In this document: piece after piece, positions 1 to 64,000 of the stretch
How the letters are laid out: each line of letters opens with the position of its first letter
Position numbering within the stretch: position 1 is the stretch's first letter
NCBI GenBank assembly: GCA_016177405.1
Contig: JACOVG010000024.1
Coordinates: 71,079 to 135,078, forward strand
Length of the DNA: 64,000 nucleotides
Source of the DNA: Candidatus Omnitrophota bacterium
GTDB lineage: Bacteria > Omnitrophota > Gorgyraeia > 1-14-0-20-64-10
Direction of reading: 5' to 3'
Translations under genes and position numbers: made by a program
The notes under the pieces: generated by a model
The model's database searches: none
What the model saw: the letters and a program-made list of their open reading frames with translations, nothing else
What the model was told of the DNA's origin: nothing

Positions 1-150
1 GTCGGCCACCATCCCCTGGCCGTCCAGGCGCTCGGCGGCCATCTCCACCTCGGCCTTGGCGTTGTGACCGTGGAGAAAGCGGCACTTGCCCTGGTGGTTT
101 AAGAGCCGATGCCCGTAGCAGAATTCGATCTCTTTGGTTACCTTGTACAC
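1..150 (-). CDS. queD: 6-carboxy-5,6,7,8-tetrahydropterin synthase QueD, N-terminal part; the gene runs off the window edge
   Basis: Reverse-complement translation from GTG (complement of 148-150) gives VYKVTKEIEFCYGHRLLNHQGKCRFLHGHNAKAEVE, the QueD/PTPS N-terminal signature (CxxxHGH zinc site). Confidence 0.6.
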   Translation of the reverse strand, partial: MYKVTKEIEFCYGHRLLNHQGKCRFLHGHNAKAEVEMAAERLDGQGMVAD

Positions 151-167
151 AACGAGCCTATCATACG

Positions 168-830
168 ATGAGGCGGCGGAAGGATCAAGGCGCGGCGGTG
201 CTGGTGAGCGGGGGCGTGGAGAGCGCCGCTCTTCTGGCCCAGGCGCTGGGGGCTTACGAACGGGTTTACCCCCTCTACGTGAAGAAAGGCTTGAGATGGG
301 AAAGGGAGGAGTTGGCGGTCTTGAAGCGTTTGCTGGCCCAGGTTAAAGAGGACGGTTTGGCCGATTTGACCATCCTGCCGGTCCCTGTCGCCGCCGTCTA
401 CGGCGCCCATTGGTCTGTGGGCTCTTCCGCGGCGCCAGGTTTTCGGGCGCCCGATTCGGCCGTCTACCTGCCGGGAAGGAATCTCCTGCTCTTGTCGCTG
501 GGAGGGCTCTTCTGCTCTTCGCGGAGGATCCCGAACCTTTGGATCGGCACCCTGAAGGGGAATCCCTTCCGGGACGCCCAAATCGGTTTCCTGCGCCGGA
601 TGGAAGGGCTTCTGCGGGACACGCTGGGCTGGCCCATCAGGATCGCGGCGCCGTTTCGGGGGCTGACCAAGGCCCAGGTGATCGGCCGTTGGCCGGGGCT
701 TCCCTGGGGGAGCACCCTTTCTTGCCTGCGCCCGGCGGGGGCGGCCCACTGCGGCCGCTGTCAAAAATGCGCGGAGCGAAAGAAGGGATTTAAGGAGGCT
801 GGCATGGCCGACCCGGCGAGATTCGCGTGA
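168..830 (+). CDS. queC: 7-cyano-7-deazaguanine synthase QueC
   Basis: The VLVSGGVESA PP-loop, GRN, and C-terminal CGRCQKCAERKKG zinc-ribbon are typical of QueC. Length 220 aa. Confidence 0.85.
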   Translation: MRRRKDQGAAVLVSGGVESAALLAQALGAYERVYPLYVKKGLRWEREELAVLKRLLAQVKEDGLADLTILPVPVAAVYGAHWSVGSSAAPGFRAPDSAVYLPGRNLLLLSLGGLFCSSRRIPNLWIGTLKGNPFRDAQIGFLRRMEGLLRDTLGWPIRIAAPFRGLTKAQVIGRWPGLPWGSTLSCLRPAGAAHCGRCQKCAERKKGFKEAGMADPARFA

Positions 831-1195
831 GGTCCTTCTATCGGGGCGGCATCGGCCAGTGGGCCTGGATCCTGCACCGGGTGACCGGAGTCGGGGTCCT
901 CCTTTTTCTCCTGACGCACATCCTGGACACCGCGCTCATCCTGCTGGGCCCAGAGTGGTACAACAAGATCATCGCGATTTACCGGCATCCTGTCTTTGGT
1001 TTGATGGAGATCGGCCTGTTTGCCGCGGTTTTATACCACGCCTTAAACGGCGTCCGGATCATCCTGGTGGATTTCTGGGTGGAGTCCACCCTCTACCACA
1101 AGCAGATGTTCTTCATCGAGATGGCCCTCTTTCTCGCGATCTTCCTGCCGGTGGCCTGGATCATGCTGGGGCACATCCTTCGGGGAGGGGCCTAG
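827..1195 (+). CDS. sdhC: succinate dehydrogenase cytochrome b556 subunit SdhC
   Basis: 122 aa, 3 TM helices, ILHRVTG heme-ligand region. First gene of a sdhCDAB arrangement, and its start overlaps the queC stop. Confidence 0.7.
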   Translation: MRSFYRGGIGQWAWILHRVTGVGVLLFLLTHILDTALILLGPEWYNKIIAIYRHPVFGLMEIGLFAAVLYHALNGVRIILVDFWVESTLYHKQMFFIEMALFLAIFLPVAWIMLGHILRGGA

Positions 1196-1570
1196 GTGAG
1201 CGGCAGTTACGGAGGACACGAGCGCCCTGCCGGCGGGGCGGAGCTGTACGCGTGGATTTTCATGCGGTTTTCCGGGGTGCTCCTTTTGGTTTTGGCCCTG
1301 GGGCACTTCTTCATCATGCATGTGGTGAACTCGATCCACCAGATTGATTACGACTTTGTGGCCCAGCGTTATTTCCAATGGTTCTGGCGGGCCTACGACC
1401 TGGCGATGCTGTGGCTGGCGATGCTACACGGGGCCAACGGCGCCCGGACCCTGCTGGACGATTACCTGCGGCCGCCCGCGCGGGGATGGGCCGTCAAGGC
1501 GCTGTACCTGGGGGGAGCATTGTTCTTGTTTCTTGGCACCTGGGTCATCCTTTTCTTCAAGCCCCTATGA
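1196..1570 (+). CDS. sdhD: succinate dehydrogenase hydrophobic membrane anchor SdhD
   Basis: 124 aa hydrophobic protein with a conserved His in the ALGHFFIMH helix. Lies between sdhC and sdhA, and its stop overlaps the sdhA start (ATGA). Confidence 0.6.
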   Translation: MSGSYGGHERPAGGAELYAWIFMRFSGVLLLVLALGHFFIMHVVNSIHQIDYDFVAQRYFQWFWRAYDLAMLWLAMLHGANGARTLLDDYLRPPARGWAVKALYLGGALFLFLGTWVILFFKPL

Positions 1571-3312
1571 CCCACACCTTTGACGCGGTGATCGTGGGCG
1601 CCGGCGGCGCCGGGCTCATGGCGGCCCTGCAGGCAACCAGGGGACAGTCCCCTGCGGGGACAGTCCCCAAGGTCGCCGTGCTCTCCAAGCTTTACCCCAC
1701 CCGCTCCCACACCGGGACGGCCCAGGGCGGGATCGGAGCGGCCCTGGGCAATTCGGAAGAGGACCGCTGGGAGTGGCACATGTTCGACACGGTCAAGGGC
1801 GGCGACTATCTGGGCGACCAGGACGCCATTGAGATCATGTGCCGGGAGGCGGTGGACACCGTCTACGAGCTGGAGCACATGGGGCTGCCCTTCTCCCGCA
1901 CGCCGGATGGGAAGATCGCCCAGCGGCCTTTCGGCGGGCACACCCGGGAATTCGGCAAGGCGGCGGTGCGCCGCGCCTGCTACGCGGCCGACCGGACCGG
2001 CCACATGATCCTGCAGACCCTGTACCAGCAGTGCATCAAGCAGGGGGTCACCTTCTTCGACGAGTTTCATGTGGTGGACCTGCTGTTGGACGGCGGGGCC
2101 GTCCGCGGGGTGGCGGCGGTGGAGATCGCCACCGGTGATCTCCACACCTTCGCCGCCAAGGCGGTTCTGTTCGCCACCGGCGGCTGCGGCCGGATGTTCA
2201 AGATCACCTCCAACGCCTTGACCCTGACCGGCGACGGGATGGGGGTCGTTTACCGGCGGGGGATCCCCCTGCAGGACATGGAGTTCTTCCAGTTTCACCC
2301 GACCGGCATCTACAAGATGGGGATCCTGATCACCGAGGGGGCGCGCGGGGAGGGGGGCATTCTGCGGAACAATTCCGGCGAGCGCTTCATGGAGCGCTAC
2401 GCCCCCAACCTGAAGGATCTGGCCCCCCGGGACATGGTCTCGCGGGCCATGCACACGGAGATCCGGCAGGGCCGGGGAATCGGCGGCAAGGATTACCTTC
2501 ACCTGGATCTGACCCACCTCGACCCCCAGGTGATCCACGACAAGCTTCCGGACATCACCGATTTTGTCGAGACGTATCTGGGGATCGACCCGGTTAAGGC
2601 CCCGATTCCGGTTCAGCCCACCGCCCATTACGCGATGGGGGGCATCCCCACCAACGCCGACGGCGAGGTGGTGATCGACGAGCGCCGGACGCCCCTGCCG
2701 GGCCTTTACGCCGCTGGGGAATGCGCCTGCGTCTCGGTGCACGGGGGCAACCGCCTGGGGACCAACTCCCTGGTGGACATCATCGTTTTCGGGCGGCGGA
2801 GCGGCAAGGCCCTGGGCGAATATGTGAAGCGCTCGGCGCCGGCGGGGCTGCCGGCAGACCCGGAGGGCCAGACGCGCGAGAGGCTGAAAAGGCTGCGCGA
2901 GGGCCGGGGCCCGGAGAGGGTCTCCTCTATCCGGGAAGCGCTTCAGGCCGAGATGACGGACAAGGCCTCGGTCTTCCGGACCGCCGGCGAGCTTCAAAAG
3001 ATGCTGGAGGTCCTGACCGGGCTTAAGGCGAGGTATGAAAAGGCAGCGCTCCAAGACCGGGGGAGCCGCTTCAACATGGAGCTCCTGGAGGCCTTTGAGC
3101 TGGGGTGCCTGCTGGATTTGGCTCAAGTTACCGTGACCTGCGCTTTGAACCGTCAGGAATCGCGCGGGGCCCATTGCCGCGAGGACTTCCCCAAGCGGGA
3201 CGACGCCAACTGGTTCAAGCACACGCTCGCCTGGAAGCGGGGAGACCGGGTGGAGATCGGGTACAAGCCGGTGGTGGTGACCCGGTTCCAGCCCCAGGAG
3301 CGGAAATACTAA
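1567..3312 (+). CDS. sdhA: succinate dehydrogenase flavoprotein subunit SdhA
   Basis: MTHTFDAVIVGAGGAGLMAAL FAD-binding N-terminus, HTGTAQGG covalent-FAD His region, and HGGNRLGTNSL. The true start is an internal ATG of the listed ORF (1378..3312). Confidence 0.9.
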   Translation: MTHTFDAVIVGAGGAGLMAALQATRGQSPAGTVPKVAVLSKLYPTRSHTGTAQGGIGAALGNSEEDRWEWHMFDTVKGGDYLGDQDAIEIMCREAVDTVYELEHMGLPFSRTPDGKIAQRPFGGHTREFGKAAVRRACYAADRTGHMILQTLYQQCIKQGVTFFDEFHVVDLLLDGGAVRGVAAVEIATGDLHTFAAKAVLFATGGCGRMFKITSNALTLTGDGMGVVYRRGIPLQDMEFFQFHPTGIYKMGILITEGARGEGGILRNNSGERFMERYAPNLKDLAPRDMVSRAMHTEIRQGRGIGGKDYLHLDLTHLDPQVIHDKLPDITDFVETYLGIDPVKAPIPVQPTAHYAMGGIPTNADGEVVIDERRTPLPGLYAAGECACVSVHGGNRLGTNSLVDIIVFGRRSGKALGEYVKRSAPAGLPADPEGQTRERLKRLREGRGPERVSSIREALQAEMTDKASVFRTAGELQKMLEVLTGLKARYEKAALQDRGSRFNMELLEAFELGCLLDLAQVTVTCALNRQESRGAHCREDFPKRDDANWFKHTLAWKRGDRVEIGYKPVVVTRFQPQERKY

Positions 3313-3538
3313 GAGCACGTTTCAAAACCGTCATCGCGAGCCCCCGCCCCTGGCGGGGGCGTGGCGATCTCGTCTTAAAAGCGAGATTGCTTCGGCCTAA
3401 AGGCCTCGCAATGACGAGTTATCTAAGGAGTCATCCCCGCCCTCGCTTACGCGAGGGTAAACTACAGCGGGGATCCCTGTCATTCCCCCGAAAGGGGGAA
3501 TCAGATCCTCACTTTCGTGAGGATGACTTAAGGGTGCA
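3313..3538. repeat. cluster of 4-5 REP-like palindromic hairpin elements in the sdhA-sdhB intergenic space
   Basis: Consecutive perfect hairpins: gcccccgcc-cct-ggcgggggc; gagattgc...ggcc-taaa-ggcc...gcaatgac; gtcatccccgc[cctcgc-ttac-gcgagg]...gcggggatc; attccccc-gaaa-gggggaat; gatcctcac-tttc-gtgaggatgac. The same modules recur at 12672, 55097 and 4543. Confidence 0.65.
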
Positions 3539-4237
3539 ATGAACGTCACTTTTAAGCTTCTGCGGTTTGACCCGGAGCGGGACGCCAAGCCCCACTGGGA
3601 AAGCTATCAGGTGGAGATGGAGCCGACCGACCGGGTGCTGGACGGCTTGGAGGCGATCAAGGGCCGCCTCGACGGCACGCTGGGTTTCCGGCGCTCCTGC
3701 GCCCATGGGATCTGCGGCTCGGACGCCATGCTGATCAACGGGCGAAACCGCTTGGCCTGCAAGGTGCTGGTGAAGAACCTGGAGCAGCCCATCGCCATCG
3801 AGCCGATGCGCGGCTTCAAGGTGGTGAAGGATTTCATGGTGGATCTCACGCCCTTCTTCGCCAAGTACCGGTCGGTCAAGCCTTTCCTCATCGAGTCCGG
3901 CCCCCCGCCCGAAAAGGAGCGCCTCCAATCCCCGAAGGATCGGGAGCGTTTTGACGACACCACCAAGTGCATCCTCTGCGGGGCCTGCACCACGAGCTGT
4001 CCCTCCTTCTGGTCGAACCCGGACTACGCGGGGCCGGCGGCCATTGTTCAGGCCCACCGCTTCCTCTTTGACAGCCGGGACGCCGGCAAGAAAGAGCGGC
4101 TGGCCGTCCTGAACACCCAGGACGGCGTCTGGCGCTGCCGCACCGTCTTCAACTGCGTTCAGGCCTGCCCCCGCGGCATCAACGTGACCCGCGCCATCGG
4201 CGAGGTCAAGCTCGCCCTCCTTAGAGGAAAAGCCTGA
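3539..4237 (+). CDS. sdhB: succinate dehydrogenase iron-sulfur subunit SdhB
   Basis: CxxGxCGxC 2Fe-2S motif (SCAHGICGSDAM), CILCGACTTSCP and CVQACPRGI cluster motifs. Length 232 aa. Confidence 0.9.
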   Translation: MNVTFKLLRFDPERDAKPHWESYQVEMEPTDRVLDGLEAIKGRLDGTLGFRRSCAHGICGSDAMLINGRNRLACKVLVKNLEQPIAIEPMRGFKVVKDFMVDLTPFFAKYRSVKPFLIESGPPPEKERLQSPKDRERFDDTTKCILCGACTTSCPSFWSNPDYAGPAAIVQAHRFLFDSRDAGKKERLAVLNTQDGVWRCRTVFNCVQACPRGINVTRAIGEVKLALLRGKA

Positions 4238-4246
4238 ACGGATAGA

Positions 4247-5206
4247 ATGGAGTCGAAGCGCTCGCCGTACCTGAAGCACATTTACGTCTGCGTGAATCGG
4301 CGCGACCCCGGAGAAACTTTCTGCGCCGCCGGCGGCAGCGAGGAGATTCTGGAGAAGCTGAAGGCCTACGTGAAGGCCAACGGCTTGAAGGGCAGGGCGC
4401 GGGTGAGCAAGTCCGGCTGTATGGATCTGTGCGCCCAGGGGCCCAACGTGATGGTTTACCCGGACCACCAATGGTACCACCACGTGACGCTGGCTGACGC
4501 GGACCGGATCATCGCGGAGCACCTTGAGCCATTGGTCCAAAACGAGATTGCTTCCCGCTTCGCTGGCGCTCGCGGTCGCAATGACGAAGGGGTGCCCTCC
4601 TCTCGCGACGGGATAGGGGCCTTCCTGTTTGATCTGGGCAACGTCCTGGTCCGGTTTGACCATCTGAATGCCGCCCGGCAAATCGCCCAGCGCACCCGGG
4701 TGGACCCGGAGGAACTTTTCCGCCTCTTCTTCGATTCTCCCCTGGTGATCGATCACGACACCGGAAAGATCTCCACCCGGGCCTTCTACGAAGAGCTAAG
4801 GAAGAAGTGGAACATCGGGGCCACCTTTGAAGAGTTCCTGTTGGCGTGGAACGGGATCTTCACCGAGGACAAAGGGTCCACGGCCCTGGTGAGGAAGCTG
4901 ATGAAGCGCTACCCCTGCTACCTGATCTCCAACACCAACCCGCCTCACTTTGAGCATTGCCGAGAGAGTTACCCCGTGCTGAAAGAGTTCTCCGGCTGGA
5001 TCCTCTCCTACGAGGTCGGCGTCTTGAAGCCGCATCCGGCGATCTATCAGAAGGCGCTGGAGATGATCGGCCTGCCGCCGGAGCGGATCTTCTACGTGGA
5101 TGACCGGGCCGACCTGATCGAGGCGGCCGAGACCATGGGCTTCATGACCCACCGCTTCACCGACGCCAAGACCCTCCGCGAAGAGTTATCCACAAAAGGG
5201 GTCTGA
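4247..5206 (+). CDS. fusion ORF: N-terminal thioredoxin-like [2Fe-2S] ferredoxin domain plus C-terminal HAD-superfamily hydrolase domain
   Basis: N-terminal ~100 aa (YVCVNRR...CAAGGSEEI...GCMDLCAQGPNVMVYP) is a Trx-like 2Fe-2S ferredoxin. The C-terminal part (FLFDLGNVLV..., ISNTN, YVDD) carries the HAD motifs I-III. The junction (aa ~98-115) is encoded by a REP-like palindromic element. Confidence 0.6.
   Translation: MESKRSPYLKHIYVCVNRRDPGETFCAAGGSEEILEKLKAYVKANGLKGRARVSKSGCMDLCAQGPNVMVYPDHQWYHHVTLADADRIIAEHLEPLVQNEIASRFAGARGRNDEGVPSSRDGIGAFLFDLGNVLVRFDHLNAARQIAQRTRVDPEELFRLFFDSPLVIDHDTGKISTRAFYEELRKKWNIGATFEEFLLAWNGIFTEDKGSTALVRKLMKRYPCYLISNTNPPHFEHCRESYPVLKEFSGWILSYEVGVLKPHPAIYQKALEMIGLPPERIFYVDDRADLIEAAETMGFMTHRFTDAKTLREELSTKGV
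4543..4586. repeat. REP-like palindromic element (gagattgc...gcaatgacg type) embedded in-frame in the coding sequence
   Basis: cgagattgcttc...tcgcaatgacg shares both arms with the intergenic copy at 3382..3416. It encodes the linker NEIASRFAGARGRND between the ferredoxin and HAD domains. Confidence 0.55.
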
Positions 5207-5212
5207 CCCCCC

Positions 5213-6616
5213 TTGTTGAAAACTAAACCTTTACCGGCCTTTCCGGGATGGTGGGCGGCGCTGGGGCCGGGGGTGGTGTGGCTGGCCCTGGCGCAGGGGA
5301 GCGGGGAGCTCATCTGGTGGCCGTACCTCATCGCCAAGTACGGCCTGGCCTTTTTGTTTCTTCTGGTGCCGGCCTGCCTCCTGCAGCTTCCGCTTAACTA
5401 TCACATTGGCCACTACACCCTGGCCACCGGCGAGTCCATCTTTCAGGGCTTCATCCGGCTGAACCGCTGGTTCGCCGGCCTCCTATGGCTCTTGATGGCG
5501 GTCGCCTTTTTCTGGTTCGGCGCCTTCGCCTCGGCCGGCGGCACGGCCCTGGCGGCCTTGACCCATTTTCCGGCCGGGTGGAGCGTGAGGGGGCAGACCC
5601 TTTTCTGGGCCTATCTTTCCATGGGTTTTTTCCTGGGGTCCCTTTTGATCGGGAAGGTCGCTTACCGGGTGGTGGAGCGCTTCATGTGGGTGGTGGCGCT
5701 GGTCACCTTTGGGGGCCTCCTTCTTTCCTGCGCCCATCCTGCCGTGGTCAAGGCGGTCCCCGGTTTTTTGAAAGGGCTGGTCCATCCTGCCTGGCCCCCG
5801 CCGCGCCCCTGGGAGGCGGCCGACGCCACAAAGCTTTTGACCGCGGTGACCTTCGCGGGCCTCGGAGGTTTCTGGACCCTCTTTTATTCCTACTGGCTTC
5901 GGGAGAAGGGATCGGGGATGGCGGCCCACGCCGGGCACATCACCTCCCCCTTGACCGGACGGTTGGAGCAGATCCCTTTAAGCGGCTTCGCGCCGCCGGA
6001 TGGGCCGGAGCTTTCCAAGGGCTGGAGCCGCTGGAGGAGATTCCTGCTGGCCGACAGCGCCGTCGGGATCGGCGGGAACATCCTCACGACCCTGATGACC
6101 TGCCTGTTGAGCTTTGCCTTGCTTTTCCCGGAGGGGATCCTTCCCCAGCATTACGAGTTGGCGGCGGTGCAGAGCCGGTTCTTCGAGGTTCAATGGGGGC
6201 TGATCGGGCGGGCCCTGTTCCTGGTGGTGGCGGCGGCTTTCCTGGCCGACACGTGGCTGGCCACGGCCGACGCGGTCAGCCGCATCCACACCGACTGCGT
6301 CTTGAGCTTCTTCCCGAAGGCCCGGCGATTCACGGCGAGGGCCTGGTATTTCGGGTGGCTCGCCTTTTTGAGCGTCGTGACCGCCGTCACCGTGCTGTTG
6401 GATGAACCAGGGAAGCTCATCCTTCTTTCGGCGGTGCTCGGTTTTGCGGGGACGGTCCTCTTCACCGGGGCGCTGTTCGGGGTGAGCTACCGGGTGCTCC
6501 CCAAGCTGGTGCCGCGGCCTTTGAGGCCGGGAAGGTTCGCCCTCGCGGGCCTGGCCGTTTCCTACGCGGCCTACCTGGTCTTGGCTGGCGCCTACCTCTG
6601 GGTGATTCTCCGGTAA
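5213..6616 (+). CDS. NRAMP-related integral membrane transporter, probably a divalent metal cation transporter, with a non-canonical metal-site motif
   Basis: 467 aa, ~11 TM helices. N-terminal LGPGVVWLALAQGSGE resembles the NRAMP TM1 GPGxLxSxAYIDPGN but lacks DPGN. Start is TTG at 5213. Confidence 0.45.
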   Translation: MLKTKPLPAFPGWWAALGPGVVWLALAQGSGELIWWPYLIAKYGLAFLFLLVPACLLQLPLNYHIGHYTLATGESIFQGFIRLNRWFAGLLWLLMAVAFFWFGAFASAGGTALAALTHFPAGWSVRGQTLFWAYLSMGFFLGSLLIGKVAYRVVERFMWVVALVTFGGLLLSCAHPAVVKAVPGFLKGLVHPAWPPPRPWEAADATKLLTAVTFAGLGGFWTLFYSYWLREKGSGMAAHAGHITSPLTGRLEQIPLSGFAPPDGPELSKGWSRWRRFLLADSAVGIGGNILTTLMTCLLSFALLFPEGILPQHYELAAVQSRFFEVQWGLIGRALFLVVAAAFLADTWLATADAVSRIHTDCVLSFFPKARRFTARAWYFGWLAFLSVVTAVTVLLDEPGKLILLSAVLGFAGTVLFTGALFGVSYRVLPKLVPRPLRPGRFALAGLAVSYAAYLVLAGAYLWVILR

Positions 6617-6701
6617 TCCCGCCGTTCAAATCGTTAGTAATAATATAAAGTTATATGTTTATTTTATCCACGCTTATTTTTGAAGGTATAATTACCTTGT
6701 T

Positions 6702-9005
6702 ATGAAAAGTCTCCTTTGGGGTCTAACCCTCATGGCCTTCTCAAGCTCTTCCGTGAGTTCTGGAACTTCCGAATTCTTAAGCAGCGTTCTTCGGCCCATG
6801 GTGGAGAAGAAGATCGAGACTGGTCTCGAAGAGGCCTTGGGCGGCGAGCCAGACAACCCCTCCTCCGAATGGAGGGGAACGCGGCGCCGATTTCTTAACG
6901 AGGCAGCCCGACGCTTTGCAGGCGTCACAGCGGCGGGCTTAATGACTCTGAAAGGAGGGGTCCAGGCCGAATCGGTTCCCCTCCCCTCTGCGCCACCGCC
7001 CTCTCCCAAACCGGCCCCGCCGGCCGAAGCCAGCGCCGCCGAGTGGCAAGAGCGGTACGCCGGGCTTTTCGACGTCTGGGGCGACCTGTACGACGCGGCC
7101 GACCAGTTCCTGGACGCCGTCCAGTTGAGGCGCTACGGCCTTGTCCTCTTGGACAAGACCAAGGACCTGGAGGATTGGGAGGCCCTCCTGGCCGGCGCGG
7201 TCGCCAGCTACAAGGAAAAGATCCGGTGGACCGTCTTGGCCAGGCCAGCGTTTTCGCCGGAGTTTCGAGCCCGCTTCGTCCGGCTGATCCGACGGCTTGA
7301 AGAGGAGGCGCGCCCGCAGGTGGTGGATGAGCGGTTTTTGCCTGGCAAGATGCGGGAGATCCTCCGGTCGGAAAAGATGCGGCAGTGGGCCTGGTCCCAG
7401 GGGCAGGCGGCCGGGAAGCCGTGGGATGCCTATTGGGCGAGCGAGCCCGGCTTTTGCGCCCTCTTCCTGGGTTCGAGCGGCGAGGTCCTGGAAACCAAAG
7501 AGGATCTGCTGGCTTTCCTGGACGACGTCTTAAAGGAAAACGACAAGGCCATTCTTTCCGCCGCTCTTTCAGACTGGGAGATCCACTTCAGGGCGGTTCA
7601 GATGAGGTCGGAGAAGGAGGGGCGGCCCACCCCTGGCTATGTCAGGGCTCTTCTGGAGGATGAGCCGAGGCGCCGGCGGTTTGTCCTTGCCCTCTTCGAG
7701 ATCTTTTACGACCTGGGTCATAACTCAAGCGAGGTCTTCCAGCTCAATACCCTGCGGACGGCCCGACACCTTCGGACGCGGCTGGCAAGCCCCAGCTATC
7801 TTCCCGCTGAAGAAAAGATTACCCTCTTTACGACCCCGCCGGAGGCCCTGCAGGTTGTTTTGGGAAGACTGCCCGTTCTCTGCGAGATGGTGAGCAGGGG
7901 GATCGTCTCAGGCCAGGAGGCCTCCAGGCGGCTTGGGCCCCTCTTGCGGCATCCCGTGGCGGCGGCCCAGGAGCTGGAGGAGCCCCTTTCAGCTCTTTTG
8001 GATTGGGCCGCGAGCCGAAGAGAGGCAACGGCCGATGTCAGGAAGGCCCTGGAGACGCTTGCCGCGCGCCTGAAACCGAGGGGCTTCCATGTGGAGCCCC
8101 TTTTCGTCACCGATCCCGGCTTCCTCTACCCCAGGGTCCCCAGCGCGGTCTGGTCGGGGCTGATCACCAGGATCGTTTATGAGGGGATGCTGGACAATCG
8201 GAAAATCCTGGTGGTGCACAACCTCTATGGCTATAACCCTTATGTCCTGGTGGGAGGTTATTCCTTCTCCGCCCGGAGGCAAGCGGTGATTTTTCTCCAT
8301 CGCTACATTACCGTCAACCGCGCCTTTCAAGAAGGACTGGGGGGTGAGCGGATCCCTTACCGGATCTCGACGCGCGTGGGGGACGCCTCCACCACAAGAA
8401 GGTTTCGCGATTGGGAGACGAGCATCCTGCGGCAGGCGGTGGGAGAAAACCCGGAGCTTCTGGATGAGAAGAAACGCCTTTGGGCCGTCGCGCTGGATGC
8501 CCTTCTTCACGAATGGGTTCATGCCTGGGGAGCAGGCGGCGGCGAATACCTTCCCTACGCGGTCGTGATGGGTTTTGGGCGGGCGCCTCTTTTGTATCTG
8601 GCCGAGATCGCGCCAGGGCATCTGCTGCCGGACAGGGGAGAGCGAGAAAGAAGCGCCAAGGAAGGTGCCGGCGGAATCTGGAAGGCTCTGGGAGCCGATC
8701 CTGCCCAGCCGCCCCTGGAGCAGATCCTGGCCACCCGCCCCACAGAGGCCCAGCTCCGAAGGCGTTTTTCGGAGCAGCTTGGCATTGATGATCCGGTTCT
8801 CATGCAGCGCCTGGTTGCACTGCGGGAAGAGTGGGAGGCCCTTTATCGCGCGCTGCTGAAGCAGGAGTTTAAGGTGCCCCCTCCGGAGGCAGCCGCGCCC
8901 TCGTCGGAGACAGTCCCGGCTGCCCAGGGCGGGCTGGAGGAGGCCTCCGAAAAGGGGTTGGAAGAAAGGATCCGAAGGGCGCCCGAGCTGGAACAAGGGG
9001 TTTGA
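6702..9005 (+). CDS. secreted hypothetical protein with a Tat-type signal (RRRFLNEAARRF...VQA) and an HExxH motif (LHEWVHAWG); carries GLEE motifs near both termini
   Basis: Long ORF preceded by an AT-rich promoter region. Twin-arginine motif at aa 61-66 followed by an h-region and an AxA site. The true start may be the internal ATG at 6798. Single HEWVH near aa 590. A Pro-rich linker follows the signal. Confidence 0.55.
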   Translation: MKSLLWGLTLMAFSSSSVSSGTSEFLSSVLRPMVEKKIETGLEEALGGEPDNPSSEWRGTRRRFLNEAARRFAGVTAAGLMTLKGGVQAESVPLPSAPPPSPKPAPPAEASAAEWQERYAGLFDVWGDLYDAADQFLDAVQLRRYGLVLLDKTKDLEDWEALLAGAVASYKEKIRWTVLARPAFSPEFRARFVRLIRRLEEEARPQVVDERFLPGKMREILRSEKMRQWAWSQGQAAGKPWDAYWASEPGFCALFLGSSGEVLETKEDLLAFLDDVLKENDKAILSAALSDWEIHFRAVQMRSEKEGRPTPGYVRALLEDEPRRRRFVLALFEIFYDLGHNSSEVFQLNTLRTARHLRTRLASPSYLPAEEKITLFTTPPEALQVVLGRLPVLCEMVSRGIVSGQEASRRLGPLLRHPVAAAQELEEPLSALLDWAASRREATADVRKALETLAARLKPRGFHVEPLFVTDPGFLYPRVPSAVWSGLITRIVYEGMLDNRKILVVHNLYGYNPYVLVGGYSFSARRQAVIFLHRYITVNRAFQEGLGGERIPYRISTRVGDASTTRRFRDWETSILRQAVGENPELLDEKKRLWAVALDALLHEWVHAWGAGGGEYLPYAVVMGFGRAPLLYLAEIAPGHLLPDRGERERSAKEGAGGIWKALGADPAQPPLEQILATRPTEAQLRRRFSEQLGIDDPVLMQRLVALREEWEALYRALLKQEFKVPPPEAAAPSSETVPAAQGGLEEASEKGLEERIRRAPELEQGV

Positions 9006-9023
9006 CTTCGAGGAGGGGCGGGG

Positions 9024-9052
9024 TTGACTTGGCCGCCGGGCTTCGATAATCT
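9024..9052 (+). promoter_or_regulatory. candidate sigma70 promoter (TTGACT-17-TAATCT) for the downstream transglutaminase-like gene
   Basis: TTGACT at 9024-9029, a 17-nt spacer, TAATCT at 9047-9052, and ATG at 9065. Confidence 0.35.
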
Positions 9053-9064
9053 ATCCCTTCACGC

Positions 9065-9916
9065 ATGTCCCCATCCCACTCCGATCTTAGAGCTCTCATT
9101 GACCTGCTGGCCGACGACCACGCCGAGATCGTGGAGGTGGCGCGGCTGAAGCTGGTGGAGCAGGCCGCCGAGGCCTTGCCCCTCTTAAAGGAGGCCGTCC
9201 GGTCCCATGCCGACCCCAAGGTGCGGGTGGAGGCCCAGGGGGTTTTGGAGCGGATCCGGCTGGCCGACGTCGGTTCGCAGTGGAAGCAGACGGCCCATCG
9301 GCCGGATGAGAAGCTGGACTTGGAGGAGAGCATCTTTCTGCTGGCCAAGGTTTCTTATCCGGAGGTGGACGCCCCCGCGTACCAGAAACGGCTGGATGAT
9401 CTGGCCCAGCGCGTCTTGCCCCTCTTGAAGGACGACCAGAGCCTGAAGCAAAAGCTCGCCTCCATCAACCGGGTTCTGTTCAGGGACGAGAAGTTCCGCG
9501 GCAACGAGGAGGATTACTTCGACCCGCAGAACAGCTACTTAAACCGGGTGCTGGACCGAAAGCTCGGGATACCCATATCGCTTTCCATCCTGTACCTCTT
9601 GGTGGCCAAGCGGCTGAAGCTGCCGGTGCAGGGGGTGGGTCTTCCGGGCCACTTCATGGTGAAGCTCAAGGACGCGCGCGGCGAGGTTTACGTGGACCCC
9701 TTTCAGGCCGGCTGCTTCCTGACCCGGCCCGAGTGCGTGCTGTCTCTCGTGGAGGCCGGCTACCCCTACCAGCCGGAATTCCTGGATGGGGTGGGGCCCA
9801 GGGAGATTCTGGCCAGGATGCTGCGCAACCTCATCCTGATCTACGTGGACCGGCACGAGCAGACCCTGGAGCGCACCCTCACCCGCTTCCTGGACGAGCT
9901 GTACCCTTCCTCTTAA
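9065..9916 (+). CDS. SirB1/YchA-like transglutaminase-like family protein (UPF0162) with N-terminal HEAT-like region
   Basis: C-terminal ISLSILYLLVAKRLKLPVQGVGLPGHFMVK and a YVDPF core are typical of the transglutaminase-like/TPR family. Confidence 0.55.
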   Translation: MSPSHSDLRALIDLLADDHAEIVEVARLKLVEQAAEALPLLKEAVRSHADPKVRVEAQGVLERIRLADVGSQWKQTAHRPDEKLDLEESIFLLAKVSYPEVDAPAYQKRLDDLAQRVLPLLKDDQSLKQKLASINRVLFRDEKFRGNEEDYFDPQNSYLNRVLDRKLGIPISLSILYLLVAKRLKLPVQGVGLPGHFMVKLKDARGEVYVDPFQAGCFLTRPECVLSLVEAGYPYQPEFLDGVGPREILARMLRNLILIYVDRHEQTLERTLTRFLDELYPSS

Positions 9917-9917
9917 G

Positions 9918-10748
9918 ATGCTCCTTCGCATCGGCCACAGCCCGGACCCGGACGACGCCTTCCTCTTTTACGCCATGACCCAGGGGAAGATCCCCCTGGA
10001 CGGGATCCGGGTGACGCACGTGATGGAGGGCATTGAGGCGCTGAACCAGCGGGCCTTTTCCGGGGAGCTGGAGATGACCGCCATATCGCTGGCGGCTTAC
10101 CCTTACTGCGCCGATCGCTACCTTCTGCTGACCGGAGGGGCCAGCATCGGCGAGGGGTACGGCCCGGTGGTGGTTGCCAGGCAGCCGATGACGCGCCAGC
10201 AGATCGCGAATGTCCGGGTGGCGATCCCGGGGCAGTTCACCACGGCGAACTTGCTGCTTCGGATGGCCTTTGGGTCCTTGGAGACGGAGATTCTTCCGTT
10301 CGATCGGATTCTCCCTGCCGTGGCGGAGGGGCGCTCGGAGGCCGGCGTGCTGATCCACGAGGGACAGCTCACCTACGAGGCCTCCGGCCTGAAGAAGATC
10401 CTGGACCTAGGCGAGTGGTGGCGGGATCAAACCGGCCTGCCGGTTCCCCTGGGGGTCAACGTGATCCGCAGGGATTTGGGCCCGGGAAATCTCCGGCGGG
10501 CGGCGGGGCTTTTCAAGGAAAGCCTGGATTATGCCATGGCCCACCGCCCGGAGGCCTTGGCTTACGCGCAGGCCTTCGCGCGGGGCCTCGCGCCTTCCTT
10601 GACCGACCGGTTCGTCGGGATGTACGTCAACCACTTGAGCTTGGACTGCAGGCCCCGGGGGGAGCAGGCGATGCAGCTTATGCTGGACCGGGCGGCCGAT
10701 GCCGGCTTGACCCCGCGGCGGGTGCCGGTGCAATTCGTGGAGAGCTAG
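9918..10748 (+). CDS. mqnD: MqnA/MqnD-family protein of the futalosine menaquinone pathway, probably the 1,4-dihydroxy-6-naphthoate synthase MqnD
   Basis: The N-terminal LRIGHSPDPDDAFLFYAM matches the SPCPND(T/A)F signature of the MqnA/MqnD periplasmic-binding-protein-like fold. Length 276 aa. Confidence 0.5.
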   Translation: MLLRIGHSPDPDDAFLFYAMTQGKIPLDGIRVTHVMEGIEALNQRAFSGELEMTAISLAAYPYCADRYLLLTGGASIGEGYGPVVVARQPMTRQQIANVRVAIPGQFTTANLLLRMAFGSLETEILPFDRILPAVAEGRSEAGVLIHEGQLTYEASGLKKILDLGEWWRDQTGLPVPLGVNVIRRDLGPGNLRRAAGLFKESLDYAMAHRPEALAYAQAFARGLAPSLTDRFVGMYVNHLSLDCRPRGEQAMQLMLDRAADAGLTPRRVPVQFVES

Positions 10749-11480
10749 ATGGAACTTGAAGGCAAAGTTGCCCTGGTGACCGGCGGGGCCAAAAGGGTCG
10801 GCCGGGAGATCGCCCTGGGGCTGGCCGGCGCCGGAGCCCAGGTCGCGATCACCTACCGGACCTCTGTTTCCGACGCGAGGGAGACCCTCCGGAAGATTCG
10901 CGGCCTCGGCGTAAAGGGTTTGGCCCTTCGGGTGGATCAGAGGAGTGGGCGCGAGGTCCGGCAGGCGGTCCGAAGGGTCGAAAAGGATTTCGGCCGGCTG
11001 GACATTCTGGTCAACAGCGCTTCCTCCTTTTATCCGACTCCGCTCTCCAGGGTTTCGGAGGCGCAGTGGGAGGAGATGATCGGAGCCAACCTCACCGGGC
11101 CCTGGCGCTTTGCCCAGGCGGCGGCGGCCGGAATGCTGCGGCGGCGCTTGGGCAGGATCATCAACATCGCGGATGTCTCTTACGAGTCTCCGTGGAGCGA
11201 CTACCTTCCTTACTGCGCGGCCAAGGGAGGGCTGGTCACCTTGACCCTGGGGCTGGCCAAGGCGCTGGCGCCTCACGTTCAAGCGAACGTGATCGCTCCC
11301 GGGCCCATCCTTTTTCCGCCTGGCCTGGCCCCGAGGGAGCGCCGGCGGGCCCTGGATCGGACCTTGCTCAAGCGCCCGGGCGGCCCCCGGGAGATTGCCG
11401 AAGCGGTTCTGTACCTGGCCAAATCCGATTTTGTGACCGGCGTGGTTTTGCCGGTGGACGGAGGGCGGCGCCTTGCCTAA
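10749..11480 (+). CDS. short-chain dehydrogenase/reductase, pteridine-reductase-like
   Basis: The VALVTGGAKRVGREIA Rossmann motif, NSASSFYPTP and a YCAAK catalytic Tyr-x3-Lys. Confidence 0.75.
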   Translation: MELEGKVALVTGGAKRVGREIALGLAGAGAQVAITYRTSVSDARETLRKIRGLGVKGLALRVDQRSGREVRQAVRRVEKDFGRLDILVNSASSFYPTPLSRVSEAQWEEMIGANLTGPWRFAQAAAAGMLRRRLGRIINIADVSYESPWSDYLPYCAAKGGLVTLTLGLAKALAPHVQANVIAPGPILFPPGLAPRERRRALDRTLLKRPGGPREIAEAVLYLAKSDFVTGVVLPVDGGRRLA

Positions 11481-11889
11481 CGACACACCGCTGGATGTGG
11501 CGGTGGCGGTGATCGAGCGAGACGGGCAGTATCTCATCAGCCAGCGTCTGGCGAACGATTCCTTCGGCGGTCACTGGGAATTCCCCGGGGGCAAGCTCCT
11601 GCCGGGGGAGCAGGTCGAGGCGTGCCTGGTTCGGGAGATCCAGGAAGAGCTGGGGCTGGCGATCACGGTCAGGCACAAGCTCATGGTGATTGACCACCGC
11701 TATCCCCAGCGGGCCCTGCGGCTGCATTGTTTCTTGTGCGGGGTGGTGGGCGGCGAGCCGCAAACGATCGAGTGCGCGGCTTGGCGCTGGGTGGCCCCCA
11801 GCGAGCTGGGCCGCTACCGGTTCCCGCCGGCCAGCGGGCCGATCATTCAGAGATTGCTCGATGAGGATACCCGGAATGCGCGAGTCTGA
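11473..11889 (+). CDS. NUDIX hydrolase (MutT-like)
   Basis: Nudix box GGKLLPGEQVEACLVREIQEELGL. Length 138 aa, TTG start. Confidence 0.75.
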   Translation: MPNDTPLDVAVAVIERDGQYLISQRLANDSFGGHWEFPGGKLLPGEQVEACLVREIQEELGLAITVRHKLMVIDHRYPQRALRLHCFLCGVVGGEPQTIECAAWRWVAPSELGRYRFPPASGPIIQRLLDEDTRNARV

Positions 11890-12694
11890 TTCCTCCGCCT
11901 GCCTGGCGGCGGCGGTTGAGGCGGCCCAGGCCGGCGGCAAGATCCTGCTGGCCCGGCTGGGCAAGCTTTCGGCCTCGGAGGTGAATCGCAAGGGGGCGAC
12001 CGACTGGGTGACGGCGGCGGATCACGCCTCCGAAGCGGTGATCCTGCGGATTTTGAAGAAGGCCTTTCCGGATCACTCCGTCAAGGCCGAGGAGTCCTCG
12101 CCGGGGGAATCGGCTGCCGCCTTCCAGTGGCTGGTGGACCCGCTGGATGGAACCTCCAACTACATCCACAGCTTCCCGGCCTTCTGCGTGTCGATTGCCC
12201 TCGCGAAAGAGGGAAAGCTGGAAGCGGGCGTTGTCTTTGACCCTCTGCGGCGGGAGCTCTTCACCGCGAGGCGCGGCCGCGGGGCTTACCTCAACGGCCG
12301 GCGAATCCATGTTTCCAAGAGGCGCAGGCTCTCCGAAACCCTGCTGGCGACCGGCTTCCCTGTGAAGGGGAAGGAAAGGATCGATCTTTACCTGGCCAGC
12401 TTCCGGCGGATCTTTCTTAAAACTGGGGTCATCCGCCGGGCCGGATCGGCGGCGCTGGATTTGGCTTACACCGCCTGCGGCCGAGCCGACGGCTTCTGGG
12501 AGATGTGCCTGGCGCCCTGGGACATGGCGGCAGGCGCCTTGCTGGTCACCGAGGCCGGCGGCAGGGTGAGCGATTTCTTCGGGGGCGGCCGATACCTCGA
12601 AAGCGGCAATATCACCGCCGGCAACGCGGCCATTCACCCGCAGCTGGTGAAAATTCTCGCCCCTCTGTTTAGATCCTCGCTTGCGCGAGGATGA
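11876..12694 (+). CDS. suhB: inositol monophosphatase family protein (SuhB-like)
   Basis: WLVDPLDGTSNY and AAGALLVTEAGG motifs. The true start is an internal ATG (MRESDSS...) of the listed ORF 11690..12694. The last codons and the stop are encoded by a REP hairpin. Confidence 0.8.
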   Translation: MRESDSSACLAAAVEAAQAGGKILLARLGKLSASEVNRKGATDWVTAADHASEAVILRILKKAFPDHSVKAEESSPGESAAAFQWLVDPLDGTSNYIHSFPAFCVSIALAKEGKLEAGVVFDPLRRELFTARRGRGAYLNGRRIHVSKRRRLSETLLATGFPVKGKERIDLYLASFRRIFLKTGVIRRAGSAALDLAYTACGRADGFWEMCLAPWDMAAGALLVTEAGGRVSDFFGGGRYLESGNITAGNAAIHPQLVKILAPLFRSSLARG

Positions 12695-12695
12695 C
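12672..12695. repeat. REP-like hairpin (gatcctcgc-ttgc-gcgaggatgac) overlapping the suhB stop codon; possible terminator
   Basis: Perfect 8-bp stem. Same GTCATCC/GGATGAC-flanked family as the 3427 and 55097 copies. The TGA of suhB lies inside the 3' arm. Confidence 0.55.
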
Positions 12696-12711
12696 AGGGT
12701 GTTTCTTCCGG

Positions 12712-13329
12712 CTAAAGCTTCCCGACCTGATACGAAGAGCGAATGCCGAACCAAACGGCCAAGACCCCAACGCCGATGGCCATCCCCAGAGCCGGAAAGC
12801 TCATCGCTCCATAATGGGACGGGGCGAGCATCGCGAAGAGCATCGGGCCCGACAAGAAGGTGTTGACCCGCGAGGTCAAGGCGGCCAGCTTGCGAAGCTT
12901 GGGGGCTTCCTCCGGCGAGGCCTTTCCGGTCAAGAGCTTCTTTTGGATGGGCCAGATGATGAACCAGACGTTGAACCACATGACTGTCCCCAGGAGCATC
13001 CCAAAGAGGATCCACATGGCCCGCTGGGTCATCCGGCTGGTTTCCATGAGGAGGCTGGTCGCCCCCAGGCCCACTCCCGGGGTGTAGAAGTAGGTCAGCA
13101 CAAAGAGGGCCAACCCCGCGAGGAAGGTGACCATGGCTCCCCACCGGAACCACCAGAGGGCGCGGGGCATGAGCTGGGGATTGACCGCCTTCTTGGCGGC
13201 GTCGTCCAGCGAGCCCTGCAGGGGGACGTTGACGAGGTTGAAGAAATAGAGGTGGCCGATCCAGGTAATGCCGGCAATCACGTGCAGCCACCGGACGATC
13301 AGATGGACGTTGCTGTAAAGATCGGGCAT
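12712..13329 (-). CDS. integral membrane protein, CopD-like / DUF-type, 5-6 TM
   Basis: 205 aa hydrophobic protein with HVIAGITWIGHLYFF, resembling the CopD-family HxxxGxxWxG helix. It is the only convincing minus-strand gene in this region. Confidence 0.45.
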   Translation of the reverse strand: MPDLYSNVHLIVRWLHVIAGITWIGHLYFFNLVNVPLQGSLDDAAKKAVNPQLMPRALWWFRWGAMVTFLAGLALFVLTYFYTPGVGLGATSLLMETSRMTQRAMWILFGMLLGTVMWFNVWFIIWPIQKKLLTGKASPEEAPKLRKLAALTSRVNTFLSGPMLFAMLAPSHYGAMSFPALGMAIGVGVLAVWFGIRSSYQVGKL

Positions 13330-13343
13330 CGCTAACCTCCTTA

Positions 13344-13373
13344 TTGGTATAGGGCGACCTCTACCATTATAAT
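13344..13373 (+). promoter_or_regulatory. candidate promoter TTGGTA-18-TATAAT for trxB (near-leaderless transcript)
   Basis: TTGGTA at 13344-13349 and TATAAT at 13368-13373. The trxB ATG is at 13386. Confidence 0.35.
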
Positions 13374-13385
13374 GGATAGACTACA

Positions 13386-14318
13386 ATGACGGGCATTGAG
13401 AATGTGATCATCCTGGGCTCCGGCTGTGCCGGCTTGACCGCCGCCGTCTACGCGGCCCGGGCCAACCTGAACCCCCTGCTGGTCGAGGGCTCCTCCCCCG
13501 GAGGGCAGTTGGCCCTCACGACCGAGGTGGAGAATTATCCCGGTTTCCCGGAGGGGATCCAGGGGCCGGAGCTGATGGAGCGGATGAAGAAACAGGCCGC
13601 CCGCTTCGGCACCCGGTTTGTGGCCGGCGATGTGACGAGGATTGACGTGAAAGCGCGCCCCTTCACCGTGGAGGTGGAGGATAAATCTTATCAAGCCCGG
13701 TCGCTGATCGTGGCCACCGGCGCCAACGCCAAATACATAGGGTTGCCTTCCGAGAGGGCCCTTGTGGGGCACGGCGTCTCCGCCTGCGCCACCTGCGACG
13801 CCTTTTTCTTTAAGGGGAAAGAGGTCGTGGTGGTGGGGGGCGGCGACACCGCGATGGAGGAGGCGACCTTTCTCACGAAGTTCGCCTCCCAGGTGACGGT
13901 GGTCCACCGGCGGGACGCCCTAAGGGCCTCCAAGATCATGCAGGAGCGGGCCCGGGCCAACCCCAAGATTGCCTGGGTCTGGAATTCCGCGGTGGTGGAG
14001 ATCAAAGACCCAGCCAAAAAGCAGGTGACCTCGGTTCGGCTGAAGGATCTGGTCACCGGCGCCGAAAGGGATTTCCCCTGCCAGGGGATCTTTGTCGCCA
14101 TTGGCCACGAGCCATCCACCTCGTTTCTGAAAGGGCAGGTGGAGCTGGATCAGAAGGGGTACCTCGTTTTGAAGAAGGGGACCCAGACCTCGGTGGAGGG
14201 GGTCTTTGGCTGCGGGGACATTCACGACATCCGGTACAAGCAGGCGGTGACCGCCGCCGGCTGGGGCTGTATGGCGGCGATCGACTGCGAACGCTACCTG
14301 GAGGAACATCGCGAATGA
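13386..14318 (+). CDS. trxB: thioredoxin-disulfide reductase
   Basis: GSGCAGLTAA FAD motif, CATCDAFFF redox-active disulfide and a GGGDTAME NADPH motif. Confidence 0.9.
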   Translation: MTGIENVIILGSGCAGLTAAVYAARANLNPLLVEGSSPGGQLALTTEVENYPGFPEGIQGPELMERMKKQAARFGTRFVAGDVTRIDVKARPFTVEVEDKSYQARSLIVATGANAKYIGLPSERALVGHGVSACATCDAFFFKGKEVVVVGGGDTAMEEATFLTKFASQVTVVHRRDALRASKIMQERARANPKIAWVWNSAVVEIKDPAKKQVTSVRLKDLVTGAERDFPCQGIFVAIGHEPSTSFLKGQVELDQKGYLVLKKGTQTSVEGVFGCGDIHDIRYKQAVTAAGWGCMAAIDCERYLEEHRE

Positions 14319-15088
14319 CCGGGGCAACGGACTCCCTTTTTGACCTGACCGGAAAGACAGCCCTGGTGACCGGGGCCTCCCGCGGCATCGGCAAGGCCCT
14401 GGCGCTGGCCCTGGCCAAGGCCGGCTGTGATGTGGCGGTGAACGCCCGGGCGGCCGAATCGTTAAAGGGTACGGTTCAGGAGATCGAGAAACTTGGCCGG
14501 AAGGCCGTCGCCGCCGCCGGCGACGTCACCGATGAAAAGCAGGTGAAAGAATTCGTGGGGCTGGCGGTCAAGGCCCTGGGCCGGATCGACATTCTGGTGA
14601 ACAACGCCGGCGTTTGGGAGGGAACCTATTTCTTCCGGCTTCCCAAGGAGCAGTGGGACCACGTGATGAACGTGAACTTAAGCGGCGTCTTTCTGACGGC
14701 CAAAGCGGTGGGCCGCCTCATGCTGAAACAGCGAAGCGGCAAGATCATCAACATCTCCTCGGTGCTGGGCCTGCGCGGCAGCCCCGAGGCGATCGCCTAC
14801 TGCGCCTCCAAGGCCGGGGTGATCCAGATGACCCGGGTGATGGCGATCGAGCTGGGCCGGGCTGGCGTGCAGGTGAATTGTCTGGCGCCGGGGATGGTGG
14901 CCACCGATATGACCCGGCAATACACCGAAGACAAGAAGACCATCGAGGACTATCTTTCCCGGGTCCCGTCGGGGCGTTACGCCCAGCCGGAGGAGCTCTC
15001 CGGCGCGATTGTCTTCCTGGCTTCCAAGGCGGCCGATCACATGACCGGCCAGGTGCTGGTGATTGACGGCGGCGAGAGCCTGGTTTAA
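14315..15088 (+). CDS. SDR-family oxidoreductase (FabG/gluconate-5-dehydrogenase-like)
   Basis: TALVTGASRGIGKA, NNAG and YCASKAGV motifs. Confidence 0.8.
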   Translation: MTGATDSLFDLTGKTALVTGASRGIGKALALALAKAGCDVAVNARAAESLKGTVQEIEKLGRKAVAAAGDVTDEKQVKEFVGLAVKALGRIDILVNNAGVWEGTYFFRLPKEQWDHVMNVNLSGVFLTAKAVGRLMLKQRSGKIINISSVLGLRGSPEAIAYCASKAGVIQMTRVMAIELGRAGVQVNCLAPGMVATDMTRQYTEDKKTIEDYLSRVPSGRYAQPEELSGAIVFLASKAADHMTGQVLVIDGGESLV

Positions 15089-15100
15089 GGAGGAATTGTC

Positions 15101-15622
15101 ATGGCGAGCTTAAGCGGCAAGAAGGTGCTCGTGATCATCGCTTCCCAGAAGTTTCGGGATGAGGAATATCAGAAGCCCCGCGAGCTTCTGGAAAGGGAAG
15201 GGGCCGAGATCACCGTGGCCTCCTCCAGCTTGGCAGAGTCCACCGGCATGCTGGGGCTTAAGGTCAAGCCGGACATTCTTCTTTCAAGCGCCCGGATGGA
15301 GGCGTACGACGCCGTCGTCTTTGTGGGGGGCCTGGGCTCGACCGAATATTGGGAGAATCCCGCCGCCCACGCCCTGGCGAGAAAGGCGCTGGAATCCGGC
15401 AAACCCACCTCGGCCATTTGTCTGGCCCCCATGACCCTGGCCAATGCCGGACTCTTGAAGGGCAAGAAGGCCACCATCTGGAAGGACGCGGCCGGCGACT
15501 TCAAGACCAAAGGGGTGGTCTACACCGGCAAGCCGGTTGAGCAGGACGGCAAGCTCATCACCGGATCCGGCCCGGACGCGGCCGAGGCCTTCGGCCGCGC
15601 GCTGATAGAAGCCCTCCGCTGA
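15101..15622 (+). CDS. DJ-1/PfpI family protein
   Basis: 173 aa. The AICLAP nucleophile-elbow cysteine and the overall DJ-1/ThiJ pattern. Confidence 0.7.
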   Translation: MASLSGKKVLVIIASQKFRDEEYQKPRELLEREGAEITVASSSLAESTGMLGLKVKPDILLSSARMEAYDAVVFVGGLGSTEYWENPAAHALARKALESGKPTSAICLAPMTLANAGLLKGKKATIWKDAAGDFKTKGVVYTGKPVEQDGKLITGSGPDAAEAFGRALIEALR

Positions 15623-17091
15623 CCCGCTACATCCTCGCGATAGACCAGGGGACCACCGGCACCCGCGCCATTTTGTTTGACCGAGGCGGGCGGCCGGCGG
15701 CCTGGGCCTACCAAGAGATCAGGCAATATTTCCCAAAACCCGGCTGGGTGGAGCATGATCCCGAGGAGATCTGGGGCTCCACCCTGCGGGTGATCGGCCG
15801 GGCCCTTTCCAAAGCCCGCGTCCCTCCCGCGCGAATCGCCGCCATCGGCATCACCAATCAGCGGGAGACCACCATCCTCTGGGACCGCCGGACCGGGCGC
15901 CCCATCCACCGGGCGATCGTCTGGCAGGATCGCCGGACCGCCCAGATGTGCCGGCGCCTCAAGAAAGAGGGGCCCAGCGTCCAGGAGATCACCGGCCTTG
16001 TGCTTGATCCTTATTTCTCCGGGACCAAGGCCGCTTGGCTTTTAAACCAGGTCCCGGGCGCCCGAGCCAAAGCGGTTTCCGGCCGCTTGGCCTTCGGGAC
16101 CGTGGATTCCTGGCTCCTCTGGAAGCTGACCGGCGGCCAGGTTCACGCGACCGATTTCACCAACGCCTCCCGGACCCTTCTGTATGGACTTCGCAAGGGG
16201 GCCTGGTCTTCCGCGATGCTTAAGCTGTTGGGTGTGCCCAGGGCCCTGCTTCCGGACATCTTTCCCGCCAGCGGCACGTTTGGGGTGACCTCCAAGATCG
16301 GCTCCCTGGCCGGCGGCATTCCGATTTCCGGGATCGCCGGGGATCAGCAAGCGGCCCTCTTTGGGCAGGGCTGCACCGAGGCCGGCCAGGCCAAGAACAC
16401 CTACGGCACCGGATGCTTTCTTCTGATGCACTTGGGCTCGCGGCTCGTTTACTCGAGGCACGGGTTGATCACCACGGCCGCTTGCGATCCCCAGGGACAG
16501 CCATCCTTCGCGCTGGAGGGCTCGGTTTTCATCGCCGGGGCGGCGATCCAATGGCTGCGGGACGGCTTGAAGATCATCGAAAAGGCCCCGCAATCAGAGG
16601 TGTTGGCCCGTTCGGTTCCCGACGCGGGAGGGGTTTATTTTGTGCCGGCCTTCGTCGGGTTGGGCGCCCCCTATTGGCGGCCTGAAGCCCGGGGGCTGAT
16701 CTGCGGGATCACCCGGGGCACCACGCGGGCCCACTTGGCGCGCGCCGCGCTGGAGGCGGTCGCCTGCCAATCCCAGGAGCTGATCGAGGCGATGCGCGGC
16801 GATTCCGGTGTGAGGCTTAAGTTCCTCAAGGTGGACGGCGGCGCGTCGAGGAACAACTTCCTTCTTCAATTCCAGGCGAACCTCTCCGGTGTTCCTGTCG
16901 TGCGCCCTAAGGTCATCGAGACGACCGCTCTGGGGGCCGCCCAGTTGGCGGGCTTGGGGGTCGGCTTCTGGAATGAGAAGGATTTGGCCCGGATGCGCTC
17001 GGTGGATCGAATCTTCAAGCCGGCCTGGAGAAGAAGCCGGCGTCGGGCCGCTCTCGCCGGCTGGAAATCCGCGGTTTCGCGCGCGTTGTGA
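15619..17091 (+). CDS. glpK: glycerol kinase GlpK (start codon non-canonical or uncertain)
   Basis: YILAIDQGTTGTRAILFD phosphate-1 motif, IVWQDRRT, GTGCF and ETTALGAA. The listed TTG at 15673 would delete the essential DQGTT motif. The frame is open back to the stop at 15538-40, with no ATG/GTG/TTG before the motif, so the start is CTG 15619 or ATC/ATA. Confidence 0.8.
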   Translation: MTRYILAIDQGTTGTRAILFDRGGRPAAWAYQEIRQYFPKPGWVEHDPEEIWGSTLRVIGRALSKARVPPARIAAIGITNQRETTILWDRRTGRPIHRAIVWQDRRTAQMCRRLKKEGPSVQEITGLVLDPYFSGTKAAWLLNQVPGARAKAVSGRLAFGTVDSWLLWKLTGGQVHATDFTNASRTLLYGLRKGAWSSAMLKLLGVPRALLPDIFPASGTFGVTSKIGSLAGGIPISGIAGDQQAALFGQGCTEAGQAKNTYGTGCFLLMHLGSRLVYSRHGLITTAACDPQGQPSFALEGSVFIAGAAIQWLRDGLKIIEKAPQSEVLARSVPDAGGVYFVPAFVGLGAPYWRPEARGLICGITRGTTRAHLARAALEAVACQSQELIEAMRGDSGVRLKFLKVDGGASRNNFLLQFQANLSGVPVVRPKVIETTALGAAQLAGLGVGFWNEKDLARMRSVDRIFKPAWRRSRRRAALAGWKSAVSRAL

Positions 17092-18572
17092 CCCGCGACC
17101 CTTCCCATCTCGCCTCCCGAACCTTCGACCTGCTCATCGTCGGCGGCGGGATCATGGGGGCGGGGATCGCCTGGGACGCCGCGTCGCGGGGCCTCTCCTG
17201 CGCCCTGGTGGAGCAGGGGGACTTTGCCGGAGGTGCCTCCTCCAAAACCACCAAACTGATCCACGGCGGCATCCGCTACCTGGAACAGCTCGATTTCGGG
17301 CTGGTGCGCCAATCAATCCGGGAACGCGGGAGGCTTCTTCAGATCGCGCCTCATCTTGTCAAGCCGCTCCCGTTTCTGATTCCGGTTGCGGGTGATTCGC
17401 CGCGCCCTTGGCCATGGGTCTGGGCCGGCGTTACCCTGTATGATTTCCTGGCCGGGGAAAACCGCGTCCGGGCCCGCCGGTTCTTGAACGCGGGAGAAAT
17501 GACCGATGAGGAGCCGGTCCTTTCCGGGGTGCCGGCCGCGCGCGGCGCCCTTTACCACGATGCCCAGATGGACGATGCCCGGCTGGTCCTGGCAGTCCTT
17601 CAGGCCGCCCATGCCGCCGGGGCACAGGCCGTCAACCACTGCTCGGTCGTCCGTTGGATCCTGCAGGCGGGGAAGGTGAGCGGCGCCGAGGTGGAGGATC
17701 GCGTAAGCGGCAGGCGTTACACGGTGAAGGCCGGCGCCGTGGTCAACGCCGCCGGCCCCTGGGTGGATCGCTTGAGGCGTTTGGCCGATCCGGCCGCCCA
17801 GCCCATCGTTCGCCCCTCCAAGGGGATTCACCTGGTCTACCCGGATCTGGGACTGAAGCACGCCCTCCTGCTGGCGGCGCCCCAGGACCACAGGATCTTC
17901 TTTCTGATTCCCTGGCGGAATCTTACCCTGATTGGCACCACCGACACCGATTATTCCGGCGACCCGAGCCAGGCCCAGGCCGCCCCAGAGGACGTGGAGT
18001 ACCTGATGGCTCAAACCAACCGTCTCTTGCCGCGCCTGCGGCTTGAAAAGACAAAGGTGATCTCCACCTTTGCCGGTGTGCGCCCGCTCATGGCACAGGA
18101 AAAGAAGGACCCCTGGGCGGTCGGCCGGGGCCACCTGATCCACGAGGACAAGAATGGCCTAGTGAGTCTGGCTGGCGGAAAGTTCACCACCTTTAGGAGG
18201 GTCGCCGAAGAGGTGGTGGACCTCCTGGCCAAGCGTTTCCCGGAAAAGAAACTGGCTTCCTGCTGTACTGCGCGATCTCCGTTAGGTCAGGCCCTCACGC
18301 CTGGTTCTGTCCAGGCGCCGCCCCTGTGCCCCCACCATCCCTTCACCCAGGAGGATGTCCGCCGCGCAGTCCAGGAAGAGATGGCGGTCACCTTGAGCGA
18401 TCTCCTCTGGCGCCGCCTTCAGGTGGGCCATTCTCCTTGTCATGGCCTGGATGGGCTTCAGGCGGCCGCCGAGACGATGGGCGGCCTCCTGGGCTGGTCC
18501 GCGGGCGAGGTGAACCGGCAGGTGGAGCGTTATCGGCAAGAGGTAGAGGAATCCCGGTCCGCGCTTGGTTAA
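17088..18572 (+). CDS. glpD: FAD-dependent glycerol-3-phosphate dehydrogenase (GlpD/GlpA type)
   Basis: FDLLIVGGGIMGAGIAWDAASRGL dinucleotide-binding motif and KLIHGGIRYLE. The GTG start overlaps the glpK stop. Confidence 0.8.
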   Translation: MTRDPSHLASRTFDLLIVGGGIMGAGIAWDAASRGLSCALVEQGDFAGGASSKTTKLIHGGIRYLEQLDFGLVRQSIRERGRLLQIAPHLVKPLPFLIPVAGDSPRPWPWVWAGVTLYDFLAGENRVRARRFLNAGEMTDEEPVLSGVPAARGALYHDAQMDDARLVLAVLQAAHAAGAQAVNHCSVVRWILQAGKVSGAEVEDRVSGRRYTVKAGAVVNAAGPWVDRLRRLADPAAQPIVRPSKGIHLVYPDLGLKHALLLAAPQDHRIFFLIPWRNLTLIGTTDTDYSGDPSQAQAAPEDVEYLMAQTNRLLPRLRLEKTKVISTFAGVRPLMAQEKKDPWAVGRGHLIHEDKNGLVSLAGGKFTTFRRVAEEVVDLLAKRFPEKKLASCCTARSPLGQALTPGSVQAPPLCPHHPFTQEDVRRAVQEEMAVTLSDLLWRRLQVGHSPCHGLDGLQAAAETMGGLLGWSAGEVNRQVERYRQEVEESRSALG

Positions 18573-18651
18573 TATTTATATATAGCCAGATTTTGACTTG
18601 TTTTTGGCCGGCAGATCGGCCATACTTAAGGTGAAACAGTAAAATGGGATG

Positions 18652-18680
18652 CCGGGCTTAACCCGGAGCCCTTTTTCTTT
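18652..18680 (+). terminator. hairpin plus T-tract (ccggg-cttaa-cccgg agcc CTTTTTCTTT), an intrinsic-terminator-like structure 25 nt upstream of the giant ORF start
   Basis: 5-bp GC stem followed by a T-rich run. Lies between the glpD stop (18572) and the giant gene ATG (18705), downstream of an AT-rich putative promoter region (18573-18650). Confidence 0.4.
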
Positions 18681-18704
18681 CTGGGCTTCTTTGAGCCTTA
18701 AAAG

Positions 18705-21700
18705 ATGAAAAAACTACGATCGCTCATCTCGCTTGCCTTGGCGCTCCAGCTTGCCCTGCCAAACCCTGCCGGAGTTTACCCAGAGCTTAGTCGAAGGGCC
18801 CTGCGCGTTAACCAGCTAAGAGAAGACCCCGCCGGAAAGACCCTTGCCGGTTTGGAAGAAGCCCTTCAGGGGAAGATGTTTTCAACCCCGGTGCCTGGCA
18901 CCAAGATGGCTGAAGGGGCCCGGAGGCAGATGAGCCAGTTCTTCCTGGCGCTGGGAACCTTCCTGCTCCTGTGCGCCGGAGGCAGGGGCGAAGAAGCGGT
19001 TTCGCCCCCGCTTATATCTTCAGCCGGCCCGGTATCCCCTCCATCCGATTCCAGCCAGAGAGCGCGCGGCCTGCTTTCCATCGGTCGAGGGACCTACGAA
19101 GGCGTTCTGAAGTCGCCAGCCAGAAGCTGGGCGGTTGGGGAGTTTGCCGAGAGTTATGAAGAATACGAGAGGATGCTGGCCAAGTTTCCCGACCTCCCGC
19201 CCATGGTCGAAGAGGCCTTGGATTACCTGAAGGAGAACCACCCTGGGATTTATGAGCGGTACGTCTTGCCCGGGATCTCTCGAATCATCCTGGTGGAAGG
19301 GGACATCCTAACCGCTCAAGCGCTGGGAGAGGGGAATGTTCTTCTCGCGGATGCCACCGTGCGGCACCTTCACGCCATGCCCCGCCAGGATCGTCCTCGC
19401 GTTCTCGCGGGAATCTTGGCTCATGAGGCGGTCCACAATACCCATCGCCAAAGAGGGCGTTTCCCCTCCACGAAGGACGAAGAGCCGGCGGACAGCGCTC
19501 TCGCCATGGAAGAGCTCACCGCCTACCTGATTCAGGCAGCCATTCCATTTGCCGAAACCCAACGTCCTGGAGCGATTCAGCCCATGGGGTATCTCATTTT
19601 TCAGGAGGATCTCTTTGGCCTGCGGCATGTTTCCGACGGACATTGGCTTGGGCTTTTCTCCGGGTTGGTGATCGGCCAAGGCGGTCTTTTCTTTCCGGAC
19701 GAGCTGGGCAGGCCCCCGAAGGTCCTCTGGCCGCTGGCCTCTCGGAGGATTCAAGCGCTTGCAAAGATCGAGCGGATGGAGCGGCAGAGGTTTGGAGAGG
19801 AGACGGCCGTTGAATTCCTGATATTCCACAAGGGAGAGGAAGATCCGAGGGCGGTCTATGTGGAGTATCGAATCCGGGAGGTGATCTATCGGCGGAAGGT
19901 TGACGTCAGAAGAGGCGGGAGGACATCGGTTGGGAAACCTGCAGTCGTTTCAAGGGACGCGTCGGTCTTTCATCGGGAGGTTCAAGAGCCATATGAGACA
20001 AAAGGGGGACCTGCCGCGGACCCCAAGGTCCTTAGGGATCTCAAGGCCTTCTTATTGGAGGTTGCCCAGCAGTTGTCAAATGAGCCAAGGACGCCGGCCG
20101 ATCAACGCCTCCTTGAGGTCATCCGTGAGATTCAAAAAAGATTAGAACCCCCCCCGGCGCCGCCCAAGCCCACGGTGCCTGGCAGAAAAGGGCTAGAAAC
20201 CCCCACCGGGCTGGGCAGGGCGGAGACGCAGCCGCCGAACCAGCCGCGGACGTTCTGGGCGGCCCGCGGCAACGGTAAAGTTCCCTTCACCCCAACGGCC
20301 CTCACTCGTAAATCAACTCCTCCGGTGTCTGGCCCCACCGCTGGGCTGGAGGAGGGGACCTCGCTTAAGAGGCGGATGGAGATTGCCAAAGGTCATGGCG
20401 CTCTCTACATCTCATTGATCGATATCTTCTTAAGACCAGGAGATTTGGAGGAGAAAAACCAGAGGGTCGAGCAGCAGATTCGAGACCTCCCCCCCGGATT
20501 TCCGAAAAGCATGAAGGAAGGTTACCTTGAAGGATATCGGAGATTTCTAGGAGGACTTGCAGCTAACCATGCTCTTCTTGAGGATTTTAGACAAGAAGGA
20601 GTCCGCGGACTTCTTTCGCGTCTGGCCTTGAGTTTAGAGGAAGATCCAGCAAGACCTTCGATGAGGATAAAGGCTGTTCGAGGAGTGTTAGAACGGAGTT
20701 TGAGCAGGGAAATGAATGATGCGGATTATCTTCTCACCACGTTCATCGTCTCATCTGGCCTTGAGAAGAAAAAGGATATGAATGAGATCGAACTTGATCT
20801 GCAAAAAGTCTTAGCTCACCCGGTTCGTCAAGGGTCCACACGCCTTTTAGAACCGACGCGGGGTGTTCTCATCGTTGAGGTCCAGGAAGAACTCATTCGT
20901 TTGATGCAAAATCGTGGGCTGCTGCTTTGGGCAGGGGCAGCGTTTTACGTTCCAAGTGAAAGCAATCATTTACCCAATTTTATTATAGTGCCAGACAATT
21001 CTCAGCTTTGGAAAAAGGCCCTGGCAAACGAGAGATACCTTACGGATGACCCTGATGTTCGCCATGAATTTCATCACCTCGTTTGGGATCTCCTCATGCG
21101 CAGCGGGTTCTTAAGAGAAACAAAGGAATCATCGGTGGGCAGGAGTAAAGCCTTTGATGGTTTTAGAGACGAGGTTAGCGCCTATATCGTTGCTGCCAAT
21201 AAACATTTCGCGGGAGTAGAACCAAAGTTACTGAATTATCTGGAGGGGACAGGTGACCTATCCGCAGACGCTCGGAAGGCGACCCGCGATGCGAGGGATT
21301 TTTCCGCCGCCGCTATGGAGATAGCCGAACAGCTAGGCATTCCCCGTTCCGCCTTTCTCTATGCTTCCATGACAGCGAGAAATTTCTCCGAGTTAAAAAG
21401 ACTTTTTGCGGAGTTAACTCCCTTACGCAAGTTGGAAGACCTTGAGGCCTGCGGCTTGCTCTATGCCGCATGGGAGAAATTGAGATATGAAGCGGATGTA
21501 AGCAAATCCATCGGAGATCTGCTTCGGGAGAAAGGGTTACGCGTCGACCCGGCCCTCGCACAAGCGTTTGCCATCCATCACCTCCGATCAGACGAAAAGT
21601 CCTTCCAGCGGTTGGGCGAGCTGGATGAAGAGTTGGGAAGAATTGAGAAGGTCTTTGCGGCATTTGGGTCGAGGCTTCCATCTCGGGAGGGCGTCTTGGA

Positions 21701-24700
21701 AGCCGTCTTTGAAACCCGGCTCCCTCTGCCTCTTGAAACGCGCCAAACCATCCGGACGTTCTCGTTGGGCGAACGGACTGGAATCCCGCTGGGTTTGAAA
21801 CCAGAGGATTTCTTAACGTCCCTCGTCTCCTTCCTTCTCATCGATGATCCCGCCACAGGGAACAGGTTCAGAATATACCAAGCCATCGTTCGCTCTTCAC
21901 CTGTTATGCTGGCGGCCTTCCGAAAGGTTCAGGACGAGATTATTCGTAAGGGGAGTCAGGCTTACCGGATCGAGATGAAGGGGAGGGGGGCATTGGAGGC
22001 CGAGATCAAAACGATATCGGACTGGATAAAACGCTTAGGTGAACCGCCGCCAGCGTTGGACACCCCAGCGCCAGCCACCCCCGCCGGGCTGGAGAAGGTG
22101 GTGAGGGGAAATTTGGCCATGCTAAGGCAGGCGTACCCTCTTATGGAGAGTGCCGTTGTTCCTGAACCATTTGTGAGGGGAGAAAAGAACAGACCCCATC
22201 TCTATTTCGCCCTGAATGGGGCGGGGAAGATCCTCGAAATTAGACAAGATTGGGTGAGTACGGAAGATCGTGCGGCAAAATGGGTTCTGGGGCTTGCCTT
22301 ACGCTGGCCCGCCAAGGGGCCATTTCAACTCAGTACGGCTAAAAGAGATGTTGAAATTATAACGGGTCCAAGCGGCGCTGGCTACTCGAAATTGCCGAAG
22401 CTTTTTCTAGATTCAATAAAGTTGTTTAATCGGGTCCCCTATCCGTTCGCCGCCCTGACACGTTTTTCTCCCGATGAAGCCCAAAAGGAACTGGGCCAGT
22501 TCAAAGGACTGGGGAAGCTGCAGGCGGCGGAAACGTGGGTGGGACATGGCGGCACCAATAGGCGTGAAAAGATCTCGTTGGTGGATCCCCCAGGAAACCT
22601 CTGGTTTATCCATCTTAAGGACGTGATGGTTGAAAAGACGACGCGGGAAGAAAGATTTCTAGAGGGTTCTCTCTTCGTCAGGCAAAGGCAAATCTCTTTG
22701 GGTGAACTTCAGAAACTCATTGCTTCCTCTTCGCTTATCCAGAGGTTTCCCCGATCCCCCGCCGGGCTGGAGGAGGGATGGCTAAAGCGTGCTTTGAAGC
22801 GGTTTGGCTTTGTTTCAGGAAAACCGGTTCTTGAAGACAAGAAAGCGCAAGAAGGCCCACGGGCTGTTGCTGCCAGAGACCTCATTGCTAGGGGTGAGAA
22901 GCCAGAAGGCATCACCGAGGTGGTTGGTTACTTGGAGAGTGTTTTAGAAGAGGAACGGCGGAACGCCCAAATGGCTCTTACCCAGATTGCTGACGATAAG
23001 CAAAATAGCGATCCCGCCAAGGTGAACTTCCTTCGAGCCATGAACAACGCCCAGGTAGTCCAGAAGAGCGTTCCCAATCTCTTTAGGCCGGGCGTTTACC
23101 GTGCAGCTTACGATACCCTTAGAGAACTTGTCTCCTATGGAGAGTTCAATGAGGCATTCATTTCAGTGATTCCCATTTTGGCGGAGAAGCTCTCGTCTTC
23201 AGATGGGGACGTTCGCCTGCCCAGCCTAGCAGTCCTGAATTACCTTGCTGGGTTCGAGAAGTTCGCTGAGGCCATTAAGAAAGCCCGGGTACTGGAAAAG
23301 TGCCTCGCCAACCCCAACCTCTTACGCGATACGGCCAATCTCTACAGGAGACATGATGTTGAGCCGAGTATCTATCTTCTTTTCCTGAATGTGCCTGCCT
23401 ACCTTGGAACATTCAACTCCCGAGTTATCCCTCTACTGGCTGCCGGTTATTCGGATTCGGATCCATTAATCCGCAACGAGGCCAGCAGGGTTCTCCTTCG
23501 GCTTGCCCACTACCTGGAATTGTGGACAGCATACGTCACTCGAGTTATCCCCGCCATCCTGGGCAACCTTATGAATCCAGATGAATCCATCCGCGATTCG
23601 GCCAGGAGCGATCTCCTCGCTTTGGATAGCACACGCCCTTATTATCCGTTCCCCGAGGATGCCGACCTCGACGGACTTCATCAAGCAATCGTCTCCCGCA
23701 TTCCGCCTCCAGTCTTAACGGCCTACCGGCAGGCATGGTTTGATGGCAAGACGCTCAAGGCTTTGGATAATCCATTTAGGTCTGATGCGGTGAATGCGCT
23801 TAGCCAAGATATTTTTAAGAGAGACGCTGGATCGAAGGAGGAACGCCTGCTGCTTCAACTTCTTGGAGAGTTCTCTCCGGAGAAGGCCGCCGAGATCAAG
23901 AGTGTCTTGGAAAAAAGATCACGGGCACCTGGAACCGGCTTGCCAGGTGCCGCCGGGCTGGAGGAGGTGGCCGAAGAACTCAAGGGGCAGACGCTAAAGC
24001 TGCTCAACGACGTGTTTGGCGGCTCTGAAATCAAGCAGGTGACAAGGGAAGCGCTCGGGCGCCTCCAGGAAAGATTCGACAGGGCCCCAAGCGAGGAGAA
24101 GCGCGGCATCCTCGGAAGATTCTGGGAGATCTACCTGCCGTCCCTCCGCAAGCTTGCTCGACAGCGCATCCAAGAGACAGCCGCCACCGCCAGGCCCCTG
24201 CCCCCAGGCCATGTGGAGCCCTCCGTGGTCATCGTTGGACCGGCCGTGAACCTGAACCTCAACATTGGCTGGATGCCGGACCCGGAGGATTCCCAGCGGC
24301 TCGTCGTAGATCCAGGCGCGACCAGTTTGAAGGCCAACGGATCCCCAACGAACGTCATGGAGACCTTGCTGTTTCTGGGGACTCCCTTCCGGTCAATCGG
24401 CATGCGCGGAGCCGATGGGGCGCCGGTTCACCAAATATTCTTTGAGCTCCTCGGGGCCGTAGGGATTGACCCCCAGGAATGGCCCCGTGTCTCCGGGGAT
24501 GTTGATTTCGTCCCCACGATGTCCGCTGGCACGCTGGGGCTTGATTATCGCTTCATCCCGCCTCTCCCTCCCTGGAAGAATGCCGAGTTGTCGAATTACA
24601 CCGGCGCGGTGTCTCGGGTCACTGAAGAGCTCGCCACAGGGGGAAGACCGCACGGGGCCTTGGCGGTGACCAGCCGCGTTCCGGCCAACGCCCCCTCAGA

Positions 24701-27700
24701 CTTTCTCTCGCAGCTCTTTCGGATCGGGAAGAAGGGAGGCCTGTTCGTGGTCTATGATCCCAAGACGAACACCCTGGAGAATCCGGAGATCCGCAGCGCC
24801 ATCGTGGCTGAAGGACCCCACCTCATCACGCCGAACCTGGAAGAGTTCTCTGTGCTGGTCGGCCTTCCTCTCGAAGAGCTTCAGACTCCGGAGCAGATCA
24901 TCGTTGCAGCCCATCGGCTGATCGGACGGCCGAAAACCGATATCCCAATGATCCTAATTTCGCTCGGAGACAGGGGGGCTCTGCTGATCGACAAGGAGCG
25001 TGCAGCCTACGCCAACGTGCCGCCGGTTTCCGTCGTCGGCCCGGGAGGGGCAGGGGACGCCGGTCTGGCCGGTTTGTTGCGCCAATACGCCCAGACGGAG
25101 GCGTCCCAGAGGCCATTCTCCACCCTAAGGGACTCGGAGTTCCTGTCCCTGCTGCGCGCCTACGTCGCCGCTGGGGCCGCGGCGGTCCTGATGCCTGGCG
25201 ATGAGTCTCCCTTCCTGGAGGGTGTCGTTCAAATGGAGCAGCAGGTCCGAACGACGTTCTTCCGGGGAGAGCTTCCTTCAGAACATCTGGCCGGGCTTTT
25301 TACCCCAGTGGAACGCCCTACTGCCCAAAGCCCCTATCAGAACCGGGTGTGGGTACCGCGGCTGGGGCGTTTTTTCTTCGCGGATGAGGAGGTCATCTCT
25401 CCGGACAATGCCGGTTCCGACCTCTACCTGAATTTCATCCTCTCCAACCCGAGTCTCTTTAGGGATAAGACGGTTCTGGAGCCCTTCACCGGTTCCGGTG
25501 TGCTGGCGTACGCCTTGGCGTCGGTTGGGGCCACGGTGGTGGCGACGGATGTCTCTGAATCGGCGATTCGCCTCGCTGAAAGGAACCGCCAGGATTGGCC
25601 GCCGGAAATCCGGGGCCGGGTGACGTTCGGGATCAGCGATGTCTATGGCAATCTGTGGAGAATCACCGCTCTACGTGAATTCGATGTGATGATTGGCAAC
25701 AATCCCACCCAGAGGCAGGATCCTCTGCCTGGGGATGGGGCCTCCTACATGACAAGTGCCGGCGAGCATTTTGAAGTCATCCGGGAGGCCATCACCGGGC
25801 TCGCTGTCCTGCTTAAGCCTGGCGGCAGCGCCTATTTGCAGACCCGTGTTGTTCAGGAGCAGGAGGAACCTCTGCGCCGGCTGACAGCCGAACACCTCAA
25901 GGAGAAACTCCTTCCAGAGGGGTGGGATCTTGAGCCGACCAGCTACGAGGGGATGGGCAGGACCGAGTTGATTCCGCTTGTGATTAACCGCATCTTCCGC
26001 ACCCCCGCCGGGTTGGAAGAGGAGGAGGCGGGTGGACGGGTGAGGGGATGGGCTTTGTCGCTGATTGGCCGCCTGTTTCAATTCCCGAGTCGGCTTGTGA
26101 CAGAGCGGAAACTCATGAAGATCCTGAAAAATCCCAACGATAACCCGTACGAACGACGTTTGGATGCCTTGGAAGTCGTTTCTATCACAGGGGACAAGAG
26201 GTTGCGCGCCAAGTGGGATTCTTCTCCTGGCTGGGATTTGAGTTATCGGGAAGCGGTAATAAAGCACTTGGCCAGGATGGGAAGCAAGAAGCTCGTGCCC
26301 CTGCTTAGGGAAATCCTTCAGGATCCAAAGACAGAAACTGCGGCTGGCGTGGTGGCAGCAAGGGAGATGATCGATTTGGGGGCCACGGACGTGGCGGTTG
26401 CGTACCTTGGTCAGGCGGTGGGGAAAGAAGAAATCCCCCCGCAGAGTCATGAGGATGTTATCAAGGCGTTATGGAAAGAAGAAATCTCGCCGCTGGATTA
26501 TGAGAATGTTATCAGGGCGCTGGGGAAAGCTGGGGGAACCGCGGCGGTGGGGTACCTTGGCAAGGTGGCGGAGAAACTGTGGCTGGGCGATGGCTCGCCC
26601 AGCTACTGGGCGCTTGAGGCACTGGGAAGGATCGGCAGCCAAGAGGCCTTGGACCGCTTAAGGGGATTTGCATCGCACCACAAGGTACAGCTCCTTCGAT
26701 TCATGGCGCAAACTGTGCTGACGGAAATTGAAAATCCGAAGAGGGCGATTCCCTCTCTGAAACAACTGATGTTGGATTCAAGGGTTCCCAATGAATTTAA
26801 GGCCACCGTTCTGGAAAGGATTGCGGAAGGCGGCTCCCCCGACGGGATTGCCTTCGTGGGAGAAATGGCCAGGGATTTGAAGATCACCTCTTTGCGGGAT
26901 AAGGCGGTTGAAGGCCTGGTCAAGAATGGCAGCCCCCAGGCGGTTGGAGAGCTCGCGGAGGTATTGAGGGTTGAGGATGGGATCTCCTCTTTCTGGGCCA
27001 GCACCCTGGAGGGCCTTGCGACGATAAAAACGCCCGAAGCGGTAGCTCTTTTAGGCAGACTGGCAACGGATAAGGGAATGCTGGTTCTTTCCAGGAGTAA
27101 AGTGATTGACCTCTTGCTCAAGGTGGAGAGCCGGCACGCCATACCGCATTTGGCTAAGTTGGCGCAGGAGGAGGGAGAGAACGTCCTCCTGCATGGTGAC
27201 AAGCAAGCTGCCGCTCTAAGACTCATAGAGATCGGCGGCGATGAGGCGCTTCCATACCTTAAGCAAATTGCCAGGAATGGCTGGTCTTGGACTTTGGCCA
27301 TACAGGGGCTTGGAGAAATGGGCGGCGTGGAGGGGCTTGATTTCCTGGCCAGGTTAGCCGTCGATAAAGAGGTTGACCCCAAGAGAAAGGAACGGGCCCT
27401 TTTTCAACTTGCCGATGTGAGCTCTCCCGAAGCGCTCGATTGGTTGAGAAGGGTAGCCATGGATCCTGATCAAGATCCCACCCTGCAAGCTGCGGCGATG
27501 TCGGCCTTGATGCGCGTAATTCCGAGGTCTCTTCCTTATCTGCTCGGTGGGTTGCTGGTTGCGGATGACGAAGGGATTCCATTGGCCATGTTACGGCGGT
27601 TCTCAAAGAAAGATATCCTGGCGGCGGTCAGCCGTGGTTCTCCCGGGCCAGAGAAACTTCTTTGGCTGCCCCCTGTCGGCAGCAAGGTGCCTGTGGCGCT

Positions 27701-28964
27701 GAGGAAAGAAGCGGGGGGGATGAAAAGCGACAATCTCGGCGTCTTCGGAACACACCTCACCGCTGAGGGACAGTTGAGGAGGATGAAGGACATTGTAAAC
27801 GTACTCGGGGCACAAAACATACACCAGATGACGGTACAGGGCCGCCTGACAGACCCCTTTAAATATGTGGCTGCCCTCCTCATTCTTGCAACCCCCACGC
27901 AGTTCATGAACCTGGAGGCAATAGGCACAGGCACCGATAGCTGGAAAACGTGGCTTCAGATTGGGCCTCTTGTCCACGACGGGCTTCAAGCCAACAAGCC
28001 GATCAACCCTCTGTGGGGTAACGAGGGCCGCACCGATTTTCTCCTTCTCATGACGCCAGAGGAGGTCCAATTGGCAGAGGGCTACCCGATCAAGCTTAAG
28101 GCCTATCAGCGATTGGCGTTGGCGCTTCACGCGGCCCAGGGGACGGTTCCAAGCCAAATGCCCAAACAGCTTCGGGAGAGGCTGGCCGATGTCTGGCGAG
28201 AATTTGTGCAAGAAGCGGATAAGCTGCTTGTGGAAAGTTACGCGAAGCCGGCGGTGGAGCTTCCATGGTTTTCAGAAGGCGCGGACTCCAAGGGACATCC
28301 TTTGAGCGCCTACGGTAAGCGGCAAGAGGCGGACTGGGGTCCCATCCAGCAGGCCTTCCTTCGCGCCAGAGAGAAGATTCTGGATGGGGCCCAGACGGAT
28401 GAAGAGAAAATGGCGGTACTCTACGGGGTTGTCGGGCCATCTTTGGGACTCCTGGCGAGATTCTCGAAGAGGGTAGACCAGGTCCTGGGGGTCTCTATGC
28501 CCCAGCCGGCCGTTCCACCGTCCCCCGCAGGGTTGGAGGAGGCGCGGGAGGCGGCGGCGAGGGAGCGGTTGGATGGGATGAGGTCGGCGGCGCTGACCTT
28601 GGACTGGGTGGTGATTGGAAAGAGAGTTGCGGGACAGTTTCCCGGGCTTGAGCAGTTGGCTGGGCTGGAGGAACGGATTTTAATCGATGGGGATGATCCA
28701 GCAGAGACGGCCTTTAAACTGATTCAGCGGGGCGCCGCTTGGGGCGATCGGGTGACCTTCTTTGGCGGCTTGGAAGAAGGGGAGAAGCTTACCTTTGTGG
28801 CCAGAGATGCCGGGCTTACGTTTCAGATCGTTGGTCTTAAGGAGCAGGGTTTTTCCATTCAGCTTCGGCAGATCTTGGCGGGTCTTGGGATTCCGGACGC
28901 GGCGATTGCGGCTGGTCTCGAGGAGATGGCCGCCGACCTGACCTTCCTAGGCCAAGCGGCTTGA
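18705..28964 (+). CDS. giant (3419 aa) secreted multidomain protein. Contains a signal peptide, a HEAVH motif, a second HEFHH motif, a PfkB/ribokinase-like kinase domain, a class-I SAM-methyltransferase-like domain and PBS-lyase HEAT repeats. Punctuated by nine (P/A)AGLEE motifs
   Basis: Single uninterrupted 10,260-nt ORF with no competing frames. N-terminal MKKLRSLISLALALQLALP signal. HEAVH at nt 19422-19436. PfkB motifs LITPNLEEF...VVGPGGAGDAGLAGLL (~24650-25100). MTase motif I LEPFTGSGVLAYA, ATDVSE and IGNNPTQ (~25460-25760). Repeated ALGxxGxxxAVxxL HEAT units (26100-27500). AGLEE motifs at nt 18846, 20337, 22080, 22758, 23949, 26004, 28524, 28663 and 28906. Confidence 0.75.
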   Translation: MKKLRSLISLALALQLALPNPAGVYPELSRRALRVNQLREDPAGKTLAGLEEALQGKMFSTPVPGTKMAEGARRQMSQFFLALGTFLLLCAGGRGEEAVSPPLISSAGPVSPPSDSSQRARGLLSIGRGTYEGVLKSPARSWAVGEFAESYEEYERMLAKFPDLPPMVEEALDYLKENHPGIYERYVLPGISRIILVEGDILTAQALGEGNVLLADATVRHLHAMPRQDRPRVLAGILAHEAVHNTHRQRGRFPSTKDEEPADSALAMEELTAYLIQAAIPFAETQRPGAIQPMGYLIFQEDLFGLRHVSDGHWLGLFSGLVIGQGGLFFPDELGRPPKVLWPLASRRIQALAKIERMERQRFGEETAVEFLIFHKGEEDPRAVYVEYRIREVIYRRKVDVRRGGRTSVGKPAVVSRDASVFHREVQEPYETKGGPAADPKVLRDLKAFLLEVAQQLSNEPRTPADQRLLEVIREIQKRLEPPPAPPKPTVPGRKGLETPTGLGRAETQPPNQPRTFWAARGNGKVPFTPTALTRKSTPPVSGPTAGLEEGTSLKRRMEIAKGHGALYISLIDIFLRPGDLEEKNQRVEQQIRDLPPGFPKSMKEGYLEGYRRFLGGLAANHALLEDFRQEGVRGLLSRLALSLEEDPARPSMRIKAVRGVLERSLSREMNDADYLLTTFIVSSGLEKKKDMNEIELDLQKVLAHPVRQGSTRLLEPTRGVLIVEVQEELIRLMQNRGLLLWAGAAFYVPSESNHLPNFIIVPDNSQLWKKALANERYLTDDPDVRHEFHHLVWDLLMRSGFLRETKESSVGRSKAFDGFRDEVSAYIVAANKHFAGVEPKLLNYLEGTGDLSADARKATRDARDFSAAAMEIAEQLGIPRSAFLYASMTARNFSELKRLFAELTPLRKLEDLEACGLLYAAWEKLRYEADVSKSIGDLLREKGLRVDPALAQAFAIHHLRSDEKSFQRLGELDEELGRIEKVFAAFGSRLPSREGVLEAVFETRLPLPLETRQTIRTFSLGERTGIPLGLKPEDFLTSLVSFLLIDDPATGNRFRIYQAIVRSSPVMLAAFRKVQDEIIRKGSQAYRIEMKGRGALEAEIKTISDWIKRLGEPPPALDTPAPATPAGLEKVVRGNLAMLRQAYPLMESAVVPEPFVRGEKNRPHLYFALNGAGKILEIRQDWVSTEDRAAKWVLGLALRWPAKGPFQLSTAKRDVEIITGPSGAGYSKLPKLFLDSIKLFNRVPYPFAALTRFSPDEAQKELGQFKGLGKLQAAETWVGHGGTNRREKISLVDPPGNLWFIHLKDVMVEKTTREERFLEGSLFVRQRQISLGELQKLIASSSLIQRFPRSPAGLEEGWLKRALKRFGFVSGKPVLEDKKAQEGPRAVAARDLIARGEKPEGITEVVGYLESVLEEERRNAQMALTQIADDKQNSDPAKVNFLRAMNNAQVVQKSVPNLFRPGVYRAAYDTLRELVSYGEFNEAFISVIPILAEKLSSSDGDVRLPSLAVLNYLAGFEKFAEAIKKARVLEKCLANPNLLRDTANLYRRHDVEPSIYLLFLNVPAYLGTFNSRVIPLLAAGYSDSDPLIRNEASRVLLRLAHYLELWTAYVTRVIPAILGNLMNPDESIRDSARSDLLALDSTRPYYPFPEDADLDGLHQAIVSRIPPPVLTAYRQAWFDGKTLKALDNPFRSDAVNALSQDIFKRDAGSKEERLLLQLLGEFSPEKAAEIKSVLEKRSRAPGTGLPGAAGLEEVAEELKGQTLKLLNDVFGGSEIKQVTREALGRLQERFDRAPSEEKRGILGRFWEIYLPSLRKLARQRIQETAATARPLPPGHVEPSVVIVGPAVNLNLNIGWMPDPEDSQRLVVDPGATSLKANGSPTNVMETLLFLGTPFRSIGMRGADGAPVHQIFFELLGAVGIDPQEWPRVSGDVDFVPTMSAGTLGLDYRFIPPLPPWKNAELSNYTGAVSRVTEELATGGRPHGALAVTSRVPANAPSDFLSQLFRIGKKGGLFVVYDPKTNTLENPEIRSAIVAEGPHLITPNLEEFSVLVGLPLEELQTPEQIIVAAHRLIGRPKTDIPMILISLGDRGALLIDKERAAYANVPPVSVVGPGGAGDAGLAGLLRQYAQTEASQRPFSTLRDSEFLSLLRAYVAAGAAAVLMPGDESPFLEGVVQMEQQVRTTFFRGELPSEHLAGLFTPVERPTAQSPYQNRVWVPRLGRFFFADEEVISPDNAGSDLYLNFILSNPSLFRDKTVLEPFTGSGVLAYALASVGATVVATDVSESAIRLAERNRQDWPPEIRGRVTFGISDVYGNLWRITALREFDVMIGNNPTQRQDPLPGDGASYMTSAGEHFEVIREAITGLAVLLKPGGSAYLQTRVVQEQEEPLRRLTAEHLKEKLLPEGWDLEPTSYEGMGRTELIPLVINRIFRTPAGLEEEEAGGRVRGWALSLIGRLFQFPSRLVTERKLMKILKNPNDNPYERRLDALEVVSITGDKRLRAKWDSSPGWDLSYREAVIKHLARMGSKKLVPLLREILQDPKTETAAGVVAAREMIDLGATDVAVAYLGQAVGKEEIPPQSHEDVIKALWKEEISPLDYENVIRALGKAGGTAAVGYLGKVAEKLWLGDGSPSYWALEALGRIGSQEALDRLRGFASHHKVQLLRFMAQTVLTEIENPKRAIPSLKQLMLDSRVPNEFKATVLERIAEGGSPDGIAFVGEMARDLKITSLRDKAVEGLVKNGSPQAVGELAEVLRVEDGISSFWASTLEGLATIKTPEAVALLGRLATDKGMLVLSRSKVIDLLLKVESRHAIPHLAKLAQEEGENVLLHGDKQAAALRLIEIGGDEALPYLKQIARNGWSWTLAIQGLGEMGGVEGLDFLARLAVDKEVDPKRKERALFQLADVSSPEALDWLRRVAMDPDQDPTLQAAAMSALMRVIPRSLPYLLGGLLVADDEGIPLAMLRRFSKKDILAAVSRGSPGPEKLLWLPPVGSKVPVALRKEAGGMKSDNLGVFGTHLTAEGQLRRMKDIVNVLGAQNIHQMTVQGRLTDPFKYVAALLILATPTQFMNLEAIGTGTDSWKTWLQIGPLVHDGLQANKPINPLWGNEGRTDFLLLMTPEEVQLAEGYPIKLKAYQRLALALHAAQGTVPSQMPKQLRERLADVWREFVQEADKLLVESYAKPAVELPWFSEGADSKGHPLSAYGKRQEADWGPIQQAFLRAREKILDGAQTDEEKMAVLYGVVGPSLGLLARFSKRVDQVLGVSMPQPAVPPSPAGLEEAREAAARERLDGMRSAALTLDWVVIGKRVAGQFPGLEQLAGLEERILIDGDDPAETAFKLIQRGAAWGDRVTFFGGLEEGEKLTFVARDAGLTFQIVGLKEQGFSIQLRQILAGLGIPDAAIAAGLEEMAADLTFLGQAA

Positions 28965-28974
28965 TCCCTTTGAC

Positions 28975-29880
28975 TTAGCCGGTGCCGAGGACGTGCCGGA
29001 GGGTCCAGTCCAGGCGCGGATAGATGAAGGGGTAGCCGGTGGATTTCAGGCGAGCCGAGACCGCCCGCTGGCTGGCCAGAAGCAAGGCATCGGCCATCTC
29101 GCCGAAGGCCAGCCTGGCCGCGAAGGCCGGCAGGGGAAAAAGGGCCGGCCGCCACAAGACCCTTCCCAGGGTCTTGGTGAACTCCCGGTTGGTGACCGGG
29201 TTGGGGGAGACGATGTTCACCGGCCCCTGGATCTGCTCGATCACGATCGCGTGAAGGATGGCCCCCACCGCGTCGTCCAGGGCGACCCAGCTCATGTACT
29301 GCCTGCCCGATCCGATGGTGCCTCCCAGGCCCAGCCGAAAGGGGAAGGTCATCACCGGCAGGGCCCCGCCGGCAGCGCCCAGCACCATCCCGAAGCGAAG
29401 ATTCACCACCCGGATTCCTGCCTGTGACGCCGGCTGGGTGGCGGCCTCCCAGGCTTGGCCCACCTCCGCCAGAAAGCCGCTTCCCGCCGGGCTGTCCTCG
29501 TTGAGTGTCTCGTCCCCGCGGCTGCCGTAGATGCCGACCGCCGAGGCGCTTAAGAAAACGGCCGGGGGTTTCTTCAGTTTGGGGAGCGATTCCGAGAGGA
29601 ATTGGGTTGCCTGAACCCGGCTGGTTCTGATGAGCTCCTTTTTGGCGGGGGTCCAGCGGCCCTTGGCGATGTTGTCGCCGGCCAAATGGATGAGGGCGTC
29701 AAGCCCCTCCAGCTTATCCAGATCGATTTTCTCCGCGGCCGGATCCCAGAAGGCCGTTCCTTCCTGGTTTTGAGCGGGTGCCCGGATGAGGCGGATGACC
29801 TCGTGGCGCCTCTGATGGATGAGGAAGTTGGCGAGGGCCGAGCCGACGAACCCGCTCGAGCCTGTCAGGGCGATGCGCAT
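28975..29880 (-). CDS. TIGR01777/YfcH-family NAD-dependent epimerase-like protein (DUF1731 C-terminal)
   Basis: MRIALTGSSGFVGSAL Rossmann N-terminus, 301 aa, YfcH-like architecture. The minus-strand ORF does not overlap neighbouring genes. Confidence 0.7.
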   Translation of the reverse strand: MRIALTGSSGFVGSALANFLIHQRRHEVIRLIRAPAQNQEGTAFWDPAAEKIDLDKLEGLDALIHLAGDNIAKGRWTPAKKELIRTSRVQATQFLSESLPKLKKPPAVFLSASAVGIYGSRGDETLNEDSPAGSGFLAEVGQAWEAATQPASQAGIRVVNLRFGMVLGAAGGALPVMTFPFRLGLGGTIGSGRQYMSWVALDDAVGAILHAIVIEQIQGPVNIVSPNPVTNREFTKTLGRVLWRPALFPLPAFAARLAFGEMADALLLASQRAVSARLKSTGYPFIYPRLDWTLRHVLGTG

Positions 29881-29954
29881 GGGGCAGATTGTAGCAGGAG
29901 GGATGCTATAATCGCAACTGGCGGCTGTACCCTAAGAGACCATGGAGGGACGGA

Positions 29955-30983
29955 ATGAAAGCGATCGCGTTTGATCATCACGGCGGCGTGGAGGTCCTCA
30001 AATACCTGGAGGTTCCGGCTCCCAGGATGGGGGAGGACGAGGCCCTCATTGAGGTGGAGGCCTGCGGCATCAACCATCTGGATCTCTGGACCCGGCAGGG
30101 TTTGCCAGGCGTTCAGGTTCCCATGCCGCACATCTTGGGCTGTGAGGTGGTGGGGAAGGTGGCCAAGGTTGGAGCCAAGGTCACCCACGTGAAGAAGGGG
30201 GACCGGGTTTTGGCGGCGCCGGGGATAAGCTGCGGCTCCTGCCCGGCCTGCCAGGGCGGCCGCGACAGCCTCTGCCGGGAATTCAAGATCATGGGTCTTC
30301 AGCGGGACGGCGGCTACGCCGAAATGGTGTCGGCTCCGGGCAAGAACCTGATTCCGGTTTCTTCCAAGCTTAAGCCGGAGGAGTGGGCGGCCGTGCCGCT
30401 GGTTTTTGTCACCGCGTGGCACATGCTGGTGACCCGGGCCGGGCTCAAGGCCGGCGAATCGGTGCTCATCCATGCCGGCGGCTCCGGCGTGGGCTCGGCC
30501 GCCATTCAGGTGGCCCGGCTTTCCGGGGCCACCGTCTTCGCGACGGTCGGCTCGGATGAGAAGCTGAAGAAGGCGAAGGCGCTGGGGGCCCACTGGGTGA
30601 TCAACTACAACAGGCGGGATTTTCCCGAGGAGGTTCAGCGCCTCACCGAGGGCCGCGGGGTGGACGTTGTCTTCGAGCACATCGGCCCGGCCACCTGGCG
30701 CGGCAGTATGAAATGCCTGGCCCGGGGCGGGCGGCTGGTCACCTGCGGGGCGACCACCGGCCCCCTGGTGGAGCTAGATCTTCGCTTCTTCTTCACCCGC
30801 GAGCTTTCGGTGATGGGCTGCTACATGGGGGGCCGCCGGGAGCTGGACCAGGTGCTGGGGCTGGCGGCGGAGGGCCGGCTGAAGCCGGTGGTGGACACCG
30901 TCTTCCCGCTCAAGGAGGCCGCCCGGGCCCAAGCGGTGATGCAAAGCAGAAACTTCTTCGGCAAGCTCGTCCTGAAGGTTTAG
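29955..30983 (+). CDS. zinc-binding alcohol dehydrogenase / quinone oxidoreductase family (MDR)
   Basis: GINHLDLW, GCEVVGKV and a GGSGVGSAAIQ NAD(P) motif. Length 342 aa. Confidence 0.8.
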   Translation: MKAIAFDHHGGVEVLKYLEVPAPRMGEDEALIEVEACGINHLDLWTRQGLPGVQVPMPHILGCEVVGKVAKVGAKVTHVKKGDRVLAAPGISCGSCPACQGGRDSLCREFKIMGLQRDGGYAEMVSAPGKNLIPVSSKLKPEEWAAVPLVFVTAWHMLVTRAGLKAGESVLIHAGGSGVGSAAIQVARLSGATVFATVGSDEKLKKAKALGAHWVINYNRRDFPEEVQRLTEGRGVDVVFEHIGPATWRGSMKCLARGGRLVTCGATTGPLVELDLRFFFTRELSVMGCYMGGRRELDQVLGLAAEGRLKPVVDTVFPLKEAARAQAVMQSRNFFGKLVLKV

Positions 30984-30985
30984 CA

Positions 30986-31774
30986 ATGCACGTCATCGCG
31001 GTGGCCAGCGGCAAAGGGGGTGTCGGGAAAACCACCGTGGCCGTGAACGTCGCCTGCGCTCTGGCCAAGGGCGGCGCCAAGGTGGGCCTGTTGGATGCCG
31101 ACATCACCGGCCCCAACGTTCCCCTCATGATGGGTCTGTCGGCCTTGCCGCCGCTTCAAGAGGGGCGGATCGTTCCGGCGGAGAATTTTGGGGTGAAGGT
31201 CATGTCGATGGGTTTCCTGGTGAAGCCGGGCGAGGCGGTGATCTGGCGGGGGCCGATGCTTCATGGAGCGATCAACAAGTTCTTGAAGGAGGTTCTCTGG
31301 GGGGAACTGGATTACCTCTTGTGCGATCTGCCGCCTGGGACCTCGGACATTCAGCTCACCCTCTCGCAGTCCATTCCGATGGCTGGGGCGCTTATCGTCA
31401 CCACGCCGCAGGAGGTTGCTCTGCAGGATGTCCGTAAGGCGATCGCCATGTTCGAGAAGGTCAAGGTTCCCCTCCTGGGGGTGGTGGAGAACATGTCCGG
31501 CTTCGTTTGCTCCCACTGCGGCAAGACCACCGACATCTTTGACCGGGGCGGGGGCCGGCGCTGGGCGCAGGAATTGAAGATCCCGTTCCTGGCCGCGGTG
31601 CCTCTGGTCCCGAAGATCCGGGAGGGCAGCGATCAGGGGCGTCCCATCGTCTTGACCGATCCGGAGTCTCCGGCGGCGGCCGCCTTTGGGCAGGCGGCGA
31701 AGAACCTAGCGGCCCAGGTGAATGCCGCGGCCGCCGCTTCCACCGGTCCAAGCGGCCCTGTTTGGAAAGTGTGA
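30986..31774 (+). CDS. apbC: Fe-S cluster carrier ATPase Mrp/ApbC (NBP35 family)
   Basis: A SGKGGVGKTT deviant Walker A and a CxxC (CSHCGK) motif. The true start is an internal ATG. The G/P-rich N-terminal extension of the listed ORF is an artefact. Confidence 0.85.
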   Translation: MHVIAVASGKGGVGKTTVAVNVACALAKGGAKVGLLDADITGPNVPLMMGLSALPPLQEGRIVPAENFGVKVMSMGFLVKPGEAVIWRGPMLHGAINKFLKEVLWGELDYLLCDLPPGTSDIQLTLSQSIPMAGALIVTTPQEVALQDVRKAIAMFEKVKVPLLGVVENMSGFVCSHCGKTTDIFDRGGGRRWAQELKIPFLAAVPLVPKIREGSDQGRPIVLTDPESPAAAAFGQAAKNLAAQVNAAAAASTGPSGPVWKV

Positions 31775-32001
31775 TGGCCGCGGATCAAACCTTGGATTGT
31801 TACGGTCTTTTATGCCCGGTGCCGGTTCGCAGGACGGCCCAGGCGCTGGAGGGGCTTCGTCCGGGCCAGCTTCTTCAGGTGATCGCCACGGACGAATGGT
31901 TTGGCCCGGATCTGGAGGCCTGGCTGCGCCATCATCCCCACCAGCTGGTCTCGATTGAAAAAGAAGGTTCGGAGATCCGCGCGTTGATTCGAAGGCAGTG
32001 A
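31774..32001 (+). CDS. TusA-like sulfurtransferase (CPxP motif)
   Basis: MAADQTLDCYGLLCPVP. Length ~75 aa. The start overlaps the apbC stop (TGATG). Confidence 0.55.
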   Translation: MAADQTLDCYGLLCPVPVRRTAQALEGLRPGQLLQVIATDEWFGPDLEAWLRHHPHQLVSIEKEGSEIRALIRRQ

Positions 32002-32795
32002 CGCCCGCCATAGCGGTTTCCCACCTGGTGAGGACCTACAACGGCCTGACGGCCGTGGACGATCTCTCCTTAGAGATCCCGGCGGGGGAGCTGTTCGGTT
32101 TCCTGGGGCCCAACGGGGCGGGCAAGACCACCACCATCAACATTCTGTGCACCCTGCTGGCTCCCGACTCCGGTTCGGCCCACGTCGCCGGCTTTGACTG
32201 CCTGGCTCAATCCCGCGAGGTCCGCCGGGCGATCGGGATCATCTTCCAGGATCCTTCCCTGGACGAGCGGCTCACCGCCTGGGAGAACCTGGAATTCCAC
32301 GGGATGATCTACCATCTCCCCAAGCTTCTTCGGCGCCAGCGCATGGAGGAGGTGCTCCGGTTGGTCGCCCTCTGGGAGAGGCGCCACGACATCGTGAAGA
32401 CCTTCTCCGGGGGGATGAAGCGGCGCCTCGAGGTGGCCCGGGGGCTGATGCATGAGCCGCGGGTTCTCTTTTTAGATGAGCCGACGATTGGCCTGGACCC
32501 GCAGACCCGCTGCCGGATCTGGGAGGCAATCGAGCGGATTCGCTCCGAGCGCCGGACCACCCTGTTCATGACGACCCACTCCATGGAGGAGGCGACCCGC
32601 TGCGACCGGGTGGCGATCCTGGACCATGGGAAGCTCCTGGTCCTGGACCGGCCGCAGGCCCTGATTGCCAGGCAGGGGGCGCGCAATCTGGAGGAGGTTT
32701 TCTTGAACCTGACCGGCCGGGGCCTCCGGGACGAGGCCGCCTCTGAGAATGAAATGCTGCGCACCCGCGTGCGAAGACTCAAGCGGTGGCGATGA
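31998..32795 (+). CDS. ABC transporter ATP-binding protein (ABC-2 type)
   Basis: Walker A GPNGAGKTT, signature FSGGMKRRLEVA, Walker B LFLDEPT. Confidence 0.8.
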   Translation: MTPAIAVSHLVRTYNGLTAVDDLSLEIPAGELFGFLGPNGAGKTTTINILCTLLAPDSGSAHVAGFDCLAQSREVRRAIGIIFQDPSLDERLTAWENLEFHGMIYHLPKLLRRQRMEEVLRLVALWERRHDIVKTFSGGMKRRLEVARGLMHEPRVLFLDEPTIGLDPQTRCRIWEAIERIRSERRTTLFMTTHSMEEATRCDRVAILDHGKLLVLDRPQALIARQGARNLEEVFLNLTGRGLRDEAASENEMLRTRVRRLKRWR

Positions 32796-33550
32796 CGAAT
32801 TTCCTGGATTTTTCGGCGCTGGGGATGATCTGGAAGCGGGATTTGATCCGGCTTTCACGGGACCGGGCGCAGATCGCTGGCTCTCTGGCCAGGCCGATTT
32901 TGTGGCTGGTGATCCTGGGGCTCGGGATGGGCTCCTCCGTCTCCGGGTTTGGCTCGGGACGTTACGTGGAGTACCTCTTTCCGGGGATCATTGCGCTTAA
33001 CCTGCTCTTCGCCTCGTTCCTGTCGGCGATCTCCATCATCTGGGACCGGGAGTTCGGATTCCTGAAGGAGATGCTGGTGGCCCCGATCCCGCGGGCCTCC
33101 ATCGCCTTGGGCAAGGCGGCCAGCGGCGCCACCGTCTCCACCCTGCAGGGGTGCCTGGTGCTCCTGTTTATTCCGGTCGTGGGGGTGTCGGTCTCCTGGG
33201 CAAGGGTCGCGCTGGCGCTTCCCTTCATGTTCCTGATCGCTTTCGCGATGACCTCCCTGGGGCTTCTGGTGGCCGCGCGGATGACCTCCTTTGAGGGTTT
33301 CGGGACGATCGCCAATTTTGTGATCATGCCGATGTTCTTTGTAAGCGGCGCCGTCTTCCCGCTGGACCGGGCCCCCCGCTGGCTTTCGATCCTCTCCAAG
33401 GTGAATCCGATGACCTACGCCGTGGAGGGCCTGCGCGGGCTGATGAGGGGCGGGGTAAGCTGGGGCTTCCTTCTGGATCTGACGGTCCTGGCCCTCTTCG
33501 CGCTGTTGGCGGTCCGGCTGGCCGTGTGGGCCTTCTCCCGCCGGATGTAG
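32786..33550 (+). CDS. ABC-2 family transporter permease
   Basis: 254 aa, 6 TM helices. Translationally coupled to the upstream ABC ATPase. Confidence 0.7.
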   Translation: MAMTNFLDFSALGMIWKRDLIRLSRDRAQIAGSLARPILWLVILGLGMGSSVSGFGSGRYVEYLFPGIIALNLLFASFLSAISIIWDREFGFLKEMLVAPIPRASIALGKAASGATVSTLQGCLVLLFIPVVGVSVSWARVALALPFMFLIAFAMTSLGLLVAARMTSFEGFGTIANFVIMPMFFVSGAVFPLDRAPRWLSILSKVNPMTYAVEGLRGLMRGGVSWGFLLDLTVLALFALLAVRLAVWAFSRRM

Positions 33551-33575
33551 CTTTCGTAAGGGGCAGGGTGATAGA

Positions 33576-33865
33576 ATGAAAAAACGCAAGATTTACATTG
33601 ATACCGGCGGCCTGACCTGTCCGAAGAAGAGGTCCCAGGAGTTCTTGAGGGCTCTTTTGGACGCCCTCCGGAAGGCCGGGTTGGAGCAGGCGGTCCAAGT
33701 GATCCCCCGCGGGTGCTTTGGTTTGTGCAACCTGGCCCCGAATCTTTACATCGAGCCGGACGGCCTCTGGTACTCTCGCTTCACCGTGAAGGATATCCCG
33801 GAGATTGTTCAGTCACATTTGATTGGCGGCCAACCGGTTACGCGGTTGATCCACTACAAAAAGGG

Positions 33866-33869
<4 letters not shown>
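33576..33869 (+). CDS. thioredoxin-like [2Fe-2S] ferredoxin (NuoE-like fold)
   Basis: CPKK...[22 protein letters not shown]. Lies immediately upstream of nuoBCD, and its stop overlaps the nuoBCD start. Confidence 0.6.
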
Positions 33870-36177
<2,308 letters not shown>

Positions 36178-36181
<4 letters not shown>

Positions 36182-36768
36182 GAATTTACGGGCTGGAGCT
36201 GCTGCGGGGGCTGTCCGTCACGCTGGGGCATTTCATCGCCAGCTACACCGAGGGTTTCAAGCGCACCTTCGCCAACCGCCTGCGGGGCCAGGTCCGGCAG
36301 GATCCCAGCGAGCGTGGAATCTTCACGGTGCAGTATCCCGAGGAGAGACTCCGGGTGCCGGAGCGCTTCCGGGTTCTGCCGGTTTTGATCTTCAACGGCA
36401 AGGAAGGGGAAAAGTGGACTCCGGCCGCCGAGCGCTGTACCGCCTGCGGAATCTGCGCCAAGGTTTGCCCGCCGCAGTGCATCTGGATCGTTCAGGCCAA
36501 AGACCCGGCCAGCGGCAAGCCAACCCCTAAGGCCTCGGAATTTTTCATCGATGTGGATGTCTGCATGAACTGCGGCCTGTGCGCGGAATTCTGTCCCTTC
36601 GACGCCATCAAGATGGACCACACCTTTGAGCTGGGGGGACAAGAGCGGAAGGTTTCGCACATCTTCGACATCGACAAGCTCCACGTCTCCACCGAGTATT
36701 ACGCGAAGACCCACCCCAAAGCCTGGGCCCAGGAGGAAGAGGCCAGGCGCAAGAAGGCGGTGAAGTGA
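36178..36768 (+). CDS. nuoI: NADH-quinone oxidoreductase subunit I (2x[4Fe-4S])
   Basis: [12 protein letters not shown] and [12 protein letters not shown] ferredoxin motifs. GTG start overlapping the nuoBCD stop. Confidence 0.8.
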
Positions 36769-37127
36769 GCTACCACCTGAATTATCTGTTTCTGGGGGTT
36801 TTCTTCGTGGGGGCCTGCGCGGTGCCGGTTTTGGCGCTTGGGCTGGCCCGCCTCATCGCGCCGAGGAAGCCGGGCAAGGAAAAGCTTTCTTCTTACGAGT
36901 GCGGCGTGGAGACCTCTGGCGACGCCTGGGTCCAGTTTCGGGTCCAGTATTACCTGTTCGCGATCCTCTTTGTGGTTTTCGACGTGGAGGCCCTGTTCCT
37001 CTTTCCCTGGGCGGTGGTTTTTAGGGAGATGGGAATGGCCGGGCTCGCGGCCATGGCGATCTTCCTTGGAATCCTGGCCCTGGGGCTGGCTTACGCTTGG
37101 CAGGAGGGGGTGCTGGAGTGGGATTAG
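36765..37127 (+). CDS. nuoA: NADH-quinone oxidoreductase subunit A
   Basis: 120 aa, 3 TM. YECG, FDVEALFLFPW. Confidence 0.75.
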   Translation: MSYHLNYLFLGVFFVGACAVPVLALGLARLIAPRKPGKEKLSSYECGVETSGDAWVQFRVQYYLFAILFVVFDVEALFLFPWAVVFREMGMAGLAAMAIFLGILALGLAYAWQEGVLEWD

Positions 37128-38215
37128 GGTTCCTCATTCCGGCGATCGTCATCCTGGCGGCGGCCCCCATCGGGATGATGGGGCTTACCTGGTATGAGAG
37201 AAAGGTCATTGCCCGGATGCAGGATCGCTTTGGTCCCAACCGGGTGGGCCCCTATGGATTGCTCCAGCCGATCGCCGATGGAATCAAGATGTTCACGAAG
37301 GAGGACCTGGTCCCCGAGGGGGCCGACCGCTTTTGCCATCTGCTGGCGCCGATTTTGATGGTGGTGCCCTCCCTTTTCCTTTTCACGGTTTTGCCTCTGG
37401 CGCCGGGCGCGGTGGCGGCCCCCCTGGCGACAGGCCTTTTGTTCTTCATGGCGGCGGGCTCTTCGGAGACCCTGGCCATCTTCATGGCCGGCTGGGGCTC
37501 GCGCAACAAGTTCTCCTTGCTGGGGGCGCTGCGTTCGGCGGCCCAGATGATCTCCTACGAGGTGCCGCTTCTTTTGACCCTGGCGGTTATTCCGTTGGTC
37601 GTGGGCAGCCTTAACCTGGTGGAGGTGGTCAAGGCCCAGGAGGGTTTCCGGTGGTTTTGCGCCACCCCGTGGGGGTTGACCGCCCTGGCTCTTACCCTGA
37701 TTGCCGGTTTGGCGGAGGTCAACCGCACCCCCTTTGACCTGCCGGAGGCGGAGTCCGAAATCGTGGCCGGCTTTCACACCGAGTTTAGCGGGATGAAGTT
37801 CGCCCTGTTCTACATGGCGGAGTTCTTGAGCACCCTGGCGCTGGCGGCCCTGGCGGCAATTCTCTTCTTGGGCGGCTGGGACGGGCCGGCCGCAGGCGTG
37901 GTGCCGGCGCGGTGGACGAACGCCCTCTGGATGACGGCCAAGACCTTGGGGATGGTCTTTGTCATGATCTGGATCCGGGGAACCTTTCCAAGATTCCGGA
38001 TGGACCAGCTCATGGGATTTGCCTGGAAGGTGATGGTGCCCTTGTCGCTGGCCAATGGGCTGGGGGCCTGCTTCTGGGTCCTCCGGCCGGGGCTTGCGGG
38101 GAACGTGGTTTCCGCGGCCTTGCCGCTGGGCGCCTTTCTTGTCTTCACCCAGCTGTGGCTGACGCCCAAGCCGCATCTGACCACGAAGTGGATTGACCCC
38201 GCGTTAAAGTTGTGA
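37097..38215 (+). CDS. nuoH: NADH-quinone oxidoreductase subunit H
   Basis: YERKVIARMQDRFGPNRVGPYGLLQPIADGIK. 8 TM. Start TTG 37097 or GTG ~37115. Confidence 0.8.
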   Translation: MAGGGAGVGLGFLIPAIVILAAAPIGMMGLTWYERKVIARMQDRFGPNRVGPYGLLQPIADGIKMFTKEDLVPEGADRFCHLLAPILMVVPSLFLFTVLPLAPGAVAAPLATGLLFFMAAGSSETLAIFMAGWGSRNKFSLLGALRSAAQMISYEVPLLLTLAVIPLVVGSLNLVEVVKAQEGFRWFCATPWGLTALALTLIAGLAEVNRTPFDLPEAESEIVAGFHTEFSGMKFALFYMAEFLSTLALAALAAILFLGGWDGPAAGVVPARWTNALWMTAKTLGMVFVMIWIRGTFPRFRMDQLMGFAWKVMVPLSLANGLGACFWVLRPGLAGNVVSAALPLGAFLVFTQLWLTPKPHLTTKWIDPALKL

Positions 38216-38249
38216 GAAATTAGTCGTTCGCCATGGAGGGTTTAACCTC

Positions 38250-38558
38250 ATGCCCAAGTTTGTGAAGGTGGCCACGACCAGTGAAATCCCGCCCGGCGGC
38301 GCCAAGTGCGTGGAGCCGGAAGGGAAGATGATCGCCCTCTTCAATCTGGGCGGCAGCTTCTACGCCATCGACAACAGTTGCACCCACGTGGGCGGGCCCC
38401 TGGCGGAAGGGGCGGTGGATGGCGAGGCGGTGGAATGCCCATGGCACGGGGCCCGGTTCAACATCAAGTCGGGCGACGTGCTCTCCGCTCCGGCGGGGGA
38501 GAACGTTCTTTCTTACAAGGTCCGCGTCAGCGGAAGCGACATCGAAATCGAAGTCTAA
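38250..38558 (+). CDS. Rieske [2Fe-2S] ferredoxin
   Basis: CTHVGGPL...CPWHGARF Rieske motifs. Length 102 aa. GGAGGG RBS upstream. Confidence 0.75.
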   Translation: MPKFVKVATTSEIPPGGAKCVEPEGKMIALFNLGGSFYAIDNSCTHVGGPLAEGAVDGEAVECPWHGARFNIKSGDVLSAPAGENVLSYKVRVSGSDIEIEV

Positions 38559-38573
38559 GGAGGAAAAGGCCCC

Positions 38574-38885
38574 ATGGCTTATGTCATCACGGCCAAGTGC
38601 TTAGGCGAGCAGTACGCCTCGTGCGTGGAGGTCTGTCCGGTGGACTGCATCTACCCCGGCGATCACAAGGGTGAGAAGTTCATGGTGATCGACCCGGAGA
38701 TCTGCATCACCTGCGGGGCCTGCCTGCCGGTCTGCCCCATCGGCGCCATTGTCGAATCCGAGGATTACGACCAGGAATTCGCCAAGGTCAACAAGGAGCT
38801 CTCCCCCGCCTTCAAGGGGAACGCCAAGGTTACCCCTCGCGCCTCCAACGATCCGCCCCGCAAGCCGACCAACAAGCTCGTTTAG
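38574..38885 (+). CDS. fdxA: 7Fe-type ferredoxin ([3Fe-4S][4Fe-4S])
   Basis: CxxxxxxCxxxCP ... CxxCxxCxxxCP arrangement (CLGEQYASCVEVCP; CITCGACLPVCP). Confidence 0.7.
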   Translation: MAYVITAKCLGEQYASCVEVCPVDCIYPGDHKGEKFMVIDPEICITCGACLPVCPIGAIVESEDYDQEFAKVNKELSPAFKGNAKVTPRASNDPPRKPTNKLV

Positions 38886-38895
38886 AGCCCGGGAG

Positions 38896-40410
38896 ATGGA
38901 TGCCGACCCCTCCCTCTCCGAAAACGACCGGTTTCTCGCCAAGGGGTACGGGCTCTACCCCCACCGCCAGGAGCCCGGCTTCTTCATGCTGCGGCTTAAG
39001 ATCCCCAATGGGGTTCTGAACGCTCTCCAGCTCAAGGCGATCGCCAAGATCGCCGCCGAGCAAAACAAGGGGTTCGCCGACCTCACCACCCGCCAGGGCA
39101 TTCAGCTTCACTGGGTGGCGGCGAGGGAGGTTCCGAGCATCCTGAACGAGCTTTCCTCCATCGGGATCACCACCCTGGGCGCCTCCGGGGATACCCTGCG
39201 CAACATCGTCGGCTGCCCCGTGGCCGGGGTGGATGCCTCGGAATATTTCGACGCCTCGCCGGTCCTGCGGCAGGCGCACGATTTCTTCGCTGGAAATCCC
39301 GAGTACGCCAATCTCCCCCGGAAGCTGAAGGTCTCCATCTCGGCCTGCCGGCAGCAATGCCAGCAGCCGGAAATCCACTGCGTGAGCTTTGTCGGGTTCG
39401 AGCGCGGCGGGGAGGGAGCGCTCGCGCCGTCTTTTGACCTCCGGGTGGGCGGAGGGTTGTCCACCAGGCCCTATTTCGCTAAGCGGCTTGATGCCGCCGT
39501 AGGTCTAAACCAGGTGGTCCCCACCTTAAAGGCCATCGCGGAGATTTACCGGGACGCCCCGGAGTATCGCGAGAGCCGCGTTCGGGCGAGAATGAAATTC
39601 CTTGTGGCCGACTGGGGGGTGGAGAGGTTCCGTCAGGCGCTTCAGGACAAGCTGGATTTTCCGCTGGAGTCCCCTGGGGCCCTCGAGGACCCGCCGGACA
39701 GTTACAAGGACCACACCGGGGTCCATGAGCAAAAACAGCCGGGCCTCTTTTTTGTCGGCGCGCCTGTCTTGATCGGGCGCGTCACCGATAAGCAGATGCG
39801 CCGGGCGGCGGAATTGGCCCAAACGTACGGGGACGGCTCGATCCGGCTCACCGTCAGGCAGAATCTCCTGATCCTGAATGTCCCCAAGGATAAAGTGGCG
39901 CAGGTGCTGGAGGGCCTGGAGTCGGTCGGCCTGGGGGTGAACGCCTCTCCCGTCGCGCGCGGGGTGGTCACCTGCACTGGGATCGAGTTCTGCAAGCTGG
40001 CGATCACCGAGACCAAGGCCCGGGCCCGGGAGATCGTGGAGCATCTTGAAAAACGGATTCACCTGGAGGAGCCCCTGCGGATCCACGTGACCGGCTGTCC
40101 CAGCACCTGCGTCCAGTCGCCCATTGCCCACATCGGCCTGCAGGGGTCCCGCCTCAAGGTGGGCGAGGAGCTGGTGGAGGCCTACGACGTGGCGGTGGGC
40201 GGCGAGCTGGGGCGCGACCGGACCTTCAACCACTTTGTCGCGCGCAAGATCCCGGCGGATGAGGTCAAGATTCGGCTGACACAGCTCTTGGCGGGCTACA
40301 AGAAACTGCGCGGGGCGGGTGAGGGCTTCAACGCCTTTTGCCGGCGGGTGGGGGACGAGGCGGTGGCCAAGCTTCTGGAGCCCTCCAAAGAGCCGGAGGC
40401 GGTGGGGTGA
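38896..40410 (+). CDS. ferredoxin-dependent nitrite/sulfite reductase, siroheme-[4Fe-4S] hemoprotein
   Basis: NiR/SiR ferredoxin-like half-domains. VTCTGIEFCKLA and HVTGCPSTCVQ cluster/siroheme Cys motifs. The true start is the ATG at 38896, inside the listed ORF. Confidence 0.8.
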   Translation: MDADPSLSENDRFLAKGYGLYPHRQEPGFFMLRLKIPNGVLNALQLKAIAKIAAEQNKGFADLTTRQGIQLHWVAAREVPSILNELSSIGITTLGASGDTLRNIVGCPVAGVDASEYFDASPVLRQAHDFFAGNPEYANLPRKLKVSISACRQQCQQPEIHCVSFVGFERGGEGALAPSFDLRVGGGLSTRPYFAKRLDAAVGLNQVVPTLKAIAEIYRDAPEYRESRVRARMKFLVADWGVERFRQALQDKLDFPLESPGALEDPPDSYKDHTGVHEQKQPGLFFVGAPVLIGRVTDKQMRRAAELAQTYGDGSIRLTVRQNLLILNVPKDKVAQVLEGLESVGLGVNASPVARGVVTCTGIEFCKLAITETKARAREIVEHLEKRIHLEEPLRIHVTGCPSTCVQSPIAHIGLQGSRLKVGEELVEAYDVAVGGELGRDRTFNHFVARKIPADEVKIRLTQLLAGYKKLRGAGEGFNAFCRRVGDEAVAKLLEPSKEPEAVG

Positions 40411-41531
40411 GGGTCATCGTGATCGGCGGGGGCGTGGTGGGGTTGGCCGCGGCCGACGAGCTGACCCAGCGGGGGATTTCGGTGGAGCTTCTGGAGAGAA
40501 ATCCCCGGGTCGGCCAGGAATCCTCGTCGGCGGCTGCCGGTATCTTGCCAGCCCACACCAACGAGGAAGGGCCAGGCCCTTTCCAGGAGCTTATCCAGCG
40601 GGGCTACGACGCTTTTCCGGGGGCTGCCCGGAGGCTCACGCGACTGACAGGGATTGATCTCCGTTTTAGGAAATCAGGCATGTTTTCCCTGGCTTTCCAG
40701 CCGGCCGACGAGGAGGACTTGGCCAGAGAGGAAGGCTGGCATCGGGCGGCCGGGATTGCCTGCCAGCGGCTCACGGCGCTGGAGGTCCGGAAGCTGGAAC
40801 CGCGGGTCAGCCAGGCGGCGCGGTCGGGCCTTTTTTATCCGGAGGTTTTTCAGGTGGACACAGGGCGCCTGGTGGAGGCCTACCTTCAGGTGGTGCAGGC
40901 CCAGGGGGCCCGGATCCGCGTGAATTCCCCGGCGAAGCGGTTTCTTCTTAAAGAGGATCAGGTGGTCGGAGTGGAGACGGCGGAGGGACCGCTTTTCGCC
41001 GATCGCGTGGTGAACTGCGCCGGCCCCTGGGCCGGGTTTGACGCCGGCCTGGCCTTCACGATCCCTGCCGTCCCGGTCCGGGGGCAAATGATACAGTTCC
41101 AGACAAGCCCTTCCTTTATATCCCATGTCTGCGCTAGCCCCCGCGCCTATTTGGTTCAGCGCGCCGCCGGCGTCTTGATTGCCGGCACCACGGTTGAATA
41201 CGCCGGCTTCGACAAACGGGTGACCGAGGAGGGGTTGGCGGCCATCCGCTCCGGGGCCCAGGAGCTTGCCCCGGGCGTCGGGAGGCTTCCAGTTCAAAAG
41301 AGCTGGGCGGGCTTGAGGCCCGGGACGCCGGACGGCCGGCCGGTCCTGGGCCCCGCCCCCTTGAAGAACCTCTTGCTGGCTTACGGCCATCACCGAAACG
41401 GCATCCTTCTGGCCCCCTTGACCGGCCGGGTGGCCGCCGATTGGGTGACGCAAGCCCAAGATCACCCGGAGCTGGCTCCCTTCGGGGTGAGCCGCTTCCT
41501 GGCGAAGCCGGACAGGGTTGTGGTATCCTAA
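40407..41531 (+). CDS. FAD-dependent oxidoreductase (glycine oxidase ThiO / D-amino-acid oxidase family)
   Basis: VIVIGGGVVGLAAADEL dinucleotide motif. ~374 aa. GTG start overlapping the upstream stop. Confidence 0.6.
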   Translation: MRVIVIGGGVVGLAAADELTQRGISVELLERNPRVGQESSSAAAGILPAHTNEEGPGPFQELIQRGYDAFPGAARRLTRLTGIDLRFRKSGMFSLAFQPADEEDLAREEGWHRAAGIACQRLTALEVRKLEPRVSQAARSGLFYPEVFQVDTGRLVEAYLQVVQAQGARIRVNSPAKRFLLKEDQVVGVETAEGPLFADRVVNCAGPWAGFDAGLAFTIPAVPVRGQMIQFQTSPSFISHVCASPRAYLVQRAAGVLIAGTTVEYAGFDKRVTEEGLAAIRSGAQELAPGVGRLPVQKSWAGLRPGTPDGRPVLGPAPLKNLLLAYGHHRNGILLAPLTGRVAADWVTQAQDHPELAPFGVSRFLAKPDRVVVS

Positions 41532-41535
41532 TCCC

Positions 41536-43362
41536 ATGAGCCTGGATTTTTCCTGGATGATCGGCGGGGCCCAGGGCTCCGGGGTGGACTCCTCCGCCAC
41601 CACCTTTGCCCGGGCCTGCGCGGCCGGGGGCCTGTGGGTCTTCGGCAAACGGGAATACCACTCCAACATCAAGGGTGAGCACTCCTACTTCCAGATCCGG
41701 GTTTCCGACCGCCCGATCCGTTCCCACATCGACGAGGTTCATCTCCTGGCCACCTTCGACAAAGAGACGATCACGGTCCATAAGGGCGAAGTGGTCCCAG
41801 GAGGCGCCATCCTTTACGACCCGGCCATCGTGAAGCCCGAGGAGATCGGCCGACCCGACTGCCTTTTGATCCCGGTGGTTTATCAGGAGATCATCCAGGC
41901 GACCGCCCGCGAGTTTCACCGGGAAAAGGAGCTGATGAAGCTTGCCATCATGAAGAACGTGGTGGCGGTGGCCGCCTCCCTGGGCTTGGTGGGACTGGAC
42001 TTCCAGCTTCTGAAGAAGACGCTGGAGGAGGTTTTTAAGGGGCGCCGGGCCGCCCTGGCGCCGATGAACATCCGGGCCGCCGAGCAAGCTTACCAATTCG
42101 CGGCGGGCCGCCGCCAGACGGACTACCCGCACCGGTTGAGGCCGATCGCGGTTCCTGCCGGAGAAAAGCGGATCATGATCAACGGCACCACCGCCACCGC
42201 CCTGGGCAAGGTGGTGGGGGGCTGCCGGTTCCAGACCTATTACCCGATCACTCCGGCCAGCGATGAGTCGGAGTACCTGGAGGCCCATCCGGAGTTCGGC
42301 GTCACGGTGATCCAGAGCGAGGATGAGATCGCGGCCGTCACCGGGGCGATCGGCGCCGCGGTGACCGGGGTGCGCGCCTCCACCTCCACCTCCGGGCCGG
42401 GCTTTTGCCTGATGGCCGAAGGGATGGGCTGGGCCGGCATGAACGAGGTGCCGGTCGTCATCTTCAACTATCAGAGGGCCGGCCCCTCCACAGGGCTTCC
42501 CACCCGCCACGAGCAGGGGGACCTGAAGTTCACCCTCTCGGCCAGCCACGGGGAGTTTCCGCGGCTGGTCCTGGCGCCCGGCGACCTGGAGGAGTATTTC
42601 TACGACGCCATCGACGCCTTCAACTATGCCGAGCGGTATCAGACGCCGGTGGTGGTGCTGGGCGACAAGGCCGTGGCCAACTCCACCCAGACCTTGCCCT
42701 GGTACGACCTGGGCGGCGTCCACATCGACCGGGGCCAGCTTCTCTCCGATGAGGAGCTGGCCGTCCAGGTGGCCTCGGAGGGCCGGTACAAGCGCTTCAA
42801 ATTCACGGAATCGGGGGTTTCCCCCCGCTCGCGCCCCGGACAGAAGCAGGGGATCTTCTGGCTCACCGGGGACGAGCACGACGAGACCGGCCACATCTGC
42901 GAGGAGCCGGAAAACCGGACCCGGATGATGGTCAAAAGGATGCGCAAGCTCGAAACCGCCGCCCGGGAGATCCCGATCGAGAAGAAGGTGAACCTCTTTG
43001 GCGACCGGGACGCCGACATCACCCTGGTCTCCTGGGGGTCGCCCAAGGGGGCGATCCTGGACGCGATGGAGCTCCTGAAGGCCGAGAAGATTTCGATCAA
43101 TTTTCTGCAGGTGCACCTGGTCCTCCCGTTCCCGACGGAATTCGTGGCGCAGGTGCTGGCCCGCGCCCGGCGCCGGGTGAATGTGGAGATGAACTACTCG
43201 GGCCAGCTCGCCCAGGTGATCCGGGAGAAAACCGGCATGGCGATGGACGCCTCGATTTTAAAGTGGAACGGACGGGCGATCTCCCAGAACGAAATCGTGG
43301 ACGGGGTGAAAAGGATCCTCAAGGCCCACGAGTCGAAGGTGGTGCTGACCCATGGCGTATAA
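41536..43362 (+). CDS. korA: 2-oxoacid:ferredoxin oxidoreductase alpha subunit (KorA/OorA type)
   Basis: N-terminal [15 protein letters not shown] and central [22 protein letters not shown] motifs of the OFOR alpha subunit. Alternative TTG start at 41518. Confidence 0.8.
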
Positions 43363-44332
43363 GGCCTCCGACTACAAGACCGACGCTCACAACGACTGGT
43401 GCCCGGGCTGCGGCGACTTCGGCATCCTCTCCGCGGTCCAGCAGGCCCTGGCCGAGATGGATCTCGCGCCGGAGCAGGTTCTTCTTTTCTCCGGGGTGGG
43501 CTGTTTCGCCAAGACCCCCCATTTTGTCCGGACCTACGGCTGCCACACCCTTCACGGCCGGTCGCTGCCCTTCGCGGTGGGGGCCAAGCTGGGCAACCCG
43601 GAACTGACCGTGATCTCCCTGGGGGGCGACGGCGACGGCTACGGGATCGGGGCAGGGCACTTCCTTAATACGGGGCGCCGCAACCTGGACATGCTCTACA
43701 TGGTCTTCAACAACGGGGTCTATGGCCTCACCAAGGGCCAGGCCTCTCCCACCTTAAAGCAGAACGTCCAGACCAAGTCGCTTCCGATGCCCAACATCAA
43801 CGACGCGATCAACCCCCTGGCCGTGGCGCTGGCTGCCGGCTACACCTGGATCGCCCGAGGGTACGCCTACGACGGCAAGGGCCTGCGGGAGCTGATCCGG
43901 CAGGGGATCAACCACCGGGGGATGGCCCTGCTGGACGTCCTTCAGCCGTGCCCCACCTACAACACGGTGAACACCAAGGATTGGTACGAGGGGTTGGAGA
44001 TGGATGAGGAAACCGGCGTCAAGAAGCCCGCGGCCCCGCGAATCTACAAGCTTGCCGAAACCGGCTTCGACCCGGTCGTCCACAACCCCGACGATTCGGA
44101 AGAAATCTGCCAGAAGAAGGGGCAGGCCTTCCAGAAGTCCCAAGAGTGGGGCGATCGGATTCCGGTAGGGATCTTCTACCAGGTTAACCTCCCCACCTAC
44201 GAGGACCGCCTGAAGGAAAGAGTCCCAGCCCTCAAGCAGTTCAGCCCCTCCAACATTCCGATCTACGACCCTGCCACCGGCACCCCTTCCCTCGACATCT
44301 CCCCAGCCCTGTCCGACCTCCGCGTCTGCTGA
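43352..44332 (+). CDS. korB: 2-oxoacid:ferredoxin oxidoreductase beta subunit (TPP-binding)
   Basis: [24 protein letters not shown] motif. Confidence 0.85.
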
Positions 44333-44413
44333 TTTAAAGTCCGCTCCCTAAAGGTTTCTCCCGCCCGCCTCCCCAGGGTAGAATAGAGGCGGAATGAAAA
44401 GGAGAAACTTCAG

Positions 44414-44878
44414 ATGACGCAACCCTCGATTGTTTCCTATTACGGGCAAGACCACGACCGGTTGGACGGCCTGTTTAAGCAGTTCCAGGCTGGAAAGCGC
44501 TCCGATCCGGAAACGGCAGGGAAGACCTACCGGGAATTCATGGCGGGGCTTAAGCGGCACATTGTGTGGGAAGAGGAGATCCTGTTCCCGCTCTTTGAGG
44601 ACAAGACCGGCATGCGGGACGTTGGCCCCACGGCGGTCATGCGGATGGAGCATCAGCAGATCCGGGGCTTCCTGGATGCCATTCTTCAAAAGGTTGAGCG
44701 CCAGGAGGCGGCCAGCGACGCCGAAGAGGCCGCTCTTCTGGAGGTGCTTTCCGCGCACAACCAGAAGGAAGAGCAGATCCTCTATCCCCTCATCGACGAG
44801 CACCTAAGCGGCGCCGAGCGGGAGGACGTTTTCACCAAGATGAAGCACCTGGGAGGAAAAGATGCCTGGAACGGATGA
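44414..44878 (+). CDS. hemerythrin HHE cation-binding domain protein
   Basis: Two H..E/H helices (LKRHIVWEEEILFP; MRMEHQQIRGFLD; KEEQILYPLIDEHL). AAGGAG RBS. Confidence 0.6.
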   Translation: MTQPSIVSYYGQDHDRLDGLFKQFQAGKRSDPETAGKTYREFMAGLKRHIVWEEEILFPLFEDKTGMRDVGPTAVMRMEHQQIRGFLDAILQKVERQEAASDAEEAALLEVLSAHNQKEEQILYPLIDEHLSGAEREDVFTKMKHLGGKDAWNG

Positions 44879-45554
44879 GCTGGTCTTTTCTGGGGAGATG
44901 AAGGAAGGGGTCTACCGGGCGATCTACGGCCGCAGGGACATCCGTTCGCAGTTTATGCCGGAGCCCATCCCGGACGAGGTGCTCCTGCGGATTCTCCGCG
45001 CGGCCCATCACGCCCCTTCCGTCGGGTTCATGCAGCCCTGGAACTTTATTGTGATCGAGGACGCGGCGGCCCGTAGGGAGGTCAAGGAGTCCTTCGAGAA
45101 GGCCCACGCCGCCGCGAAGCAGCTCTTCCCGGAGCCCAAGCGCGCGGTCTACGGCTCCTTCAAACTGGAGGGGATCCTGGAGTCGCCTGTGAATGTCTGC
45201 GTTACGTGCGACCGGAGCCGGTTTGGCCCCGTGGTGATCGGCCGCACCTGCCAGCGTGAGATGGACCTCTACAGCGCGGTCTGCGCGGTGCAGAACCTGT
45301 GGCTGGCGGCGCGGGCGGAAGGGGTGGGCGTGGGCTGGGTCAGCATCGTCTATCCAAAGGACCTGAAGCGGATCCTGCGTCTCCCCTCCCAGGTGGTGCC
45401 CATCGCCTACCTGTGCCTCGGGTACGTGACGCATTTCCCGGAGGAGCCGGAGCTGCAGAAGGCGGGGTGGCTGCCGCGGCTGGCGCTTAAGGAGGTTGTC
45501 TTCACCGAACGCTGGGGTGACCGGACCGGCAGAATCTGCCAGGCGCTGGAGTGA
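44862..45554 (+). CDS. bluB: 5,6-dimethylbenzimidazole synthase BluB (nitroreductase family)
   Basis: VYRAIYGRRDIRSQFMPEPIPDEVLLRILRAAHHAPSVGFMQPWNF is very close to the BluB signature. Length 230 aa. Confidence 0.7.
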   Translation: MPGTDELVFSGEMKEGVYRAIYGRRDIRSQFMPEPIPDEVLLRILRAAHHAPSVGFMQPWNFIVIEDAAARREVKESFEKAHAAAKQLFPEPKRAVYGSFKLEGILESPVNVCVTCDRSRFGPVVIGRTCQREMDLYSAVCAVQNLWLAARAEGVGVGWVSIVYPKDLKRILRLPSQVVPIAYLCLGYVTHFPEEPELQKAGWLPRLALKEVVFTERWGDRTGRICQALE

Positions 45555-46477
45555 CGGTGGCGCCTCATCGGTTACAGGTATTTCTTATAGGGTGCGCTGC
45601 GCTCTTTTTTGCGTCGGGGTCTTACGCGCGGGAAGAACACAAACCGCTTCCGCCGCGCCCATTCTATTTCGTCCAAGATTCCAAGGGGCAGAACCACTCC
45701 TTTGGCCTTCGAGCGGCTGAAGATGGAAGGCTTACCTTAGAGGATGGATCCGGAAGATCCCTTGAGATGGTTCCTGACCCCAAGCGGCTTTTTGGAGCGG
45801 CCTTTTATCAGGATGAAAACAGTCTGGTGGCCATCGAAACGGACGGCACGGTTTTGTGGTATGGCGAGGAAAGCGGTATCTTTCAGCTAAAGAATAAGCG
45901 GTCCGTCGAATATCCGGCCAGCGTATTGAACGTCTTCTTCACTCGGGTTCCGGGTCTTGTTTATCTCCTTCTGGAGGATACCCAGGAGGCTGACCGGTTG
46001 AGGAACTCTCCCGAACAATCCTACGCGGATCGATATGGCCGGATTACCCTGCAGACTTCAGCCGAAGGCTGGCACGCGATTCCGGCGGAAGAGTTGACGC
46101 CGTCGTTTCTGACCGGCTGTTACACGATGGCTGGCAAGAAGGTGACTGTGAGCCTGCGAGAGGACGAGAGGATTGAGCTCTCCCTTCCGGAGCCCTTGGA
46201 TGAGCCGTTTAGATCCGGCCCTTACGATCCCCTGGCCGAGGCCATCTTTGTTTTTCCAAAAGAGGGAATCGTCTGTAAAACCCAAAAGGGCTGGTCATTG
46301 CATCGGATGGATGGCTCCCTGGTGAAGTGGTTCTCCGCAGAGGGGATAGAGGCTTTCTGGTGGGAAGAACCCACCGTAAAAGAGGGCAGTTTCTTTATCC
46401 ACTCTCGTACCGGGTACGGCGGCGGCACTTTCAAGCTGGATGCAGACTCCGGAACCCTTATCCGAACCGAGGATTAA
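45551..46477 (+). CDS. hypothetical secreted protein (signal peptide), on a low-GC island
   Basis: N-terminal hydrophobic signal ending ASGSYA. ~52% GC, against ~65% in the flanks. No recognisable motifs. Confidence 0.4.
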   Translation: MTVAPHRLQVFLIGCAALFFASGSYAREEHKPLPPRPFYFVQDSKGQNHSFGLRAAEDGRLTLEDGSGRSLEMVPDPKRLFGAAFYQDENSLVAIETDGTVLWYGEESGIFQLKNKRSVEYPASVLNVFFTRVPGLVYLLLEDTQEADRLRNSPEQSYADRYGRITLQTSAEGWHAIPAEELTPSFLTGCYTMAGKKVTVSLREDERIELSLPEPLDEPFRSGPYDPLAEAIFVFPKEGIVCKTQKGWSLHRMDGSLVKWFSAEGIEAFWWEEPTVKEGSFFIHSRTGYGGGTFKLDADSGTLIRTED

Positions 46478-46598
46478 CCTCTTGCCAGCGCGTAAAACCG
46501 TACCGTTTCCGGGAGTGCCGGGTTTCGAACTGCGGACCCGGCGCGTTTGGAACTGGTATCTAAATATATGAGGGGATTCCGAAATTATCGGAGGGAAA

Positions 46599-46775
46599 AT
46601 GAAGCCAAAGGGTGCGAAGAGTGTAGAAGCGCTTCATAAGGGGGCGATCAAGGCGCTTAAGAAAGCGGTGGAAAGAGCGCTGGCACAGCATAAATTGGCG
46701 GGGGTCCCTGCGGCCATTTGGCGGGACGGAAAGGTTGTTCTTTTATCCGGTCGTCGTTTGAAGAGGCCTCGTTGA
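46599..46775 (+). CDS. small hypothetical protein (58 aa, basic)
   Basis: Strong GGAGGG RBS 5 nt upstream of the ATG. Not in the ORF track because it is under 60 aa. Lies within the low-GC island. Confidence 0.25.
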   Translation: MKPKGAKSVEALHKGAIKALKKAVERALAQHKLAGVPAAIWRDGKVVLLSGRRLKRPR

Positions 46776-46846
46776 CGTGACGCGTAACCTGTCCCCTTGG
46801 TACCCGGTACCGTTAGCTCCCGTACTGTGGTGCTGAGGACCGCCGC

Positions 46847-47392
46847 ATGTTCTGGTTAACACTTACCCTCGGAATCTTAATGGGGCTGATTTCACGGGCC
46901 CTAATTAGAAGATTTATCCAGAAATCATTTCCGGGCATTACTGACGGTCATCTTGATGTACTGCTCATTATCTTGCTGCTTATTGTGGCTGCATTATCTG
47001 TTACTAAACACCGCGACGAGGAAGCGAAAAGAATGATCCTTAGGGACGTGGAGCGTAAAACGCAAGAAGTTGAGCGGCTTCCCGATGGTAGGTCGAGATT
47101 TGGCGTAGTGATAACTGGGAAGCCCATTGTAATATTGGAAGAGCACGGAAAGGCAATTTCTAAATTTAATATTGGAGATTTTGGTGGATGCCTCCAACAC
47201 TCTCAAAGAGCCATTCAGGCACATGAAGAGACGTTAGAAACGTTATCGCGGATCGCGAATTATGGGGTAGATGGAGGTGCCTATTTGCCAGCAAGAGAAA
47301 CAGCAAAGCTTTACGATCTCGCGGCGAGGTGTGCAGATCGTCTCGGTAAAGGTGAACTAGCTGCGCAATATCGAGAGAAAGCGAAGCAATAA
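46847..47392 (+). CDS. hypothetical membrane-anchored protein, on a low-GC island (~45% GC)
   Basis: One or two N-terminal TM helices (LTLGILMGLI; LLIILLLIVAAL) followed by a charged helical region. No recognisable family. Confidence 0.4.
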   Translation: MFWLTLTLGILMGLISRALIRRFIQKSFPGITDGHLDVLLIILLLIVAALSVTKHRDEEAKRMILRDVERKTQEVERLPDGRSRFGVVITGKPIVILEEHGKAISKFNIGDFGGCLQHSQRAIQAHEETLETLSRIANYGVDGGAYLPARETAKLYDLAARCADRLGKGELAAQYREKAKQ

Positions 47393-47412
47393 ATGGTGTA
47401 CATGAGATTGCG

Positions 47413-48804
47413 GTGAAAAAGCTTTTTGTTGAGACGTATGGATGCCAAATGAATGTGAGGGACTCGGAGGAGGTGACCGGGCTCCTGCTGGAGCGGGGGT
47501 ATGCCCTCACGGAGTCGCAGGCCGAGGCCGACGTGATTCTCTTTAACACCTGCGCGGTGCGGGAGCACGCGGAGCACCGGGTCTGGTCGAACGTGGGCGC
47601 CTTGAGGCAGATGAAGCGGGAGCGGCCGGAACTGATCATCGGGGTGATGGGCTGTATGGCCAAGTCCCAGCGGGAGACGATCTTCAAACGGATGCCGCAC
47701 GTGGACTTTATCTCCGGGCCGGCCCAGCTCTACGAGGTGCCGGAGCTGATTGAGACGATTTACGAAGAGCGCAAACCGATGGCAGCCATTCAGGACAAGC
47801 GCCGGGCAGAGTTCCAGAATATCTCCTACCACGCCAGCGGAGTGAGCGCGTTGGTGACGGTGATGGAAGGGTGCGACAAGGTCTGCAGTTATTGTGTGGT
47901 GCCCTACACCCGCGGGCCGGAGGTGAGCCGGCCGGCCGATGAGGTGATAGGGGAGGTCGAGCGGCTGGCCGGGCAGGGTTACCGGGAGGTGATGCTGTTG
48001 GGCCAGAACGTGAACTCTTACGGCAGACGGTGGCCCAGTGAACCGCTGGGGGTTCGTCCTTCGACAGGCTCAGGACGAACGGAACCGAATGAATCAGAGA
48101 AAACGGGTGGGAGCAGGATGAATTTTTCAAACTTGCTCAAGAGGGTCAATGCCGTCAAGGGAATTGAGCGGATTCGGTTCATCACCTCCCACCCGTGGGA
48201 CGCGGCCGAGGAACTTTTCGCGGCGATGAGAGACTTGCCGCGCGTCTGCGAGCATCTGCACCTTCCGGTCCAGTCCGGTTCGGATAAGGTCTTGGAGAGG
48301 ATGCGCCGGGGCTACACCGCCCAAGCGTATTTGGAGAAGCTTGAGCTCCTTCGGGAGTTGGTTCCGGCTGTGGCGGTGACGACCGATGTGATCGTTGGTT
48401 TCCCGGGCGAGACCGAAGAAGATTTTGAGTCCACGGTCCGGTTGGTGGAGGAAGCCCAGTTTGATTCGGCCTTCATCTTTTCCTATTCACCTAGGCCCTT
48501 TGCCGCGGCTTCCCGTTGGGTGGACGATGTGCCCCAAGAGGTGAAGGGTCGGCGTCTTCAGACCCTGCTGAAGCTTCAAGAGGGGATAGCGCGCTCCAAG
48601 GATGAAACGTTCACGGGTCAGGAGGTGGAGGTTTTGGTGGAGGAGCCAGGCGCAGGCCGGACTCGGACGAACCGAAAGGTCTATTTTGAGGCGGAGGGAG
48701 TTAAGCCGGGGGAATTGGTAAAGGTACGGGTGGAAGGGGTGCGAGGGCACAGCCTGATGGGAAAGGTGATGCCGTGCTTAAAAACAGTCGGGGTCCGATC
48801 CTGA
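47413..48804 (+). CDS. miaB: tRNA-i6A37 methylthiotransferase MiaB (radical SAM) with a ~20-aa hairpin-encoded insertion
   Basis: MTTase N-domain ETYGCQMN. Radical-SAM CDKVCSYCVVP. TRAM C-terminus. The insertion PSEPLGVRPSTGSGRTEPNESEKT follows the GQNVNSYG motif. Confidence 0.85.
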   Translation: MKKLFVETYGCQMNVRDSEEVTGLLLERGYALTESQAEADVILFNTCAVREHAEHRVWSNVGALRQMKRERPELIIGVMGCMAKSQRETIFKRMPHVDFISGPAQLYEVPELIETIYEERKPMAAIQDKRRAEFQNISYHASGVSALVTVMEGCDKVCSYCVVPYTRGPEVSRPADEVIGEVERLAGQGYREVMLLGQNVNSYGRRWPSEPLGVRPSTGSGRTEPNESEKTGGSRMNFSNLLKRVNAVKGIERIRFITSHPWDAAEELFAAMRDLPRVCEHLHLPVQSGSDKVLERMRRGYTAQAYLEKLELLRELVPAVAVTTDVIVGFPGETEEDFESTVRLVEEAQFDSAFIFSYSPRPFAAASRWVDDVPQEVKGRRLQTLLKLQEGIARSKDETFTGQEVEVLVEEPGAGRTRTNRKVYFEAEGVKPGELVKVRVEGVRGHSLMGKVMPCLKTVGVRS

Positions 48805-49364
48805 AGAGATTGCTTCGTCCGCCAGCAATTGCTGGCGGACTCGCAATGACATTGGCACTGACGACTGCTTTTGCCGCGGACGACCTCCACTCACTGCAGG
48901 AACTCTTCCTGCGGGGCGAGTACGCCGCGGTGGTCGAGAAAACAAAAGGGCTTCTGCCGCGCGCCCGGTACGATCGGGACGGATTGCTCTACCTTCAGGG
49001 GCTCTCGGCCCTCAAGCTGAAGGAGACGGAGCTGGCCCGAAGCTCTCTGGAGGAGCTGATGACCCGGTACCCCCAGAGCCCTTTTTCTTCGCAGGCCAAG
49101 CTGGCCGTAAGCCAGGTTCAAACCCCCTCGGACGAGCCGGTTCTTTTCTCCGTGCAGGTGGGGGCCTTCCAGACCCGCGCCAACGCCGTGAAATTAGCGG
49201 AGGAGCTTAAGCGCCGTGGATACGACGCGGATGTGTCCGAGGCCCAGATGCACGGCAAGCGCTTCTTCCGGGTGCGGGTCGGGCAGTATGCCGACCGGCC
49301 GCAGGCCGAATCCAAGGCGCGAGACCTCGCTCAAGAAGGCTTTCCCACCAAGATTGTTCCCTAG
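48774..49364 (+). CDS. SPOR-domain protein with TPR-like N-terminal region and a signal peptide
   Basis: C-terminal FSVQVGAFQTRANAVKLAEELKRRGYDA...FRVRVGQY is a SPOR peptidoglycan-binding fold. Confidence 0.6.
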   Translation: MLKNSRGPILKRLLRPPAIAGGLAMTLALTTAFAADDLHSLQELFLRGEYAAVVEKTKGLLPRARYDRDGLLYLQGLSALKLKETELARSSLEELMTRYPQSPFSSQAKLAVSQVQTPSDEPVLFSVQVGAFQTRANAVKLAEELKRRGYDADVSEAQMHGKRFFRVRVGQYADRPQAESKARDLAQEGFPTKIVP

Positions 49365-50286
49365 CTCGATCGGGATCGTCGGCCCCACCGGCATCGGGAA
49401 ATCGGAAGTCGCCATCCGGATCGCCCGGAAGATTCCGGCAGAGATCATCAGCGTGGACTCCATGCAGGTCTACCGGGGGATGGACCTGGGCACCGGCAAA
49501 CCCTCCGCTTCTGTCCGCGAGGAGATCCCGCACCACGGCCTGGATCTGCTGGGACCGGAGGAGGAATTCAACGTGGGCCGGTACCTGGCGGCGGTGGCTC
49601 CGCTGGTGGACCAAATCAACCAAAGGGGGCGGCTGGCCCTCCTGGTGGGGGGGACAGGGCTTTACCTGAAACGCCTTCTGGACGGCTTGTGCCCCGCACC
49701 CGGGGGGTCCGCCTCCGTGCGAAAAGAGCTTTTTGAGCGGGCCGAAGCCGAGGGCTCTTGGGTTCTTCACGCCAAGCTTCAAGAGGTGGATCCGGCCAGC
49801 GCCGTGAGGATTCATCCCAACGATTTGAAGAAGACGGTCCGCGCCCTGGAGGTTTATCAGCTCACCCGGAGGCCGATCAGCGACTGGCACAAGGCCACCG
49901 AGCCCCTTTTGGCGGGGGAGGGGGAGGTTCGTCTCTTTGGTTTGACCGGCGCGAGGGAGTTTGTCTACCGGCGGATTGAAGAGCGGGTGGACCGGTGGCT
50001 GGCCCAGGGCTGGCTGGAAGAGGCCAAGAGGCTTCAGGGAGTTCCCTTAAGCCGGACGGCCAGGAAGGCCTTGGGCTACGAGGAGCTTTTTTCTTTCCTC
50101 GCGGGCAAGACCGATTGGGAGGCGACGGTGGGGCTGATCAAGCAAAGAAGCCGGCAGTATGCCAAACGGCAGTGGACCTGGTTCAAGGCGGACCCGCGGG
50201 TGGTCTGGATTTCTGTGGATGGAAAGACGGCGGATGAGGCCGCGGAAGAAATCCTTCGCGGGTTAAAACCCGGCGCCCTGGACTGA
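49354..50286 (+). CDS. miaA: tRNA dimethylallyltransferase MiaA
   Basis: IVGPTGIGKSEVAI P-loop, SVDSMQVYRGMDLGTGKP. The true start is probably TTG at 49354. The listed ORF start (49216) lies inside the SPOR gene. Confidence 0.8.
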   Translation: MFPSSIGIVGPTGIGKSEVAIRIARKIPAEIISVDSMQVYRGMDLGTGKPSASVREEIPHHGLDLLGPEEEFNVGRYLAAVAPLVDQINQRGRLALLVGGTGLYLKRLLDGLCPAPGGSASVRKELFERAEAEGSWVLHAKLQEVDPASAVRIHPNDLKKTVRALEVYQLTRRPISDWHKATEPLLAGEGEVRLFGLTGAREFVYRRIEERVDRWLAQGWLEEAKRLQGVPLSRTARKALGYEELFSFLAGKTDWEATVGLIKQRSRQYAKRQWTWFKADPRVVWISVDGKTADEAAEEILRGLKPGALD

Positions 50287-51545
50287 TGGAAAAGGCGCTG
50301 GTGGTTTTACCTTGGTTCACGGCCTCGGCCTACCAGGACCGGTGGCCCGTGGAGGATTCGATGGAGGAATTGAGCGAGCTCGCCAAGGCCGCCCGCCTGG
50401 AGGTGGTGGGCCGGGAAAGGGTGAACCGGGAACGTCCCACCCCGGGCCTTTTTCTGGGCAAGGGCAAGGTGGAGGATCTTCGCGCCTTGGCCGGATCGCT
50501 CAAGGCCGAGGTGGTCGTTTTTGGCGAGGATTTAAGCTTCACCCAGCAGCGCAACCTGGAGGAGGGGCTGGGCCAAAAGGTGGTGGACCGGACCCAGCTT
50601 ATCCTGGACATCTTCGCCCGGCGGGCGAAGTCTCAAGAGGGAAAGGCCCAAGTGGAGCTGGCCCAGCTGCAGTACCTCCTTCCGCGGCTGTCGGGCAAGG
50701 GGATCCTGCTGTCCCGTTTGGGAGGCGGCATCGGGACCCGCGGGCCCGGCGAGCAGAAGCTGGAGATGGACCGCCGGAAAATCCGCCTGCGTGTTGGGCG
50801 GCTGGCCCAAGAGATCCGGGAGATTCACAACCGGCGCGCGATCGCCCGGGGCAAACGCCATGAGGAGGAGATTCCCACGGCGGCCTTGATCGGCTACACC
50901 AACGTGGGAAAGACGACGCTCCTGAACGCGCTGACCCGCGCGGGCGCCCGCGCCCTGGACCAGCCCTTCACCACGCTGGACCCATTGGCCCGGAGGATGG
51001 TCCTCCCCACTTGCCAGCCGCTCTTGCTAAGCGACACGGTCGGTTTCCTGCACCGGCTCCCGCACCATCTGGTGGAGGCCTTCCGGGCCACCCTGGAGGA
51101 GGTGACCGAGGCCGACGTCCTGCTTCATGTCTGCGACGCCTCTTCGGCCTTGCTCACGGAGCAATCCGAGGCGGTTTACGAGGTGCTGGGCCTGCTTAAA
51201 GCGCGGGAGAAAACCCTCCTGACGGTGATGAACAAGGTGGACCGGTTGGACGAGGCGGCGCGTCTTGGCCTGGAGCGCAGATACCCGGAGGCGGTTTTCC
51301 TGTCGGCCCTCACCGGGGAGGGTCTGGCCGTTCTGACGGACCGGATCGGGAGCCTTTTAAGCCGGCTCACGAGGCCCGCCAGCATCCGGATCCCGCCGGG
51401 TGAGGAGCGGTGGCTTAAAAGGATCTATGAGGAGGGAAGGGTTCTGGAAAGGGAAGACCAGCCGGAAGCGATTCTTCTTAAAGCCAGAATTCCGGAACGC
51501 CTGTTTGGGCAGCTCAAAAAAGCCGGCAAGATTGTCACCGGCTAG
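50286..51545 (+). CDS. hflX: GTPase HflX
   Basis: HflX N-domain. G1 GYTNVGKTT, G3 DTVGF, G4 NKVD. Confidence 0.85.
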   Translation: MEKALVVLPWFTASAYQDRWPVEDSMEELSELAKAARLEVVGRERVNRERPTPGLFLGKGKVEDLRALAGSLKAEVVVFGEDLSFTQQRNLEEGLGQKVVDRTQLILDIFARRAKSQEGKAQVELAQLQYLLPRLSGKGILLSRLGGGIGTRGPGEQKLEMDRRKIRLRVGRLAQEIREIHNRRAIARGKRHEEEIPTAALIGYTNVGKTTLLNALTRAGARALDQPFTTLDPLARRMVLPTCQPLLLSDTVGFLHRLPHHLVEAFRATLEEVTEADVLLHVCDASSALLTEQSEAVYEVLGLLKAREKTLLTVMNKVDRLDEAARLGLERRYPEAVFLSALTGEGLAVLTDRIGSLLSRLTRPASIRIPPGEERWLKRIYEEGRVLEREDQPEAILLKARIPERLFGQLKKAGKIVTG

Positions 51546-51561
51546 GCACTGATGTTACCCC

Positions 51562-51590
51562 TTGACAGGATTTGGCGGAGTGGTAAACTT
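51562..51590 (+). promoter_or_regulatory. candidate sigma70 promoter (TTGACA-16/17-TAAACT) of the hrcA-grpE-dnaK-dnaJ operon
   Basis: Consensus -35 TTGACA at 51562-51567. The -10-like TAAACT sits immediately upstream of CIRCE. Confidence 0.4.
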
Positions 51591-51598
51591 ACTATTGG

Positions 51599-51625
51599 TT
51601 ATCACTCTCAATGAAAGAGTGCTAG
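51599..51625 (+). promoter_or_regulatory. CIRCE operator (HrcA binding site), TTATCACTC-N9-GAGTGCTAG
   Basis: Matches the CIRCE consensus TTAGCACTC-N9-GAGTGCTAA at 15 of 18 positions. Located 14 nt upstream of hrcA. Confidence 0.75.
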
Positions 51626-51638
51626 GAATAGAGAAAAT

Positions 51639-52676
51639 ATGGACACAACTCATTTAAGATCAAGAACTTATAGGATATTTGAGTCAATCATACAGGCCCA
51701 CGTCGAGTCAGCCTGCCCGGTTGGGTCAGAGTTTTTGTGCCAGAGAAACCGCTTTGGGGTCAGCCCCGCCACCATCCGGAACGTCATGGTCGAGCTGGAG
51801 GGGCTGGGGCTGATCACTCATCCGCACACCTCCGCCGGGAGGGTTCCCACCGACCGAGGCTGGCGCTATTACGTGGATCTCCTGATGGAGCCCAGCCGTT
51901 TAAGGCCCGAGGAAGAGGAATTGATTGAAGGTTTTTCAGAACCGGAAACAGACGACGCGCAGGAGATTCTATCCCTGGCGGCCCGCTTGCTGGGGGAGCT
52001 GACCGATGGGGCGGGGGTTGTCCTGGTGCCGCAATTGAGCCAGGGCTCTTACCGGTACCTCAAGCTGATCCGTGTCACCCCGGAGGAGATCGTGGCGGTC
52101 CTGATCTCTTCGGAGGGTTTGGTGCGGCATACGCGAATGGAGCTCGCGGAGGCGCTGGCGGAGGAGGAGCTTGCCCGGATAGAGCACCTCCTGAACCAGG
52201 AGCTTGCCGGGATGCCGCTGGCCCAGGTGCAGGGGTATCTCCAGCATGTCTTGATGGGTTCGGAGTCTCCGGTTTATCCGCTCGTCAAGCGGGCGTTGAC
52301 CCTGCTGTCTTTGGGAAACCTCCTGGAGGAGGCGGCGGCGTTGATCTTGGAAGGCTCCAGCCGGGTTTTAAAGGCCCCGGAATTCGTCAGGGACATGGAG
52401 CGAACCAGGCGTTTGGTGAGGGCGTTGGAGGAGAAGGAGGATCTGATCGAGATTCTCCGGCGCGACCTGTCGGCCGACACGATAAAAATCCACATCGGCT
52501 CGGAGAACCGGGGAACCCCCCTGACCGACTGCGCGATTGTGGCCGCCCCCTACCGCCTGCGGGGCGGCGTCAACGGAACCTTGGGAGTCGTGGGGCCGAC
52601 CCGGATGAATTACCCCAGGGTGACCGCGATCGTTCACCGGATGGCCCAGGCGGTCGGCCGGGCCTTTGAGGGATGA
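51639..52676 (+). CDS. hrcA: heat-inducible transcription repressor HrcA
   Basis: N-terminal winged-helix region with LGLITHPHTSAGRVPTD. Length 345 aa. Precedes grpE. Confidence 0.85.
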   Translation: MDTTHLRSRTYRIFESIIQAHVESACPVGSEFLCQRNRFGVSPATIRNVMVELEGLGLITHPHTSAGRVPTDRGWRYYVDLLMEPSRLRPEEEELIEGFSEPETDDAQEILSLAARLLGELTDGAGVVLVPQLSQGSYRYLKLIRVTPEEIVAVLISSEGLVRHTRMELAEALAEEELARIEHLLNQELAGMPLAQVQGYLQHVLMGSESPVYPLVKRALTLLSLGNLLEEAAALILEGSSRVLKAPEFVRDMERTRRLVRALEEKEDLIEILRRDLSADTIKIHIGSENRGTPLTDCAIVAAPYRLRGGVNGTLGVVGPTRMNYPRVTAIVHRMAQAVGRAFEG

Positions 52677-53167
52677 AGGCCGAGCCGGAGAAACCCGCGG
52701 CCGAGCCCAAGCCGGCGCTCGCGCCGGCCGATGAGGTTGCTGGGCTCAAGGATCAGCTCCTGCGCTTGAGGGCGGAATTCGAGAACGCCAGGAAGCGCTG
52801 GCTCAAGGAGGTGACCGAGGTCGAGGAGAATTCAAACGCGGATCTTTTGCGCGAACTGCTGGACATTTACGACGACTTTGAAAGGGCCCTGGCGACTGTG
52901 CCGGCGCAAACCGAGAACAAGCCGATTCGCTCCGGCGTGGAGATGATCGCCAAGAGAATGGAGGGTTTCTTGAAGTCGTACGGGGTGACCCCTATGGAAA
53001 CCCAGGGCAAACTCTTCGATCCCTTGCTGCACGAGGCGGTCGCCCACGAGGAAAACGCCTCGGTTCAGGAATCCACGGTCTTGGAAGAACTTAAAAAGGG
53101 CTACCTCATAAATGGACGTGTCTTACGGCACGCCATGGTGAAGGTGGCCGTTCATAAGGAGGGTTAG
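52673..53167 (+). CDS. grpE: nucleotide exchange factor GrpE
   Basis: [13 protein letters not shown] coiled-coil and a C-terminal beta domain. Confidence 0.85.
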
Positions 53168-53169
53168 CG

Positions 53170-55080
53170 ATGGGAAGGGCCATTGGAATTGATTTGGGAA
53201 CGTCCAACTCCGCGGCGGCCGTGATGGAAGGGGCCCGGCCGGTGATCATCCCTTCGGCGGAGGGGACCACCGTCGGGGGGAAAGCCTTCCCCTCGTACGT
53301 GGCCATCACCAAGGACGGCCAGCGCCTGGTGGGCGAGCCGGCCCGGCGGCAGGCGGCCATCAACCCCGAGGGGACGGTCATCGCCGCGAAAAGGAAGATG
53401 GGCACGGACCATCTCTTTAAAATCCACGGGAAGGAATACACGCCCCAGCAGATCTCGGCCTTCATTTTGCAGAAGATCCGGCAGGATGCCGAAAGCTATC
53501 TTTCCGGCCAGGTGGAGGAAGCGGTGATCACGGTCCCGGCCTACTTCAACGACAACCAGCGCCAGGCCACCAAGGACGCCGGGGAGATCGCCGGGTTGAA
53601 GGTTCTGCGGATCATCAACGAGCCGACCGCCGCCTGCCTGGCCTACGGTTTGGACAAGGCCGAACAGGAACAGAAGATCCTGGTCTTTGACTTAGGCGGC
53701 GGCACCCTGGATGTGACGATCATGGAGATGTATTACGTCAAGGAGGAGAAGACCTCCGGCTTTGAGGTTCTCTCCACCTCCGGGGACACCCAGCTGGGCG
53801 GCACCGACATGGACAACACCCTGATCGACCACATCGCCCTGGAGTTCAAGAGGGAGACGGGCCTGGACGTCCGCAACGACAAGATGGCCCTCCAGCGGGT
53901 CCGGGAGGCGGCCGAAAAGGCGAAGATCGAGCTTTCAAACGTTTTGCAGACCGACATCAACCTCCCCTTCATCACGGCCGACGCGACGGGTCCCAAGCAC
54001 CTGACCCTGACCGTGAGCCGCGCCAAGCTGGAGGAGCTGATCGGCCCCATCATCGAGCGCTGCCGGCACCCCCTGGAGCAGGCCCTCTCCGACGCCAAGC
54101 TCGCGGCCGACGGAGTGGACAAGGTGATCCTGGTGGGCGGGCCCACCCGGATGCCGATCGTCCAGCGTTTTGTCGAGGCGTACGTCGGCCCCAAGAAGGT
54201 GGTTCGGGGGATCGACCCCATGGAGTGCGTGGCCATGGGGGCCGCCATCCAGGCGGCGGCCTTGAAGGGGGAGATCAAGGACATCCAGCTTCTGGATGTG
54301 ACCCCGCTTTCCTTGGGAATAGAAACGCTGGGCGGGGTTTTCACCAAGCTGATCGAGAGGAATACCACCATCCCCACCCGGAAATCCCAGGTCTTCTCCA
54401 CTGCCGAGAACAACCAGCCGGCGGTGACCGTGCGGGTCCTTCAGGGCGAGCGGGCTATGGCCGGCGACAACGTGGAGCTGGGACGATTTGACCTGGTCGG
54501 GATTCCTCCGGCGCCCCGCGGCATCCCGCAGATCGAGGTCACCTTCGACATTGACGCCAACGGCATTGTGCACGTTTCGGCCAAGGACCGGGGAACCGGC
54601 AAGGAGCAGTCGATCCGGATCACGGCGCCTCACAAGCTCGCCGCCGATGAGATTGACCGGATGGTGAAGCAGGCCGAGCAGTTCGCCGACGCCGACAAGA
54701 AGCGGCGCGAGGAGGTGGAGCTTAAGAACCAGGCCGACACCTTGGCCTACGCCACCGAGAAGGGCCTCAAGGATTTCGGGGACAAGGTTTCTCCGGTTGA
54801 CCGGGCGCAGGTGGAAGAGAAATTGAAGACCCTGAAGGCCGCCCTTCAGGGATCGGATTCCGCCGCCATCCGCAAGGCGATGGAGGAGCTCACCTCGGTC
54901 AGCCACAAGCTGGCGGAGGAGGCCTACCGGGCCTCGGCGGCCAAGACGCAGGGCGCGTCAGGACCCGGCGGCGCCGGCAATGGTCCGGACTCCGGTTCGG
55001 GGGAGGCTGGCCCCGCCCAGGAGAAGAAGAAAGAGGATGTCATCGACGCCGAATTCAAGGTGGACGACGAGAAGCCGTGA
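53170..55080 (+). CDS. dnaK: molecular chaperone DnaK (Hsp70)
   Basis: [22 protein letters not shown], and a C-terminal GPGGAG...[12 protein letters not shown] tail. Confidence 0.95.
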
Positions 55081-55096
55081 CCCTTCCGGCGGAAAG

Positions 55097-55145
55097 GTCA
55101 TCCTCACGAAAGTGAGGATCTGATCCCCGCTTTCGCGGGGATGAC
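55097..55145. repeat. pair of REP-like hairpins (gtcatcctcac-gaaa-gtgaggatc; tgatccccgc-tttc-gcggggatgac) between dnaK and dnaJ
   Basis: Exact reverse complements of the hairpins at 3502-3529 and 3427-3474. 8-bp perfect stems with GAAA/TTTC loops. Confidence 0.65.
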
Positions 55146-55157
55146 AGCGAGGTTGAA

Positions 55158-56327
55158 ATGCCGGTAGCGAAGAAGGATTACTATGAGGTCTTAGGCGTCG
55201 GCCGCCAGGCCAGCGCCGATGAGGTCAAGCAGGCGTTTCGGCGACTGGCGATGAAGCACCACCCGGACCGCCACGCCACCACCAACAAGAAAGAGGCGGA
55301 GGAGAAGTTCAAGGAGATCTCCGAGGCCTACGAGGTCCTAAGCGACGCTCAAAAACGCTCCGCCTACGACCAGTACGGCCACTCCGGAGTGGAGGGGGCG
55401 TTCCGGCACGGCAATTTCAGCTGGGAGGACTTCACCCATTTTGAGGATTTGTCAGACCTCTTTGGCGGGCTCGATGACGTGCTTTCTTCCTTTGGCCTGG
55501 GAGGAATGTTTGGGGCGGGGGGGCGGTCCCGCTCCCGGCCGGGGCAGGGGGCTGCCGGTGAAGATCTGGGTGCCGCCCTGGAGGTGGATCTCCCGCAGGT
55601 TTTGACGGGAACCGAGATTCCCCTGGCTTACAAAAGGCGGGAGGTCTGCGCCGCTTGCTCGGGAACCGGCAGCCGGGACCCCAAGGGCCGTGTCACCTGT
55701 CCGGAGTGCCAGGGGCACGGTCAGGTCCGGATGAGCTCCGGTTTTTTCACCATGGCCACCACCTGCCGCCGCTGCCGGGGGCAAGGAGAGATCATCAAGG
55801 AGGCTTGTCCGGCCTGCCGCGGCCAGGGACGAACCGTGGAGGACCGGAAGCTGACGGTCCGGGTGCCGGCGGGGGTGGATTCGGGGGTCCGGCTCAAGCT
55901 CTCCGGGGAAGGGGAGGCCGGTCTCAAGGGGGCGCCCCGAGGAGATCTTTACGTGGAGATCCGGGTCCGGCCGCACCCTCTCTTTGAGCGCCACGGGGAT
56001 GACCTTTACTGCGAGCTTCCGATCAGCATGGTTCAGGCGTCGCTGGGCTGTGAGCTTTCGGCGCCGACGCTGGATGGCACCGTCACCATGAAGATCCCTC
56101 CCGGGACGCAGCCGGGCTCCCTGTTCCGGCTGCGGGGCAAGGGGTTGCCCTCCCTGCGCGGCGGGGGCCGGGGAGACCAGATGGTCCGGGTGGAGGTGGA
56201 GATTCCGGCTCGGTTGACGGCCCAGGGGAAGAAACTCCTTGAAGAATTTTCCAGGATAAGCGAAGATCATCTTTTTCCTGGAATCGAGAAGTTCTGGCGG
56301 CAAGTGAAGGGGTGGATGAAGCCATAG
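55158..56327 (+). CDS. dnaJ: molecular chaperone DnaJ
   Basis: J-domain with HPD. G/F-rich region. Four CxxCxGxG zinc-finger repeats. Confidence 0.9.
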   Translation: MPVAKKDYYEVLGVGRQASADEVKQAFRRLAMKHHPDRHATTNKKEAEEKFKEISEAYEVLSDAQKRSAYDQYGHSGVEGAFRHGNFSWEDFTHFEDLSDLFGGLDDVLSSFGLGGMFGAGGRSRSRPGQGAAGEDLGAALEVDLPQVLTGTEIPLAYKRREVCAACSGTGSRDPKGRVTCPECQGHGQVRMSSGFFTMATTCRRCRGQGEIIKEACPACRGQGRTVEDRKLTVRVPAGVDSGVRLKLSGEGEAGLKGAPRGDLYVEIRVRPHPLFERHGDDLYCELPISMVQASLGCELSAPTLDGTVTMKIPPGTQPGSLFRLRGKGLPSLRGGGRGDQMVRVEVEIPARLTAQGKKLLEEFSRISEDHLFPGIEKFWRQVKGWMKP

Positions 56328-56606
56328 AGCCCCTTTCGCAACCTCCCGTGGCCGCGCTTAAGCTTAAATGCGAGCAGCGCAAGGAGCGAGGAGGAGGCGT
56401 ATCATGAGGGTCAGGATACGGTGACGACGAGCGACGAAGCGATGCGACGCATTTCAGCTAAGCCCTCCGGGTTGCGGCGGCAGGCGGCCATCTCCTTTGT
56501 CTCTCCTCCTCGGCGTACTCCATGAGTACGCCATCGTCGTCGTTCCTCGGATCTGGCCGCCTGGCGCTCGCAACGCGGCTCACGCGAGGTTGCGAAAGGG
56601 GCTCTT
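56327..56606. repeat. ~280-bp palindromic element with perfect 19-bp terminal inverted repeats (MITE-like or highly structured ncRNA)
   Basis: gagcccctttcgcaacctc at 56327-56345 and its exact reverse complement gaggttgcgaaaggggctc at 56588-56606. The interior has nested inverted repeats: ggcgtact-ccatg-agtacgcc, cgtatc...gatacg, and gaggaggagg/cctcctcctc. Confidence 0.5.
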
Positions 56607-56608
56607 AA

Positions 56609-56881
56609 ATGCCTACCTACGAGTATAAATGCGGCCATTGCGGCCGCCGGTTTGAGCGGTTTCAGCCGATCACCTCCAAGCCCGCGGCCCCCTGCCCGAA
56701 GTGCAAACGGTCGGCCAAGAGGCTGATCTCCGCGGGGGCGGGCCTTTTGTTCAAGGGGTCCGGGTTTTACGCCACCGACTACCGTTCCAGCGACTACAAG
56801 AAAAAGGCCAAGAGCGAAGGCCAGCCCCCCTGCGGCGCTTCCTCCAAGGCCGCGTGCCCGAAACCGTCGTGTAAGGCGTGA
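56609..56881 (+). CDS. FmdB-family zinc-ribbon putative regulatory protein
   Basis: The MPTYEYKCGHCG...CPKCK double CxxC zinc ribbon. Length 90 aa. Confidence 0.6.
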   Translation: MPTYEYKCGHCGRRFERFQPITSKPAAPCPKCKRSAKRLISAGAGLLFKGSGFYATDYRSSDYKKKAKSEGQPPCGASSKAACPKPSCKA

Positions 56882-57543
56882 CCCCGCGAAGGTTCGACCG
56901 CATCCTGTCGGAGCTTCGGGAGCATGTGCCCTACACCATCTTCGCGGCCCTGATGGGGGTGGCGGCCCTGGGAGCGGTGACCCTGGCCGCCAATCTCACC
57001 CAGCGCGAGGCGCTCCTGCCGCGGGCGTCGCTTTCCCTCTTTCACTCCTTTCACTTTCTCCACCTCTTTTTCTCCGCCATAGCGACCACCGCGATGTTCT
57101 GGAGGCATGAGCGCCGGGTGGCGAAGGCGGTCGGGGTCGGTTTCTTCGGAACGGTGATCCCCTGCAGCACCAGCGATATCCTCTTCCCCTGGATAGGCGG
57201 CCGGTGGATGGGGGCCGACACCACCCTGCATGTCTGCCTTGCCGAGCACCCCCTTTTGGTGCTGACCTTTGTTCTGGGGGGGATCCTCGTGGGGTTCGCG
57301 CTGCCTCCGATCACGCGCTCGACCCTCTTTTCCCATGGGGCCCATGTTCTCCTGTCCAGCATGGCCTCGATGCTGTATCTGGTTTCCTTTGGGATCGCCG
57401 ACTGGCTTAAGATGCTGGCCCTGGTTTTTCTGCTCTTGCTGGCTTCGGTCATGATTCCCTGCTGCACCAGCGACATCATCCTGCCGCTTTTATTCACCGA
57501 GTACGAAACATCCGAAGACCGTGCCCGTCATTGCGCCGTTTAA
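56878..57543 (+). CDS. hypothetical integral membrane protein with a duplicated IPC(S/C)TSDI motif
   Basis: 221 aa, ~6 TM. Internal repeat VIPCSTSDILFPW / MIPCCTSDIILPL. Translationally coupled to the upstream zinc-ribbon gene. Confidence 0.45.
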   Translation: MTPRRFDRILSELREHVPYTIFAALMGVAALGAVTLAANLTQREALLPRASLSLFHSFHFLHLFFSAIATTAMFWRHERRVAKAVGVGFFGTVIPCSTSDILFPWIGGRWMGADTTLHVCLAEHPLLVLTFVLGGILVGFALPPITRSTLFSHGAHVLLSSMASMLYLVSFGIADWLKMLALVFLLLLASVMIPCCTSDIILPLLFTEYETSEDRARHCAV

Positions 57544-58762
57544 GGGATTAAGGTACGAGCTCTCCCGCGTGGGGAGCCTGGCGAAGGTGGTGACCCCTCC
57601 CTACGACATCATCTCGCCCGAGGGCCAGCGGAGGCTCTACCGCCTTCATGCGCACAACTTCGTCCGGGTGGTTTTCGGCCGGGGTTACGCGCGGGATCAC
57701 TCCCAGAACAACCGCTACGCGCGGGCCCGCCAGACACTCCAGCGCTGGGTGGACCAGGGGATCTTGAAGGAGGATTCCGCCGCCAGCGTCTATCCCTATC
57801 TTCAGGAGTATCGCCTGGGGGGCAAGACCCATCGGCGGTGGGGAATGATCGCCCTGGTGCGATTGGATTCTCCGGGCATCTACCCGCACGAGAGGACGCG
57901 GCGGGCGCCCAAGCAGGACCGGATCCGTCTGCTGGCCGCGGCGCGCGCCTCCTTGAGCCCGATCTTCGGATTGATCCCTGACCGGAGGAAGGCTTACGGG
58001 AGAATGATCCGTCAAGCTTGCCGGAGCCAAGCCCCTGTGGGCACGGCCCGGCTGGACGGGGTGCGGCACGTCCTTTGGAGGGTTTCCGACCCGCGCCGGA
58101 TTTCCGAGCTTAAGAATTTCTTGAAATCGAAGGATCTTGTGATCGCGGATGGCCACCACCGCTTCGAGGCCGCCCTGCATTACCAGAGGCGCCGGGCCCG
58201 GCATGACCGAAGCTCCGGACCGCCGGCCCCCTACCGCTACGCCATGTTTTATTTGGCCTCGGCGGGCTCGGAAGAGCCGGGCCTCCTGCCGACCCACCGG
58301 CTGATGATCCGGGCGGGGCGGAAAAGGATCGCCCGGCTCCTGGACGATTTGAAGAGCCATGGACAGGTCCAGGCGGGGCTGTCTGTGGAAGGGCTTTCCT
58401 CCAGGCTCGCCCATTCGGCGCGCCGGGGCAAGGTGGCGATCGGGTTGTGGGCGTCCCAGGGCCGGCGGGGCTATCTTCTGACGCCCAACTCCTCTCTTCC
58501 GGCCTCCTCCTTGGATGTGGAGTGGCTGCACCACCAAATTCTGCCCCGGTGGATGGGAGCAAGAAGCGAGCCGGTCTTCACCCAGGATCTTCAGGCGGCC
58601 CTGCGCCGGGTTCGGAGGATGCCCGCGTCGGCCCTGTTTGTGATGCAGCCCCCCCGGCTGAACCAGGTTTTCTCCCGGGCGAGGGAAGGCCGGAGGATGC
58701 CGGGGAAAACCACCTACTTCTATCCCAAGCCGCTGGCCGGCCTGGTGGAGTACAAATTTTAG
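57521..58762 (+). CDS. DUF1015-family protein
   Basis: N-terminal PFKGLRY...VVTPPYDIIS is the DUF1015 signature. Length 413 aa. Confidence 0.55.
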   Translation: MPVIAPFKGLRYELSRVGSLAKVVTPPYDIISPEGQRRLYRLHAHNFVRVVFGRGYARDHSQNNRYARARQTLQRWVDQGILKEDSAASVYPYLQEYRLGGKTHRRWGMIALVRLDSPGIYPHERTRRAPKQDRIRLLAAARASLSPIFGLIPDRRKAYGRMIRQACRSQAPVGTARLDGVRHVLWRVSDPRRISELKNFLKSKDLVIADGHHRFEAALHYQRRRARHDRSSGPPAPYRYAMFYLASAGSEEPGLLPTHRLMIRAGRKRIARLLDDLKSHGQVQAGLSVEGLSSRLAHSARRGKVAIGLWASQGRRGYLLTPNSSLPASSLDVEWLHHQILPRWMGARSEPVFTQDLQAALRRVRRMPASALFVMQPPRLNQVFSRAREGRRMPGKTTYFYPKPLAGLVEYKF

Positions 58763-58765
58763 CCC

Positions 58766-59608
58766 ATGGCCCTCTTTGGAAAGCCCAAGTACACCGTGGT
58801 CCGGGTCAAGAAGCGGGAGATGCCGGAGGGGCTCTGGACCAAGTGCGAGGATTGCTCCGAGATTATCTACAACAAGGTCTTGGAGGAGAACCTGAAGGTT
58901 TGCCCCAAGTGCCAGTACCATTTCACCCTGGGGGCGCACGAGAGGATTCAGCAGATCGTTGACAGCGGCACCTTTCAGGAGTTTGATGCCCAGCTGCGCT
59001 CCGTGGACCCGCTGGAGTTCAAGGGGCCCAAGACCTACCGGCAGAAGCTTCAGCTCGATCAGGCCGCGACCGGTTTGTCCGAGGCGGCCGTGATGGGGGA
59101 GGGAAAGATTGACGGACGGCGCTCGGTGGTGGGGGTGACCGACTCCCGGTTCATCATGGGCTCCATGGGTTCGGTGGTGGGCGAGAAGGTGACCCGCGCC
59201 ATCGAGCGCGCGATGCGCGGCAAGATCCCCCTGGTGATCGTCTCGGGCTCGGGGGGCGGGGCCCGCATGTACGAGGGGATGTTCTCCCTGATGCAGATGT
59301 CGAAGACCTCGGTGGCCCTGGCCGGTCTTCACGAGGCCGGGGTGCCGTTTGTCTCGGTCTTGACCGATCCCACCATGGCCGGCGTCATGGCGAGCTACGC
59401 CTCGCTGGGCGATGTGATCATGGCAGAGCCCCGCGCCCTGATCGGCTTCACCGGCCCGCGGGTGATTGAGCAGACGATCCGGCAGCGTTTGCCGGAAGGG
59501 TTCCAGCGTTCGGAATTTCTCCTGGAGCACGGCCTCATCGATCAGGTGGTTCACCGCAAGCAGCTTAAAAGCACCTTGAGCTTGCTCTTTTCGTATCTCA
59601 CGCCTTAG
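58766..59608 (+). CDS. accD: acetyl-CoA carboxylase carboxyltransferase subunit beta
   Basis: N-terminal CxxC-x15-CxxC zinc finger (CEDCSEIIY...CPKCQYH). CoA-carboxyltransferase domain with GGGARM. Confidence 0.85.
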   Translation: MALFGKPKYTVVRVKKREMPEGLWTKCEDCSEIIYNKVLEENLKVCPKCQYHFTLGAHERIQQIVDSGTFQEFDAQLRSVDPLEFKGPKTYRQKLQLDQAATGLSEAAVMGEGKIDGRRSVVGVTDSRFIMGSMGSVVGEKVTRAIERAMRGKIPLVIVSGSGGGARMYEGMFSLMQMSKTSVALAGLHEAGVPFVSVLTDPTMAGVMASYASLGDVIMAEPRALIGFTGPRVIEQTIRQRLPEGFQRSEFLLEHGLIDQVVHRKQLKSTLSLLFSYLTP

Positions 59609-59626
59609 TCAAAAGCGGGGGAGCTT

Positions 59627-60733
<1,107 letters not shown>

Positions 60734-60737
60734 GCTT

Positions 60738-62066
60738 TTGCTGCATCCGGCGTGGCCCTGGCTCATCCAGGCGGCTTTTCCCCTCGTCACGGCGGCGTGG
60801 CTCGGCGCGGATCGTCCGTTTTTGGCGCTGGGGCTGGCGGTGGTTTTTTCCCTCTCGTTCCTCCTCGTTTCCCTCTCCAGCCAGAATCTTTCCTTGGCGT
60901 GGGTTGCCCTGGAGCTGATGGCTCTGGCTTTCATCCTTCGCTCGGGGTGCGCCTTCTGGCGCAAGCGGCTGCGCCATGAAGAGCTTCAGGCCGACCACTT
61001 GGAGGAGGAGGTGCACACCCTGGAGGGGGAGTTGGCTCGCCTGAAGGATCACGAGAGCGGTTTGGAGGTTCGCTCGAGGCGCTACCTCCTTTTGAGGAGG
61101 GCGGCCAACACCCTGGGCTCCGTCCTCGCCCTGGAGGATCTCCTGGCCGCGATCGGTGAGGAGCTTGGAAACTTGATCCAGGGGGCGGATCGTGTCTTGG
61201 TGTATCTGATGGAGCCGGAAAACCTGACCCTGGAGCTCAAGTCGGTTTGGCAGCGGGGCGAGCGCGTGACGATCAAGGCCAAAACCGGAGACCCCTTCGA
61301 TGGGTGGGTGATGCGGCAGGCGCAGCCCCTGTTGGTGGAGGAGCCCTCCTCGGATTTTCGATTCCCCCGCGATGTGGCCCGGCAGGTGGGCCGCCCGCTG
61401 GGGGCCCTCATGAGCGTTCCCCTGATGACGAGCCAGCGCGTGACGGGCGTTCTCCGGGTGGAGTCGGACACGACGCGGGGGCTGTCCTCCGATGATCTTC
61501 GCCTGTGCCACATCGTGGCGGATTTGGCCACCCTGGGGATTGAGAACAGCCGGCTCTACCAACGGACGGCGCAACTGGCTGCCACGGACGACCTGACCCG
61601 ATTGGCCCTGCGAAAGGTTTTTGAGGAACGGTTGGATCGGGCGCTTCAGGAATCCTCCCCGGGGAATCGGCCGGTTTCGGTTCTGATGATCGACATCGAT
61701 CACTTCAAGGCCTACAACGATTCCTTTGGCCACACCGCCGGCGACAAGCTGCTGAAGCGTTTGGGGGAGATGGTGTCGGCGGCGGCCCGCGCGCGGGATC
61801 TGGCGGCCCGCTACGGCGGCGAGGAATTCGTCCTGCTGCTGGCCGGATGCTCCGGCCAGGAGGCCGCCCAGCGGGCTGAAGCGCTGCGCTCCCGCGTGGA
61901 GGCCGTCGAGCTTACGATGAGGCGCGTTCAAACCAAGACCACCGTTTCCATCGGTGTGGCGACCTCGCCGCAGGATGGAACCACGCCGGAGCTTCTGATG
62001 CGGCGGGCGGACGAGAGGCTCTACAGGGCCAAGGCTTCCGGGAGGAATCAGGTATGCGCGGGGTAA
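60738..62066 (+). CDS. membrane-anchored GAF-GGDEF diguanylate cyclase
   Basis: N-terminal TM helices, a GAF-like region, RYGGEEFVLLL GG(D/E)EF motif with an intact I-site-like RxxD. Confidence 0.75.
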   Translation: MLHPAWPWLIQAAFPLVTAAWLGADRPFLALGLAVVFSLSFLLVSLSSQNLSLAWVALELMALAFILRSGCAFWRKRLRHEELQADHLEEEVHTLEGELARLKDHESGLEVRSRRYLLLRRAANTLGSVLALEDLLAAIGEELGNLIQGADRVLVYLMEPENLTLELKSVWQRGERVTIKAKTGDPFDGWVMRQAQPLLVEEPSSDFRFPRDVARQVGRPLGALMSVPLMTSQRVTGVLRVESDTTRGLSSDDLRLCHIVADLATLGIENSRLYQRTAQLAATDDLTRLALRKVFEERLDRALQESSPGNRPVSVLMIDIDHFKAYNDSFGHTAGDKLLKRLGEMVSAAARARDLAARYGGEEFVLLLAGCSGQEAAQRAEALRSRVEAVELTMRRVQTKTTVSIGVATSPQDGTTPELLMRRADERLYRAKASGRNQVCAG

Positions 62067-63256
62067 GATTTCTTCTCCCGGCGGCCTGGCTCTTGATGCT
62101 GGGGGCCGTCTTTTTGGCTCCGGAAAAGTCCGGGCCCTGGCTTTTGGCTCTGGTTTTGCCGATGGCCGGGGCCGCCTTCTTCCTTCCCCCGCGCCTGCTG
62201 TGGCTTCTGGCGGCGGCGAGCTCCCTTTCGAGCCTTTACCTGATAAGAGTGGAGCCCCTGCGGGAATGGCTGCCCGCGGCCTGGGTGGCTTACGCGATGG
62301 TCCCTTTTTTTCTTTGGAGGAAAGCGCGCCGGACGGAGGGCGCGCTCGCGGCCTGCGCCAAGCGCCAGAGGCAGCTGTCGGAGTCCAGGGAGCTTCTGCT
62401 TGGCAAGAAGCGGAAGTGGACTTCCACCGCGCGCGGCCAAGAGGAAGGCATCTCGACGATCGTTGAGCTGTACGGGATCTCCAAGAGATTCCTGGCCACC
62501 CTCGACCTGGAGGAGGCGATCCGGATTGCCGAGGAGGTCCTGAAGGCCGAAGGGGCTCATCTGGCCCCGAGCCGGCGCCAGGAGTGTCTGTCGGTTTTGC
62601 GGGAGGATCTGGAGAAGGGGAGGCTTTCGCTTGAGGCGTTGTCCTCTTTGCCGGGGCCCGCGGAGCCGCCGGGGGCGGAGCGTTTTGACATCCTGAAGGG
62701 CCAGCTGGCCATGGGGTTGAGGCGGGTCGGTCTGTATCAGCGGGTTCAGGAATCGGCCACCCACGATTCCCTGACCGGCCTTTGGGTGAGGCGCCATTTC
62801 CTGGAACGGCTGGCCGAAGAGATCGATCGGTCCAGCCGCCGCGAATTGAAGCTCGCCTTTCTCATGGTGGATTTGGATTTCTTCAAGAGGGTGAACGACA
62901 CCTACGGGCATCTGGTCGGGGACGTGGTCTTAAAGGAGGCGGCGCTGCGCCTGCGCCGCTCGGTCCGGGAGATTGATCTGGTGGCGCGCTACGGCGGCGA
63001 GGAATTCGCCCTCGCGCTGCCGGAGGCCAACCGCCTGCTGGGCGTCCAGGTTGCCGAGCGAATCCGGCAGACGATGAGCCAAACGAACGTCCGGGCCTAC
63101 GATGAGCTGATTGGGATGACCGTTTCGGTGGGGGTGGCCATCTTTCCCGATGACGCCCGGACCGTGGAGGATCTGATCGAAGCGGCCGACCAGGCGATGT
63201 ATCGGGCGAAGGCCCTGGGCCGGAATCGAACCGTGGCGGGAGTCAGTCAACTATGA
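62054..63256 (+). CDS. membrane-anchored GGDEF diguanylate cyclase
   Basis: 4 TM N-terminus. RYGGEEFALAL active site. Overlaps the upstream cyclase gene by 13 nt. Confidence 0.75.
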   Translation: MRGVRFLLPAAWLLMLGAVFLAPEKSGPWLLALVLPMAGAAFFLPPRLLWLLAAASSLSSLYLIRVEPLREWLPAAWVAYAMVPFFLWRKARRTEGALAACAKRQRQLSESRELLLGKKRKWTSTARGQEEGISTIVELYGISKRFLATLDLEEAIRIAEEVLKAEGAHLAPSRRQECLSVLREDLEKGRLSLEALSSLPGPAEPPGAERFDILKGQLAMGLRRVGLYQRVQESATHDSLTGLWVRRHFLERLAEEIDRSSRRELKLAFLMVDLDFFKRVNDTYGHLVGDVVLKEAALRLRRSVREIDLVARYGGEEFALALPEANRLLGVQVAERIRQTMSQTNVRAYDELIGMTVSVGVAIFPDDARTVEDLIEAADQAMYRAKALGRNRTVAGVSQL

Positions 63257-63271
63257 TACATTGCGAAAATC

Positions 63272-64000
63272 ATGCGCACCGTAGCCCGTAGGGCGGTTTT
63301 TGTCGGCGTGGACATCGGGGGCACCTTTCTCAAGGCGGGTCTGGTCCGGGGAAGCCGTCTGCTGCGGGAGGTTTCGATCCCCACGGGGCGCGCGGCCACT
63401 CCCGCGGGAACGGAGTTTTTGGTTTCGGAGGCCTTGGGGCGTTTGGGGGTTTCTTCCGGCGGCGGCGCGGCCGCCGTGGGGGTGGGAATTCCGGGGCTCG
63501 TGCGTTTTCCCGCCGGGGTGGTCGTTTCCTGCGTGAACCTGCCGGGCTGGAAGGAGGTTCCGCTTAAGAAGCGTCTTTCCAGGAGGCTGGGCCTGCCGGT
63601 TTTTGTGGACAACGATGTCAACGTGATGACCCTGGCCGAATGGCGTTATGGCGCCGGCAAGGGGGCGAAAAATCTCGTGGGCGTCACCCTGGGGACCGGC
63701 GTCGGAGGGGGCCTGGTGATCGATGGGAGGTTTTACCGGGGCAGCGGAGGAAGCGCCGGAGAGATCGGGCATCTTCCGCTGGCCGCGGAAGGCCCCGCCT
63801 GCCCGTGCGGGGGCCGCGCTTGCCTGGAGCAGACGGTTGGAAACAAGCAGATTCTGGGCTGGGTCAAGGGTGAGCTGAAGAAGAATCGGCGAAGCAGGAT
63901 CTGGACCCTCATTGGGGATCACCTTGAGGCGCTCACCCCGGAGGTGATCGACCGGGCCTGCCGGGAGGGCGACCCCCTGGCGCGAAAGGCTTGGAGACGC
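63272..64000 (+). CDS. ROK-family sugar kinase (glucokinase-like), C-terminally truncated by the window
   Basis: VGVDIGGT ATP-binding start. The CPCGGRACLE zinc motif lies at ~63800. The frame is still open at the window end. Confidence 0.7.
   Translation, partial: MRTVARRAVFVGVDIGGTFLKAGLVRGSRLLREVSIPTGRAATPAGTEFLVSEALGRLGVSSGGGAAAVGVGIPGLVRFPAGVVVSCVNLPGWKEVPLKKRLSRRLGLPVFVDNDVNVMTLAEWRYGAGKGAKNLVGVTLGTGVGGGLVIDGRFYRGSGGSAGEIGHLPLAAEGPACPCGGRACLEQTVGNKQILGWVKGELKKNRRSRIWTLIGDHLEALTPEVIDRACREGDPLARKAWRR

Follow-up and report, generated by a model that had tools for sequence, protein, structure and literature searches.

A recurring (P/A)-A-G-L-E-E peptide at module junctions of a giant Omnitrophota protein: a candidate processing site and perhaps a homology for module shuffling

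The giant protein and its described counterparts

Omnitrophota are uncultured, mostly ultra-small and probably predatory or parasitic bacteria, and they encode the longest known proteins. In MARTX toxins and viral polyproteins, several modules lie in one chain, and the linkers between them carry a recurring cleavage determinant that is read by a protease of the same chain. Cleavage has been demonstrated in both; the MARTX protease is a cysteine protease domain activated by inositol hexakisphosphate. Junction motifs are exemplified by VENN in CdiA and by the DPxGL motif of Rhs proteins. In polymorphic toxins, such a boundary peptide ("pre-toxin" motif) is followed by a variable module and a change in composition, and roles in recombination as well as in processing are ascribed to it (Zhang et al. 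2012, PMC3482391). For the polyvalent proteins of phages and conjugative elements, the portion of Iyer et al. 2017 (PMC5512222) considered here proposes that embedded HExxH modules free parts of the chain by autoproteolysis. Giant multi-enzyme proteins of Omnitrophota have been reported by West-Roberts et al. 2023 (bioRxiv 10.1101/2023.11.21.568195), and "multi-enzyme metabolic clusters" in bioRxiv 10.64898/2026.06.07.730766. The literature on these giants hypothesises several cleavage products, states the cleavage points to be unknown and mentions no junction motif; the candidate proteases it names are C39 and subtilisin, not HExxH modules.

The protein described here is encoded in a 64-kb window, by which we mean the whole stretch of DNA that was analysed. 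Its NCBI title is [quoted passage not shown]. The window contains one further motif-bearing open reading frame (ORF), and the main features are as follows.

6702..9005, + strand: second motif-bearing ORF, 767 aa, with GLEE at nt 6822, 8931 and 8955 and HEWVH at aa 603
18705..28964, + strand: giant ORF, 3419 aa, identical to NCBI MBI1953479.1
19422..19436, + strand: first HExxH (HEAVH, aa 240-244, then AMEELTAY), a putative zincin-like site in module 1
20343..22085, + strand: module 2, aa 547-1127, matching a standalone ~520-aa protein family end to end
24534..25250, + strand: PfkB-family sugar kinase domain, aa ~1944-2182 (Pfam/NCBIfam)
25371..25892, + strand: SAM-dependent methyltransferase domain, aa ~2223-2396 (Pfam/NCBIfam)
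26607..27470, + strand: HEAT-repeat region, with approximate bounds from the best Pfam stretch (aa 2635) to an NblB-like match (aa 2922)
28602..28961, + strand: C-terminal alpha/beta domain, aa ~3300-3419; conserved, with 34% identity to the C-terminal end of a metagenomic protein of 848 aa (L003/L004)

Like the Omnitrophota giants, this ORF belongs to that phylum by its NCBI name and unites a sugar kinase, a methyltransferase and HEAT scaffolding; those giants have at least 10 kAA, whereas this one, with 3.4 kAA, falls below the survey length. It also resembles polyvalent proteins, as the portion of PMC5512222 considered here presents them, in combining many unrelated enzymatic domains with HExxH modules in one polypeptide: here a PfkB kinase, a SAM methyltransferase, HEAT repeats and two HExxH modules. 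Unlike polyvalent proteins, the giant stands in a housekeeping chromosomal neighbourhood (glycerol kinase, G3P dehydrogenase, epimerase, ADH and an Mrp-type ATPase); no phage, conjugation or mobile-element genes and no orphan cassettes were seen near it, and a PHROGs search gave no match. Its HExxH modules match no described metallopeptidase clade, and a Pfam scan found no PolyVal-type domain in it, ART-PolyVal occurring only in the relative P0004. A recurring junction peptide is present in the giant; the same portion of PMC5512222 describes none for polyvalent proteins. In contrast to polymorphic toxins, the giant has many junctions instead of one and metabolic-type enzymes instead of toxins (Pfam and NCBIfam find no toxin family), and no immunity gene follows the ORF, the adjacent gene being the epimerase on the opposite strand. 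In contrast to MARTX toxins, Pfam detects no such cysteine protease domain in the giant, for which we infer cleavage from sequence.

Based on the analyses below, we tentatively propose that (P/A)-A-G-L-E-E is a module-junction motif of a small high-GC Omnitrophota family, for which a G↓L processing site would be the likeliest role, perhaps combined with that of a homology for shuffling.

Distribution of the motif

A preliminary description had counted nine AGLEE copies in the giant. We find nine GLEE (G at aa 49, 547, 1354, 1751, 2436, 3276, 3320, 3355 and 3404) and nine AGLE[EK], eight of which are AGLEE. The copy previously placed at 1128 is the single AGLEK, those placed at 3321 and 3410 lie at 3320 and 3404, a GGLEE at 3355 had been missed, and the last copy stands 12 residues from the C-terminus, not five. 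One PGLEQ adds to these.

18846..18860, + strand: copy 1, AGLEE aa 48-52, after the N-terminal signal-like segment
20340..20354, + strand: copy 2, AGLEE aa 546-550, linker-type, where the HEFHH module begins; GC falls downstream
22083..22097, + strand: copy 3, AGLEK aa 1127-1131, linker-type
22761..22775, + strand: copy 4, AGLEE aa 1353-1357, linker-type, the sole exact 18-mer copy
23952..23966, + strand: copy 5, AGLEE aa 1750-1754, linker-type; GC3 rises from 0.56 to 0.73
26007..26021, + strand: copy 6, AGLEE aa 2435-2439, linker-type, past the methyltransferase; GC3 falls
28527..28541, + strand: copy 7, AGLEE aa 3275-3279, linker-type, ahead of the conserved C-terminal domain
28641..28673, + strand: PGLEQ aa 3313-3317 and AGLEE aa 3319-3323, within the C-terminal domain; the L003 homologue keeps the GLE(Q/E) position
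28764..28778, + strand: GGLEE aa 3354-3358, within the C-terminal domain, behind a predicted beta strand; the L003 homologue has it unchanged
28911..28925, + strand: AGLEE aa 3403-3407, with 12 residues left to the C-terminus; the L003 homologue has GLEEMAA unchanged

A chance accumulation in a protein rich in A, G, L and E, each of which makes up 8-13% of its residues, would yield 0.23 GLEE and 0.023 AGLEE from composition. The observed counts of both, nine in the case of GLEE, were reached in 0 of 20,000 residue shuffles. Across six frames, the window holds 15 GLEE, nine of them in the giant and three in ORF 6702-9005; its other plausible genes have only two, one being a conserved ABC-ATPase motif. 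The earlier claim that the motif exceeds chance is borne out, and we regard the compositional artefact as refuted, with next to no probability left to it. A search of the literature for AGLEE, PAGLEE or "GLEE motif" as a protein motif found nothing.

At the DNA level, the 18-mer CCCGCCGGGCTGGAGGAG is exact at 22758, with one mismatch each at 22080 and 23949 and two each at 20337, 26004 and 28524, where 0.47 matches with at most three mismatches would be expected over the whole window. The shared 18-mer reported earlier thus stands for six sites, only one of them exact. The alignment of motif contexts that the preliminary description had called for found no conservation beyond [PA]-A-G-L-E-E. 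Because conservation is limited to these residues and self-BLAST finds no internal repeats among the giant's modules, the repeated unit is the motif and not a domain; internal domain repeats are ruled out as its origin.

In ORF 6702-9005, the GLEE at nt 6822 corresponds to aa 41 and follows a signal-like segment, and those at nt 8931 and 8955 lie at the C-terminus. Past a ~55-aa N-terminal leader, this protein has no significant homology to the giant; the GLEEALQG context of copy 1 is common to both. Three different proteins have their first copy behind a signal-like segment, at a distance of 41-49 aa from the N-terminus. The ~5 kb of contig beyond one end of the window encode no further motif-bearing protein.

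Six copies are of the linker type: a Pro-rich, predicted-disordered linker precedes the motif, which opens the first helix of the next module. Among the ten copies, which are mostly internal, none is followed by a hydrophobic or membrane segment, and no NCBIfam sorting-signal model matched, the matches being of kinase, methyltransferase and HEAT type only. For these reasons we rejected a C-terminal sorting signal of the LPXTG or PEP-CTERM type, and the sorting or anchoring tag suggested earlier finds no support.

Module boundaries, relatives and structure models

Module 2 was aligned with 27 standalone proteins, each 499-558 aa long. These proteins end at giant aa ~1110, shortly ahead of the linker and AGLEK; between that point and copy 3 lies a Pro-rich segment of 17 aa, modelled with low confidence. 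At the other end, the N-termini of the standalone proteins precede the aligned GLEE 547 by anything from a few to ~60 residues, most often by 10-20, and lie upstream of the first conserved helix. Segment 547-1128 corresponds to full-length standalone proteins; therefore, the motif marks gene-fusion junctions. The giant consists of formerly independent proteins joined head to tail, namely two HExxH modules, the PfkB kinase with the methyltransferase, and HEAT scaffolds; each linker-type copy lies where a flexible, Pro-rich linker ends and makes up the first turn of the next module's first helix, at the place where standalone homologues have their N-terminus. The earlier assignment of the motif to domain boundaries holds for this segment, but no copy lies between the PfkB kinase and the methyltransferase, so that not every Pfam domain is separated. 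The earlier placing of copies before the kinase and after the methyltransferase is also supported: copy 1751 lies ~190 aa ahead of the detectable kinase domain and copy 2436 ~40 aa beyond the methyltransferase.

The HExxH of module 2 is HEFHH (aa 787-791, nt 21063-21077). The HExxH, E(+32) and Y are invariant in all 28 aligned sequences (giant module 2 and the 27 homologues). The HExxH domain noted earlier is thus present, in two modules, one of them from a family with this invariant HExxH + E + Y. From the AlphaFold model of module 2 (pLDDT 89.8), the predicted order of elements (strands, HExxH helix, Glu helix) would fit the zincin core as given in the portion of PMC5512222 considered here. 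Fold searches with this confident model gave no significant match, zincins included; the HExxH modules match no peptidase family in Pfam, against which all 28 module-2 sequences were scanned, and comparison with PDB sequences found no peptidase. HExxH modules are present in the giant and in all related motif-bearing proteins examined, and these sequence features suggest that the uncharacterised HExxH family may be a processing enzyme. Of additional note, this family also occurs in Patescibacteria.

Relatives of the giant are few. With the full-length protein as query, a word-indexed search matched only the giant itself; the last 156 aa, used as query, yielded a single relative, P0081. None of 115 scored candidates matched a profile built from 13 motif contexts, scans of species-representative genomes with the whole protein and with the C-terminal alignment found no relative, and in a metagenome scan the 848-aa protein was the only relative among the matches listed. 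Two motif-bearing relatives were found in all, both metagenomic and both with codons differing from those of the giant. The 848-aa protein (L003) carries GGLEEE (46), AAGVEE (73), PPAAGVEE (725) and four G[LM]EE in the homologous C-terminal domain, written in codons unlike the giant's (ggc ttg gaa gaa, ggt gtg gag gag and others). Since L003 keeps the motif with different codons and with L/V/M substitutions, selection acts at the peptide level. In the other, P0073, a segment with 44% identity to giant aa 1663-1746 is followed by KPSAGLEE and then by an unrelated module. The arrangement typical of polymorphic-toxin junctions, with the same upstream segment and motif and a different downstream module, was found this once, between P0073 and giant aa 1663-1754.

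Low-GC Omnitrophota relatives have a different junction motif, D-x-A-M-[T/M], in the equivalent place. The Omnitrophica protein P0024 has eight D-x-A-M-[TM] (0.035 expected), and P0004, which shares module 2 with the giant and carries the Pfam ART-PolyVal domain, has three DRLML. The motifs of both stand ~20 aa ahead of the first helix of the same module, and their last copy comes before the conserved C-terminal domain, as in the giant.

Another possibility is that the motif is a structural or docking element that is not cut: a sequence that favours the start of a helix behind a proline linker, or a short linear motif bound by a shared partner, for instance a HEAT scaffold, a chaperone for export or a receptor for secretion. 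In agreement with this idea, the motif is predicted to be helical, not extended, and a helix begins at it in both AlphaFold models, in the C-terminal model at the Pro of PAGLEE in copy 7. The copies in the C-terminal domain come after beta strands and are kept in the homologue, as elements of beta-alpha loops would be, and a first copy after a signal-like segment would suit an export- or partner-related tag. However, helix starts normally need no fixed hexapeptide, the giant's other helices lack the motif, and the codon homogeneity and GC steps described below would be left unexplained. At the motif itself, the models reach a low to moderate confidence (pLDDT <50 for module 2, ~69 for the C-terminal model); the last 17 residues of the module 2 model (aa 1111-1127, right before GLEK) have a confidence of ~55-58 and no secondary structure, and the C-terminal model, itself moderately confident (pLDDT 69), has no significant PDB fold match. 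We consider the structural explanation unlikely.

Codon choice and the proposed processing and exchange of modules

GC and GC3 change at 20343, 23955 and 26010, with GC3 steps at three copies (0.66 to 0.54, 0.56 to 0.73 and 0.73 to 0.65; neighbouring genes 0.72-0.87), which supports the earlier remark that copies lie near GC transitions. In both lineages, copies in one gene share codons beyond the prediction from codon usage. The Gly codon is GGG in all six linker-type copies of the giant (p=0.0016), and GGG-CTG-GAG accounts for 5 of 12 against 5% expected. In P0024, a 44%-GC gene, the motif is coded as "gac cgc gcc atg a..", with p = 0.011, 0.005 and 0.002 for three codons. Because a protease site would not require this within-gene codon identity, a DNA-level process is indicated.

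Such a process could be recombination: the motif DNA would be a handle or fusion scar at which modules are joined or exchanged, its copies would be alike by gene conversion or shared descent, and the encoded peptide need only be a tolerable linker or helix start. The codon sharing in the giant and P0024, the three GC3 steps, the swapped downstream module of P0073 and a motif that differs between lineages yet holds the same place all agree with this idea, and they lend real support to the earlier suggestion of recombination junctions. Between genomes, however, the peptide is kept while the codons change, as in L003, which points to selection on the peptide as well; a homology of 15-26 nt with imperfect identity is short for homologous recombination, and orphan cassettes or mobile-element genes are missing nearby. 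As a sole explanation, recombination is a possible but doubtful one, and it is compatible with a processing site and not a replacement for it.

Signals in the nucleic acid were also considered. A Shine-Dalgarno-like pause site, or an RNA structure or processing signal at module boundaries, was suggested by CTGGAGGAG, which contains GGAGG, a string present in six copies. But GGAGG occurs 43 times in the gene, is missing from four copies of the giant and from all but one of L003, and few of the window's genes have an upstream Shine-Dalgarno sequence; 100-nt folds around the six linker-type copies gave z-scores of -0.8 to +0.9. The pause site was rejected since the motif codons vary and GGAGG is common in the gene, and RNA structure was rejected on the fold z-scores; we judge the whole idea very improbable.

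The hydrophobic codon of the motif could instead initiate translation, in a "stopless operon" whose modules are made both as one chain and separately, the conserved junction nucleotides being the initiation context. All low-GC relatives have ATG at this position; L003 has TTG four times, GTG twice and ATG once; in the giant, 9 of 10 copies have CTG or TTG, which make up 45% of the Leu codons over the whole gene (p=0.004); and the codon is roughly aligned with the start Met of the standalone homologues. Nevertheless, 5 of 10 GLEE copies and the AGLEK copy have CTG, a very rare start codon, and one has CTC. Upstream lie GC-rich proline codons with no Shine-Dalgarno sequence at a usable distance, GGAGG falling downstream of, or on, the motif codon. 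Single-base steps among L, V and M codons explain the NTG pattern equally well, and the codon tests were picked after the data had been seen. Internal starts are therefore improbable in our view.

Among all readings, we rank processing of the giant by its own HExxH domain first, although we infer the cleavage itself. The motif would be a proteolytic processing site, cut most plausibly at G↓L, that is, between a small residue and a hydrophobic P1' residue. The motifs of both lineages place a small residue before a hydrophobic one (A-G|L/V/M and x-A|M), and a hydrophobic S1' pocket, which suits such motifs, is typical of gluzincins. The embedded HExxH (zincin-like) modules would be the likeliest protease, and the modules may be freed by cutting after synthesis or export, in the way proposed for the polyvalent proteins of phages and plasmids. 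The near-identical coding sequence of the copies would probably provide, in addition, a short homology for swapping modules. Counting against processing, the predicted form of the motif is helical and not extended, the HExxH modules have no peptidase match, and three or four copies lie inside the folded C-terminal domain at conserved, structural-looking positions, and cuts at these internal copies would break that domain into 35-50-aa pieces.

In the published work on giant proteins, not knowing the cut points also blocks structure prediction of the pieces. The motif is a candidate, open to testing, for the sites of cutting or recombination in giant proteins of this kind. If it does mark processing or recombination points, the module map of such proteins would be readable from sequence, and the pieces could be modelled and expressed individually. 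The hypothesis would then be directly testable by metaproteomics, through N-termini starting with L-E-E or M-T.

The GLEE motif and module starts in the giant protein

The giant protein, whose GenBank entry is the identical MBI1953479.1 ([quoted passage not shown]), is encoded by a single ORF on a 140-kb contig, among ordinary metabolic genes (glycerol kinase, glycerol-3-phosphate dehydrogenase, epimerase, alcohol dehydrogenase and Mrp/NUBPL ATPase). Pfam and NCBIfam scans recognised only three elements in it, and a self-comparison of the protein found no repeated domains.

Main features (window positions unless given as residues)
18705-28964, + strand: giant ORF, 3419 aa
giant aa ~1944-2182, + strand: PfkB-type sugar kinase (Pfam/NCBIfam)
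giant aa ~2223-2396, + strand: SAM-dependent methyltransferase (Pfam/NCBIfam)
giant aa ~2635-2920, + strand: HEAT repeats (Pfam/NCBIfam)
6702-9005, + strand: 767-aa ORF with an N-terminal leader like the giant's and three GLEE

Inside the HEAT-repeat region, 26413-26514 holds two tandem 51-nt copies, 80% identical, encoding …KEEIPPQSHEDVIK / …KEEISPLDYENVIR.

GLEE occurs nine times in the giant, with its G at aa 49, 547, 1354, 1751, 2436, 3276, 3320, 3355 and 3404, against 0.23 expected from composition; none of 20,000 residue shuffles contained nine (the highest count was four), which excludes chance as its source. AGLEE accounts for 8 of the motif copies, and AGLEK (aa 1127-1131) and PGLEQ (aa 3313-3317) can be added. 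The motif list of the preliminary description was thus essentially right, as were most of its positions, although copy 1128 is AGLEK, two positions were 1-6 residues off and one copy was overlooked; the last copy, placed five residues from the C-terminus, is followed by 12. The shared 18-mer has six matches in the gene at ≤2 mismatches (0.47 expected across the whole window at ≤3), but just one copy is exact. When the contexts are aligned, only (P/A)-A-G-L-E-E is kept and the flanks are not conserved. The motif is also elevated over the background of the window: among 15 six-frame occurrences of GLEE, nine are in the giant, three are in ORF 6702-9005 and just two fall within other plausible genes, one of these being a family-conserved ABC-ATPase “AGLEE.”

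In ORF 6702-9005, the three GLEE compare with 0.06 expected, and two are at the C-terminus. Over its first ~55 aa the product resembles the leader of the giant, with a hydrophobic segment followed by GLEEAL-G (…GLEEALGG vs …GLEEALQG in the giant); a twin-arginine-like TRRRFLNEAARRFAGVTAAGLMTL comes after the leader and HEWVH lies at aa 603. The ORF has no Pfam match, and annotators probably used another start, since its exact sequence is absent from the protein collection.

Six copies (547, 1128, 1354, 1751, 2436 and 3276) are of linker type, with Pro/Ala/Ser/Thr-rich sequence upstream (up to 6 Pro per 20 residues) and helix-like sequence downstream. Copy 49 comes after a signal-like hydrophobic segment at the N-terminus, and copies 3314, 3320, 3355 and 3404 lie within the ~120-aa C-terminal domain. 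An exhaustive HMMER search with giant aa 546-1745 found 80 relatives, most of them standalone proteins of ~510-530 aa and nearly all with the match confined to aa ~665-1110. In an alignment of 27 standalone proteins with module 2 (aa 547-1127), C-termini correspond to aa ~1110, after which the giant continues with a 17-aa linker, EPPPALDTPAPATP, and AGLEK; N-termini fall upstream of the first conserved helix, between a few and ~60 residues (usually 10-20) ahead of where GLEE 547 aligns. The AlphaFold model of module 2 (pLDDT 89.8, pTM 0.87) leaves its last 17 residues unstructured (pLDDT ~55-58) and begins the first helix at the L of GLEE, but with pLDDT <50 there. The C-terminal region was modelled at pLDDT 69, with the Pro-rich stretch as coil and a helix beginning at the Pro of PAGLEE. 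From the homologue ends and these models, the AGLEE-to-AGLEK interval is one formerly independent protein. The motif is part of the N-terminal edge of whichever module follows it, and it marks the junctions at which modules start. The proposed partition into modules stands in that sense, but the motif is not between every pair of domains: the kinase and methyltransferase share one interval.

Relatives and a counterpart motif

Only two motif-bearing relatives of the giant appear among the matches listed; the species-representative genome collection does not include the source lineage, and scans of that collection returned none. One relative, 848 aa long, comes from a JGI metagenome and recurs in a second assembly. 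Its signal-like N-terminus is followed by GGLEEE at 46 and AAGVEE at 73, its body is unrelated to the giant, PPAAGVEE stands at 725, and its C-terminal domain is 34% identical to giant aa 3294-3419, with SGLEE, GGLEE, SGMEE and TGLEEMAA aligned with the giant's C-terminal copies. Its codons are unlike the giant's (e.g. gga ttg gaa gaa; ggt gtg gag gag) and V or M replaces the motif L in some copies, which argues for selection on the peptide rather than on a Shine-Dalgarno-like string. These comparisons show that the motif is conserved as a peptide between genomes. A Shine-Dalgarno or pausing role was also rejected on other grounds: GGAGG occurs 43 times in the giant gene and is missing from several giant copies and nearly all copies of the 848-aa protein, and few window genes have a Shine-Dalgarno sequence upstream. 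The other relative, P0073 (400 aa), comes from the SRR series that also yielded the window's genome. It has 44% identity to giant aa 1663-1746, then KPSAGLEE, then an unrelated domain: the junction is kept and the downstream module swapped.

In several other multi-module proteins sharing module 2, from low-GC relatives, the recurring peptide differs from AGLEE. P0024 (3938 aa; MBF0522705.1, Candidatus Omnitrophica) has D-x-A-M-(T/M) eight times against 0.035 expected, P0004 has DRLML three times, and P0021 has NQAML and DEAMI. In both P0024 and P0021, ~20 residues separate the motif from the downstream first helix of module 2, just as with AGLEE 547, and in P0024 and P0004 the last copy comes immediately before their own conserved C-terminal domain, like giant copy 3276. 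The two groups therefore share one architecture, [quoted passage not shown] in which the motif itself is lineage-specific. P0004, P0021 and P0024 have in common a conserved N-terminal domain (…LSPYEKDRIIPE.FG.TEMGRDLL…) and a C-terminal domain of ~70 aa (GGIDL…MNL…FHL.PA…GFVPVIINI.P), neither with a Pfam match; the C-terminal domain of the high-GC lineage is different. The P0024 gene lies at 3001-14817 of its locus (GCA_015233405.1, JADFXT010000010.1; low-GC Omnitrophica), with a Peptidase_M48 gene ~2 kb downstream.

Codon homogeneity and composition

Copies of the motif in one gene have more codons in common than codon usage would predict; several of the codon-level tests were picked after data inspection. 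The giant's linker-type copies use GGG in 6/6 cases against 34% gene-wide (p = 0.0016), and GGG-CTG-GAG is found in 5/12 copies against 5% expected. In the 44% GC P0024 gene, almost the same GC-rich codons encode all eight copies (gac cgc gcc atg a.., ATGA being present in each; p = 0.011, 0.005 and 0.002 for three codons). Codons differ among the three DRLML of P0004, so within-gene codon sharing is not universal; with that exception, the motif is homogenised as DNA within genes.

GC3 of the giant is 0.66 in module 1, 0.54-0.56 in modules 2-4, 0.73 in module 5, 0.65 in module 6 and 0.67 in module 7, with steps at copies 547, 1751 and 2436, against 0.72-0.87 in eleven other window genes. The gene is compositionally mosaic and atypical, which fits parts of differing origin or age having been brought together at the motif. 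That the motif is purely a recombination handle is, in our estimation, somewhat less probable than the processing reading given below; such a role and processing at the same sites are mutually compatible.

Internal initiation, suggested by the NTG codon that encodes the motif's hydrophobic residue, is of low probability: some motif copies use CTG or CTC there, and an upstream ribosome-binding sequence is absent. RNA structure at the junctions was rejected, with z-scores of -0.8 to +0.9 across all six linker-type sites.

Elsewhere, 45500-49000 is a second lower-GC stretch (0.54-0.59) lacking the GLEE motif, with an ORF lacking a Pfam match (45551-46477), a MiaB-like radical-SAM gene (47413-48804) and ~930 nt without any ORF of at least 200 aa. 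Cumulative GC skew rises near-monotonically over the 64 kb, long ORFs are mostly on the + strand, and GGAGG is 2.2 times commoner on + than on - (307 vs 137). Just past the window's right end (4072-6441 of locus L005), a 789-aa protein without the GLEE motif or a Pfam hit looks LptD-type outer-membrane.

A putative processing site

We tentatively rank first the reading that the motif would be a processing site at module junctions. HExxH modules are present in all these multi-module proteins (giant, at 240 and 787; P0021, two; P0024, three; P0004, one), and all 28 aligned module-2 sequences keep the HExxH, a Glu 32 residues further on and a Tyr. The predicted element order (strands, HExxH helix, Glu helix) fits the zincin core, and both motifs are small-then-hydrophobic (A-G|L/V/M; x-A|M). 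A small residue followed by a hydrophobic one suits the S1' pocket of gluzincins. This ranking also draws on the Omnitrophota literature, in which cleavage of giant proteins is already expected and sites are lacking (bioRxiv 10.1101/2023.11.21.568195; bioRxiv 10.64898/2026.06.07.730766). Passages on polyvalent proteins in PMC5512222 describe this zincin core, and name zincin-type modules as the commonest domain, proposed to release other domains. Searches of PDB sequences, folds and Pfam left the peptidase identity of the HExxH modules unconfirmed. The module-2 family (20343-22085 in the window; ~520 aa) is uncharacterised and matches nothing in Pfam, PDB or fold searches, though its model is confident; it is standalone in Patescibacteria and Microgenomates, where the named homologues belong, and embedded in the Omnitrophota multi-module proteins.

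The unconfirmed peptidase identity counts against processing, as do the codon homogeneity, which calls for a DNA-level explanation, and the structural look of the copies within the C-terminal domain. We consider it unlikely that the motif is a structural or docking element. A sorting tag was rejected, as the copies are multiple and internal, match no model and are followed by no hydrophobic segment.

Functionally, the giant resembles a polyvalent protein or polyprotein; having neither mobile-element context nor a PolyVal domain match, it is not filed with polyvalent proteins in the strict sense. Its phylum and domain content place it among the Omnitrophota multi-enzyme long proteins. The literature searched describes neither AGLEE nor D-x-A-M-T as a junction motif. 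In function, the giant's junction motif comes closest to the pre-toxin junction motifs of polymorphic toxins (PMC3482391), but unlike them it occurs many times per protein and has no toxins or immunity genes associated with it.

Follow-up and report, generated by a model that had tools for sequence, protein, structure and literature searches.

A giant modular protein of an Omnitrophota bacterium with a recurring AGLEE motif at its joints and blocks of unequal base composition

Introduction

Can a single bacterial gene be assembled from modules of different origin? This question is raised by a giant open reading frame (ORF) in the window, by which we mean the whole 64,000-nucleotide stretch of Candidatus Omnitrophota DNA analyzed here. 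The original prediction held that the GC content of this ORF changes in blocks while the frame stays open, that the changes fall close to copies of the pentapeptide AGLEE, and that the gene was either put together from modules of different origin or is under very different codon constraints in each module. That a long accessory gene varies in composition is, taken alone, ordinary.

Results

Layout of the giant gene

The open frame and the direction of its GC differences are both real. The parts of the gene are as follows:

18705..28964, plus strand: giant ORF, 3419 amino acids; GC 56.8%, GC3 0.63
18705..18845, plus strand: N-terminal leader (aa 1-47), MKKLR and then a hydrophobic stretch, terminating at the first AGLEE
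18846..18860, plus strand: first AGLEE, between leader and module 1
18861..20339, plus strand: module 1 (aa 53-545; GC3 0.67), closing in a Pro-rich linker
20340..20354, plus strand: joint 1/2, TAGLEE
20355..22082, plus strand: module 2 (aa 551-1126), an uncharacterised HExxH...E...Y family
22083..22097, plus strand: joint 2/3, PAGLEK
22098..22760, plus strand: module 3 (aa 1132-1352; GC3 0.55), an orphan
22761..22775, plus strand: joint 3/4, PAGLEE
22776..23951, plus strand: module 4 (aa 1358-1749; GC3 0.56), HEAT/ARM-like
23952..23966, plus strand: joint 4/5, AAGLEE; strongest GC3 step and break of homology to a related protein (P0073)
23967..26006, plus strand: module 5 (aa 1755-2434; GC3 0.73), the most host-like module
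26007..26021, plus strand: joint 5/6, PAGLEE, with a weak GC3 drop
26022..28526, plus strand: module 6 (aa 2440-3274; GC3 0.65), HEAT repeats at about 26112-27554
28527..28541, plus strand: joint 6/7, PAGLEE
28542..28961, plus strand: module 7, the C-terminal tail (aa 3280-3419)

The product reads as a secreted beads-on-a-string protein of about seven mutually unrelated modules, and a blastp self-comparison detects no similarity between any module and another. A leader that resembles a signal peptide, as judged by eye, is followed by two HExxH (zincin-like) modules, the orphan, the HEAT-like modules, a PfkB-type kinase joined to a SAM methyltransferase, and the tail, so that one polypeptide combines two HExxH modules and HEAT repeats with a PfkB kinase and a class-I methyltransferase. 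The scanned neighbours are chromosomal housekeeping genes and do not point to a phage or prophage, nor to a plasmid or conjugative element: on the 5' side are the genes for glycerol kinase and glycerol-3-phosphate dehydrogenase, on the 3' side those for an NAD-dependent epimerase (opposite strand) and an alcohol dehydrogenase. There is no tRNA within the window.

Module 2 carries two motifs of note:

21063-21077, plus strand: HEFHH
21165-21185, plus strand: RDEVSAY

An exhaustive search finds 80 relatives, which are either stand-alone proteins of about 520 amino acids or modules in other giant proteins. Across 28 sequences of the family, five residues never vary: H241, E242, H245, E277 and Y281 in the numbering of the module. 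In the AlphaFold model (pLDDT 89.8), HExxH sits on helix 237-253 and E277/Y281 on helix 265-283; an HExxH helix followed by a helix with the third zinc ligand Glu suggests a gluzincin-type protein, and the order of secondary structures is compatible with a zincin core. Module 2 matches no Pfam family, and its fold is unmatched among the solved structures of the PDB. The stand-alone genes occur in Patescibacteria and Elusimicrobia genomes of 35-50% GC, and the GTDB loci with this family, in the same two groups, have a gene GC3 of 0.27-0.46. Module 2 thus belongs to a low-GC family, but it shares no more than 24-37% identity with its low-GC homologues, and for this reason we name no donor. Module 1 carries HEAVH (19422-19436) and EELTAY (19509-19526) with the HExxH...ExxAY spacing of module 2; it has zero homologues in our searches, and its structural model is of low confidence.

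Module 5 holds two recognizable domains, downstream of an N-terminal part with no known domain:

24534-25250, plus strand: predicted PfkB-type kinase domain, GAGD at 25047-25058 (aa 2115-2118)
25359-25940, plus strand: predicted class-I SAM methyltransferase, FTGSG and NNPT motifs

The kinase matches PF00294 with 56.9 bits (cut-off 25.8) over profile positions 133-272 of 302 only, and its PDB relatives include 2abq and 3uqe; the ribokinase-like fold together with the GAGD catalytic motif points to a PfkB kinase. The second domain matches PF13847 (28.7 bits; cut-off 27) and the PADLOC mad2 profile (E=8.8e-18). Its GxGxG SAM-binding motif (FTGSG, aa 2261-2265) in a Rossmann-like domain is that of a probable class I SAM-dependent methyltransferase, in which motif IV is NNPT, not NPPY. 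Of the other modules, module 3 has no relative among 1.84 billion cluster representatives searched exhaustively with phmmer, the HEAT/ARM assignment of module 4 consists of weak repeat matches only, and the C-terminal domain that follows the HEAT repeats of module 6 is unannotated. The tail, for which we find no relatives, carries three further motifs (AGLEE at 28659, GGLEE at 28764 and AGLEE at 28911). Judged by eye, the end of the tail is similar to the C-terminus of P0073.

AGLEE joints

Most of the six internal joints are Pro-rich linkers, and every one of the six closes with AGLEE or, once, AGLEK; the Pro-rich segments precede the motifs. AGLEE is found 8 times in the giant protein where 0.023 are expected, and [AG]GLE[EK] 10 times where 0.07 are expected. 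In the AlphaFold model, GLEE opens the first helix of module 2, and the linker ahead of the next joint is of low confidence. The joints are also alike as DNA: a direct repeat of 21-26 nt is common to all six, with 7 copies in the window versus 0.04 expected, and 27 of the 30 joint codons are GC3-rich. The likeness of these codons exceeds expectation from the codon usage of the gene itself (P=5e-5) and from that of the host (P=0.017), with host-preferred Leu-Glu-Glu codons accounting for part of it.

The window contains one more gene of this type:

6702..9005, plus strand: second protein of the same kind, 767 amino acids; GC3 0.74; no Pfam family

It has a leader like that of the giant protein, with ETGLEEAL, as well as an HEWVH motif, the C-terminal GGLEEASEKGLEE and a junction-type 21-mer at 8923-8943.

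Related proteins

P0073 comes from a run with a neighbouring accession number and is the only relative that bears AGLEE; its contig has 57% GC and genes with GC3 0.61-0.70. Its homology to the giant protein is confined to aa 1663-1754: the last 90 residues of module 4 (23691-23966) are 43% identical up to the AGLEE of joint 4/5, past which P0073 diverges completely. Giant proteins elsewhere that carry module 2 have their own recurring joint motifs delimiting their domains. In P0004, DRLML occurs three times at domain borders and GC3 steps from 0.47 to 0.27 at the motif (p=3e-5). In P0024, DRAM and DAAM occur three times each (D[RA]AM[TM]) at domain borders, and 25 of the 29 joint codons are GC3-rich against 0.46 for the gene; here the motif joints are present but composition steps are absent.

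Base composition along the gene

How well do the blocks follow the joints? The GC values are less extreme than first reported. The ends, put at 62-65%, measure 60.0% (18705-20300), 61.5% (24000-26000) and 59.6% (27900-28964). Segment 20400-23900, put at 45-52%, averages 51.9%, with 300-nt windows of 44.7-57.3%, and at 26100-27500 there is a drop to 55.4% instead of 50-53%. GC3 is not uniform. By binary segmentation it changes at aa 598/605 (log-likelihood ratio 11.5-20.6), aa 846 (9.1) and aa 1749 (14.8-18.6); the 95% limit from permutation is 5.25 and the maximum among 200 permutations is 9.4.

The claimed coincidence with AGLEE holds at one of three places. Near nt 23949, GC3 rises from 0.55 to 0.75 (p=4e-5; support interval aa 1704-1777), and this step at aa 1749, which coincides with the AGLEE of aa 1750-1754, is the sole significant one on an AGLEE joint. 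Near 20340, the fall begins about 45-60 codons past the motif, which lies outside the support interval (aa 590-610). The step at 26004, from 0.72 to 0.65, is a weak one (p=0.16), with a best log-likelihood ratio of 7.3 and an interval of aa 2146-2536. At the joints at aa 1127, 1353, 2435 and 3275, GC3 steps are not significant. The remaining change, a rise at aa 846, falls within module 2 and ends the deepest trough:

20496..21239, plus strand: deepest composition trough (aa 598-845), GC3 0.42, fourfold-site GC 0.46

Both ends of the trough lie within module 2, whose HExxH core it covers. Comparison of homologues indicates that it is not intrinsic to the family.

The gene is atypical for its genome along its whole length, not in two segments only. 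The flanking genes have about 63-64% GC and GC3 0.84 (minimum 0.74). GC3 per module is 0.54-0.73, and every module falls below the lowest of 83 background windows of 200 codons, so that the high-GC ends are likewise not host-like in GC3. Every module is within the host range in amino-acid composition and dinucleotide signature, and the anomaly is therefore mainly at synonymous sites.

Origin of the composition blocks

The best-supported reading, to which we give a probability of about one half, is module exchange at the joints, with composition blocks that only partly track module borders. The giant gene would have been built and rebuilt as whole or partial modules were swapped in frame at the joints or close to them, and its segments would differ in their source and in the time they have resided in the genome. 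The idea of modules of different origin thus survives in part: it agrees with the modularity, the low-GC family of module 2, the step at joint 4/5 and the break of P0073 homology there. Against it, of the three significant change points, those at aa ~605 and 846 are intramodular and off the joints, the whole gene is atypical, and the host-like amino-acid and dinucleotide signals are unexpected for recent imports of very low GC. The break at a joint is documented by one relative, P0073.

Several of these observations also fit a single acquisition of the whole gene, with a relative of moderately lower GC (about 55-57%) as donor; amelioration, mutation or selection that varies locally would then account for the blocks. 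The gene is atypical throughout, uniformly host-like in amino acids and dinucleotides, and changes composition twice inside a module; moreover, the genes on the 57%-GC contig of P0073 have a GC3 near the mean of the giant gene. We nevertheless consider this explanation unlikely, as the sharp 20-point GC3 step lies exactly on the joint where P0073 homology stops, with a like step at the joint motif of P0004, and the GC3 of the trough is far under any value for a 57%-GC donor and agrees with the range of composition in the low-GC lineages that carry module 2.

More doubtful still is a common origin with different codon constraints. These might stem from the speed of translation or from pauses for folding, or, if the 10-kb gene is rarely expressed, from selection or GC-biased conversion that are both weak. 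The almost wholly synonymous anomaly, with GC3 and fourfold-site GC shifted, would be expected from such constraints, as would joint codons that are host-preferred and GC3-rich while module interiors are not. Such constraints fit poorly with the abrupt step at aa 1749, with stand-alone module 2 homologues that have no intrinsic trough in their N-terminal half, and with a GC3 that is lowest in the enzymatic core of module 2 and highest in the enzymatic module 5.

Finally, an assembly chimera, with pieces of different organisms joined in silico, might be suspected from the metagenomic source and the composition steps and is very improbable: an independently assembled contig (13,873 nt, single run, different pipeline) is 100% identical to window positions 17805-31677, across every joint and both flanks, the frame is open over 10.3 kb, one-family homology continues through both change points within module 2 (aa 605 and 846), and the junction repeats (at most 26 nt, mismatched) would probably not confuse a k-mer assembler, given their shortness and their mismatches. 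Neither objection that the original prediction had anticipated, a uniform GC3 or chimeric joins, is borne out.

Discussion

If modules are exchanged at the joints, what might AGLEE do in the protein? It is tempting to hypothesize that it is a processing site, where a cut would free the individual enzymes of the polyprotein in the extracellular space. Thermolysin-type metallopeptidases favour a hydrophobic residue after the cut, which makes a cut between G and L by the protein's own zincin-like modules plausible.

The giant protein has its modules marked by one exact pentapeptide, and the same layout with other motifs is found in giants of other groundwater lineages. We tentatively suggest that AGLEE here, and DRLML and D[RA]AM[TM] elsewhere, mark the joints, each in its own lineage, of a widespread and so far undescribed class of motif-delimited bacterial polyproteins. 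In such a class a joint might be both a cut point and an anchor for in-frame swaps, and the uniform GC3-rich joint codons might be the footprint of repeated gene conversion. Recurring joint motifs provide explicit, testable candidate cut sites for giant bacterial proteins, and a simple rule to divide these giants for structure prediction and to follow modules between genomes.

How does this protein compare with known systems? MARTX toxins are secreted proteins of 3,500-5,000 amino acids, with variable effector modules that differ between strains through recombination and are freed by cuts beside Leu in the linkers between modules. By analogy, the giant protein would be a long secreted multi-module protein with exchangeable modules that may be released by linker cuts; in contrast to MARTX, its candidate protease is a zincin-like module. 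Pfam and NCBIfam show neither RTX glycine-rich repeats nor an (inositol-phosphate-activated) cysteine protease domain in it, and no type I secretion genes are among the scanned neighbours, so we reject membership of the MARTX family.

Polymorphic toxins have demarcation motifs, VENN in CdiA and PxxxxDPxGL in Rhs, at which homology and composition change and cassettes swap. The giant protein likewise has a short conserved peptide where homology and base composition change, but with many joints instead of one. Scans of the protein find no filamentous or Rhs repeat core, and we reject a CdiA/Rhs toxin, since such domains are lacking and the downstream gene is the opposite-strand epimerase, not an immunity gene.

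Polyvalent proteins are similar in being very long chains in which enzymatic domains and scaffolds of unrelated kinds follow one another, methyltransferases and HExxH zincin-like domains among them; the work describing them proposes that zincin domains process such multi-effector proteins into separate units (Iyer, Burroughs, Anand, de Souza, Aravind 2017; PMC5512222). P0004, which bears a module 2 homologue, has the Pfam domain ART-PolyVal. No PolyVal-type Pfam family is listed for the giant protein itself. Polyvalent proteins belong to phages and conjugative elements, whereas the giant gene lies amid housekeeping genes and has a signal-peptide-like leader, and module 2 has zero matches in 50,697 phage and 72,556 plasmid records. 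The terms searched in PMC5512222 did not turn up a single recurring pentapeptide at every joint.

A further comparison is with the giant proteins of groundwater bacteria (Omnitrophota and others), which have embedded peptidase domains and in which cleavage is suspected at cut points that are unknown (bioRxiv 10.1101/2023.11.21.568195). Our protein is, like them, a very long multi-domain product of a groundwater bacterium, with embedded putative peptidase domains. Unlike them, it lacks multiple transmembrane segments, is shorter by a factor of ten, and carries an explicit candidate motif for its cuts and joints.

Modular Layout of the Giant Protein

All of the composition anomaly described in the original prediction lies in a single giant ORF, whose product is divided by a short recurring peptide. 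AGLEE occurs eight times in the protein (0.023 expected) and the looser pattern [AG]GLE[EK] ten times (0.07 expected). Six of these copies lie between large segments. Most of the six internal joints are preceded by proline-rich stretches, and four of them read [TS]-P-AGLE[EK]. Between the segments we detected neither similarity nor internal protein repeats, and a literature search for "AGLEE" returned nothing relevant. The ORF and its parts are as follows (positions of the parts in amino acids).

18705-28964, + strand: giant ORF, 3419 amino acids
1-47: leader, signal-peptide-like by appearance
53-545: module 1, with HEAVH and EELTAY
551-1126: module 2, with HEFHH and RDEVSAY
1132-1352: module 3, an orphan
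1358-1749: module 4, weakly HEAT-like
1755-2434: module 5, a PfkB-type kinase domain with GAGD and a class-I SAM methyltransferase
2440-3274: module 6, HEAT repeats and an unannotated C-terminal domain
3280-3419: tail (140 amino acids), with three further motifs

The single-sequence structure model of module 1 is poor (pLDDT 55). The nearest defense-library profile to the module 5 methyltransferase (25359-25940) is PADLOC mad2, of a methylation-associated defense system (E = 8.8e-18), and its motif IV reads NNPT. The HEAT module contains a tandem 51-nt duplication (26413-26514, 80% identity) encoding two 17-residue units, KEEIPPQSHEDVIKALW and KEEISPLDYENVIRALG.

The flanking genes are of ordinary chromosomal types, and the window contains no tRNA.

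Upstream: an FGGY-family sugar kinase (glycerol-kinase-like), a glycerol-3-phosphate dehydrogenase-type FAD oxidoreductase, a thioredoxin-reductase-like protein and short-chain dehydrogenases
Downstream: an epimerase and a zinc alcohol dehydrogenase

The intergenic DNA 5' of the giant ORF (18573-18704) is AT-rich, with a terminator-like hairpin (18652-18671) and then a T run only about 30 nt 5' of the ATG, and this start has no clear Shine-Dalgarno sequence ahead of it. Inside the ORF we found no excess of promoter-like or terminator-like sequences. We considered whether translation might also begin internally, at the joints, and rejected this on reading the sequence, since the Shine-Dalgarno-like GGAGG is not followed by a consistent in-frame start codon.

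Base Composition along the Gene

GC content is 60.0% at 18705-20300, 51.9% at 20400-23900 (300-nt windows, 44.7-57.3%), 61.5% at 24000-26000, 55.4% at 26100-27500 and 59.6% at 27900-28964; the flanks of the ORF have 63-64%. These values agree in direction with the differences first reported, although the original figures exceeded ours by 2-4 points in the "high" parts and fell short by 2-5 points at 26100-27500. Segmentation of third-position GC (GC3) places change points at amino acids 598-605, 846 and 1749, with log-likelihood ratios of 9.1-20.6 against a 95% limit of 5.25 in the permutation null (maximum 9.4 in 200 permutations). GC3 is thus non-uniform, on which the claim of a mosaic had been made to depend, and chance is excluded as the cause of the blocks.

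Do the blocks begin and end at the joints? The original prediction placed transitions near AGLEE at 20337, 23949 and 26004, and only the second is borne out. There the rise at amino acid 1749 (support interval 1704-1777) falls on the AGLEE at 1750-1754, and GC3 goes from 0.55 to 0.75 (200 codons per side, p = 4e-5). Near nt 20340, the fall sets in 45-60 codons past AGLEE (support interval amino acids 590-610), and the motif position itself scores 6 log-likelihood units below the best change point. The transition at 26004 is weak (GC3 0.72 to 0.65, p = 0.16). The rise at amino acid 846 is intramodular, and no significant GC3 step occurs at the joints at amino acids 1127, 1353 and 3275.

Over its whole length the gene is atypical of its surroundings. 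Background GC3 is 0.836 ± 0.042, with a minimum of 0.74 (83 windows of 200 codons in 36 neighboring genes), while GC3 in the giant ORF is 0.54-0.73 by module and 0.42 in a trough inside module 2 (amino acids 598-845). Codon adaptation to the neighbors' usage is low all along the ORF (z -2.2 to -4.8), and raw tetranucleotide distance is extreme in modules 2, 3+4 and 6 (z 7-13) and near normal in modules 1 and 5. In FYMINK and GARP fractions each module falls inside the background range, and the GC-normalized dinucleotide signature is unremarkable (z <=1.7). The anomaly is mainly synonymous.

A Metallopeptidase-Like Family in Module 2

We found no close relatives of the whole giant gene in the collections searched: a word-indexed search with the whole protein returned only the query itself, neither GTDB genomes nor JGI metagenomes yielded a close relative when scanned, and searches with module 1 or the C-terminal tail gave no matches. 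When 1.84 billion cluster representatives were searched exhaustively by phmmer with amino acids 550-1749, there were only 80 matches, nearly all to module 2. These relatives are either stand-alone proteins of about 520 amino acids or modules within longer proteins (1,274-3,938 amino acids). In an alignment of 28 sequences G174, H241, E242, H245, E277 and Y281 are invariant, a pattern that, at the level of sequence, is that of gluzincin-type metallopeptidases. The AlphaFold model built from this alignment is confident (pLDDT 89.8, pTM 0.87) and has a small sheet, then the HExxH helix and a Glu-bearing helix. The model has no fold match among solved structures in the PDB, and neither Pfam nor NCBIfam includes the family.

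Scanning GTDB species-representative genomes with a six-sequence alignment, we found the family at nine loci. Most bear the label Patescibacteria or that of a candidate phylum within it (Saccharibacteria, Doudnabacteria or Microgenomates, the last in a genome named NC_groundwater_..._Ag), and the rest are one locus labeled Elusimicrobia, one labeled Gammaproteobacteria and two unclassified. The family genes at these loci have 39-48% GC and GC3 of 0.27-0.46, a range that includes the 0.42 of the trough. The trough is not intrinsic to the family, because the GC3 of these homologs is uniform lengthwise.

Relatives with Their Own Joints

One relative carries the AGLEE motif itself. P0073, a 400-amino acid protein found on 2.4-3.0-kb contigs in two runs with neighboring accession numbers, is 43% identical to the giant protein over amino acids 1663-1754, AGLEE included, and past AGLEE its sequence is unrelated. 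The break in homology therefore coincides with the joint that has the strongest composition step, and this single case speaks for exchange at the joints. A scan with the alignment of the two proteins was empty. On the contig of P0073 (L002, 1-2984), the ORF 5' of it has an 11-nt overlap with it in a different frame, close to GLGLEPE. A frameshift or an assembly error may have divided a single gene into these two ORFs. Downstream, on the other strand, is a gene with a Fic domain.

Two other giant proteins bearing module-2-like units, P0004 and P0024, have joint motifs of their own, found by an unbiased count of repeated short peptides. P0004, which has the Pfam domain ART-PolyVal and a methyltransferase, contains DRLML three times (0.002 expected), and at the motif after the module-2-like unit the GC3 of its gene changes from 0.47 to 0.27 (p = 3e-5). 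In P0024, DRAM and DAAM (three copies each) divide HPr-like, protein-kinase and TPR regions and two module-2-like copies, which begin about 12 residues past the motif, like module 2 of the window. There are no GC3 steps at the joints of the P0024 gene.

DNA at the Joints

A direct repeat of 21-26 nt (consensus CCCCCGCCGGGCTGGAGGAGG) is common to the six internal joints of the giant gene. Allowing up to three mismatches, the window has seven copies (0.04 expected), the seventh at the C-terminus of another ORF, 6702-9005. Of the joint codons in the giant gene, 27 of 30 end in G or C. Their likeness to one another is 0.686, against 0.356 predicted from the gene's own codon usage (P = 5e-5); measured against host codon usage, it exceeds expectation only modestly (0.484, P = 0.017). 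In P0024, from a 44% GC genome, the joint codons are likewise GC3-rich (25/29 against 0.46, P = 7e-6) and resemble one another unusually closely (P = 0.004). Such codons could come from repeated conversion at the joints.

In the P0024 gene (L014, 5001-16817) an exact 15-mer, CCGACCGCGCCATGA, is common to three joints, and codons at eight joints are GC-ending in this 44% GC genome. In the P0004 gene (L013, 8001-13394) two linkers ahead of DRLML have 41 of 48 nt in common. Judged by sequence, the DNA of the joints in these giant genes, which are unrelated to one another, has the look of copying or homogenization.

The word GCTGGAGG occurs 19 times in the window (5.6 expected), and the + strand has 16 of these copies. 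Among strand-skewed octamers the related TGGAGGAG and GGAGGAGG are the commonest, and Leu-Glu-Glu words are the commonest octamers across the window. The excess may merely reflect the Leu-Glu-Glu codon preference of the main coding strand. A Chi-like role of GCTGGAGG is inseparable from this coding-strand bias.

Other ORFs in the Window

6702-9005, + strand: ORF of 767 amino acids, no Pfam or NCBIfam family, GC3 0.74
45551-46477: ORF with no Pfam family, GC3 0.62
46847-47392: ORF with no Pfam family, GC3 0.41
33713-36181, + strand: ORF of 822 amino acids, fused complex I 20-kDa, 30-kDa and 49-kDa subunits (NuoB, NuoC, NuoD)

The first of these, also under the background in GC3, is probably a small member of the AGLEE protein set. 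Its leader is laid out as in the giant protein (a signal-like start, then ETGLEEAL, then RR plus a hydrophobic stretch). The protein also contains HEWVH and a C-terminal GGLEE...GLEE, ending GGLEEASEKGLEE. Compared by profile, the module 2 family matched neither this ORF nor module 1 significantly, although the HExxH...ExxAY motifs of module 1 align with the family. The next two make up a second low-GC patch (45551-47392), between host-like genes and just 5' of a MiaB-type radical-SAM gene (47413-48804). The NuoB-NuoC-NuoD fusion could aid the taxonomic placement of the organism.

Origin of the Blocks and Likeness to Known Systems

The composition blocks fit a history of module exchange, together with an overall foreign or accessory status of the giant gene. 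To this extent they favor the suggestion that its modules differ in origin, which stands only in part because blocks and modules do not match one-to-one. A single acquisition from a relative of about 57% GC, followed by local drift, is a plausible alternative, favored by the host-like amino-acid composition of the giant protein and by the composition of P0073's contig. Constraints at the codon level may instead lie behind the GC3 blocks, though we consider this less likely. A chimeric assembly is very unlikely as their source, since a separately assembled contig of 13,873 nt from a single public run encodes the identical giant protein and matches window positions 17805-31677 at 100% identity. 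A run with a neighboring accession, SRR12113421, is of groundwater from Modesto, California (PMC11549363), and the closeness of the run numbers suggests that the window belongs to the same project.

Thermolysin-type enzymes favor a hydrophobic residue after the cut. Because of this preference, and because the exact motif recurs at linker ends, the embedded zincin-like modules might process the protein at AGLEE. The suggestion also draws on the processing role proposed for the zincin domains of polyvalent proteins (PMC5512222).

The giant protein fails the defining tests of the two known systems that it recalls. Unlike polyvalent proteins, it has no PolyVal-type Pfam family, and its gene has no mobile-element context among the genes examined; unlike MARTX toxins, it has neither RTX repeats nor a cysteine protease domain listed for it. 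A secreted multi-module protein on the lines of both is nevertheless its best description.

What the first reader, a model, noticed from the sequence alone, without database searches (positions are those of the whole stretch)
56327..56606. 280-bp element with perfect 19-bp terminal inverted repeats downstream of dnaJ
gagcccctttcgcaacctc (56327-56345) and its exact reverse complement (56588-56606) bracket a segment. Within it, nested sub-palindromes can fold into one long imperfect hairpin. These include ggcgtact-ccatg-agtacgcc, cgtatc-N11-gatacg, gaggaggagg/cctcctcctc, and acgacga/tcgtcgt. No credible ORF lies inside. Candidates are a MITE, a long structured terminator or stabiliser of the dnaK operon, or a cis-antisense or small RNA gene.
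Basis: seen in the sequence. Interest (0 to 1): 0.55.

Follow-up and report, generated by a model that had tools for sequence, protein, structure and literature searches.

The report
Structured TA-flanked mobile repeat of Omnitrophota
The 280-bp palindromic segment after dnaJ is one copy of an apparently undescribed family of non-coding, tightly folded repeat elements scattered through Omnitrophota genomes; here it sits between two genes that directly abut in related bacteria.

Summary
A 25-nt inverted repeat (56326-56350 / 56581-56605; exact 19-mer 56327-45 / 56586-604) closes a 280-nt segment that fills the dnaJ stop-to-next-ATG gap. It folds at about -160 kcal/mol (z = -8.4). The fold is Y-shaped (closing stem plus two long arms), not one hairpin.

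It did not evolve in place as an operon signal. In the three closest relatives, dnaJ and the Zn-ribbon gene are 2-8 nt apart and lack the element.

Homologous ~280-nt copies were found through their spurious ORFs. They lie at six other, unrelated loci. About 50 further ORF clusters exist, including two in one Omnitrophica MAG. Across seven copies:
- 92% of cells in the predicted pairs are paired, and 43 of 93 pairs show compensatory changes.
- The termini AGAGC...GCTCT are conserved.
- 9 of 14 ends are flanked by TA (TA frequency about 2%).
- No reading frame is conserved.
- Orientation relative to neighbouring genes is mixed.
- Rfam has no match.

Best reading: a new MITE-type mobile element family with an unusually elaborate, selected fold, inserted at the TA of the dnaJ stop codon. 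The transposase is unknown. Several RNA-like features remain unexplained: conserved loops, strand asymmetry, and a hypervariable yet perfectly paired stem.

The parts
55158..56327 (+). dnaJ, last gene of the hrcA-grpE-dnaK-dnaJ block. Its TAG stop (56325-56327) overlaps the first bases of the element.
   Evidence: ORF list; Pfam DnaJ / DnaJ_CXXCXGXG / DnaJ_C on the identical protein; 100% match to an NCBI Omnitrophica MAG DnaJ.
56325..56326 (.). Left flanking TA. It is either the duplicated target or the terminal base pairs. With the element's first G it forms the TAG stop of dnaJ.
   Evidence: Sequence; TA flanks at 9 of 14 family ends against a TA frequency of 1.4-2.3%.
56326..56350 (+). P1 5' arm (terminal inverted repeat): conserved terminus AGAGC, then a 15-nt hypervariable middle, then the conserved inner part CTCCCGTG.
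   Evidence: family alignment and per-region identity; covariation in helix 1.
56351..56463 (+). Inner end of P1 (GCCGC, pairing with 56575-79), then arm A: a covarying lower stem, a purine-rich internal loop (5' side AAGGAGCGAGGAGGAGG 56381-97; 3' side GTGACGACGAGCGACGAA 56421-38) and an apical hairpin 56398-56420.
   Evidence: MFE helices; compensatory changes in helices 2, 3 and 5; loops 0.77-0.84 identical across copies.
56464..56470 (+). Junction mini-hairpin CC-NNN-GG between the two arms.
   Evidence: Invariant C-G pairs in all 7 copies with a variable loop (helix 7).
56471..56574 (+). Arm B: lower stem (GTTGCGGCGGCAGGCGGCCA / TGGCCGCCTGGCGCTCGCAAC), a pyrimidine-rich internal loop (5' side 56496-511, 3' side 56533-48) and an apical hairpin 56512-56532.
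   Evidence: helix 8 has 10 pairs with changes on both sides and 97.5% of cells paired; helix 11 covaries.
56581..56605 (+). P1 3' arm (terminal inverted repeat), ending in GCTCT. It contains the SD-like AAAGGGG (56595-56601), 7 nt upstream of the next gene's ATG.
56606..56607 (.). Right flanking TA. With 56608 it reads TAA, directly before the ATG, which is the likely ancestral dnaJ stop.
   Evidence: comparison with the empty sites in L012, L013 and L014.
56609..56881 (+). Zn_ribbon_8 (FmdB-type) gene. In relatives it starts 2-8 nt after the dnaJ stop.
   Evidence: Pfam PF09723; synteny in L012-L014.
56524..56590 (.). Stretch whose 31-mers are missing or branched in independent Logan assemblies: contigs from at least 10 runs end at 56553 and restart at 56561.
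   Evidence: The interpretation as a sibling copy or variant is an inference.

Best explanation
The segment is one copy of a dispersed family of ~280-bp non-coding, non-autonomous mobile elements (MITE-type small palindromic repeats) of Omnitrophota.

Shown:
- The family exists at unrelated loci and in more than one copy per genome.
- The termini (TA)AGAGC...GCTCT(TA) are conserved.
- This copy is an insertion into a junction that is 2-8 nt long in relatives.
- The whole element has a selected single-strand fold: stem P1, two arms and a junction hairpin.

Inferred:
- It inserted at the TA of an ancestral dnaJ TAA stop (CCA-TAA-ATG). The first G of the element regenerates a TAG stop, and TAA-ATG is left at the right junction.
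- Mobility is by a trans-acting transposase that targets TA (Tc1/mariner/IS630-like). That transposase has not been identified.
- The element is co-transcribed with the dnaK operon. P1 pulls the dnaJ stop and the Zn-ribbon start to within a few nucleotides of each other.
- A ribosome terminating on dnaJ would open the outer ~10-12 bp of P1. Those bases are exactly the partners of the SD-like AAAGGGG (56595-601), so translational coupling to the downstream gene could survive the insertion.
- The long perfect dsRNA stem is also a plausible RNase III site, as in Correia elements.
- Stop-forming and SD-like termini on both strands would explain why copies are tolerated flush against gene ends in either orientation.
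For: Empty site: the three closest relatives (DnaJ 74%, 69% and 68% identical) keep the order dnaJ, Zn_ribbon_8, 221-aa gene / DUF1015, accD. Only 2, 7 and 8 nt separate the dnaJ stop from the Zn-ribbon ATG.

Family: translating the element and searching protein space found spurious ORFs. Their contigs carry full-length homologues (nhmmer E = 1e-57 to 1e-85) in these contexts:
- after a Clp ATPase gene (L026)
- at the end of a pseudopilin-like ORF (L027)
- between a promoter and uvrA (L029-31)
- between a GT4 gene and a methyltransferase gene (L033-41)
- before malQ (L032)
- on a short contig (L028)

Fifty 90%-identity clusters match the profile. Two of them (HYY58_01075 and HYY58_01720, accessions MBI3011072 and MBI3011196) come from one Omnitrophica MAG. 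All named members are Omnitrophica.

Termini AGAGC/GCTCT are 0.93-1.0 identical across copies. TA flanks occur at 9 of 14 ends against a 1.4-2.3% TA frequency (binomial about 4e-10 at p = 0.04). Every frame has stops in some copy.

Fold: 92.3% of cells are paired against 30-42% in slid controls. 43 of 93 pairs have changes on both sides against 8-13 in slid controls, and 0 of 500 shuffles reach the observed values.

Bacterial MITE criteria (TIR, TSD, 5'-TA-3' termini, stable stem-loop transcripts, RNase III effects for Correia) are taken from PMC2229807.

The geometry of stop, stem, SD-like motif and ATG is read directly from the sequence.
Against: - No transposase with matching ends was found or could be searched for. 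None is among 10 window ORFs checked.
- TA is self-complementary, so TA at both ends may be the last two base pairs of P1 rather than a duplication. Three copies have TA at one end only, and L032 has none.
- Copy number in this genome is unknown: there is one copy in the 64 kb.
- A passive dsDNA cut-and-paste MITE does not need a fold supported by 43 compensatory pairs, loops better conserved than helices, or a strand bias. GU:AC mismatches are 24:9, and the + strand folds better in 7 of 7 copies.
- The 15-nt middle of the terminal repeat is only 0.48 identical between copies. That is odd for a transposase-binding site.
- The translational-coupling and RNase III steps are untested inferences.
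Confidence: 0.6

Rival explanations
1. It is primarily a functional structured RNA: a new large ncRNA or cis-acting RNA class of Omnitrophota. Its fold and conserved loops would serve the host or the RNA itself, for example by binding a protein or by forming inter-arm tertiary contacts. Its scattered positions would reflect gene-like relocation or RNA-linked mobility rather than classical transposition.
For: - Covariation is as strong as in curated RNA families.
- Internal-loop sequences (AAGGAGCGAGGAGGAGG, GACGACGAGCGACGA, CGTCGCTCCTCCTCG, TCGTCGTCGYTCCT) are 0.77-0.84 identical, more than most helices.
- The purine-rich loops of arm A are complementary to the pyrimidine-rich loops of arm B (A5:B3 -19.7 kcal/mol, 0.8% of shuffles; A3:B3 -15.0, 3.4%).
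- G-U pairs outnumber A-C pairs 24:9, and the + strand folds better in 7 of 7 copies.
Against: - Orientation relative to neighbouring genes is mixed: 2 copies sense, at least 4 antisense.
- Flanks share nothing, so there is no conserved promoter or terminator.
- In the window there is no room for a promoter between the dnaJ stop and the element.
- In L029 the copy is transcribed from the uvrA promoter in the opposite orientation.
- At least two diverged copies lie in one genome.
- The element is absent from the orthologous site in relatives, and L026 has a decayed outer stem.
- There is no covariation for the proposed inter-arm pairings.
Confidence: 0.2
2. It is a hairpin-dependent single-strand DNA element, REPIN/REP- or IS200/IS605-PATE-like or mobilised by another HUH enzyme. 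The fold would be selected because the transposition or replication intermediate is one folded DNA strand.
For: - The selected fold and strand asymmetry are independent of the local transcription direction.
- Stems are perfect Watson-Crick despite complete sequence turnover in P1. That fits hairpin-templated correction.
- There is no duplication other than TA.
Against: - IS200/IS605-type elements have subterminal hairpins without terminal inverted repeats, and a conserved 4-5-nt target on one side only. Here both ends are symmetric, paired to each other and TA-flanked, and the left flanks share no motif.
- REPINs are about 100 nt simple hairpins.
- No RAYT or TnpA was seen in any fetched locus (Pfam lists).
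Confidence: 0.12
3. It is a locally evolved regulatory structure of the dnaK operon: a terminator, an mRNA stabiliser or an RNA thermometer controlling the downstream gene.
For: - It lies directly after dnaJ.
- The SD-like AAAGGGG of the next gene is buried in a 20-bp stem.
- A second copy lies after another chaperone-type gene, a Clp ATPase.
Against: - It is absent from the same junction in all three relatives.
- No U-tract follows the stem on either strand, and no terminator is called there.
- A perfect 20-bp GC-rich stem within a -160 kcal/mol fold is far too stable for a thermometer.
- The other five contexts are unrelated to heat shock.
Confidence: 0.03

Closest known systems
Correia / NEMIS elements of Neisseria (bacterial MITE)
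   Same: - Non-coding.
- About 25-bp terminal inverted repeats flanked by TA.
- Inserted in transcribed intergenic regions close to gene ends.
- The transcript forms a long end-to-end stem that is an RNase III substrate (PMC2229807).
   Different: - Correia elements are 107-155 bp simple stem-loops with well conserved TIR sequences, an IHF site and hundreds of near-identical copies.
- This family is ~280 bp and Y-shaped.
- Its copies are diverged yet keep pairing through compensatory changes, and the middle of its TIR is hypervariable.
ERIC/IRU and RUP (enterobacterial and pneumococcal MITEs; RUP linked to IS630-Spn1)
   Same: - TA at the termini.
- Both orientations occur in transcribed intergenic regions.
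- Highly base-paired transcripts.
- RUP is the precedent for mobilisation by an IS630-type transposase at TA targets.
   Different: - They are 107-127 bp single hairpins.
- RUP's TIRs match a known IS, whereas no cognate IS is known here.
- They have no multi-helix junction and no conserved internal loops.
CIR repeats of Caulobacter/Brucella
   Same: A conserved RNA-level secondary structure with two long arms joined by a linker.
   Different: CIRs lack pairing between the 5' and 3' ends and only partly resemble MITEs. Here the two arms are enclosed by a 25-30-bp terminal stem.
REP/REPIN elements with RAYT transposases
   Same: Intergenic palindromic repeats whose hairpin is maintained by selection for mobilisation. 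This genome also carries a separate small REP-like hairpin repeat (55097-55150 / 3474-3527).
   Different: REPINs are about 70-110 nt doublets with a conserved REP core, have no TA flanks and depend on a RAYT gene, which was not seen here.
Mobile-element-associated structured RNAs (HEARO / IS605 omega RNA, IS110 bridge RNA)
   Same: A large covarying RNA fold that travels with mobile DNA. One stem segment is variable while the scaffold is conserved.
   Different: Those RNAs lie next to the TnpB or IS110 recombinase gene they serve. No protein gene accompanies any of the seven copies, and Rfam models give no hit.

Membership tests
Bacterial MITE (small non-autonomous TIR element; criteria as in Delihas 2008, PMC2229807) | Small and without coding capacity | tested here: met
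   Copies are 280-332 bp. Every one of the six frames has stops in some copy, and no frame is conserved.
Bacterial MITE (small non-autonomous TIR element; criteria as in Delihas 2008, PMC2229807) | Terminal inverted repeats | tested here: met
   25 nt at 96% in the window. The repeat is perfect over 19-23 bp in L029, L033 and L032, and 19/20 in L028. Termini AGAGC/GCTCT are conserved.
Bacterial MITE (small non-autonomous TIR element; criteria as in Delihas 2008, PMC2229807) | Target-site duplication / 5'-TA-3' at the termini | tested here: inconclusive
   TA occurs at 9 of 14 ends (P about 4e-10) and at both ends in the window, L026 and L033. TA is self-complementary, so it cannot be told apart from terminal stem pairs. 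No longer duplication is present.
Bacterial MITE (small non-autonomous TIR element; criteria as in Delihas 2008, PMC2229807) | Multiple dispersed copies within a genome | tested here: inconclusive
   There are seven distinct loci in different contexts and 50 ORF clusters. Two copies lie in one MAG (HYY58). The window holds only one copy in 64 kb, and the full genome was not available. The 19-mer scan of GTDB representatives did not contain this genome.
Bacterial MITE (small non-autonomous TIR element; criteria as in Delihas 2008, PMC2229807) | Presence/absence polymorphism at orthologous sites | tested here: met
   L012, L013 and L014 keep the synteny with 2-8 nt between the dnaJ stop and the Zn-ribbon ATG.
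Bacterial MITE (small non-autonomous TIR element; criteria as in Delihas 2008, PMC2229807) | Autonomous relative or transposase with matching termini | not tested
None of 10 window ORFs is a transposase.
Curated structured RNA family (Rfam 15) | Match to an existing covariance model | tested here: not met
   There are no hits at gathering scores in the window. Only chance hits with E of 4 or more appear locally.
Independent ncRNA gene | Conserved structure with covariation | tested here: met
   43 of 93 pairs have changes on both sides, 92.3% of cells are paired, and 0 of 500 shuffles reach this.
Independent ncRNA gene | Own promoter and terminator, and consistent orientation | tested here: not met
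   Flanks are not conserved. No promoter or terminator is called in the window. Orientation relative to neighbours is mixed. The L029 copy sits between the uvrA promoter and the uvrA ATG in the opposite orientation.
Intrinsic terminator / operon 3' stabiliser | GC-rich stem followed by a U-tract, conserved at the locus | tested here: not met
   The stem is followed by CUCUUAAAUG. No terminator is called at the element's end, and the element is absent in relatives.
Retron msr-msd ncRNA | Terminal a1/a2 repeat plus an adjacent reverse transcriptase gene | tested here: not met
   End-to-end pairing is present, but no RT domain appears in the neighbours of any copy (Pfam lists).
IS200/IS605-derived PATE / REPIN | Subterminal hairpins without TIR, and a conserved short target 5' of the left end | tested here: not met
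   The ends pair with each other. Left flanks (CCAT, ATC, ACTG, TGGG, AACT) share no motif.

The most novel reading that the evidence does not exclude
The family may be a new class of mobile structured nucleic acid, not a passive MITE. In this reading the ~280-nt, four-helix fold with conserved purine-rich and pyrimidine-rich internal loops (able to zip the two arms together) is the active entity. It could be, for example, the RNA or single-strand DNA component of an unrecognised hairpin- or RNA-guided transposition system. The segment of the terminal stem that is hypervariable yet always perfectly paired would then be a specificity or copy-templated module.
Probability: 0.12. Interest if true: 0.8.

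Novelty: new variant of a known kind. Interest (0 to 1): 0.48.

Why it matters
It adds a widespread repeat family to Omnitrophota, an uncultivated phylum for which I found no described small mobile elements or structured RNAs. The literature search was limited.

The family offers three things:
- A natural experiment in how a 280-nt insert can sit flush between a stop and a start codon without breaking an operon. The insert brings a stop-forming end, an SD-like end, and a stem that brings the two genes back together.
- A marker for strain-level insertion polymorphism. It is also a cause of reproducible assembly breaks in short-read metagenomes.
- A candidate for structural study. Its covariation is as rich as that of curated large RNAs, while its behaviour is that of mobile DNA.

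If the fold proves to be the active part of the mobility mechanism, it would be a new kind of element.

Tried and rejected
- Rfam at gathering and permissive thresholds gave nothing.
- Exact 19-mer scans gave only single-arm chance matches: 1 in GTDB representative genomes, inside an Elusimicrobia ORF (L015), and 2 in JGI metagenomes. A 16-mer gave 8 chance matches in IMG/VR.
- A family-consensus gapped pattern found no copy in IMG/VR.
- blastn against plasmids and phages gave only chance 31-50-nt matches or none.
- A 9-nt direct repeat, CTTAAATGC (56363 and 56604), was considered as a target duplication. It was rejected because it would leave the perfect terminal stem unexplained, and it is expected by chance.
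- Read-through of the dnaJ TAG into a 65-codon open frame was rejected: relatives end at the same place and the frame is not conserved.
- A 6-codon mini-ORF (MRVRIR) behind GGAGGAGG in arm A is not conserved in L028, L029 or L033.
- A link to heat-shock genes (dnaJ and Clp) was judged coincidental, because five other contexts are unrelated.
- Inter-arm pseudoknots are energetically plausible, but no compensatory change supports any register.
- A full-length covariance model could not be built because calibration was forecast at 15 min. nhmmer with the family profile found no extra copy in the window or in about 200 kb of fetched loci.
- Literature searches found no prior description.
Full report
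**Observation.**
- The 19-mer GAGCCCCTTTCGCAACCTC lies at 56327-56345 and its reverse complement at 56586-56604. Shuffles expect 0.06 such matches.
- The repeat extends to 25 nt at 96% (56326-56350 / 56581-56605) and is the top inverted repeat of the whole window.
- The segment fills the gap between the dnaJ TAG (56325-27) and the ATG of a Zn_ribbon_8 gene (56609).
- Either strand folds at about -160 kcal/mol with z = -8.4.
- Among 17 intergenic gaps of the window, only this one and 3313-3508 are so structured.
- The fold is not one long hairpin. It is a closing stem (P1), two ~105-nt arms and a 2-bp junction hairpin.
- The GAGGAGG/CCTCCTC and ACGACGA/TCGTCGT matches sit in internal loops of different arms and cross each other.
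- Rfam 15 has no match. No tRNA or tmRNA is present. No sigma-70-like promoter or U-tract terminator is called at the element.

**Origin of the window and the empty site.**
- DnaJ is identical to a protein of an NCBI 'Candidatus Omnitrophica bacterium' MAG, locus-tag prefix HYS41.
- The nearest DnaJ in 5.8 billion proteins is only 74% identical.
- Contigs of the three nearest relatives keep the gene order (hrcA-grpE-dnaK-dnaJ, Zn ribbon, then DUF1015-accD). Only 2, 8 and 7 nt separate the dnaJ stop from the Zn-ribbon ATG.
- The 280 nt are therefore a lineage-specific insertion, not a conserved operon signal.
- Independent Logan assemblies of at least 10 runs reproduce the element at 100% identity, so it is not an assembly artefact. 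All of them break at 56553 and resume at 56561.

**Finding relatives.**
- Scans with the 19-mer found only single-arm chance matches in GTDB genomes, JGI metagenomes and IMG/VR. blastn against plasmids and phages found nothing. The window holds no second copy.
- Translating the element and searching protein space did work. The frame after the dnaJ stop hit a 113-aa 'protein'. The 75-aa minus-strand ORF hit seven more.
- These are spurious ORFs laid over homologous elements. Their contigs give full-length copies (nhmmer E = 1e-57 to 1e-85):

| Locus | Context |
|---|---|
| L026 | 11 nt after a Clp ATPase gene |
| L027 | A pseudopilin-like ORF runs through the copy |
| L029-31 | Between a TTGAAG-17-TATAAT promoter and the uvrA ATG, which lies 3 nt from the end |
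| L033-41 | Fills the GT4-methyltransferase gap in nine assemblies |
| L032 | Before malQ |
| L028 | Short contig |

- A profile of the spurious peptides retrieves 50 clusters. Two of them, HYY58_01075 and HYY58_01720, come from a single Omnitrophica MAG. Another belongs to Omnitrophica WOR_2.

**Anatomy of the family (alignments A2 and A4).**
- On the RNAalifold structure, 92.3% of cells are paired against 30-42% when partners are slid.
- 43 of 93 pairs show changes on both sides against 8-13 in slid controls. No shuffle out of 500 reaches the observed values.
- Termini AGAGC/GCTCT are 0.93-1.0 identical between copies.
- The inner part of P1, the lower stem of arm B and the four internal-loop strands are 0.77-0.87 identical. 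The apical hairpins are 0.57 identical.
- The 15-nt middle of P1 is only 0.48 identical. Even so, P1 is perfect within copies: 20/20 in the window and L029, 19/19 in L033, 23/23 in L032 and 19/20 in L028. It has decayed in L026.
- Nine of 14 ends are flanked by TA, as TA|AGAGC or TA|GAGC, in genomes where TA makes up 1.4-2.3% of dinucleotides (about 4e-10). There is no other duplication and no shared flank motif.
- Every reading frame has stops in some copy.
- Orientation relative to neighbouring genes is mixed: the window and L026 copies are sense, and L027, L029, L032 and L033 are antisense.
- G-U pairs outnumber A-C pairs 24:9, and the + orientation is the more stable in 7 of 7 copies.

**Interpretation.**
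- Several features together meet most criteria of a bacterial MITE as summarised by Delihas (PMC2229807): small size, no coding capacity, terminal inverted repeats with conserved tips, TA at the ends, dispersed copies including at least two in one genome, and an empty orthologous site.
- For this copy the simplest history is insertion at the TA of an ancestral CCA-TAA-ATG junction. The element's first G now makes the dnaJ stop TAG, and TAA-ATG remains on the right (inference).
- Because TA is rare in these GC-rich genomes and stop codons contain it, surviving insertions pile up flush against gene ends, as seen in the window, L026, L029 and L033.
- On either strand the element begins with a stop-forming (T)AG/(T)AA and ends with GGGGCTCT, an SD-like run 7-8 nt from whatever follows. 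That may explain why it is tolerated in operon junctions in both orientations (inference).
- In the window, P1 places the dnaJ stop and the next ATG at the two sides of one helix end.
- A terminating ribosome, whose channel covers about 12-15 nt downstream (established knowledge), would unwind 56326 to about 56337. The partners of those bases, 56594-56605, contain AAAGGGG. Translational coupling could thus be kept (inference, untested).
- A 25-30-bp perfect dsRNA is also a natural RNase III target, as shown for Correia elements.

**What does not fit a passive MITE.**
- Compensatory evolution runs throughout the element, loops are more conserved than helices, and one strand is favoured regardless of local transcription.
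- The terminal repeat changes its sequence completely while staying perfectly paired, without G-U intermediates.
- These features point to selection on, or templated correction in, a folded single strand. They keep two rivals alive: a functional RNA (0.2) and a hairpin-dependent single-strand DNA element (0.12).
- The loops of arm A (purine-rich) and arm B (pyrimidine-rich) can pair with each other. Any register would be a pseudoknot, and seven sequences give no covariation for it.
- The transposase is unknown, and the copy number in this genome could not be measured.
- The reproducible Logan break implies that the 31-mers of 56524-56590, the best conserved block of the family, are shared or branched in those samples. 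That fits a sibling copy or a variant (inference).

**Verdict.** The element belongs to a previously unannotated Omnitrophota family that behaves like a MITE but carries an unusually elaborate, covariation-supported fold. I rate it a new variant of a known kind, of moderate interest.

Noticed in passing
window 55097-55150 (+) and 3474-3527 (-): A separate 54-nt repeat, 91% identical. It consists of two tetraloop hairpins (CCTCAC-GAAA-GTGAGG and CCCCGC-TTTC-GCGGGG) inside a GTCAT/ATGAC closing stem. The second hairpin shows a compensatory change between the copies. One copy fills the dnaK-dnaJ spacer. It looks like a REP-like small repeat family of this genome.
   Followed up: partly
window 3313-3508: The intergenic region between convergent genes is as strongly structured as the finding (z = -7.7 to -9.5). 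It is built from several GTCATC...GATGAC-closed multi-hairpin units.
   Followed up: partly
window 56553 / 56561: Logan contigs from at least 10 sequencing runs all end at 56553 and restart at 56561 (56562 in one run). This is a reproducible de Bruijn-graph break inside the most conserved block of the element. It suggests a sibling copy or an allelic variant in the same samples.
   Followed up: partly
L029 4897-4925 and 5216: A near-consensus promoter (TTGAAG-17-TATAAT) ends 4 nt before a family copy, and the uvrA ATG follows 3 nt after it. That copy therefore forms the entire uvrA 5' UTR, in the orientation opposite to the window copy.
   Followed up: yes
L027 1043-1528; L033 10198: Family copies are absorbed into gene models. 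A pseudopilin-like ORF reads through the whole element (P0123, 161 aa). A methyltransferase is predicted to start at an ATG inside the element's terminal arm.
   Followed up: partly
L026 337-381: This copy carries a 45-nt extra hairpin (GCGGCT-TCCTCT-AGCCGC core) inserted in the 3' strand of arm A, and its outer terminal stem has decayed.
   Followed up: partly
window 18705-28964: A single 3419-aa ORF (giant gene) lies on the + strand. It was not analysed.
   Followed up: no
L016 / L017 (about 100 nt either side of the 19-mer match): The chance 19-mer hit in JGI metagenome contigs lies in a ~200-nt intergenic stretch. That stretch is bracketed by its own ~28-nt inverted repeat (CCACGGATGAACACGGATGGGAATGGATC / GATCCATTCCCATCCGTGTCATCCGTGG) and is unrelated to the family.
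   Followed up: no
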